DNA of 33,293 bases from Sphaeroforma arctica JP610 (Eukaryota): positions 1-33,293 of the forward strand of contig NW_014039661.1 in NCBI RefSeq assembly GCF_001186125.1. The letters run 5' to 3'. This document shows positions 1 through 33,293 of the stretch, in pieces. Position 1 is the stretch's first letter. Every line of letters starts with the position of its first letter. The position numbers were made by a program, and so were the translations under genes. The notes beneath the pieces are model-generated. The model saw only the letters and a list, made by a program, of their open reading frames with translations, was not told the DNA's origin and did not search any database.

Positions 1-2249
1 ATTGGTCCAACATCTGTGCAGCCTTCTTGGTACTAGCATATCAAAATACATATCCTGTTCAACACGTATATCAGAATGAACAAGTGTATCGTCTACAATC
101 ATACGAGTCGGCGTCAGCATCTCAACCATATACACTATATTTACAAACCATCAAGTTTTAAAGCCTGGTAGCACCAATGAAGTGACACCTTCCAAGCTGA
201 TGCTACCATCATATCACAGATAAATTAATCGCAAAATCGACATATATTGGTTCCTGGTAATGTCAACCAACCTTCAGGACTACAAACTGAAGTGCCGAAA
301 AAGGATATATAAAATCTTTTAAAAAAAGCTACCTAAATTAATGTGGGTCTACAATGCGCACTGTAGCATTTTGTAGGGTGATTGATCTCGTATATCTTCG
401 TATCTATTGAATCTTGTATTTTGAATTAAAATTCAAGCGCTTATGAATATTTGTACCTTTATTGATAGATCTATCAGGAATCAAGTATAATTCTCACATA
501 TGTTTCTTAAATTTTGTAATTCTCACACATTATTTTTAAAGTTAATGTTTACAGCTTCTGTCGTCTCTGTATACTCTGCGGTTGGCATACCTCGGCAAAA
601 CTTTATAGTCGCAAAGGTACTTGCAATAAAAAAAGACGGTGACCCACAAGAAGCATAATTCTCACGCGTGCATTTTGATTAAGAAACCTTCGGGTGCTGC
701 CGGAAGCATCTGTAATTTTGACTTATGTTCCACATGATATTTCCCCCCTTTTGCTAATTGCTACCTGTCCAGGTGTTAGTTCCACTATCAGAACAGAATG
801 AATATTTCGCATACACCTAAGTACTAGCCCGTGTGCATACATAAACATTTCCTACAACGCCGAAGTATTGCATATTCCTCATAGACATAGACAAACATAC
901 CCTTTGTACATATCATATATGGTATATAAACGTCGAGAGCCGCGTACATTTATTTGCTGTTCAGTTAGTTCAGGGCCGCCTAGTTCCTACACCTCATATC
1001 AATTGTCATCGGTAAGTAAACTCCAAAAAAAAAATCCGCTGTCATGTTCTGCAAACTCACATTCGCTTGTCTGAACAGAAATAATTGCAAGATATCGTTG
1101 CCGAAAGGTCAAGATCGACGGGGCAATGTAGATATTAGAGCTCGTAAATGGCTGTTTGAATCCCTCTCTAGCAGAGAAACAAATCACATCAGCTCTAGCC
1201 ACTAGAGACATGAGTGGAAAAAAATACAACGCGCTCATCAACGCAAAGCATTTCCGTACCACCGACCTACACATGAAGCATAAACACAAAATGGTGCTCA
1301 AATGCACCCAAATTTATATCCAGTCCCTGCACTACCACATAGAGAACTACAATAAAAATGGGACTATCAGTTGAATAGAGTGTCCACAGTAAGAGAAGAG
1401 ATAAGTGCACAATATACAAAGTGTCTGTGGTGATGATATCTCAAGTGTCGATGGTGTGTTTCTGCCAAGCGATGCAGATAGAGCAGTTTTGTCGTCTTGG
1501 TACACAACAGTGGGGAGAGGACAAAAGATAGAGCAGTAAAGTGCATCAGTGTGTCATCTTGGTGCACAATAGTGGGGAGAGGACAAAATTGTCCCGACGT
1601 GTACGCGCACGTGCGGCTACGTGTACGCGCACGTGCGGCTGATGATAAAAGACAAACTATATGTATACATAGGTATTACTTTCATGCATCTATGATTAAT
1701 AGCAACGCAACACAGCGGGTACGTCTCGCACATGAAACTATACTAAAGCCATAAACAACATCAAACGAAAATTCTCTACGCGCATCTTTTCCGAAGGTAG
1801 CTCATCAGCTACCCCACACACATCTCCGGAAGAACGTAGAGTGCTAAATTCTATGGGAAGTCAGTTTAGTCCAGATCTAAATAGGCAAGGTTTTTGTCTA
1901 ACTACTGTGCAACTCAACGACGTATTAACGCCTATTCAAGGCACCCATGCAAACGTACAACACAGCCAGGCACAATCAGCAGACGATATCACACCTATAT
2001 CAAATACAGTAGATCCCGGTGAATATTTCATAAAAAATCATCGTTTTGCTTAGAGTAAACTGGTGAACCAGACCTTACTTGTGTATCGTTGCTTTTAAGT
2101 TGGTTAAACTACAACAACCGATTAGACCAACTGACACAATGATCACACAGGGCTAGGAAAGACTGTCAAGCGCAACTAAATGCAGAGAACGATGGGAAGG
2201 AAGAGTGTGTAGACCCTGATAGCAGTGGTGATAGCGATGTAGGTATATC

Positions 2250-3005
2250 ACAACAAGGAAGAAATTTTAAATTGAGTAAATAGCATAAGTCCATCATATT
2301 TATGTGCGCATTTTGAAATAGTCGAGACAATCTTGACTCATTAGGCGCACATTTTAGGATAACAGATGACACCGCTAAACTAATCTACATATCAGCTTTG
2401 AGTCTTATATTCCAAAGTCGTCAGCCATTTCATACTGCTGAACGGTACGCTCAGTTTACACCTGAGTGTACAAGGTCAGCATTGCAGATACAGGATGGTA
2501 TAGGAATAATGATAGGTGATGCGGTCGAACTACCAGCTGAGAGACCTGGGTGTGACGTCGACACGCAGTCTGTGTATTACAGTGAATATAAGAATTATCC
2601 AACATATAAACATAATGTTGTGAGTAATGGCGGCACTTGTCACATCATTAGTGCATACCCCGGATCAGCCACATACAATGAAAACTATGGACCCAAAATG
2701 ATCGCCGGTGATGGCTCTACTTCAATGGTACCTATTTACGATAAAGGTCTGACCGACCGCTATGAGCTTGAAAAACTGGGTATGCTTGTATGTACACCGT
2801 CAGCAAAGTCAGTTTGCCTTTGATGCCAAAAGAAGTGAAAGTGTCAGGGATTTTGCCTAAGAGAGTATCAACATTGTAGGACCATAGAGGGACTCCGTAG
2901 TTACCGTGGATCTGGTGAATGAATAAAGTGTAACCCAAAATTGATTCCGTGGATTACGAAGCCCAGGTTGCAAGAGGTCTCGTCAATCTAAAGCTACTAA
3001 TCACC
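2250..3005 (+). pseudogene. ISL2EU/PIF-Harbinger-type DDE transposase relic (HTH + DDE_Tnp_4-like), with stops and frameshifts
   Basis: ORF 2398-2823 reads IGDAVELPAERP..DTQSVYYSEYKNYPTYK..IISAYPGSAT..IYDKG, matching the IDxTE/YSxYK/GxxSD/DKG layout. An upstream HTH-like segment (LGAHFRITDDTAKLIY) and downstream RTIEGLRSYR and VARGLVNL segments lie across stops or in other frames. Confidence 0.75.
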
Positions 3006-3191
3006 GATTGGTGGACGACAAAGGACTAAAACAAAACAAAAGGGTCTTAGTTAGAACAGCAAGAAGCCGCAGACACCGAACTGATGAATTATTTCAACTT
3101 TATTGACGACAAGGACAATACGGATGTGATATTGTGCAGACATAATGTAGTGCAGACATAATGTAGTGCATAACTTTATTAAAGATTTTAA

Positions 3192-4570
3192 AGGTACTTC
3201 ACTATCCACTACCCCTTGCCGTACATTACTGATAAGTTCTGTTGTCGACAAATTGAGTCTTTTAGCCTACACACACTCGGTCATACACTGACCGAACCCG
3301 TACTACAACACATACAATACATACAGAAGTTGACTGGTTCAAAGATCGAAGTACTGCTGACTAAAGGTACGTGCCATCTCTTAAAGAGATAATTATCCCA
3401 TTAATAAACTCTATTCCGAACTCTCGAATTACCACTGATGACTATTCTGCAGGGAATTACTATAGCTTCAAAGGACTGTGTCATGGCAACTGTTCAAGAC
3501 TTGAGAGACGAACCCGTACCTGGTCAGTATTTGGTAACGTTGAAGTCTAATGGTAGATACAAATGTTTTTGTTTTGTTTTGCGTTGTCAAGCACGTTAAT
3601 AGCCAGACAGATTTACATTACTGTAGGCAGAATTGACATTAATGGACAGTTTATTTCATTCACTCTAGATATATCGGTTTGCGCATGCATACGTCGAGAA
3701 GCGTTGGGAATGCTATGTGTACACAGAGGCAAAACTCTGATGACACTAGCATTGGACAACTCCTGGGGGTATGATAAATTCAAAGAAAAGTACAACCTAC
3801 AAAATGAGAAATGGTCTGTTGTAAGTCACTCGATTTTACTGGTTTCACCTATATGTATATATAAGATCCGATCCAATGAATGTATGTAAGCTTGAACACC
3901 GATACTCAATAGCTCAATGCTAGCTCACTGCTAAACAAATCCCACTATATTCCCACCATTGCTTTAAATCTTTTAAGTACAGCCCTGTATTTCATGTCAA
4001 GACATACTTGAAGCAGTATTCGGAGACTCTTCAAATTTCAAATGAACTCGATATCGAGAGCAAATTATGTCAGGTATCTCCTCCAAACAATCCTGGTCAT
4101 CGAGAACGTAAAAAGGGTCGACATGCCAGTAATCGACGTGAATACAAGCACAAAGGAAAACCACGAATATGCAAAATTTGTTCTGCGAAATATCACACTG
4201 CCCAGACTTGTACATCGTAAGAACTCCGAAAATACTTGGCAAATCACAAAGTGACCGCTCTCGTCAGTGCGTACCCGTTGCCGGAAAGTAGTTACGGTGT
4301 ACGTAAGCACTACAGAATAAAGAAGTAAATTAATTCGCATGTGAATAGCTTGTATATGAACTCTATAACAGGCTTATTATACCCGCCCCTCGAAATCCAC
4401 TGTTTACTATATTCAAAAGCTGAATTTTACTAATCACTACCCCTAAAAAAAAATGGTAGGTTTTATGGATATGTCTACTAAGTGATCGCCATGAAAATAT
4501 ACTGCCGTAGTGGTAGGGGAGTGATTAGTGAAATCTACATGCCCACGGGGTAGTGTTTAGTGAATCCCCT
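3192..4570 (+). mobile_element. Mutator-like (MULE) remnant: SWIM finger plus C-terminal basic region and Zn knuckle; degenerate inverted repeats
   Basis: CACIRREALGMLCVH (SWIM CxC..CxH, 3680-3724). PPNNPGHRERKKGR..RICKICSAKYHTAQTC (knuckle 4170-4211). Motif TTCACTAxxCACTACCCC at 3198-3215, inverted at 4547-4564, with further copies at 4424-4444 and 4515-4534. Confidence 0.6.
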
Positions 4571-6117
4571 CAAGACATCAATAAAAAAAACAATGTTAGT
4601 AATCATACTCATTAGTGGTTCCTATAGTAGAAGCACATGTTAAACGTATTTTATAAACGTACGAATGTTGAAACGCAATACGGTTATAAAACCTGGTATA
4701 CGTTGAAACGCAATTGTAGATATTTGGAACTGCAAATTAACCAAATAATCTAATCGATTAGTTATAGATATCTTGATATGCAGTAAAACAAAACAAATAA
4801 TCTAATATTAAATAGATATTTGAAATTATAATTGTATACAACAGAGGACGGAGACTCTGTTGATATTTCTTTGGTAATTTTTCTTTAACGACATGTATTC
4901 CACCAGAATATTGGGATATAATTTCTGAAGGGTCTCAGGTTAATTGACACTTGTTGACACATGTTATATTTCCGAGTACTCTCAACGCGAGATAGCCCAC
5001 TGAGAAATGGGGCATGAAAATGATACCCTCTAGCAAGCCAACTAGATGTGCCCGTCCATGCCTTCAATGAGATGGAGAGCTAGGTACCAAGTGATGGGGT
5101 ATAGGTGCAGACATTTAACTGCACTAACTTGTTGTTTTTTGATTAATTTTTATTTCTTCTTAAGTTGGACTTAGAGATATTTTAATAGTAATTGCGATTG
5201 GAGGATAGTTTCGAAGCGTGAAACGATAAGAGAATGAAATATCGTGCATCCAATGAAATGAAATCTGATCTTAGTTACTGACACCGAATAAATCTAGACC
5301 GAAGTAGTGAGTGATTAGAGCGGAGCATATAAACAATAGTCTCAGTCTAAGGTCACCTATTCTGTAGCTCATTACCAAGGGCTGAAGTTAATCTTAGATT
5401 ACATTGTGCAAATTTACTTTGAAATCGTATTTTCTTTTACGTTAACTTATTAACATCGATAGTCAGCCTGGAAAGTCTGACTTTTACAATAGGTACAGAA
5501 TCTCCTGTCAAAACCTGTTTATCTTGAGATTCCTCTCCTTCTTCTTATCCTTGTAAGTGCTGAGTTTTGCTGTGCGGTATGTCTTGTACAACTCTCGTTC
5601 CCCATCTCCCATCGGGGTCTTCCGAGTTTTTATATGATTCCTTCCCAGTGGATTGAATTTGGCGCGTGTAATAGTACATATGTAATTCTTACTCTTATCT
5701 AAGAACTGCTGTGCTATAACAATCGAATGTTGATTGGCGTTGAACTTTCTAGTCTTCGGTCTTGTCGACCACCTACATGCACCATTCCGCAGATACGCTC
5801 CAACGTTGCTCGGATGTTTACACATTTGGTGTGATTGTGACAAGGGCTGACCTTCAATGTTTTGGTCTTGCCCTTCGCCCTCGTCGGTAGTCATCTTCTT
5901 TATTCTAGCTAATGGCAGTAAACAATTACACTCCTCGATTGAAATAATGTACAAAGCTTCTGTAGTATTGTTCTTATCAGCCAATAGCACGCGCATCACG
6001 GCCATCTTTTCATGTCTGTAGGACCTACTGTACTGACTTGCGATTTGACGTACACTAGTTGTCGGTGTTTGCGATTTGAATCATCCCTTAGCGGCGCACA
6101 AACGTATTGCAGATTTA

Positions 6118-6985
6118 TCACGTCTCGTTTTTCTTGTTCTTTAGCTTGGCGCAAAGTATCACATGGGCAGATCCCCCCAAATAAGTTTTGATGACTGCGT
6201 TAGATACTACATATCGATCCTTAGCATCACAATAATCTATGAACTTCAGGTTTTTACATGTATCCTTAATAGCATCCCATGATAAACGCTTGAGTATACA
6301 CATTAAGGTATATAAATTCTGCGCAAGAAACTCCAGTATAACATTCTTAGTGGTGAAGCGGGCAAGACGAAGCAAGACTCTATCAAAACCGTACGCTATT
6401 ACAGCCTTCAAAATGAGCTTACACTCTGCTTTGAGTTGTTGTTCTGGGTCAACATTCTCGAATGCGAGAAGTACATCTCTTATGCGTGAAGTTCTAGCTT
6501 TGCGACGTTAGAATACAATTACTGCACCAGATCTCCACTCAACATCACAAATGATCTTATCACAGCCGAGAACAAAATATCCTGTATCATATAATAGTAT
6601 ATAGTCAACGGGGTTTTTAATTTGGAGAGCAAGCAGTTGCTGCTCCGCTTCCATTGGGGCTACCATGAATTCAATATCCTTATCACGACACAACAACATC
6701 AAATGTTCTGCATATGCAATATTATAATAAGCTACGGCTGCTTTACACTGCTTCTTTTCATCGAAAGTTTTGTCCTTATGCTTCCACTGCAGAAGCAATA
6801 ATATATAGTATTGATTAATATTAACCACATAATAATGTAGTGAGACCAATAAACGATCACGTAATAAGTATTATATACCTTAATATAGTCGTCGATAGAT
6901 TGCATTGCCAAATTCCTTCTAGCTTCTCGCTTTCGTTTGCGAGTTTGTCTCTCACTCGGTAGCCATCAAAGACAATGAACAATTG
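6118..6985 (-). pseudogene. XPG/FEN1/EXO1-family 5' nuclease pseudogene (XPG-N end, XPG-I, possible H3TH); probable intron 6787-6878
   Basis: FIVFDGY followed by a basic helix (RKRKREARRNLAM, after a frameshift). LMLLCRDKDIEFMVAPMEAEQQLLAL..VDYILLYDTGYFVLGCDKII resembles EXO1 VAPYEADAQLAYL..ITEDSDLLVFGC. A GT..AG intron joins the pieces in frame. Confidence 0.65.
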
Positions 6986-7446
6986 TTTGAGTGTTCCAAA
7001 CCCGTACGACATTGTATTGAAGCCCATGCATCAAGTAGAAACGGTTAAAATTTATTATCCATCACGATGTCTACCGTTTTGCAAACGCATGAATAAGGGC
7101 GACAATAACGACGACAACCCTAGCACCCCCATCGTGTCTTATGATGCATAATGTAGTATGAAGGAGCATGCACACCTATATACCTATGTATAGATGGTCT
7201 GATAAGATTAATAGTCAAATTTATTATACAAAATGACAATAAAATACAGCACATGCCAAAACATAATGTTCGGTACAAACCAAAATTCAGATACTAAATT
7301 ACTATATAAAAAATGAGCGGTAATCTATTCCGACTCTTGCGTAATAACGTTGTACATGTTCCGCCTCCTACGTGATAATGCTCTACATATTCCGATTTCT
7401 ACGAAATAATGTTATCCAACTCAACACCACTCAGGGCGACTATGCA

Positions 7447-7660
7447 ACACGCTCGAAGCTGCAGCTGCTCACCGACTCTCAAGTGCTCACGCAAAGTTCA
7501 ATGCGCGGTAAGTCACAGGGTTGCTCGCCTCTGAGTAAGAATATACAGAGTGCTCGCCCGCATTCTCAGCATTTCAATAAACACACAATACGCTCGAAGC
7601 TGCGATTAATAACCAGGCTCACACAAAGTTCAATGCGTCGTATCCTAAGGATTGCTCGTC
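7447..7660. repeat. Degenerate tandem duplication (~140 bp period)
   Basis: ACGCTCGAAGCTGC...CTCAC(G/A)CAAAGTTCAATGCG at ~7448-7506 and ~7590-7637. Confidence 0.7.
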
Positions 7661-7982
7661 ACTGATTGCCAGAATAAGTGACGATTGGTATCCCACCAAT
7701 ACGATTCATCTGTACACACTATATAGAGCCATTCACCAATAAAACCTGGTACATTAACGAAAATAAAGTCTTCACCAACAAATCGATGAGGCACAAACGA
7801 CCCATAGAGCTTTGTACCAAGAGTCACCGGGCCTGTGTCAGGAAAATTGCCATTTGCCCCCACTTGGCTTTGACCGCAACACTATCCACTATCCAGAGGG
7901 CCGTGTAGCCTTCTGATTTCTGAATATTGAACAGACTTTAATCATCTTTTTAAAAGTCTCGCCCTTTTGCACTGACGAGTGC

Positions 7983-8168
7983 TATTGGAACTAGAAACTG
8001 TCAACATAATTGATTAAGTTTACTATTGAATATAGTTGTATATTTGTAGGATAATAAACGGAGTAAAAATTGTGTTCACGATTATTGACCACATGTGATT
8101 ATGCTCAGTAACCGAAAAACCTAGTTTAGGGTTTAAACCCAGATAGTCAGGTTTAACCTGTCCCAGTA
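7983..8168 (-). repeat. Copia LTR (186 bp, TA...TA termini)
   Basis: Closely similar to 22224-22409 and homologous to 18788-18988, which is followed by a PBS. Minus-strand termini are TACTGGGA...TTCCAATA. No clear PPT is adjacent. Confidence 0.75.
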
Positions 8169-8229
8169 ATGATTTTCGTGTTATCGGGAAGTGGAAATCT
8201 TGAGGGGAAAGTATTTGTTGTGTAAAATA

Positions 8230-8789
8230 CTCGTGGAGACACTTGGTAAGAAGGTCAGCGGGGTTCTCGTGCGTAGAGATGTAGCTATTGTTAATGATGC
8301 CCTGGTGGGCACAGTCGCGTATGTAGTGGGCTCGGACCTCGATGTGTTTGAGGCCTTTGGCGGTGCCCGTACCAAAAGCGACTTCAATAGCCAATTGATT
8401 GTCGACATGGAGATGAGTCGGATGGAGAACTGTGTGCCCGCAAGCATTGAGTATATTACGGACCCATGCAATATCACGCGTGGCCTCAGATGCCGCAATA
8501 TATTCGGCCTCTGTGGAACTTATACTGACAGTCCTTTTTTTTTTTGACTTCGCCAGTGGACGGGCGTGTTGTTCAGAGTGATGAGGGTGCCAGTATGTGA
8601 TTTCCGGGTGAGTGGGCAAGAGCCCCAGTATGAATCGGTATACGTTGTGAGGTGATGGCTGATGTCGAGCTTATCGGGGGCGGATGTGTAGCGTAGAGCA
8701 AATGTTTTAATAGTGACGAGATAGTGTAAAATGCGGGTCAGCGCATCGTAGTGAGGAATCAGGGGGGCTACACTGAAGAGAAGTGGCAT
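8230..8789 (-). pseudogene. Copia RT C-terminus and RNase H
   Basis: HYDALTRILHYL..YTDSYWGSCPLTRKSHTG..VHWRSQKK, a frameshift in the T11 run (~8535-8545), then TVSISSTEAEYIAASEA..VDNQLAI..KHIEVRAHYIRD..NPADLLTK. Confidence 0.92.
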
Positions 8790-9115
8790 AGGGGACGGAA
8801 CGAAGTTAGAGGTAGGTGTGTGGGGGGGTCGGCTATACCGGTGGAGTGAGTGAGAGGGATTGAAGTAGGCGGTGAGGGAATTGTCGAGAGTGGTATGGGA
8901 GTTGGTAGGGGAGGAATGGTGGGGGTGGGGAGTGGGAGAGGGTCAGGGAGAGGAGGCACGACAGCAAGGAGTGGTATAGGGGTGGGGTCTGGAGGAATTG
9001 GAGTGGGAGGTGGTTGTCCGGGCGCAGGTGTTGAAGGGAGGGCCGAGGTAGTGGTATGGTGGTGGGGACCGGAGGAATTGGGGAAATATAACGAATCTCG
9101 ACGGCGATGTGATGA

Positions 9116-10517
9116 CTAGCTGTTGCCCAGTCGCTGGGAATTTCCCATATAGATGGGGTAGAATCTCGTGTGGCATTGGGGGCGTTCCTTTGTAAAAATT
9201 TGGACGTCATGGCTATGGATAATCATCTGGGTCGAAAAACTCTGAATTGTGAACGTGTAATCGGTGCCATTTAGGACCTGGCCGCGGAGAACCCAAAGCC
9301 ACATGGCGGGGCATACTTGTGTTTGGGGTATGTAGTTGAAGCCTTTGTATATTTTAAATGCAACGACACAACCAGAACGCGTATGAGGGTACGTAGCGGC
9401 CGATTGTCTATGCCATATACGATGCGGAGTGAACAGTTTGGCATTCTTGGGAGGGGTACGATTCCGAAGGGTGTCAGCGAATGTTTTGGCGAAGCCCCAG
9501 AGAACAAGGGGCATACCAGCATCAAGTAAGAGGCATCAAACCAAGGTATTGAGGGTAGAGTGTTGGCGTTCGACCGCTGCGTTCATTTGGGGGGTGTTTG
9601 GTGGCGTAACACGGAGTGCCATATTCTGCGAGGTAAGATGATTGCGAAGGTTCTCGCTCTGGAGAGCAAAGTTTCCATCGGACGTGAGGGTGTGGGGTTT
9701 CCAGTGCCTCGGTATGTGTGTTAGAAGTTCGCCCACCTGCTGTTCCAACGACATTTTGTTGGGCAGGTTTTTGTGGATGCCGAATGTAGATACAGCGTCG
9801 ACCATGTTTAATGCATAAATATTGCCATCGCGATCATGGGGGATGGGACCCTGAAGGTCGATGTGCAGCTTTTCGCCAGGGCCATAGATAGTATCTGTTG
9901 ACTCACGGGCTACTCCCTTCGCGTGCATTTTAGGCTGGTTTTGCCAACTTTCTGAAATTGTGAAAATAGCCTTTTGGATCGAGTAAAACACCTTACTCCG
10001 GCAACTAAATTGTGTATTTCATATCCTCGTGCTGAAATTATGAAATGTATTTGAAATTCTGGAAAATTTTCAGGACAATTTGAAACTTGATATTCGTTCA
10101 GATTGTCCCTTTTGGCAAGTTCAAATTACAAGACTGCACCTCCAAGAAATTCTACTCAAAATTCGAAATCCGAAATTTTCCTCTAATAAGTGAAAACGAG
10201 GGTCAGACAACGTTTTCACTTGGATAAGAGAAATAGACTGTTCTATTTTAAAATCTACTCTGGCTTTTTTTTAGCGCACTTTTGAAATTACAGTATGTCA
10301 CATTTTTATGTATGGCGTTTGTCAACTGGACAATAGACTTTTTGAGGAAATTCTGGGCTGCCCTACAGCCATAATTTGTTGGACTGGCTATAAAAATTTC
10401 AATACAGTACTGGAAAAGAAACTATCCGAAATACAGTCCATAATTCCAAAAACAATAGTTTCCTCAGAGTTTTATAAAGTTGGCAAAACAGGCCTTAGCT
10501 TCGATGCAGGTGGGACA
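9116..10517 (-). pseudogene. Copia integrase (CxxC and rve core), split by a MITE
   Basis: Excising 9933-10494 plus one TTA restores KHCPTCIEAKMHAKGVARESTDTIYGPGEKLHIDLQGP..YALNMVD..TSDG..PQMNAAVER..LP-like/WGFA..RNRTP. Confidence 0.9.
9933..10494. mobile_element. Non-autonomous PIF/Harbinger (Tourist-like) MITE, 562 bp
   Basis: 25-bp TIRs GGCTGGTTTTGCCAACTTTCTGAAA vs GGCCTGTTTTGCCAACTTTATAAAA (21/25). TTA TSD at 9930-9932 and 10495-10497. Removal restores the integrase reading frame. Confidence 0.9.
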
Positions 10518-10597
10518 ATGTTTTTCGAACTTGGGGTTGGCCCGGGCAGCATAATGGCCGCTGTAAGTGCACTGGAGTCGCGAACAGCAGTATGAAG

Positions 10598-10916
10598 GGG
10601 ACCGATAAGAGCTACGATCGTGTAGAGCCAAGACGGACGGCCGACAACAGTAGTTCCGTGTCGGAGAAAGGGAGAGTACGTGTTACGTATGATGAAGGGG
10701 TCTGATTGAAAACGTGAGCTGACCGCCGTCCACCATTTGGCGCATGGTCGGAGGGGAATGACGATGGCCGTGGTTGCCCCGACCTTAGTAACAGCGTGGG
10801 TCATTTCGTAGATGTCGTTCCATATGGGGTTGCCATAGGCTTACTCGGGAAGGAAATTCACTTGCCGCCAGTCATTATCAACGCCGCCGCCTTCAGGGCC
10901 TGCGTAGCGAGGTACC
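10598..10916 (-). pseudogene. N6-adenine DNA methyltransferase-like domain of Copia A (C-terminal two thirds)
   Basis: VPRYAGPEGGGVDNDWRQVNFLPE*AYGNPIWNDIYEMTHAVTKVGATTAIVIPLRPCAKWW..DPFII..FLRHGT..WLYTIVALIGP; NPIW at 10820-10831; 23/81 ungapped identities to the Gypsy MTase domain. Confidence 0.8.
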
Positions 10917-11013
10917 TGTGTAAAAGCCGGGCCCCCACATTAGAATCTTGTAATATAAACGGACACTTAAAAGTACGTAAACTTAGTTTTCCCTAAATGG
11001 GTTTTAACAGTTT

Positions 11014-11044
<31 letters not shown>

Positions 11045-11734
11045 AATATATAAAGACAATCCAATTTGTTCAGTTAAGTAAATTTAAATGATTGTGAGGC
11101 CGACCACCTTTTCCATTTTACATATCAGATATTTGGACAAGGCCATTAAAAGCCCCCAGTAAAATACCAAATATAAGATTTGGACTAGTTCTATTAATAG
11201 AACTATATTTACTTTCCAAATCTATTTATATCTGAATACTTCGGTAGCGAGATGGCTCAACCGAACATAGGTTTCTAAGGACTATTAGCGTTGCTTAGTT
11301 TATCCTCTGTTCAGCCAACCAGATGTGCCAGTCTGATGCAGGCTAGTCGGTAATTCTTGATAAGTGGCAAGTTATTGGTTAGTACAATAACTATGGACTT
11401 CGAGAGTTTTTTTTTTCTATTTTTTTTCTAAAGATAGGATTTTATGAGTCTCTCGGATTCGCCCCAACGAAACATATCATAGTTTCTACTAGAGCGACGA
11501 CGAAACACTAAATAAAATCCCTTCGGCGAAAACAGTACTGAGAGGTATATATATATTGGCAATGTCTCAGCCTCACAATCCCTCAGAGTATTGCTGTCTT
11601 CACGAGGCTTACCTTAATTTATTAAAAGACTCACTTCAATTATTTACTTTGAAATTTTATTATACTTAGACCTAATCTAAGCGTTTAATTACTCTAAGGC
11701 GTTAATATCGCCTTGATAGACCGGAACTTACACA
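10917..11734 (+). repeat. Gypsy 5' LTR (~818 bp)
   Basis: Starts TGTGTAAAAGCCGG and ends CCGGAACTTACACA (inverted termini, TG...CA). Its first ~540 bp are repeated at 18341-18787, less a ~80-bp indel. The right end is inferred from the inverted terminus. Confidence 0.85.
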
Positions 11735-11836
11735 TTTTAAAGTTAGCAAAGGTATTAACTACTTAGACTACTTAAACGTAAAGGTAGATAACTACCTCAA
11801 TTTTTTTCCTAAACGCAGTCATTTAAGTTAAGTATT

Positions 11837-14051
11837 ATGACTAAGAAAGACAATACACCTGCAAAGAAACGCAAGGCCGAACGTAAGAAGATGGAGAGAG
11901 AAGCTGCAAGTGCCGCCGCTGCTGCCGATGCGTTTAACCGCACCGTAGCCGAAGCACTTGTCTCTGGCAATAACAGTCTGGACAATGCTTCGGATAAGGA
12001 TGCAGCCACTCCGATTACGGAGACTACCCTTGCAGAAAGAGCCCGAGGGCCAACTATTGCCTCAACTTAGAAGCTCGCATTTCGGAAGCCAAGAAGTGAG
12101 ACAAGGGACACATCTCAAGACGCCCCATCTAATCCTTCTGATGAAACTCAGAAAGAAAAGTCCCCAATTATAGGGGACAAAGACGAGTCTCAGAAGGTAC
12201 CTACACCGGAACCAGAAGAGGAGGCAAGCTCAAGTGGCAAACCCGAATCTACGTCCGAGACCACTGAGCTAACGAGCATAAGTAGGTTAACAACTGAAAA
12301 CACTGATCTTTAGAATCAGTTAGCCGCTTTTATGAAAGGCTTGTCTGTTGAACATGTAGATCGAATGTATGGAACGGAAAAACAAGCAAAGCGCTTACGC
12401 GAGCATGTTTCTCCAGACACTACTAAAGATCTACAGCAGTGGACGGAACGTCAGCAGTCAATGACGCCCGAAAAGCGTAAGGATTTGATTGCAAAACCTG
12501 TGGCAGTTGACCCAGATGCGCCCAGCATATCTATACCTTACGAGGAACTACCACCCGAAGTCCAGGTATTTTACACTCCTGTTCCTTCGCCCGGCCATGA
12601 GTCACCTGTTATTGAGGGTATTATAGACCCAGAGGCAGGTAAAAGGACTCCACCACCTTTACCCAACTGGGGAGACCGTTCACGTCAGAGACCAGTTAAA
12701 ACTGGGTATGTCATCCAGACGCATGAATCACTCAAGATAATAATACCAACGACTATCCAAGGAACAGTGCACCGAAAGGTCTCTACCATGGACTTTACAC
12801 GGGGCAATAAACCCCCGCGTAAGCGAATTAACGAAGTCAAGTTTAATCGCTTCGATCGAACTGCTTTGCATCAACCCGCAGAGGATTTCCATTCTGATGA
12901 AGTGACGGAACTTAAAAACTCGGTCGACGACTACATGATCAAAATGGACATTGCTCATGACCAGAAGAATGAAGCAGACATAACATATTATGCTAATAGG
13001 ATCGCGAATCAACAGAAGCGCATCGACCAACTACTTCAGGCCCAACGTGGACAAGACCACCGGGATAACCAGAAGTACAAGGGGCAGATCAGTCGACTTA
13101 AGTCGAACTGGGATGCTAGCAGCAAGCAGGTCGAGTTTATTAATAATCACGACCTCGACACGCTAACCCATACGCTAAATGCGCTTACGGTTATGCTGGA
13201 GACGATCGATATCGCTCCCCAGCAGTGGATTTCTGCATGAATGCAGTCATTCGACCCAACAGGAACAAGTTACTTGATCCTGCAGCGCCACCAACACGAG
13301 CTAGACGCCTGTGACGCTGTGTGTTGGTTAGTCACATCCTCATTAAGCAAGGACATGCGCAGTCCAGGACTGAGTTCAATCTTAACTGAACCAGTTGAAA
13401 ATACTCCTATTCAGAGCTACATTCTGGAACTCTATGCTTACCTTAAACGTCCAGATATAACAAAGGACAAGGCTCAGCGATGGTACGAGTTCCTGACAAT
13501 GCATGTTTTCTGTAAGAACATAGGGAACAACGACCGTGAAAATATGAACACCGAGTTGCGACGTAAGTACGCAACTGAGGCTCGAGACATGGGACATGAA
13601 ACAAAGTTTTATCTATCCCGACTTACGTGGGAACAGTTTTACGATACTGTATCCACCCTTTACCCCGCTCACCGAGTAACGAGGAAAGGCGGTAAATAAG
13701 AAATCGCGTGAACTCCCTGATCAAGGATATCTCTCACGACAGACGTCGGATGATATGCCTCATCAGACCCGTCCGAACCAGACACGCACTCGCGACTCTA
13801 CTCAGTCAACACGACCCAATAAGGGGGTACGCGCGGAGACGAAGGACAAGGAACCTTCATATATGGAAGCTAAGAAATGCGCCGACGCGCAGTGTGGGTA
13901 TGACATGTACCAATCAACCCCTAACGGTTATTGGAATGGAAGACATGCACTCAACTGTACACACTTCCTTACGAAGTGTGACAAGTGTGAAAAGACCAAT
14001 GGTTATCATGCCAAGTCTTGTGACAAGAAGCCCGACAGTAAGTTGGAGTGA
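11837..14051 (+). pseudogene. Gypsy gag-like ORF, interrupted
   Basis: Collinear same-frame ORFs 11837, 12332 and 13241 lie between the LTR and the protease. A C-terminal Cys/His cluster (CDKCEKTNGYHAKSC) follows a frameshift. Confidence 0.7.
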
Positions 14052-14139
14052 AAGTGCTACCAGGTACAATCGTTGCAAAGAAAATACAACGACTCCTTAG
14101 ATGAGCGTGTAATAATCTCTGTATATTGCAACTGAAATA

Positions 14140-15890
14140 AAGTCCTTGCATTGATTGATCCTGGTTCAGAAATTTCATGTATATCCGACCGCTTTGCATT
14201 AATGAAAGACATTGAAAGGCGAACTCAAACCACTCACCTTATTTTAGCAGATGATAAACTCCTAAGTGTGATACCACAGATGTTAAAATCTCCCCGGCCG
14301 ATGATAGAAATATCACTACTCAAGCTGTTATCGTTAAGATGTCACAGAAGCATGACATTATAGTCGGAATGAGCGATTTGCTCACGTTAGGGATAACCGT
14401 AACTGGCTTACCTAACAACATAGATCCATTAAAGGATCAATCAGACGATAATCATCTGAAACCATATACACCACCATCGGACACAGTCAAGGAATTAATT
14501 CCTGGCTTTGATAAGATAATGGATCTTATATTAGTAAATAAGAAGATAAAAATAACTGACTGGGCGAAATTCCGCTTTAACGACAGATACGTCAGCCTTG
14601 ACTTAACCAAGGTAGATTTTGCTAAGCTCAAATGCTCTTCAAGAAACTATGTTTCTTGGAGACATGAGGCTGTAGTGAATGAACAAGTTGAGAAATGGAT
14701 AGTCGATGGGGTAATCGAAATCAATTACCAACAAACGCCAGTAAACTTAGCACTACTGGCAGTTGATCAACACAACTTTGACGGAACATTAAAGGAAGTC
14801 AGAGTATGTCTAGACATGAGTCCAATAAATAAATTATTGCCGACTCATAGTTTTTATTTCCCTCGTATAAACGAGTTACTGAAACGAATGGAAGATGCTA
14901 CGGTGTTTACAACCATAGACCTGACACAGAGGTATCATCAACTGCAAATTTATAAACCCCATCGTAAGTACTTCAGTTTAACTTGGAAAGGTAAACCATA
15001 CCGGTTTAGAGGAGCACCTTTCGGGTTACACTCTTTACCAGCATTCTTCCAAAAAGTAATGTAAGAAATGTTTGCAGACATACCTAATGTGCAAGTCTAC
15101 ATAGATGACATAGTCATCATTTCGAAAACTAAGGGCGAACACGCCGCATTAGTCAGAAGAGTCCTTCAGCGACTCAACGAACGAAACTTCAAGATTAACG
15201 AGAAGAATTGTCACTTCGCCATGAGCGAAATACAGCTCTTAGGCTATCGCATATCGGGGGAAGGTATAAAATCGACCTAGGTAAGGTGGAACACCTGTTA
15301 GATTGGCGAACAACAACTACAGAAAGAGATGTAAATAGTGTGTGTGGATATGTAAACTTCTTCTCTGATGGAGTACCACACTTAGCTGATTATCTTAAAC
15401 CCTTTGGACACTTAAGATGTCCAAAAGGTAAACTAGGAGACTTGTGGACCAAAGAGTGTGATGACGCATTTAAGGCGCTCAAGCACACAGTCCAACAAGC
15501 CCCTATAGTACAAAGACCAGTCGATGGCGTGCCGTTTGAAATAGCAACGGATGCACCAGACTTCGCGCTCGGAGGAGTATTGTACCAGGTTATAGATAAT
15601 AAGCCTAGGTATATACAATTCTTTAGCCGAGCAGTGAACGCATCACAGTTAAATTATTCAACTGTGAAGCAAGAGCTACTTGTCACAGTAGCAGCTCTTC
15701 CGTGATTACGTATACGGAACAGCGTTTACGCTAATGTGTGATCAGAAATCCCTTCAGTATATGAAGAAGATGAAGCTAGACTCTCAATTATTGAGCCGAT
15801 GGCATGATACGATATCAAAGTTTCATTTTGACATCAAACATTTACCAGAGATACATAACCACTTACTGGATATGTTATCACGCTTCGTAC
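14140..15890 (+). pseudogene. Gypsy protease, reverse transcriptase and RNase H
   Basis: ALIDPGSEISCIS..HDIIVG (PR). VRVCLD..IDL..YHQ..PFGL..FQKVM*..VYIDD (YIDD at 15098-15109). FEIATDAPDFALGGVLYQ..FFSR..NYS..QELL..CDQKSL..DMLSR (Ty3-type RH). Confidence 0.95.
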
Positions 15891-15928
15891 CGGACTTTAA
15901 TAAACCCGTACGAGAGTTACTAGCCACG

Positions 15929-16333
15929 GACTGGAAATGTAACCCCAGGTGGTTTGAATTGGATCAAAATTAATCTGGGTCACATACCATAGATATGTTT
16001 GCTGCACATCATAATGCACAACTATCGAATTACTGGACTTTAAATCATCCTTTGAGAGACGCCTTTCAAATAGACCTCTCCAAACATAATGCGTGGGCTA
16101 ATCCACCATGGCAGTCAATTGGCCAGCTATTAAATTATGTTCATATACATAAAGCTACCATCACAATGTGTTGCCCATTACGGAGTAAAGATCCATGGCT
16201 CAATAAATTAATAAACATGATACAATGCGAGCCAATATATTTAGATAGGGAAGTAGATACTTTCCTATATCAGGGTACCCGAGACATCCAGAAGACGCCC
16301 TAGAGACATACTATAATATGTCGTATAGGTCCC
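15929..16333 (+). pseudogene. DIRS/phage-Dam-like N6-adenine DNA methyltransferase domain in Gypsy pol
   Basis: DWKCNPRWF..*SGSHTIDMFAAHHNAQLSNYW..DAFQIDL..AWANPPW(16100-16111)..CPLRSKDPWL..; in frame with the RNase H C-terminus; two premature stops (15971, 16301). Confidence 0.88.
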
Positions 16334-16779
16334 ATTGGAACAACCAAATGGACCCCTTCTGAGACCTTCCTTAACAAGGTCAAAGAATCAGAGATTCCAC
16401 TCTCTACCCAATTGAACGTTATGCAGTTCAAAGGCAACACAGCACTTGAAGTTTGTGCACAAGAAAAAAATCTACTAATGACACTACTGTTTAGAAGCGT
16501 CAGTCTCTAGCTAGGACTTTGTTTAATAACATAAAGTCCAAGCCCGAGGTCTTTCAAACCCTATTTCTAAAGGGACTAATGAAAGACAATCCTGAAGCGT
16601 ATACACATATAATGCGACTATTTAATAAGCCAGGTGTATCAAACGCACATGAGCGCACTCATGACACTCATGCGAAAGCAGGACAGGAGTCTGGAAACAC
16701 TACAAACTTAGAGACCACGCAAGTGGATTCTCAACACCCTACCTTTATTCTGGAGGAGCAGAATGATGAAAACATTCTT

Positions 16780-17780
16780 ACTTGGCTGACGCAAAACCAT
16801 AAGCTGAAGCACCAGAACGTAGTAGACGCACTTAAAGATGCAAAGCGAAATGAGATCGCGCACCCTATACTGGCAACTTTAGTTGGCAGAGTATATCAGT
16901 CATGTACAGACTGTGATCTCAATCAGATCAAGCGCCATGGGTTTGCTCCGCTTAAGAGTGTGACTGAAGATGTTACATGGCGAAGGGTCATCATTGATCT
17001 GGTTGACCTGCCTACGTCCGAACACACAGGTGACCGTTACGTATGACACTTCTTTGATGTCGCGTCACGGTATAACTTGCTCTATCCTTTAAAGGACAAG
17101 AGTACGCAGACCGTAGCAGAATTATGTTGCCAAGTCTTTGCTGACCACGGATGGCCAGGTATTATGTGCACTGATAACGGTAGTGTGTTATGCGATGACG
17201 TAATGGAATCGCTAGTACTCATGTCAGGCATATGCCATAAGAGAGGTGTGCCATATAAGCCGCAAACGCAAGACGCGAATGAAACGCGCCATAGAAGACT
17301 TAAGTTCTTCTTGCGTACTGCATTAACAGATGATGCAGATGATTGGCCGTACCACCTTAAGTTGGTACAAACACAGATGAACGAGTGTGCTGATCCGGAT
17401 ACAGGAACTACACTCGCTCACTATTTTCGTGGCAGACATAGTGAGTTACAAATACCCTTTAAAAAGGACGAACCTGATCACCATGAGTTGCCATGGTTAG
17501 AGAAGGTACAACGCATACACAACGTTGTATATCCTTGCTTGCGAGAGACACTTAATGTGGCCTTAATAAAAAGGCAAAATAGATGGAATGCTACCAAGAA
17601 GATAGCAGAGTATCAGGTGGGAGACAGAGTTAACATCCGTCAACGTAATTCCGATGCTACTGTACTAGCATCGAAATGGATAGGACCATATGTAATCTCT
17701 GTAACTGACATCAAAAGTGGAACCTATGAGGTTAATAACCCTGACGGTTCTAGTGCTCTAAATATAGACACTAGTCGAAT
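16780..17780 (+). pseudogene. Gypsy integrase (HHCC, DDE core, C-terminal GD..WIGPY module)
   Basis: NHKLKH..CTDC; RVIIDLVDL..DVASRY; CTDNGS; YKPQTQDANE; YQVGDRV..SKWIGPY. Confidence 0.92.
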
Positions 17781-18330
17781 TCCGATTACTGAGAATATCC
17801 TCGCAAGAAGACATGATTCTACTGCACCCCTTGTCCACTCCGAATTCCAAGATAAAAAACATGGAGAACGGATAAAGGAGGATATACATATTATCGTACA
17901 CGCTTTATATACGGTACAATCGCTGAAATAACTTCAGACGCTTTTGACAATAAGGACTATTTAAAGGCCTTTAACAGAAAATGGCGTAAACGCCTACATA
18001 CGTCACAGGCTGAAAAAGATAGCATGTTTCCATCATCTGAAGGCACCGAAGTTAAAACTTACTAGCCAACAGCATTTATTCCGAGCTCTACTGCTCATCC
18101 TTCGTATGTTCCAAAAACATTGAAGCGTAAGAAACGTCCAGTCGACCACCATGGACCTACTGGACCTAAGTCCAAAACTCACAGGGCAACCGAGAACGCT
18201 TAACTTCTCCGCCTGAGAAACATTAACTATACGTTATGCTACTTAATGATTTCGACCCGTTTTCCTTTCCCCTTTTTTTGACCCGTAATCAGCTTGAGTG
18301 AGCAACTTGCTTTTCTTGGGTCTCAAAGCT

Positions 18331-18340
18331 GGGTGGGGGC
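18331..18340 (+). promoter_or_regulatory. Polypurine tract of the Gypsy element
   Basis: GGGTGGGGGC immediately before the 3' LTR. Confidence 0.75.
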
Positions 18341-18787
18341 TGTGTAAAAGCCGGGCCTCCACATTAGAATCTTGTAATATAAACGTACTCTTAAAAGTAC
18401 GTAAACTTAGTTTTCCTTCAATAGTTTTTAACAGTTTGAATAATTAAATACCTTTTCCATTTTACATATCAGATATTTGGACAAGGCCATTAAAAGCCCC
18501 CAGTAAAATACCAAATATAAGATTTGGACTAGTTCTATTAATAGAACTATATTTACTTTCCAAATCTATTTATATCTGAATACTTCGGTAGCGAGATGGC
18601 TCAACCGAACATATGTTTCTAAGGACTGTTAGCGTTGCTTAGTTTATCCTCCGTTCAGCCAACCAGATGTGCCAGTCTGATGAAGGCTAGTCGGTAATTC
18701 TTGATAAGGGGCAAGTTATTGGTTAATACAATAACTATGGACATCAAGAGTATTTTCCTTAAAGATAGGATTTCATGAGTCTCTCGG
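18341..18787 (+). repeat. Gypsy 3' LTR, truncated by Copia B
   Basis: Direct repeat of the 5' LTR (6 mismatches counted over the ~290-bp central block). Homology ends where the Copia LTR starts. Confidence 0.92.
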
Positions 18788-18988
18788 TTTCGGACCACGC
18801 CAAATTTGTCCTCTGGAATTTTAACACAAACTAGGTTTTTCTTCATGACTCATCACTTTATGGTTCACGGCGATGTGAACTATTCTTCACCCACAATTTT
18901 CACTTAGTCTTCTGAACTACTTATATTGTAGCATAATACCAATAAACAGACTACTCAGTTCTTTTCCCAAAGTTTATACGTTCCAATA
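18788..18988 (+). repeat. Copia B 5' LTR (~201 bp)
   Basis: Shares CCTCTGG..AAACTAGGTTTTTC and the terminal GTTCCAATA with the minus-strand LTRs. Confidence 0.75.
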
Positions 18989-18998
18989 GGTTATGGGC
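18989..18998 (+). promoter_or_regulatory. Primer-binding site, half-tRNAiMet (Drosophila copia) type; contains the gag ATG
   Basis: GGTTATGGGC directly after the LTR end. Confidence 0.8.
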
Positions 18999-20393
18999 TA
19001 TTATAATACGGACGAAGACTTTGTCTTAGAGCGTGAACACCACTCCACCACGCTTCTCATCGACGACGACGATGGATACGCCACTCCGGACCAAGACCGC
19101 CACCCCACCTACCACCATGATTCCACCCCACCCCGTGCCCCTGATACCCCATATCGGCCTCCATTCCCTGAGGCATAACCCCTCGCGCGATCTACTTTCG
19201 TCCCCCTATTTCCCCCCAGTAGTCCCCCTAAGTCCACATCTCACGACATCATGCTCACTACTAAAGATTCTCCACACCGCTGGACTTGGACTATTCTTTC
19301 TGTCTCTGGTAATCCATTCAATACCTGGAAAACAGATATCTACCTTGCTGCTGCCACCGAGTATATTATTGATCTCCGCCCGCTACTTGTTTATGATGAC
19401 CTTGTCCATTCAGAAGCATCTACCAATACCTTTATCGCATCTCACAAGGAATCTGGAACATAGCAACGTGCAACCCAGGTTATACTTCGATCGCTTTCCG
19501 CCGAACTCGGCACTTCCCCCGATAACTCTACGTTTCTGAACCATCCATGGAAACTCTTGGAGACCATCATTAGCCGATTTCAACATAATTCTGCTAAAGA
19601 GCGTAAGAACATCAACCATGCCTATCTTCGCCGGTTTAAACGTCGCAATGACGAAGCCCTCCGTGAATGGGCCTATCGTTGTGAAGTTCTCTTCTGCCAG
19701 GCTGATAAACAGGGCACCCGTTTTTCTACCGAATTTCAACAGAATCTGTCTCTTTCTGACCTACCTGACAGCTACCAGGAACAAGTAAAGGGTTATATAC
19801 TTGGTCTCACCACATCCCGGACCCTAATCACTATCCAACGCTTGTGCCTGTATATTGAGAAATGGGAAATTCTCAACAATATTACCACCCCTCGCGTCAA
19901 TCGCGCCACCACTCCGGCGCCTCTCACATTGAATGGTACCATCGCAGCTAAGTGCCTGGGTGCCCTTACTGCCAACACCACAACACCAGCACCCCGTAAG
20001 TTTCAGTGCTATGTCTGCTGGTCTGACAAACATCATAGCGGTCGCTGTACAGTTGCATGTGGCAAGTGTGGTATTAAGACTCACACTGCACGTGAATGTA
20101 CCACTACACCACTAACTTGTACCAACTGCTCACACTTTAACCACTTGGCACTTGTATGTAGCAAGAGAAGCAATAAAGCAAATTTTCCCTACTCCAACCA
20201 CCCCCAATCTACCTCCCCACATACCACCACCACCGCCCGCATATCTAAGATACATACTATCAAACGATGTACACCCAAGTATCAAGACACATTACCTATC
20301 GATGGCGGAGCAACTGTTAACTACTTAAATGACAAATTAAGCAATCGTGTAACACGTCGAACAAGGTTCATATTATTTATTACTGGCCGATGA
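18993..20393 (+). pseudogene. Copia B gag-protease
   Basis: CYVCWSDKHHSGRC, CGKCGIKTHTAREC and CTNCSHFNHLALVC knuckles; PIDGGATVNY (DGGAT at 20301-20315); stops upstream. Confidence 0.85.
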
Positions 20394-20985
20394 ATCTTCC
20401 ACAATTATTACTAAACGAGGTTCACTCCTCAATTTGGGTATCGCCTACGTCAGCCCCACTCCAATTCAACAACTGGTATCTCAGAACATGATCCCAAGAC
20501 AATGGACACACCCTCGTCTTTCCACAGGATATCAACCAGTGCATCCTTTCTAGAGGCAACCACTCAATCACGATCCGTCGTTCTCGGGGAGGATATCATG
20601 TTACCTTTGATCAACTGGCGGCATTCAACACCCCCCAAGATACCGTCTGCACAATTCGCTCTCCGGCAGCACCAACTACTCCACCGTTGACCACTCCCCA
20701 TGAACGCCCTCCCGCCCCCCCCCCCCCCACCCCAACTACCTTCGATCCCCCCATTCCGATTACACCCGCCGCACCTACCTTCCCACCAGTCCCAACCCCG
20801 TTACGGTGGCGTCCATCGCACCATATTCATTAGTATCTACGACTCCAGCATCCGCTACCACCACCATGACCTATGACGAGTTTCACGCTAACTCTGGTCA
20901 CCTCAGTCGTATGGCCACACTCCGCCTGGCCAAACGTCACAACATTGCCCTCACCTACCCTCCTAAGCCGTCTGTTCAGACTAAT

Positions 20986-21221
20986 GCCTGGCAACTCAAT
21001 CCTACTGAATGGCGGCCTGCGCTTCTAAAAGTGATACACATCTTCGATACTACGCGAGCCCAGACGGTTCCGGCCTCTATACTGATTGGCGTGACATCGA
21101 TTTCCTTTTTGAATCTGCATATACCAATCCTAAGTGGGAGGACCTCTACGAAATTACTCACCATATCACGAAGGTAGGCGCTACAGCCTCTATCGTCGCC
21201 CCTCTCCGACCTTGTGCATAA
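20986..21221 (+). pseudogene. N6-adenine methyltransferase-like domain of Copia B (N-terminal part, internal deletions)
   Basis: AWQLNPTEW / ACASKSDTHLRYYASPDGSGLYTDWRDIDFLFESAYTNPKW(21126-21137)EDLYEITHHITKVGATASIVAPLRPCA; 35/57 identical to Copia A. Confidence 0.8.
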
Positions 21222-21316
21222 TGACACTCTCGTTGCCGATGGAGATTCTGACCTACAAAGTGACATTCTCACCACTCACCTTGCTTCTAAGGGTATTGAA
21301 CTTCGGTTCCCCCCCC

Positions 21317-21391
21317 NNNNNNNNNNNNNNNNNNNNNNNNNNNNNNNNNNNNNNNNNNNNNNNNNNNNNNNNNNNNNNNNNNNNNNNNNNN
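21317..21391. other. Assembly gap
   Basis: Run of N. Confidence 1.
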
Positions 21392-22223
21392 ATAATTAAT
21401 ATCCTACATCTACTAATGTCTCAAATAGGTCCAAGTAGATGAGTCATACCAAATACTCAGGCTATTGGAGCCATCAAAGTGCATTTAGAACACTTTGGAA
21501 ATATTGGAAAAAGAGCTTGTATTAAATTATTTAAAATACAAATAAAAACCAATGTATTATCTCAATTGATCTTGATATTTTAGACTGACCGGAGGCCGTA
21601 TTTCTACAGAGGTTGCCTGGGATTGCAACTCGACTCAATGGCCAGCACAAACCCACTCACCCCTCGGACGCAACCTGCCTGGGCCCACGACAAACCATCA
21701 CTGCGCTTCCCGTACAGTATCTATGTCCACTTAAAGATTGTATACAAAACCACGGACGGGCGTACACCAGACCATGTAGCCCTCCGCCGACGATGTGACG
21801 ACATTAGAAAGAAATTAATAAAACGCTGGTCCAGCAAGGAGATCGCGGCAATGGCCCGGCGTCAATACTACTACCAATTGGTCATGGGCATACCGCCAAC
21901 CTCAGATCGGGACAAAGCCAGACACGACAGCTTCAACCACTGCTTCGAGCCTACACCAATCCGGCTCTGTGCTATGATTGTAACAAAATATGTACATGTT
22001 CACATTGATCGACTACCGCACTGGCGGCTGTCTCTGCCCTGTCTGGCCCTGTGGCCAAAAATTCTATTCTCCATTGTCGACTCACTTGGTCCAAGCTTCA
22101 ACAGGGAATTTACTGACCACTTCTTCCCATCTATCTTCCCCGAACCACTACACCGGCTATGAGAGCCATACCATATGTACAAACATTGTAACTTAACTCT
22201 TTTGAAATATATAATATTATCCC

Positions 22224-22409
22224 TATTGGAACTAGAAAACTGACATCATAATTGATTAAATTTATTATTGAATATATTTGTATATTTGTAGGAAAATAAT
22301 GGGGGTAAAAATTGTGTTCACGATTATTGACCACAATGATTAAGCTCAGTAACCGAAAAACCTAGTTTAGGGTTTAAACCCAGAGGGTCAGGTTTAACCT
22401 GTCCCGATA
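22224..22409 (-). repeat. Isolated Copia LTR (186 bp)
   Basis: Same family as 7983-8168; termini TATCGGGA...TTCCAATA; no PBS and no matching TSD. Confidence 0.8.
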
Positions 22410-23856
22410 AATGTCGACCCCTGAGAGACCCTTGCTCTAGACTTATTGACCAATCAGGTGGTCTATATCCATTGTTCCTCTGGATTCCTGGAGAGTGGAA
22501 AGTCAAAATTGAAAATAGCTGGAGACTTATAAATATGTAAATATGCATGTACAATAGAGACAAAAATTAGACACTCGGTGACTCGACTCTCAAGAAACCC
22601 CCCTCTAAAATCCTCTATACACCCTATACAGTAGGAGGAAAATTAGGACCCTCTAAAAAGGCCCCCAAACCAAAATTCAGTCACGAAACTACAATATTTT
22701 ATGAGCGGTAAGCTAATAGTCCGATACAGGGAGAGGAAGGAGGAAATCGGTTATTACATACATGAAATATAATTATATATTTACATACCGCAGGGCGAAG
22801 AGTATCAAAATTCATAGCCGCCTTCAAATGGAATTATGGAACCCAAAATTGGATAGGAGGCTATGCCAGATTGCCAGAGATTGCCAAGCCCAGCAGAAAC
22901 AAAAAAAAATTGACTGGGAACGCCTGGGCATCATTTTGAAGCCCCAACGGCCCACGGCTGGGCCCATAATAGTGACTCTCTCTCTACTCTCTAATGAAGT
23001 CTAGAGTCTCTCTACTACTAATCTCTACTACTAGTCTAGTAGTAGTGAGCGACTGAACACCGAGTGAGCGGTGACACCCCAGCATGCCCCACCCTCTTTC
23101 TCTCTACTAGAGAGAGTGAGGCAGGGCTAAAATAGATACGAAAATACGTCACCAGTATGCCCATAGCCTCGTCCCCTACCCTGAGCCCTGAGGCCTCTGG
23201 TCTGAGACTCGAGTCAATAGTCAGTCCAGAGTCCAGAGTCCAGAGTCCAGAGAGCAATAAATACATGGCGTTCTAAAAAAAGATTGTTGGGAATACTCTT
23301 GTTGGGAGGCTATGTATCAGATCCTACTGCTTCAGTTCCTATGTATGTATTTATTTCCAAAATACATATGTACAGTACATACTATATACTACTATTGTTT
23401 AAAAAACAAAAACACAAAAAAACAAAAAAACAAAAAAAAACAATCATGGCCTCCTCTTATTAGTTAATACATAAATACGAATGACCTATTTGTTCAATTT
23501 TATAGTGGGCTAATCCATTGCCTTCTAAAATACGGAAGAAGGCTATGGCTAATCCTAAATATCAATATATGTTATGACTTGTGAGGCCATGCATAGCGTT
23601 GTTAAACCCTAAAACCCTAGATTGCTAGAACCCTAAAACCCAAAAGAAGACAACTTATTTACTTTCTTCATTCAGAACAGGGCCCTGCTTTCATTTTTTT
23701 ATAAATCAATATATCTATGGCGAGGAATAGATGCGTGATGCACAATGCATCTGAGATCATTGTGTTTTGAGCTTTACGTTGTTCTTTGTAAATAGAACGA
23801 ACGGATTTTGTCGTTATCAACAGGAATAGAAGATTATACTGAGTTTGCCGAGAATA

Positions 23857-24921
23857 ATGTCAATATGGAGGACTTTTTCGCATTCGAACGGCGTTTGTTC
23901 AGCTCTTACACAACTCACACAACGTCACAGTCTCAACCAATCTAGACTATGTACACGTTTATTACATAGCCATACCAAGGCTGTAAATTTGAAGTACCCA
24001 CGACTCCGTACAAGCGCTATCGTAAGCACCGAGCGTTGTTTACCTCATACGAGGTTGATAGCTTCAGCACACACAGACGCACATCATATTGGTGGTTCAA
24101 AGGCACATGTAGTCGGACCAAAAACACCCGAATTATTGTCATGTACTATAGGGCAAATGCTCAAAGATACCGCTGCTAAGCATCCGTTACAAAAGGCGTT
24201 TGTGTGCAGAGAAGAGGCTGTCACGCTCACATATAAAGACTTGGATGAACAATCCGATGTACTCGCTAGAGGATTGCAAAAGTTGGGTGTAGCTCACGGT
24301 GACCGTGTGGGTGTGTGGCTGCCCAACTGTTCACAGTATGTGCTGCTGCAGTATGCCACGGCTAAGATAGGTGCTATACTTACCACCATGAATCCTGCGT
24401 ATCGAGCTGCTGAGGCGGTACATGCGATGAACTTGGTGGAATGCAAGGTGCTGGTGATCACGCCCGAGGTATCCAGAACAAACTACGTGCAGCTGTGCGA
24501 GGAGATGTGCCCTGAGCTCAATGAGTCCGAACCCCGGCTACCACGCGACAAGAGTGATGGACAAAGGCTGAATTTAAGCGCGGTGCCGACGCTGGAGCAT
24601 ATCATCAATGTGAGCGATATGGCGACACCGGGCATGCTTAGATACAAAGATGTGGTGAACTTTGGGGGCGACTGTGTAGATAACAATGGAGACGCGAACG
24701 GGTTGGTATTGGATATCACACCAACAGCTCAGGATGTGATCAATATACAATTCACAAGTGGTACCACGGGGAAACCCAAAGCTGCGGCCCTGACACACGC
24801 TAATATACTCAACAACGGACTCATGAATGCCGACCGATTGGGGGTAAGATAACCATGTGTCTGTGTAAAATCATATACCAAAGTGGATCCGTCCCTCCAT
24901 GAGAATGTATATATTCTTCTA

Positions 24922-25004
<83 letters not shown>

Positions 25005-25089
25005 GTTGTAGTATGTATGTATATATGTAAATGTATATATGTATATATGTAAATATGTATATATGTAAATATGTATTTATGTATATATG

Positions 25090-25122
<33 letters not shown>

Positions 25123-26924
25123 ATATGATATATGTATATATATATTATAAGTGGGTGTGGGTGTGCTATTTTGCTCTATATCATGCGTTGCTGCTTGGTA
25201 TCCATTATATACATGTGCGTTATGCCTGTATGTCCACGTCACACTACTACTCACTCAAACGCTATGTGCACATACATTTCACATCCTGCAGTACACTATG
25301 AATGATAGCATTTGCGTGCCGGTCCCCCTATACCACTGCTTTGGCCTGGTGATAGGGAACCTGGCTGCCTTGACCCGTGCGTGTACGGTCGTATACCCGT
25401 CAGCGACTTTCAACCCGGAGAAGGTACTACAGGCTGTTCATGAGGAGCGATGCACGTCTCTGTACGGAGTGCCTACCCACTTCATTGCCGAGCTATCTCA
25501 TCCCAACTTCAATCAGGTGTGTGAGATGCTATCCTCGACGATCCAGTGTGTCCTTGCTCTGAAAGGTGTACGTACCATGTGTGTAAAGCGCATACGTACC
25601 ATGTGTGTAAAGCATATACTTGTCATGTGTGTAAAATATATACTTAACACGTGTGCAAAACATATATGCAAGTTGAGTAATTTTTTTTTGTAAAACAGTG
25701 TTTGTGAATCTAGGTTTCTGGGCGGGTGCTAAGTACTGGAAGATTACATGCGCTCCTCAGCAACCTCTACTGCTATAAAGGTGTTGAAGAGTGTTGTCTA
25801 CGTTGATACCACATCCCTACACAAGCCCGTCGCTGTTCGTCTGAATAGCAATTGCAAGACTGAGCAAGGGAACCATACAGTTTTGTGCCATACAGCAATG
25901 ACCCTTATACCCAATGCACCCCCATAAACCAATACCATTTACAGTACTATCTCAGCAACTTGCGTTGAATAGCTGAGAACCGATGTATCTAATGTCTACT
26001 TACACCAATGCACCTCCAAAAACCAATTCCAACCAATACCATTCACAGTACGATCTCAGTAGTCTGCGCACCGGTGTGATGGCCGGGAGCTCCTGCCCCG
26101 AGGAAGTCATGCAACGGGTGATTAAGCAGATGCATATGAAAGATGTCACCATCTGCTACGGCATGACCGAGACAAGTCCGGTGAGTTTCCAGACCAACCA
26201 GAGCGACCCGTTAGACAAGCGCGTGAGCACTGTGGGCCGTATACACCCGCACCTGGAGGCTAAGCTCGTGCGACCAACCTCCGAGGAGAGTGAACCGGAC
26301 ACCAGTGTGCCCAAGGACGATGATGTGTGCGATATAGGGGAAGCCGGTGAGCTGTGGGTGCGAGGCTATGCCGTGATGAAGGAGTACTACAACGGTGACC
26401 CAAAGAACCACCCGGTCACTGACGACGGCTGGATACAGACAGGCGACCTGTGTGTGATGGACCAGGAGAGGTACCTGAGCGTGGTGGGACGGATCAAGGA
26501 TATCATCATCCGCGGGGGTGAGAACATATACCCGCGGGAGATTGAAGAGGTGGTGTTCAAGGTGCCCGGTGTGCAGCAGGTGAGTGTGGTGGGGGTGCGC
26601 AACGAGCTGTTCGGCGAAGAGGTCTGTGCGGTGGTGGCCATAGACGAGGACGCGTTCGACCACAGTGACCCACACAGTCCAACAGCCCACAGTTCGCATG
26701 TGTCACTGAGTGATGCGTTTGATGTGGAGATCACAGCGCGGGTGCGAGAAGCGGTGCGGAACGAACTCGCCCATTACAAGGTCCCGTCGGTGGTGGTTGT
26801 CATGGAGATAGAGGACATACCTATCACCGTCACGGGCAAAATCAAGAAGAAGGAACTGACACAGCAAGTCGAGAAGATCCTGGAGAAAACACGCGCGAAG
26901 GCCCAGGCTCAGGCATCGGCCTGA
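23857..26924 (+). CDS. ACSF2: Acyl-CoA synthetase, ACSF2-like (AMP-binding), ~695 aa, probably mitochondrial; exons 23857-24843, 25292-25516, 26049-26924
   Basis: [57 protein letters not shown] and TGKI motifs. Phase-0 GT-AG joins DRLG|YTMND and PNFNQ|YDLSS. R/S/L-rich, acid-poor N-terminus. The start codon is inferred. Confidence 0.92.
24927..25144. repeat. (TA)n and (TATG)n microsatellites in ACSF2-like intron 1
   Basis: Direct inspection. Confidence 0.95.
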
Positions 26925-28145
26925 GTATGTGCGTGGGGCTGGTAGTGCGCACAAACAAGGTCCAGGGTATTCAGGTCGATTTTCAATCGTGGCATAACTT
27001 TTAAGCCAGTCTACAGAATTGGTTTCCCAAATTCTGAGTGCTATCCAAAAATAATTAATGGTATTAATTGGAGCTTGGCTGCGTGCTATATCAAACTGAA
27101 CTAAAATGGAATACAGGTTATACTGTACAGTGCATGTAGTATACATAAATAAAATCAAAATAAAAATCAAACCTGCAGTATATATATATATATAACATGA
27201 AATCAAAAAGTTTATATATCGGTTATGATATCTCGTGTGGATAGTACGTTTGTTATGCTTCAAAGGAGGGGAGGGGTGGCACAGAAACCCCGGAACCTGC
27301 GGTCATCGCTGCCGAATGCTTAGGATTTCTAGCCCTAAAACCAGGGGTTTGGATACTGGCAACGGCAATGCAATCTGATCCCCCCATCGCACACCCTATG
27401 TACACCAGGAGTGTCAATACTACTGAACGCAATACTACGCCATACTATGGGGTTCAATTCGTGCTTGGCACGGTAGGAAAGAAGAGCTTTACCTACGTCC
27501 AAGCACACAATAGTATGTAAGAAGGGCTATACTTACATCCAAGCACACAATGATACAGTGCTTTGTGCAGGGGCTTGGTGAGCATCTAGGTCTACCATGC
27601 CAAAGTCGGGTGGTGAGTCATAGCGAAGTGGCTCATGGTACAATGGGGTTGGGATGCAGTCTATTGACACCCGGAGTCTATTGGCACCCAAATTTCGCCT
27701 AGCTGCAGAATTTTACGGGATTCGCGTTCCATCCTAGTCATTGGATAATTCGAGAATACTCCGGGGTATCCATGGCAACGTGATGTCACGCCCAACTCAA
27801 ACTCTTTGACTATGGAATGTATGTCGTCCTGGTGCCTTACCATACCTACCCCGTCACTCGTAAATACTACTACAGCAGTACTACTAAAAGGCTGTCCCAC
27901 TGTCTCACAGTTCCCTGGCCCTGTCCCAGATTGCAGGGCGCAGGCAATACCGCCGTGCCTATACCCATCACTCTGGTCACTACGCCTGTCCTATTATCAA
28001 GCACCAAGCATATGTAACTGTCCTATTATCAAGCACCAAGCATATGTACCTAGGCTATGCACTGCCCAGCCCCCCCCCCCCCCCTCCCACAACATAAGAA
28101 TCAGGCCAGGTCAGCGCATGCATGCGTCACGGCAAAGTAGCACGC

Positions 28146-29865
28146 CTATCGCGCCAAAAAATACATGACAAGCATGACAAACAACACGAACAGCATGAGG
28201 TAACACATGAGGCCTCCTCCCTTGGCTGCCACCACCTGCAGTCTCTTCATGGCACCACCCAGAAGATCGCTCGCGCCAGCGAAGTTTTCTTGCTGCATTG
28301 GTGAACACAAAGGGGTTTAAGGAAGACGCGTGTTGAGTGCTTTATGTGGATATAAGTTGGCTACATAGGTGAATACAAAAGGGTTTAAGAAAGACTTGTA
28401 ATAAAACTTTATGCGGATGTCTTGCTAAACAGGTGAACACAAGGGGTTTCAGAAATAAGTGTACTATGAGTTTATGCGGAAGTATAGATGAATACAACGA
28501 AGTTTTAAATAGACGTATACCAAGGGTTGATGTTGCTATACAGGTGAATACACAGGGATACAAGAGCGACGTGTAATAAGTGTTTTAGAGTGTGAGGGGA
28601 GTGTGGAGTGAGGGAATGTTTGTGCGATAAGTGTGTGTTGAGTAAGTGTGGAGTGAGTAAGTGTTTGTGTATGTCGACATATCTTGGTGCATATATGAAC
28701 ACCAATAGATTTCAGTGGAATGATATATTAAGCTAGACTTGGTGGATATTTCTACTGCAAAGAACAACAGATAAGGGTAAAAAAATATATTGGCTTAGAT
28801 CGAGCTAAAGAACGTGTATCTCTTGCTGCATTCAAGAATATACGAGAATATGAGCACGGTGTTTCCTACCAAGCTTAGCTATGGCTATTCTACTCTCTGT
28901 GGGTAGACCCGATACAAATTTTACGACAAACCTGACTCACATCAAAGTAACTTGTATATTTTTCTGGAGCGTACGTCAACCCGAGACCGGGAGAACATAA
29001 GACGATACACTCAATGAATGCCGATATAAAACATTCGCAGGACATACCATGCCGTCAAGAAACTTATTCTGAGATCTCACTTCTTCTCCGATCCCCGTCG
29101 TTAACTGCGAACGTGTTTATTGTGACACCAGCGAGCGTACATTGTGAGTGCATTCACCATCGAACGAATAGCATCCAGGACGCACGAATCAGCCGGATGG
29201 GGCCATTATTACATTCGAAAGTACGTAGTGAAGTTAACCACTCATATGCTCAGGCAGTGAGGGTAAGAATGAATAAGAAAGTGTTTATATATCTACGCCC
29301 TCGGATAAACGATGAAATATGAAGCAGAGCGCACCATGCGAGTAAAGCACGTCTGCGCAAACGACAGCAAGGACGACTGCTAGTCAGGATGTCAACCCAA
29401 TACAGCCTATGCCAATATTGGACAGACGACATCGCTATGTGTGTCCTCTAAGGCCCCAGCACAGGCCCTTCTGATAGGCGTATTCGAACTCATTTTACCA
29501 AAACGAAAGACTACATCGCTAGAACAATGGGTCAAGATTCAGCAGTACAACCTATCGAGCCGCAGATTCAAGTTCGAAATCTAGGCGCGCACCGATGTGA
29601 ACGCTTAGCACACTTCAGTCTCAACATCAGGACGAAATATAAAAGGTCTGACTAAAGACACAACAGAAATGTAGGAACTTACACTCTTCAACGCGTCTAT
29701 CTTGTTGGACAAATCCAAAACCAGACTATCATTGTCCTGCTCCAGAATTCGCTCATATCTGCGGCGAAAGGTGTATAAAGTCAAAATGATGGATAGAATA
29801 TTCACAGGTGTATATAAGATTATGAAAATCGGGCACACACATACACCTGATATATATATAAATAT

Positions 29866-29916
<51 letters not shown>

Positions 29917-30280
29917 ATATGCATAAATGATAAATGTAATGTATGTATATATTTACATAAACATATATACACACACAAGCACACACACAAACACACACAT
30001 ATATACATCAACTTCAATTTCAATTTCAATTTCTATATATATATATATATATAATATAAATACAAATATATAATATAAAAGTACCAACATATAAATGTAC
30101 ACACATAGACAAAGACACAGACACAGTCAGACATAGACACAGAGACACTTACAGACACAGACACAGACACAGACACAGACACAGACACAGACACACATAT
30201 ATATATAGCCACGCACAAACACACACACGTGTATGCTTATAGATACTTATAAATATATACTAGCACATTCATATGCATAA

Positions 30281-30318
<38 letters not shown>

Positions 30319-31278
30319 CATATATATATATATTATTTATATATATCTATATATATATACATATACATATACATACACAACNNNNNNNNNNNNNNNNNNN
30401 NNNNNNNNNNNNNNNNNNNNNNNNNNNNNNNNNNNNNNNNNNNNNNNNNNNNNNNNNNNNNNNNNNNNNNNNNNNNNNNNNNNNNNNNNNNNNNNNNNNN
30501 NNNNNNNNNNNNNNNNNNNNNNNNNNNNNNNNNNNNNNNNNNNNNNNNNNNNNNNNNNNNNNNNNNNNNNNNNNNNNNNNNNNNNNNNNNNNNNNNNNNN
30601 NNNNNNNNNNNNNNNNNNNNNNNNNNNNNNNNNNNNNNNNNNNNNNNNNNNNNNNNNNNNNNNNNNNNNNNNNNNNNNNNNNNNNNNNNNNNNNNNNNNN
30701 NNNNNNNNNNNNNNNNNNNNNNNNNNNNNNNNNNNNNNNNNNNNNNNNNNNNNNNNNNNNNNNNNNNNNNNNNNNNNNNNNNNNNNNNNNNNNNNNNNNN
30801 NNNNNNNNNNNNNNNNNNNNNNNNNNNNNNNNNNNNNNNNNNNNNNNNNNNNNNNNNNNTATATATATACATATACATATACATACACACAAACACACAC
30901 ACACACACACACACACACGCGCGCGTACACACACACAAACAAAAAGGTTCATAGTTCATAATGATTCTACTTGGAACTGGGCGAATATCCAAATAAGCTC
31001 AACATACGTATTCACGCACATATGCACATATCCATAAATACGTACAAGCCGCTATATCCATTGATAAACGTTAAGGTATTCGCACAAGACACAAGGGTGT
31101 TTCCACACATACATAACGCGACAGCAGTTTTGTGGTTCACTAGTAAACTCAAGTATGCGCTTATCTCCCTATTTACCGTTCGTTGGTTAAGTTGTTACCA
31201 CCCTTCTCATTGTTGTAGTGCGGATCTTGGGCCACACCGCCACTACCATCTCGGGCTGGGGCGCCGCCATACCTATGC
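28146..31278 (-). CDS. BET1: BET1-like Qc-SNARE; exons 31278-31177, 29758-29683, 29104-29048, 28292-28146; first exon and ATG not located
   Basis: Spliced product ..HRYGGAPARDGSGGVAQDPHYNNEKGGNNLTNERYERILEQDNDSLVLDLSNKIDALKSLTTGIGEEVRSQNKFLDGMQENFAGASDLLGGAMKRLQVVAAKGGGLMCYLMLFVLFVMLVMYFLAR*: SNARE coil with central QN and a C-terminal TM. All joins are GT-AG and phase-compatible. BET1 vs BET1L is not resolved. Confidence 0.85.
28300..28575. repeat. Degenerate minisatellite, ~5 units of 55-68 bp, at the 3' end of the last BET1-like intron
   Basis: G(G/A)TGAA(C/T)ACA..GGTTT at ~28300, 28368, 28432, 28488 and 28543. Confidence 0.75.
29850..30940. repeat. (CA)n, (TA)n and (GACACA)n microsatellites flanking assembly gap 30382-30859
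   Basis: Direct inspection. Confidence 0.95.
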
Positions 31279-31319
31279 CTGCACAGTAGTACTACAAATT
31301 TTAGTTCGATACCATCTAT

Positions 31320-31356
<37 letters not shown>

Positions 31357-32100
31357 AAGAGATAGAAGTAAACGAAGGTATAGTAAAGATAGTAATACAA
31401 ATTTTAGTTCAATACCATCTGCATATATAAATATAGAAGTCAACACAGGTATACTACAATAGCAGCTAAATACTATCACCTATACCTGCACAGTATTGCC
31501 ACAAATGGTAGTCCAACACCATTTACATATATAAAGATAGAAGTCAACACAGGCACAGTACAGATGCTAACCAAACACTATCTATATTTGTGGTTTAGGT
31601 AGTTCAATAGCATAGATTTCATTGGTTTTAGCTGAATACCATCTGCGTGTTTGACGGGCTAGGTAATACAGTTATAATACAAACACTAGCCTCAGATACC
31701 ACCTACATACAGGAGAACTGGGTTAACACTGTTGTAAAACAGGTACGGCTTTAAGATCATCCAGCTATACGGGAAACTAGCTCAACAGAGGGGCATAATC
31801 AATACAAACTACATACCACATACCTACAAGGGAAACCATGGCAACGATTGAATGGGAAGGGAAAGATGAATACCATCTACACATATGAGAAAGTAGATCA
31901 ACGCTTCGTTGATACCACTGCTAGCTTAATACCATCAACACGTATGGGAGACCAACAATGTAATAGCTAGGTCATCATGTATGGGGAACTAGGTCAACAC
32001 AGTCATAGACCATTTATTAACCGAACACCGTCGATAAATATCCGGCGACACTAGTTGTATTACTAACAATAGCTAAATAGCATCTACCCATATCAGAAAC
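31271..32100. repeat. Degenerate tandem repeats (ATACCATCT..TAG..CAACAC cores) in the intron upstream of the BET1-like exon
   Basis: Recurrent AATACCATCT-like cores every ~60-110 bp, decaying rightwards. Confidence 0.6.
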
Positions 32101-32788
32101 CATGTCAGCAAAGTTGTATAACAAAGTACCAGCTCAAAAACTACAAGCATTGCAAATTAGGTCAACTCACTTATATTGCCATTCGTCTACATGTGCGGGA
32201 AAAAGCGGTCAGTAGCAACGAACGTACAGCTTTGTACATATATACCTTTGTGTGTACATAGATAACTTTGTGTATACATACGTACTTTATATATATATAT
32301 ATGTACATATATACTTTTCTGTGTACATACGTACTTTATATATATATATGTACATACATACCTTTGTGTGTACATACGTACTTTGTGTATATATATACAC
32401 CGTTGTTTGTACATACGTGCTTTGTGTGCATGTGCATACATACCTTGTATGGTCATTCATGTGGTCGCAAAGACGTCAGTGCGATCAATCATAAGCTGAC
32501 TTGTGGTCATTTGACTTTTAAAAAGTATATATACTATGTGTGCATATCATAAGATTACAACGCGAACAATATTTAACTATGAGTCATACATAGATATATA
32601 GATAATACGCATCACGATGGATACATTACATAAACACTAAAAGAAAGTGTATTTTTTCTTCGATTATTCAACTACTAAAGACTGCCGATTCAACCGAAAG
32701 CGTATTGTAGATCACAGTTCAATAGGCAGTTGAAGTATCTACCTCACATCGCAGCAAACTCTTAGTTCCTTCTAAGTAGCTTAACATA

Positions 32789-32835
<47 letters not shown>

Positions 32836-33293
32836 GAATATATACTTGTTCTCATACACACCTATACGTAGACACCTACAAAGTTAGAGCCGTATCAGCA
32901 AACGATGCAGACTTCAGATGCGCAGATATTTTTGCGCGACAATGCGTGCTTATCGCAGAATCTACAGACCTATAGCCGAACGGTAAGTCAAGCTGATGTG
33001 TATTTGTATATGCGTGTATATTACTATATGTATGCATATATATATACATATATATATGTGCGTGTATGTGTACATGTATGTATGCCTGTGTGTATGATTG
33101 TCCTTGCAAGTATGAGAATGCTTGTATGTGTATACGTGTCTATTTTTATGTGCTTGTTGATTTTCATAGATTATGTAGAACAATGTCGCGAGAATCACAG
33201 ATCTGTATACGAACGGTTTGTCACGTACCTGTGTATATGTGTATATGCTTGTATCTTTGTATAGGTGTGCACGCAAGCATGCATGTATGTTTA

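What the first reader, a model, noticed from the sequence alone, without database searches (positions are those of the whole stretch)
10598..21221. Copia and Gypsy LTR retrotransposons share an N6-adenine DNA methyltransferase domain placed just upstream of the integrase core
Seen: three homologous domains, in Gypsy (15929-16333 +), Copia A (10598-10916 -) and Copia B (20986-21221 +). Gypsy vs Copia A align without gaps over 81 aa (AWANPPW..CPLR..W..Q.EP..FLYQGT..TIICRIGP vs AYGNPIW..IPLR..W..Q.DP..FLRHGT..TIVALIGP) with 23 identities. Established: DW.LNP..F / ID.FA...N / DAF / [NF]PP[WF] is the phage-Dam-like MTase signature of DIRS1-type tyrosine-recombinase retroelements, and is not a standard part of DDE-integrase LTR elements. 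Inference: two superfamilies with different pol orders (PR-RT-RH-MT-INT vs PR-MT-INT-RT-RH) both keep the MTase next to the integrase N-terminus. This suggests capture or inter-superfamily exchange and an integrase-linked role, such as marking new cDNA or the insertion site with 6mA (an active-gene mark in several unicellular eukaryotes) or steering target choice. I cannot verify novelty against the literature.
Basis: partly seen in the sequence, partly recalled or inferred. Interest (0 to 1): 0.95.

Follow-up and report, generated by a model that had tools for sequence, protein, structure and literature searches.

The report
Copia integrase with embedded adenine methyltransferase
In a single-celled relative of animals, Copia-type jumping genes carry an adenine-methyltransferase-like domain spliced into the zinc finger of their integrase, likely taken from Gypsy elements in the same genome, where it would travel with the new DNA copy and might mark it; the Gypsy version was described in 2026, the Copia one was not found in print.

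Summary
Confirmed: three homologous Dam-like domains (23/81 ungapped identities, z 17; profile-profile E 1e-10). The Gypsy one is a broken copy of the ichthyosporean DAM-LTR lineage of a May 2026 preprint, so that half is known; this scan noted Gypsy-DAM before on other DNA. The Copia half is not in that text. The domain is not upstream of the integrase but inside it: in window copies A and B and in an unbroken Sphaeroforma arctica protein (SARC_09551) it sits between the HH and CC halves of the integrase zinc finger (H-to-C spacing 194 aa against 28 in a plain Copia). It folds as a Rossmann N6-adenine methyltransferase, is under purifying selection between Copia families (dN/dS 0.13-0.22) and has Copia base composition. 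A tree nests it among Gypsy DAMs (99/96), but AU tests reject no alternative. Its motifs are altered (NP[I/K]W, DAF to DWR), so activity is open. In Gypsy the domain follows RNase H, 145-196 aa from the zinc finger, so a shared integrase link is overstated. A second, metagenomic Copia carries Dam before its protease. No fully intact Copia-DAM was seen. New variant; interest 0.6.

The parts
7983..8168 (-). Copia A 3' LTR
   Evidence: 92% identical over 184 nt to the LTR at 22224-22409; termini located
8250..8780 (-). Copia A RNase H and the tail of RT; most of RT is deleted; one frameshift
   Evidence: translations; ESM Atlas score 0.95 to a Tnt1-94 Pol cluster
9119..9929 (-). Copia A integrase core (D 9859, D 9679, E 9571), one stop
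   Evidence: Pfam rve E 3.6e-4 and 1.2e-3, below cut-off; motif positions
9933..10494 (.). 562-bp MITE inserted in Copia A just after the CxxC: 19-bp TIRs (17 of 19 match), TTA target duplication, 35% GC
   Evidence: multi-copy in contigs with ends at 9933 and 10496
10495..10597 (-). Copia A linker and CxxC half of the integrase zinc finger (CPTC at 10517); one frameshift in this copy
   Evidence: a related contig reads through the linker in frame
10598..10916 (-). Copia A Dam-like domain, C-terminal two thirds (NPIW), cut at its 5' side by the Gypsy insertion
   Evidence: 53% identical to P0008 220-342
10917..11457 (+). Gypsy 5' LTR (part shared with the 3' LTR; true end not fixed)
   Evidence: 427 matches, 20 mismatches to the 3' LTR
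14100..15900 (+). Gypsy PR-RT-RNase H, broken
   Evidence: Pfam RVT_1, RT_RNaseH; 60-69% identical to intact P0001
15929..16333 (+). Gypsy Dam-like domain (DMFA, DAF, NPPW), two stops
   Evidence: Pfam Dam E 9.4e-5; intact relatives P0001, P0002 at 68-70%
16800..17930 (+). Gypsy integrase (own HHCC finger, core), broken
   Evidence: Pfam rve; tblastn to P0001
18331..18787 (+). Gypsy polypurine tract and 3' LTR, cut short where Copia B's LTR begins
   Evidence: junction bridged by contigs in 3 of 4 runs
18788..18997 (+). Copia B 5' LTR followed by primer-binding site GGTTATGGG (copia-type, label recalled)
   Evidence: aligns to Copia A LTR; position
19464..20700 (+). Copia B gag and protease (DGGAT at 20301), broken
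   Evidence: protease region matches P0008 20-110; no Pfam hit
20884..20988 (+). Copia B HH half of the integrase zinc finger (H-x4-H at 20884/20899) plus 29 residues
   Evidence: weak Pfam Integrase_H2C2 E 0.15; same stretch in P0008
20989..21218 (+). Copia B Dam-like domain, N-terminal half (NPKW), frameshift near its start; rest deleted
   Evidence: 45% identical to P0008 210-280; z 9.1 against phage F108 Dam
21220..21316 (+). Copia B integrase core fragment after the deletion; assembly gap follows (21317-21391)
   Evidence: matches Copia A core; gap
22224..22409 (-). LTR of the Copia A family; possibly A's 5' LTR (flanks match 3 of 5 only, no primer site)

Best explanation
The window is a nest of broken retrotransposons in which two Copia elements carry a Dam-like domain inside the zinc finger of their integrase, likely captured from a DAM-bearing Gypsy of the same genome and likely used to methylate adenines in the new DNA copy while it is held by integrase. 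Shown: the order gag-PR-[HH]-MT-[CC]-core-RT-RH, pieced from A and B and read in one unbroken ORF in P0008; the N6-adenine methyltransferase fold (predicted); long purifying selection. Inferred: (1) a protease cut cannot free the domain without splitting the zinc finger, so mature integrase would carry it into the integration complex and nucleus (about 0.85); (2) the donor was an ichthyosporean Gypsy DAM-LTR, by recombination between elements (about 0.7); (3) the domain lacks a target-recognition part, so integrase would supply the DNA binding, and SAM-dependent 6mA laid on cDNA ends or the insertion site would be kept by the host AMT1 and keep the copy transcribable (about 0.45; host model taken from the preprint). 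The Gypsy in the window is an ordinary broken member of the published lineage.
For: P0008 (S. arctica SARC_09551): H155-x4-H160, domain W190-P327, C355xxC358; H160 to C355 is 194 aa against 28 aa in the uninterrupted finger of Copia P0044. Window B gives the same 29 aa from H to domain start, window A the same 27-codon distance to CxxC. Further copies at other loci in 3 of 4 runs: one contig with RNase H and the domain, one joining integrase core to the linker side, one covering the domain's end. Model of P0008: residues 190-330 at pLDDT about 90-97, HH helices 73-83; VIA-align best rows PCIF1 Z 10.8 (rmsd 3.0, 137 aligned), DIMT1 10.3, T4Dam 8.8, EcoDam 8.6, M.TaqI 8.3. dN/dS A vs B 0.13-0.22, dS 1.3-1.9, Fisher p 2e-6 to 2e-5. 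Copia domains have Copia composition (C 0.30-0.32), the Gypsy one Gypsy composition (A 0.34). Tree of 43 rows: Copia rows inside a 99/96 group with 16 Gypsy rows; best non-self scores of a Copia profile are Gypsy rows P0012, P0001, P0011. N, first Pro and aromatic of motif IV, the three groups that contact the target adenine (PMC3814359, passages), and motif I DLFA are kept in P0008.
Against: Second Pro of motif IV is kept in 148 of 156 aligned rows but changed in all 3 Sphaeroforma Copia rows; DAF is DWR in all 3 (W at that column in 3 of 156 rows): activity may be lost. The preprint saw no 6mA gain when TE DAMs were expressed in dam-minus E. coli. AU tests rejected none of three alternatives (p 0.24, 0.16, 0.26), the Copia branch is long, and with phage rows the root is unsure. 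CxxC region of the model is at pLDDT 46, so closure of the finger around the insert is not modelled. The fold leaned on 45 non-Copia rows of 49. No copy seen is intact from gag to RNase H; P0008 stops at the start of the core; A and B are single-copy at 85% identity while the Gypsy is very abundant, so the family is not a present success. Best structural matches are RNA adenine methyltransferases.
Confidence: 0.45

Rival explanations
1. Same architecture and origin, but the Copia domain is no longer a catalyst: it is a nucleic-acid or 6mA-binding module on integrase that steers insertion (for example to or away from 6mA-rich promoter chromatin) or stabilises the integration complex.
For: Lineage-specific changes at motif IV and at the DAF motif in all 3 copies, long branch, yet strong purifying selection. 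Position on integrase is where targeting modules such as chromodomains act (preprint, whole text). Motif IV is also altered in other DAM elements (FPP 23 of 156 rows).
Against: Catalytic N, first Pro, aromatic, motif I D and motif III D are all kept; a dead domain would be expected to lose some of them over dS above 1.
Confidence: 0.3
2. The domain methylates RNA or the RNA-DNA intermediate inside the particle (genomic RNA, primer tRNA or strong-stop DNA); the place in integrase is only a tolerated loop.
For: Top fold matches are PCIF1, DIMT1, Erm and KsgA ahead of T4Dam; 2 of 150 hits also score on the Pfam PCIF1 model; the domain turns up in several places in pol (after RH, before PR as in P0044 and P0016, before RT as in P0017/P0019); the preprint's negative test used double-stranded DNA and raises a hybrid substrate.
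Against: Z differences of 1-2 among Rossmann folds show no substrate; sequence relatives are phage DNA methyltransferases (14 of 16 phage matches annotated so).
Confidence: 0.18
3. The Copia domains are debris: pieces of Gypsy or DIRS copies caught in a nest of insertions, or an assembly chimera.
For: The locus is heavily nested, has an assembly gap, and a DAM-Gypsy is inserted right in Copia A's domain.
Against: 41% DNA identity to the Gypsy domain, opposite strand in A, Copia-like composition, same in-frame position in three families, codon-level selection, junctions in contigs of independent runs.
Confidence: 0.03

Closest known systems
DAM-LTR retrotransposons, ichthyosporean lineage (Fernandez-Moreno et al., bioRxiv 10.64898/2026.05.21.726589; whole main text read, supplements not seen)
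   Same: Dam-like domain in an LTR element with DDE integrase, in S. arctica and Abeoforma; the window's Gypsy fits it (PR-RT-RH-MT-IN; relatives named SARC_08637, Awhi).
   Different: All LTR lineages there are called Ty3/Gypsy-like; copia, Ty1, Pseudoviridae, RVT_2 occur 0 times; classification used RVT_1, and 46.1% of DAMs were left orphan. Here Copia order, insertion inside the integrase zinc finger, and altered motifs.
DIRS retrotransposons with MT domain (PMC3783388, passages)
   Same: Same Pfam Dam domain family; RT-RH-MT block as in the Gypsy here.
   Different: DIRS use a tyrosine recombinase and lack protease and DDE integrase; these elements have both and direct LTRs.
Phage-encoded Dam (PF05869, PHROG 111; e.g. 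Pasteurella phage F108 Dam)
   Same: Motif layout; 24% identity over 81% of the Gypsy domain; Copia B z 9.1 against F108 Dam.
   Different: Stand-alone phage genes; the C-terminal third shared by Copia and Gypsy is not matched by phage Dams (Copia A z below 2).
Retrotransposon-borne cytosine DNMTs (de Mendoza et al. 2018, PMC5890265, passages)
   Same: Recurrent capture of a DNA methyltransferase domain into pol.
   Different: C5-cytosine enzymes in LINE, DIRS and Gypsy; that paper states Symbiodinium Copia lack a DNMT.
PCIF1/CAPAM, KsgA/Erm, T4Dam folds
   Same: Rossmann N6-adenine methyltransferase core, Z 8.3-10.8.
   Different: 7-13% identity; no target-recognition domain in the retroelement version.

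Membership tests
DAM-LTR (Ty3/Gypsy) - window Gypsy | RVT_1-type RT, RNase H, then DDE integrase, between direct LTRs | tested here: met
DAM-LTR (Ty3/Gypsy) - window Gypsy | Dam PF05869 domain in pol with NPP motif | tested here: met
   E 9.4e-5 in the window copy, 7e-6 and 8e-5 in intact P0001, P0002 (below curated cut-off); NPPW
DAM-LTR (Ty3/Gypsy) - window Gypsy | Raised 6mA and transcription of insertions | not testable with these tools
   no modification data; no RNA holder listed
DAM-LTR as published (Ty3/Gypsy) - window Copia A and B | Gypsy domain order and RVT_1 RT | tested here: not met
   integrase precedes RT tail and RNase H in A; protease is followed by the integrase finger in B and P0008
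Ty1/Copia | Order PR-IN-RT-RH | tested here: met
   A: IN then RT tail and RH; B and P0008: PR then IN finger; a further contig holds the domain and RH in the same orientation
Ty1/Copia | Copia-type RNase H | tested here: met
   ESM Atlas 0.95, Tnt1-94 family cluster among the three best; a lead-grade tool, no E-value
Ty1/Copia | RVT_2 reverse transcriptase and RT phylogeny | tested here: inconclusive
   RT is deleted in A and lost at the gap in B; no RVT_2 hit in the window or in the 150 proteins listed
Ty1/Copia | Copia protease (Pol_BBD) and gag_pre-integrase Pfam models | tested here: inconclusive
   no hit for A, B or P0008; weak BLAST pieces of P0008 to those regions of P0044, E 0.007 and 0.033; P0044 itself hits both
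N6-adenine methyltransferase, phage-Dam type - Copia domain | Rossmann amino-methyltransferase fold | tested here: met
   predicted model, Z 8.3-10.8 to PCIF1, KsgA, T4Dam, M.TaqI
N6-adenine methyltransferase, phage-Dam type - Copia domain | Full (D/N)PP(Y/F/W) motif IV consensus | tested here: not met
   NPIW, NPIW, NPKW; the three contact groups remain
N6-adenine methyltransferase, phage-Dam type - Copia domain | SAM-binding motif I acidic residue | tested here: met
   DLFA in P0008; decayed in B, missing in A
N6-adenine methyltransferase, phage-Dam type - Copia domain | Methyl transfer to adenine in DNA | not testable with these tools
   needs an assay
DIRS (tyrosine-recombinase retroelements) | Tyrosine recombinase in place of DDE integrase, no protease | tested here: not met
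   all three elements show rve-type cores and protease motifs

The most novel reading that the evidence does not exclude
A chimeric integrase-methyltransferase: Copia integrase carries its own 6mA writer inside the zinc finger and stamps each new insertion with the host's active-gene mark at the moment of integration; Copia captured Dam-like domains at least twice (Sphaeroforma, inside integrase; an unnamed metagenome element, before the protease), and part of the orphan DAMs in the 2026 survey are Copia-borne.
Probability: 0.35. Interest if true: 0.8.

Novelty: new variant of a known kind. Interest (0 to 1): 0.6.

Why it matters
It extends DAM capture from DIRS and Gypsy to the distant Copia superfamily and shows a roughly 165-residue enzyme fold tolerated inside the integrase zinc finger, which I did not find described. 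It also sharpens an open question left by the 2026 preprint, whose isolated DAM domains were inactive in E. coli: here nature supplies the missing context as one polypeptide, so an integrase-tethered methylation test on LTR-end DNA can be set up directly, and existing S. arctica nanopore 6mA data can be split by Copia with and without the domain.

Tried and rejected
No whole genome was held. Word-index protein searches with the Copia A domain (49 candidates) and integrase core (166 candidates) found nothing. Viral-contig scans with three queries and one genome-contig scan found no relative; the metagenome scan gave 2 loci, both chance matches in bacterial genes. ESM Atlas had no usable hit for the Copia B domain. 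PDB sequence search with the 5-row profile: 1 match at E 9.1, unrelated. PHROGs hit the Gypsy domain (phrog_111, E 2.5e-4) but not the window Copia pieces. A first fold of the Gypsy domain from 3 sequences failed (pLDDT 40.7) and its viral Foldseek search was uninformative. No RNA holder listed among the runs; run X21 gave no laid contig. No tRNA genes. The careful 89-row tree did not finish; a quick tree was read instead; the 43-row tree used LG+G4, left out Copia B, phage rows and most DIRS-like rows, and its DIRS and ICH labels rest on domain layout, not on a seen recombinase or named host. Rejected: one continuous 600-bp linker between domain and core in A (it is a MITE); the LTR at 22224-22409 as proven 5' LTR of A (flanks match 3 of 5). 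A separate Pfam test of the protease and HH parts of P0008 on their own was not obtained. Literature searches for a Copia-borne Dam (listings only, apart from the papers named) showed none; subscription journals, Repbase and the preprint's supplementary figures (domain co-occurrence, Supplementary Fig. 1-2) were not visible and may bear on novelty.
Full report
Setting. The window is eukaryotic: microsatellite-rich, with an intron-split acyl-CoA synthetase gene at 23830-26924. The closest named relatives of both the Copia and the Gypsy domains are Sphaeroforma arctica proteins (SARC_09551, SARC_08637, SARC_09892) and Abeoforma whisleri proteins, so the host is inferred to be S. arctica or a close ichthyosporean; no call names the window's source.

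Observation. The three domains are real and homologous. Gypsy vs Copia A gives 23 identities in 81 ungapped residues, score 102 against 25.9 +/- 4.4 in 5000 shuffles, none reaching it; Copia A vs B z 34; Gypsy vs B z 8.6. Profile-profile: probability 97, E 1.2e-10. Contigs from three of four laid runs repeat the key junctions letter for letter; the fourth, shallow run did not cover them. In those runs Copia A and B lie near single-copy depth and the Gypsy far above it (depth is summed over contigs and is no copy number).

Anatomy. Copia A runs on the minus strand: domain (10916-10598), linker and CxxC (CPTC at 10517), a 562-bp MITE with TTA duplication (9933-10494), integrase core with D, D, E, a RT mostly deleted, RNase H and 3' LTR. 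A Gypsy (LTRs from 10917 and 18341, 427 matches and 20 mismatches) sits in A's methyltransferase codons. Its 3' LTR is cut at 18787, where Copia B starts: LTR, primer site, gag, protease, H-x4-H (20884, 20899), 29 residues, then the domain's first half, a deletion, a piece of core and an assembly gap. B thus shows HH before the domain and A shows CC after it.

The unbroken proof. A profile search of 1.84 billion representatives gave 1104 hits at E 0.001 or better, 150 listed. All 150 were scanned with Pfam; flanks were read by eye for the first 60 ids. P0008 (SARC_09551, 394 aa) reads protease, H155-x4-H160, domain W190-P327 with DLFA and NPIW, then C355xxC358 and the first strand of the core, where it ends. 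It is 53% identical to A and 45% to B over the domain and also matches B's protease and HH region. H-to-C spacing is 194 aa, against 28 aa in P0044, a Copia with an uninterrupted finger. Laying contigs on A at 80% showed more copies in 3 of 4 runs: one contig with RNase H and the domain (18 differences in 133 nt, 524 letters between), one joining core to linker side, and in one run a contig over the domain's end whose loose end continues the linker in frame, so A's frameshift is copy-specific. None of the copies seen is intact end to end.

The Gypsy. Intact relatives P0001 and P0002 (68-70% in the domain) read PR-RT-RH-MT-IN in one ORF. There the domain starts 20 aa after the RNase H end and ends 196 and 145 aa before the element's own zinc finger. 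This is the RT-RH-MT block known from DIRS (PMC3783388, passages) with an integrase behind it; whether it stays with RT or integrase after cleavage is unknown.

What the domain is. Pfam Dam hits P0008 at E 1.2e-5. Phage matches to the Gypsy domain are weak (E 0.03-0.8), but 14 of 16 lie on annotated methyltransferase genes and 2 on unannotated records. A model of P0008 with 48 further rows has the domain at pLDDT about 90-97, the HH helices at 73-83 and the CxxC at 46. Foldseek: 1 match under E 0.001, PCIF1, then KsgA and Erm. VIA-align over 48,161 chains: PCIF1 Z 10.8, DIMT1 10.3, T4Dam 8.8, EcoDam 8.6, M.TaqI 8.3. Between A and B the domain shows differences 12/5/26 by codon position over 44 codons, dN/dS 0.13 (0.20-0.22 on longer windows), dS 1.3-1.9 near saturation. 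Base composition follows the host element. It is an old, selected part of this Copia clade.

Is it active? In DNA m6A methyltransferases the D/N side chain, the first proline's carbonyl and the aromatic ring engage the adenine (PMC3814359, passages); all three remain. But the second proline, kept in 148 of 156 rows, is I or K in all three Sphaeroforma Copia, and DAF has become DWR. The preprint found no activity for TE DAMs in E. coli. I put methylation of DNA in the integration complex at 0.45, a non-catalytic binder at 0.3, an RNA or hybrid substrate at 0.18.

Origin. In a 43-row tree the two Copia rows sit within a 99/96 group of 16 Gypsy rows, next to the window's own Gypsy family at 81/77; the quick 89-row tree agrees on the side (98) but places the phage rows there too. 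A Copia-only profile scores Gypsy rows highest, though the rows were chosen by a profile that held both. AU tests rejected neither one clade for all Copia (p 0.24), nor Copia with DIRS (0.16), nor Gypsy alone (0.26). Gypsy to Copia transfer is likely, not shown. P0044 (JGI/IMG, 1647-nt contig, host unnamed) reads Dam with NPPF, Copia protease, gag_pre-integrase finger, core and falls among other LTR rows (90/89): a probable second capture in another position, from one partial sequence.

What is known. bioRxiv 10.64898/2026.05.21.726589 (whole main text) reports DAM domains in Gypsy-like LTR elements, names an ichthyosporean lineage in Pirum, Abeoforma and S. arctica, finds more 6mA and expression on them, and proposes seeding of AMT1-kept 6mA. 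Eight literature searches listed no Copia-borne Dam. Earlier notes of this scan hold Gypsy-DAM and Copia with cytosine methyltransferases, none with Copia-DAM; unchecked. The labels copia-type primer site, PIF/Harbinger-like MITE and motif numbers I and III are recalled, from no call.

Verdict. Observation confirmed; interpretation partly supported. Gypsy part already known; Copia part a new variant with an unusual, testable architecture. Interest 0.6.

Noticed in passing
P0044 (JGI/IMG protein, 525 aa): Second Copia with a Dam-like domain (intact NPPF) placed before the protease and an uninterrupted integrase zinc finger; host unnamed, RT not on the contig.
   Followed up: partly
window 9933-10494 and 2317-2820: Multi-copy MITE with GGC-starting TIRs and TTA duplication (PIF/Harbinger-like, recalled); a weak DDE_Tnp_4 transposase remnant (E 0.03) lies at 2317-2820; link not tested.
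   Followed up: partly
window 10917: The DAM-Gypsy inserted within the Dam codons of Copia A, and Copia B begins inside the Gypsy 3' LTR: three DAM elements nested in one another; may be chance or shared target preference.
   Followed up: no
P0001 and P0002 C-termini: A stretch after integrase looks by eye like a degenerate chromodomain; no Pfam hit at E up to 1; the preprint says this lineage lacks chromodomains.
   Followed up: no
P0017, P0019: Gypsy-type polyproteins with an endonuclease/exonuclease/phosphatase domain and Dam before RT; P0016, P0094 carry Dam before an apparent protease.
   Followed up: no
P0002: Intact Gypsy ORF whose motif IV reads CPPW instead of NPPW.
   Followed up: no
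window 21609-22220: High-copy element of unknown type with a 192-codon open frame (21584-22162) and no Pfam hit.
   Followed up: no
window 5508-6870 (-): Remnant with a Pfam XPG_I match (E 4e-7), possibly a nuclease gene or mobile element piece.
   Followed up: no
window 7983-8168, 18788-18988, 22224-22409: These Copia LTRs begin TA or TT and end TA (CCAATA) rather than TG...CA.
   Followed up: partly

What the first reader, a model, noticed from the sequence alone, without database searches (positions are those of the whole stretch)
20860..21316. In Copia the MTase sits within or directly ahead of the integrase zinc finger
Seen: Copia B reads YDEFHANSGHLSRMATLRLAKRHNIAL (HxxxGH, 20884-20901) and then AWQLNP (MT start). 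Copia A reads MT end (LIGP) and then, after a frameshift, SGHYAARANPKFEKHCPTCIEAK (CPTC at 10506-10517) and the rve core. Inference: either ~150 aa of MTase splits HH from CC, or the His pair was duplicated and a second HHCC (RLQCTYSGHY..CPTC, first His decayed) follows the MTase. Either way the MTase may remain fused to mature integrase. I know of no described MTase-bearing Copia lineage. The architecture is pieced together from two partial copies.
Basis: partly seen in the sequence, partly recalled or inferred. Interest (0 to 1): 0.85.

Follow-up and report, generated by a model that had tools for sequence, protein, structure and literature searches.

The report
Methyltransferase splits Copia integrase zinc finger
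Broken Copia-type jumping genes in this genome (likely a single-celled relative of animals) carry a DNA adenine-methyltransferase-like domain set between the two halves of the integrase's zinc-binding motif, so the domain likely stays attached to integrase and would be carried to each new insertion site.

Summary
Both window copies are decayed, but a relative, SARC_09551 of Sphaeroforma arctica (P0004), holds protease tail, HxxxGH (H155/H160), a full Dam-family domain (188-328; Pfam Dam E 1.2e-5), CxxCxxGK (C355/C358) and the start of the integrase core in one gene model. Copia B matches it from the His pair into the MTase. Copia A matches it from the MTase to CPTC with one frameshift, which puts 'SGH' out of frame. 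His-to-Cys spacing is 194 residues, against 23-32 in canonical integrases. The MTase was under purifying selection between copies A and B (dN/dS about 0.17). Its catalytic motif reads NPIW/NPKW rather than NPPW, so activity is open. A May 2026 preprint describes Dam domains in Ty3/Gypsy elements, including those of S. arctica; the neighbouring Gypsy here is of that kind. Its text never mentions Copia. No intact Copia element was recovered, and zinc binding across the insert could not be modelled. Verdict: new variant of Dam-carrying LTR retrotransposons, with an integrase layout I did not find described.

The parts
19464..20390 (+). Copia B gag ORF with CCHC knuckles, running into the protease motif (DGG at 20301)
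   Evidence: zf-CCHC only weak (E 0.24); matches the N-termini of P0004/P0008
20356..20859 (+). Copia B rest of protease and Pro/Thr-rich linker, several frameshifts
   Evidence: tblastn of P0004 20-193 and P0008; a further copy about 82% alike over 20405-20630 in 4 of 4 runs
20860..20985 (+). Copia B first half of the integrase zinc-binding domain: HxxxGH at 20884-20901, then a predicted second helix
   Evidence: 22 of 46 columns identical in B, P0004 and P0008, both His included; only Pfam hit Integrase_H2C2, profile 11-33 of 59, E 0.19-0.24, below cut-off
20986..21218 (+). Copia B Dam-family MTase, N-terminal half (AWQLNP ... NPKW at 21126); frameshifting deletion of motif I near 21010-21020; stop at 21219
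21226..21315 (+). Copia B piece of the integrase core directly after the MTase (about 476 nt deleted between, CxxC included); then an assembly gap
   Evidence: 47% to Copia A rve over 30 aa, E 8e-4 within the window
10598..10918 (-). Copia A Dam-family MTase, from just after motif I to LIGP; NPIW at 10831-10820; one stop at 10843-10841; cut at its 5' end by the Gypsy LTR
   Evidence: 53% to P0004 220-342, E 7.5e-39 within the window
10494..10597 (-). Copia A linker (predicted third helix) and CxxC half of the zinc-binding motif (CPTC 10517-10506); one -1 frameshift at about 10553-10551
   Evidence: colinear with P0004 to residue 362
9933..10497 (.). Inserted non-autonomous element with terminal inverted repeats and a probable TAA target duplication; separates CxxC from the rve core
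   Evidence: many related contigs in the runs
9119..9931 (-). Copia A integrase catalytic core and C-terminal part, D,D(35)E intact, one stop
   Evidence: Pfam rve E 3.6e-4; PFV integrase E 1.4e-5
8200..8801 (-). Copia A end of RT (core deleted) and RNase H, after the integrase
   Evidence: motifs located (the patterns are recalled Copia motifs); ESM Atlas features 0.96 to unnamed eukaryote clusters, nearest named family RVT_2 at 0.79, on 17% of members
10919..18797 (+). Nested Ty3/Gypsy DAM-LTR element (LTRs from 10919 and 18343; RT, RNase H, Dam with NPPW at 15926-16342, integrase with compact HHCC); context and comparator, not part of the Copia
   Evidence: relative P0009 with RT, RNase H and Dam in one 1376-aa ORF, 68%

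Best explanation
These are decayed copies of a Copia-type retrotransposon family whose pol gene carries a Dam-family adenine-methyltransferase domain in frame between the His pair and the Cys pair of the integrase zinc-binding motif, so the domain likely stays on mature integrase and would act on, or bind, the cDNA and target DNA during integration. SHOWN by sequence: the order protease - HX4H - about 27 aa - MTase (141 aa) - about 26 aa - CX2C - integrase core; the same position in copies only 46-65% alike; purifying selection on the MTase. INFERRED: the MTase sits in the loop between the second and third helix of the three-helix zinc domain; the four ligands still close on one zinc; protease cuts upstream of the His pair, because a cut within would part the finger. 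COMMITTED BUT WEAKEST STEP (about 0.4): the tethered domain binds SAM and writes 6mA on the cDNA or the insertion site, seeding the active-chromatin mark that the host's AMT1 would maintain, as the 2026 preprint proposes for Gypsy DAM-LTRs.
For: P0004 = SARC_09551 holds all parts in one 394-aa frame. Pfam Dam E 1.2e-5; phrog_111 DNA methyltransferase E 0.002; phage N6-adenine methylases E 2e-3; colinear over 137 columns with the Gypsy Dam, hhalign probability 97.5; the Atlas's own model of P0004 matches RT/RNase H/Dam-bearing clusters at TM 0.59-0.66. Genomic DNA confirms both junctions independently of the gene model: His-to-Trp spacing is 30 in B, P0004 and P0008, and A aligns to P0004 220-362 with one 1-residue gap and one frameshift. 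Both His are invariant in 3 of 3 copies, and HxxxGH appears there in 92 of 20000 shuffles. The His piece hits only Integrase_H2C2, His half. A vs B MTase: dN 0.29, dS 1.72, 33 of 60 differences at third positions, against no such bias in the two wrong frames. Further copies: one contig 86% like A's MTase in 3 of 4 runs, whose loose end (shown for one run) continues into a motif-I-like peptide, and two joints linking the MTase region with the rve core in 3 of 4 runs. Helices predicted at 151-157, 163-172, then 337-347 after the MTase (low confidence).
Against: No intact element was found, and no single ORF holds MTase plus full integrase plus RT. P0004 and P0008 are protein records whose DNA I could not see; P0008 lacks 77 residues of linker, so gene-model splicing is possible there. 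The Pfam support for the His half is below cut-off (E 0.19), any HX3-7H arises in 5925 of 20000 shuffles, and neither half resembles the Gypsy zinc domains beyond chance. After removing the MTase, 53 residues remain between His and Cys, above the canonical 23-32 (PMC5384227). Motif IV is NPIW (P0004, A) or NPKW (B), never NPP, whereas the preprint finds Asn-Pro-Pro in almost all DAMs. It also found no 6mA gain when eukaryotic DAMs were expressed in E. coli, and PMC4738411 judges DIRS1 MTases likely inactive. dS is near saturation and rests on 58 codons of one pair.
Confidence: 0.62

Rival explanations
1. Same architecture, but the domain is catalytically dead and serves as a nucleic-acid, 6mA or chromatin-binding module on integrase, like a chromodomain or a targeting domain.
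For: NP[IK]W instead of NPPW in 3 of 3 readable copies. The motif I Phe of P0004 (DLFAA) is Cys in P0008 and B. The acid of the Gypsy 'DAF' motif aligns ambiguously (D235; the phage DW register would leave Gly there). Negative E. coli assays (preprint); DIRS1 MTases called likely inactive (PMC4738411).
Against: The Asn side chain, the first Pro and the aromatic residue, which PMC4738411 names as the contacts to the target amino group and base, are all kept. D235-W236 is invariant in 4 of 4 copies. The matched phage enzyme also lacks the motif I Phe.
Confidence: 0.3
2. The MTase insertion broke the zinc finger: the His segment is a conserved leader with another role, integrase uses CxxC alone or with other ligands (H307, H331), and protease may release the MTase.
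For: 194-residue spacing, with 53 left after removing the MTase. One His lies 23 residues before C355 in P0004, and H307 is shared with A. No model shows the four ligands together.
Against: The downstream His is not in the same column in A and P0004. Both upstream His and the residues before them are invariant in 3 of 3 copies. The CxxC is kept in 2 of 2 copies.
Confidence: 0.12
3. The His pair was duplicated, and a complete second HHCC follows the MTase.
For: The SGH...CPTC reading in one frame of Copia A; MAFFT also placed it on the His pair.
Against: SGH lies before the frameshift point, in the wrong frame. P0004 has no His pair and no compact HHCC after the MTase, while the same search finds a compact HHCC with 30-residue spacing in both Gypsy integrases.
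Confidence: 0.04
4. The MTase is debris from a nested Gypsy or DIRS insertion, an assembly chimera or a gene-model artefact, and not part of Copia pol.
For: A Dam-bearing Gypsy is nested exactly in Copia A's MTase, and all copies seen are broken.
Against: The Copia and Gypsy MTases are only 24-30% identical. The position is the same in A, B, P0004 and P0008. Selection acted in frame, and independent assemblies give the same letters.
Confidence: 0.02

Closest known systems
DAM-LTR retrotransposons, ichthyosporean lineage (Fernandez-Moreno et al., bioRxiv 10.64898/2026.05.21.726589; main text read in full, supplements closed)
   Same: Dam-family (PF05869) domain in the pol of an LTR retrotransposon; S. 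arctica is one of the named hosts; the window's Gypsy fits this description, and its MTase is colinear with the Copia one.
   Different: All five described lineages were placed by RVT_1 trees as Ty3/Gypsy-like or mixed DIRS/LTR, and 'copia' and 'Ty1' occur 0 times. In the Gypsy the Dam lies between RNase H and a compact HHCC, about 200 residues away. Here it is inside the HHCC of a Copia-order pol, and the motif is NP[IK]W.
DIRS1-like retrotransposon MT domain (PMC4738411, passages; PMC5890265, passages)
   Same: Same MTase family, embedded in a retroelement polyprotein; the nearest Atlas structures are RT/RNase H/Dam-bearing clusters.
   Different: DIRS elements use a tyrosine recombinase and have no DDE integrase or HHCC; here a DDE integrase follows the domain.
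Retrotransposon-borne C5 DNMTs: SymbioLINE-Dnmt, SymbioDIRS-Dnmt3, KnitGypsy-Dnmt3 (PMC5890265, passages)
   Same: A DNA methyltransferase captured into a retroelement ORF and kept under purifying selection.
   Different: Cytosine, not adenine, enzymes; that paper states that Symbiodinium Copia elements lack any DNMT domain.
Canonical retroviral/Ty1 integrase N-terminal HHCC domain (PMC5384227 and PMC8487063, passages)
   Same: HX4H and CX2C are present ahead of a D,D(35)E core.
   Different: The spacer is 194 residues instead of 23-32 and holds a whole enzyme domain.

Membership tests
Ty1/copia LTR retrotransposons | pol order protease - integrase - RT - RNase H | tested here: met
   Protease before the His pair/MTase/core in B, P0004 and P0008; integrase before the RT tail and RNase H in A; order stated for Ty1 in PMC8487063. 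Pieced together from copies; no single copy is whole.
Ty1/copia LTR retrotransposons | DDE integrase with D,D(35)E | tested here: met
   D9859, D9679, E9571; rve E 3.6e-4; PFV integrase E 1.4e-5
Ty1/copia LTR retrotransposons | Copia-type RT (RVT_2) and RNase H | tested here: inconclusive
   The RT core is deleted in A and absent from B before the gap, so no Pfam hit. The RNase H carries recalled Copia motifs, and its nearest named Atlas cluster is RVT_2, weakly (0.79).
Ty1/copia LTR retrotransposons | paired LTRs, PBS, PPT, target-site duplication | tested here: inconclusive
   No LTR pair assigned to A or B. A 92% direct repeat, 7982-8164/22223-22405, lies on A's strand but was not resolved.
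DAM-LTR as defined in the 2026 preprint | Dam (PF05869) domain in pol | tested here: met
   P0004 E 1.2e-5, 25.5 bits, under the 28.1 cut-off; PF05869 precomputed for it
DAM-LTR as defined in the 2026 preprint | Ty3/Gypsy-like organisation with an RVT_1 RT | tested here: not met
   Integrase precedes RT/RNase H in A; the feature is met by the nested Gypsy only
DAM-LTR as defined in the 2026 preprint | Asn-Pro-Pro catalytic triplet | tested here: not met
   NPIW in P0004 and A, NPKW in B; NPPW in both Gypsy copies
DAM-LTR as defined in the 2026 preprint | raised 6mA and expression of insertions in an AMT1 host | not testable with these tools
   no methylation data here; only contigs could be laid
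Integrase HHCC zinc-binding domain | HX3-7H and CX2C | tested here: met
   H155/H160 and C355/C358 in P0004; His pair in B and P0008; CPTC in A
Integrase HHCC zinc-binding domain | spacer of 23-32 residues (PMC5384227) | tested here: not met
   194 residues; 53 without the MTase
Integrase HHCC zinc-binding domain | four ligands close on one zinc in a three-helix bundle | tested here: inconclusive
   models had mean pLDDT 31 and 40; helix pattern fits, geometry not read

The most novel reading that the evidence does not exclude
A further, independent capture of Dam by an LTR retrotransposon, the first into Ty1/copia, in which the enzyme is threaded into integrase's zinc finger so that it cannot be cut away. 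The intasome itself would then carry an adenine methyltransferase with a changed active site (NP[IK]W) that marks each new insertion with 6mA at the moment of integration.
Probability: 0.3. Interest if true: 0.85.

Novelty: new variant of a known kind. Interest (0 to 1): 0.67.

Why it matters
The HHCC spacer of integrases is given as 23-32 residues; a natural 141-residue enzyme domain inside it shows that the loop tolerates a whole domain and marks a place where cargo can ride on the intasome. The 2026 preprint could not show what retroelement DAMs do or where they act. A version fixed to integrase points to the integration step and gives a compact test construct. It also extends Dam capture from DIRS and Gypsy to Copia, in a form that RVT_1-based trees and a Dam profile near threshold could miss. 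Limits: a low-copy, decayed family, seen so far in one host lineage.

Tried and rejected
No whole genome is held for this window. Word-index protein searches with Copia A's MTase and with its rve core, longer proteins only, found 0 of 74 and 0 of 243 candidates; the first missed P0004 although it is in that set, so these blanks are weak. Of the 5 hits of the profile search, 3 (P0005-P0007) are unrelated repeat proteins and were dropped. Metagenome scans with P0004 and with the Gypsy MTase alignment found no relative (0 of 66 and 0 of 54 stretches). Viral scans gave two 18-residue matches, not followed up, and nothing. The cluster look-up could not be made. P0004 has no PDB sequence match and no usable Atlas feature hit. 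AlphaFold2 alone (pLDDT 30.7) and with 8 rows (39.9) failed; fold searches on the second model gave nothing significant (Foldseek best E 0.73; VIA best Z 5.2, PCIF1 at Z 3.0, noise level). Comparing each half with the two Gypsy zinc domains was no better than shuffles. A six-row MTase tree could not place the donor. No ApT or CpG skew marks the elements. No RNA holder listed. Paper searches for a Copia-borne adenine MTase or an insertion in HHCC: 8, 3, 2, 4, 0, 2, 0 and 0 papers. The listings and the passages read showed none, but most subscription papers are not in the library, and the preprint's supplementary figures (domain pipeline, co-occurrence trees) could hold RVT_2 cases that I could not see.

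Full report
Setting. The window is eukaryotic: intron-split host genes (AMP-binding enzyme, XPG domain), microsatellites and nested retroelements. No genome is held. The closest protein relative of the Copia copies is SARC_09551 of Sphaeroforma arctica JP610, and the neighbouring Gypsy has the layout that a 2026 preprint describes for ichthyosporeans. I therefore infer an ichthyosporean host; this was not shown directly.

Observation. Copia B (+) reads gag with CCHC knuckles, a DGG protease motif (20301), a Pro/Thr linker, HANSGH (20884-20901) and, in the same open frame, AWQLNP (20986). A frameshifting loss of about 11-12 codons removes motif I. The MTase resumes at 21021, passes NPKW (21126) and stops at 21219. 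Directly after it comes a 30-residue piece of the integrase core, so B by itself places the MTase upstream of rve, across a deletion of about 476 nt. Copia A (-) starts in mid-MTase, where the 5' LTR of a Gypsy cuts it. It then reads NPIW, LIGP, a linker with one frameshift, CPTC, a 564-nt inverted-repeat element, the rve core with D,D(35)E, a Pro-rich stretch, the end of RT and RNase H. Independent contigs give the same letters for B in 4 of 4 runs and for A's MTase-to-CPTC region in 3 of 4, so the breaks are decay and not assembly errors.

The deciding relative. A profile of the two window MTase pieces against 1.84 billion representatives gave 5 hits, 2 of them family members. P0004 (394 aa, E 7e-16) is one frame: protease tail (GATVNY), linker, H155-x4-H160, MTase 188-328 (DLFAA 211, DW 235, NPIW 250, LLGP 324), C355-x2-C358-x2-GK, and the first residues of the core. 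P0008 shows protease, His pair and the MTase start, then jumps to the end of the core. P0004 is a gene model whose DNA I could not see, but both junctions that matter are confirmed by window DNA. The distance from the second His to the MTase's first Trp is 30 residues in B, P0004 and P0008. A aligns with P0004 220-362 with one single-residue gap and one -1 shift at about 10553-10551. P0004 has one His between MTase and CxxC (H331); A has one two columns earlier; neither has a pair. A search for a compact HHCC finds 30-residue spacers in both Gypsy integrases and none in P0004, whose spacer is 194 residues, or 53 without the MTase. The canonical motif is HX3-7H(X23-32)CX2C (PMC5384227, passage). 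Laid contigs point to more copies: one 86% like A's MTase (18 differences in 133 letters; 3 of 4 runs), whose loose end runs on into a motif-I-like peptide where A is cut, and two joints that link the MTase region to the rve core on one strand (3 of 4 runs). Their full sequences could not be retrieved.

Is it an MTase? The window pieces alone miss Pfam Dam. P0004 hits Dam at E 1.2e-5, just under the curated cut-off, and phrog_111 DNA methyltransferase at E 0.002. Among phages, 11 of the 15 rows listed fall on this region (the best at E 2e-3), and 9 of them are annotated as DNA or adenine methylases. Profile comparison with the Gypsy Dam is colinear over 137 columns (probability 97.5, E 5e-12). 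The Atlas model of P0004 matches RT/RNase H/Dam-bearing clusters at TM 0.59-0.66 (both sides predicted). Identity to the Gypsy Dam is only 24-30%, so it is not debris of the nested element. Between A and B the domain shows dN 0.29 and dS 1.72 over 58 codons, with 33 of 60 differences at third positions; the wrong frames give no such signal, and the integrase piece behaves alike. The domain was therefore a selected part of pol while the family diversified.

Is the His pair the first half of the finger? Both His, and the eight residues before the first, are identical in 3 of 3 copies, and 22 of 46 columns are invariant. The segment's only Pfam match among 24,736 models is Integrase_H2C2, positions 11-33 of 59, at E 0.19: the right family and the right half, but below significance. 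A low-confidence model gives helices 151-157 and 163-172 before the MTase and 337-347 after it, the pattern expected (own knowledge) if the MTase sits between helices 2 and 3 of the three-helix domain. A loose HX3-7H arises by chance in 30% of shuffles, so the case rests on conservation and position.

How it likely works. In Ty1, Gag-Pol is cut by protease into protease, integrase and RT, and the HHCC domain serves multimerisation (PMC8487063, passages). If the finger still forms, a cut between its halves would part it, so the MTase would remain on integrase and travel with the cDNA to the target (inferred). The preprint proposes that element DAMs seed 6mA on reverse-transcription intermediates, which host AMT1 then maintains as permissive chromatin, and reports more 6mA and expression on DAM-LTR insertions in S. 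arctica. I commit to that model for this element, moved to the integration step, at about 0.4. Against it: motif IV is NPIW/NPKW, while the preprint finds Asn-Pro-Pro in almost all DAMs; its E. coli assays were negative; and PMC4738411 calls DIRS1 MTases likely inactive. For it: the Asn, the first Pro and the aromatic residue that PMC4738411 names as contacts are kept, as is a DLFAA motif I in P0004. A dead binding module is the main rival (0.3); both readings share the architecture, which I put at about 0.85.

Comparison and novelty. Dam domains are known in DIRS elements and, since May 2026, in Ty3/Gypsy elements, including S. arctica's (bioRxiv 10.64898/2026.05.21.726589; all five parts of the main text read; supplements closed). 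That text has no 'copia', 'Ty1' or 'zinc finger' and classifies by RVT_1; SARC_09551 may sit among its 46% 'orphan' DAMs (inference). PMC5890265 (passages) covers cytosine enzymes and says Symbiodinium Copia lack them. My searches found no Copia-borne adenine MTase and no domain inserted in an HHCC (listings only, except where passages are cited). Unchecked notes of this scan report C5 cytosine-MTase-like domains in Copia of other genomes, mostly between protease and integrase: a different enzyme class and place, not tested here. The element works like a DAM-LTR but fails two of that group's features (Gypsy organisation, NPP). It is most likely a Copia by domain order, with the RT core and LTRs untestable. 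The donor of the MTase is unresolved: of the few rows compared, the co-resident Gypsy Dam is nearest (62 bits, against 47 for the best phage), but no DIRS sequence was on hand and the tree was uninformative.

Verdict. Observation partly confirmed (split finger yes, duplicated His pair no). New variant of a known kind. Interest 0.67; most novel reading 0.85 at probability 0.3.

Noticed in passing
window 10919-18797 (+): Decayed Ty3/Gypsy element with a Dam domain (NPPW) between RNase H and integrase, matching the ichthyosporean DAM-LTR lineage of the 2026 preprint; P0009 is a 1376-aa relative with pol in one frame. It inserted into the MTase of Copia A.
   Followed up: partly
window 9933-10497: 564-nt non-autonomous element with about 20-nt terminal inverted repeats and a probable TAA target duplication (PIF/Harbinger-like by recall); many related contigs in the runs.
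   Followed up: partly
window 7982-8164 and 22223-22405: 92% direct repeat on Copia A's strand, containing a TTTAGGG-like palindrome; may be pieces of Copia A's LTRs, which would make both the Gypsy and Copia B nested inside Copia A, or another repeat.
   Followed up: partly
window 21584-22162 (+): 192-codon open frame after the assembly gap, with no Pfam match and no likeness to the Copia proteins.
   Followed up: no
window 20251-20630: A further gag-protease copy of this Copia family, about 82% alike to B, appears in 4 of 4 runs laid.
   Followed up: no
P0009 residues 720-917; window 16342-16790: The Gypsy has a long linker (about 200 residues in P0009) between its Dam domain and the integrase His pair, unlike the Copia placement.
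   Followed up: no
window 23830-26924 (+) and 6118-6870 (-): Host genes: an intron-split AMP-binding (acyl-CoA synthetase-like) enzyme and an XPG/FEN1-family nuclease fragment.
   Followed up: no
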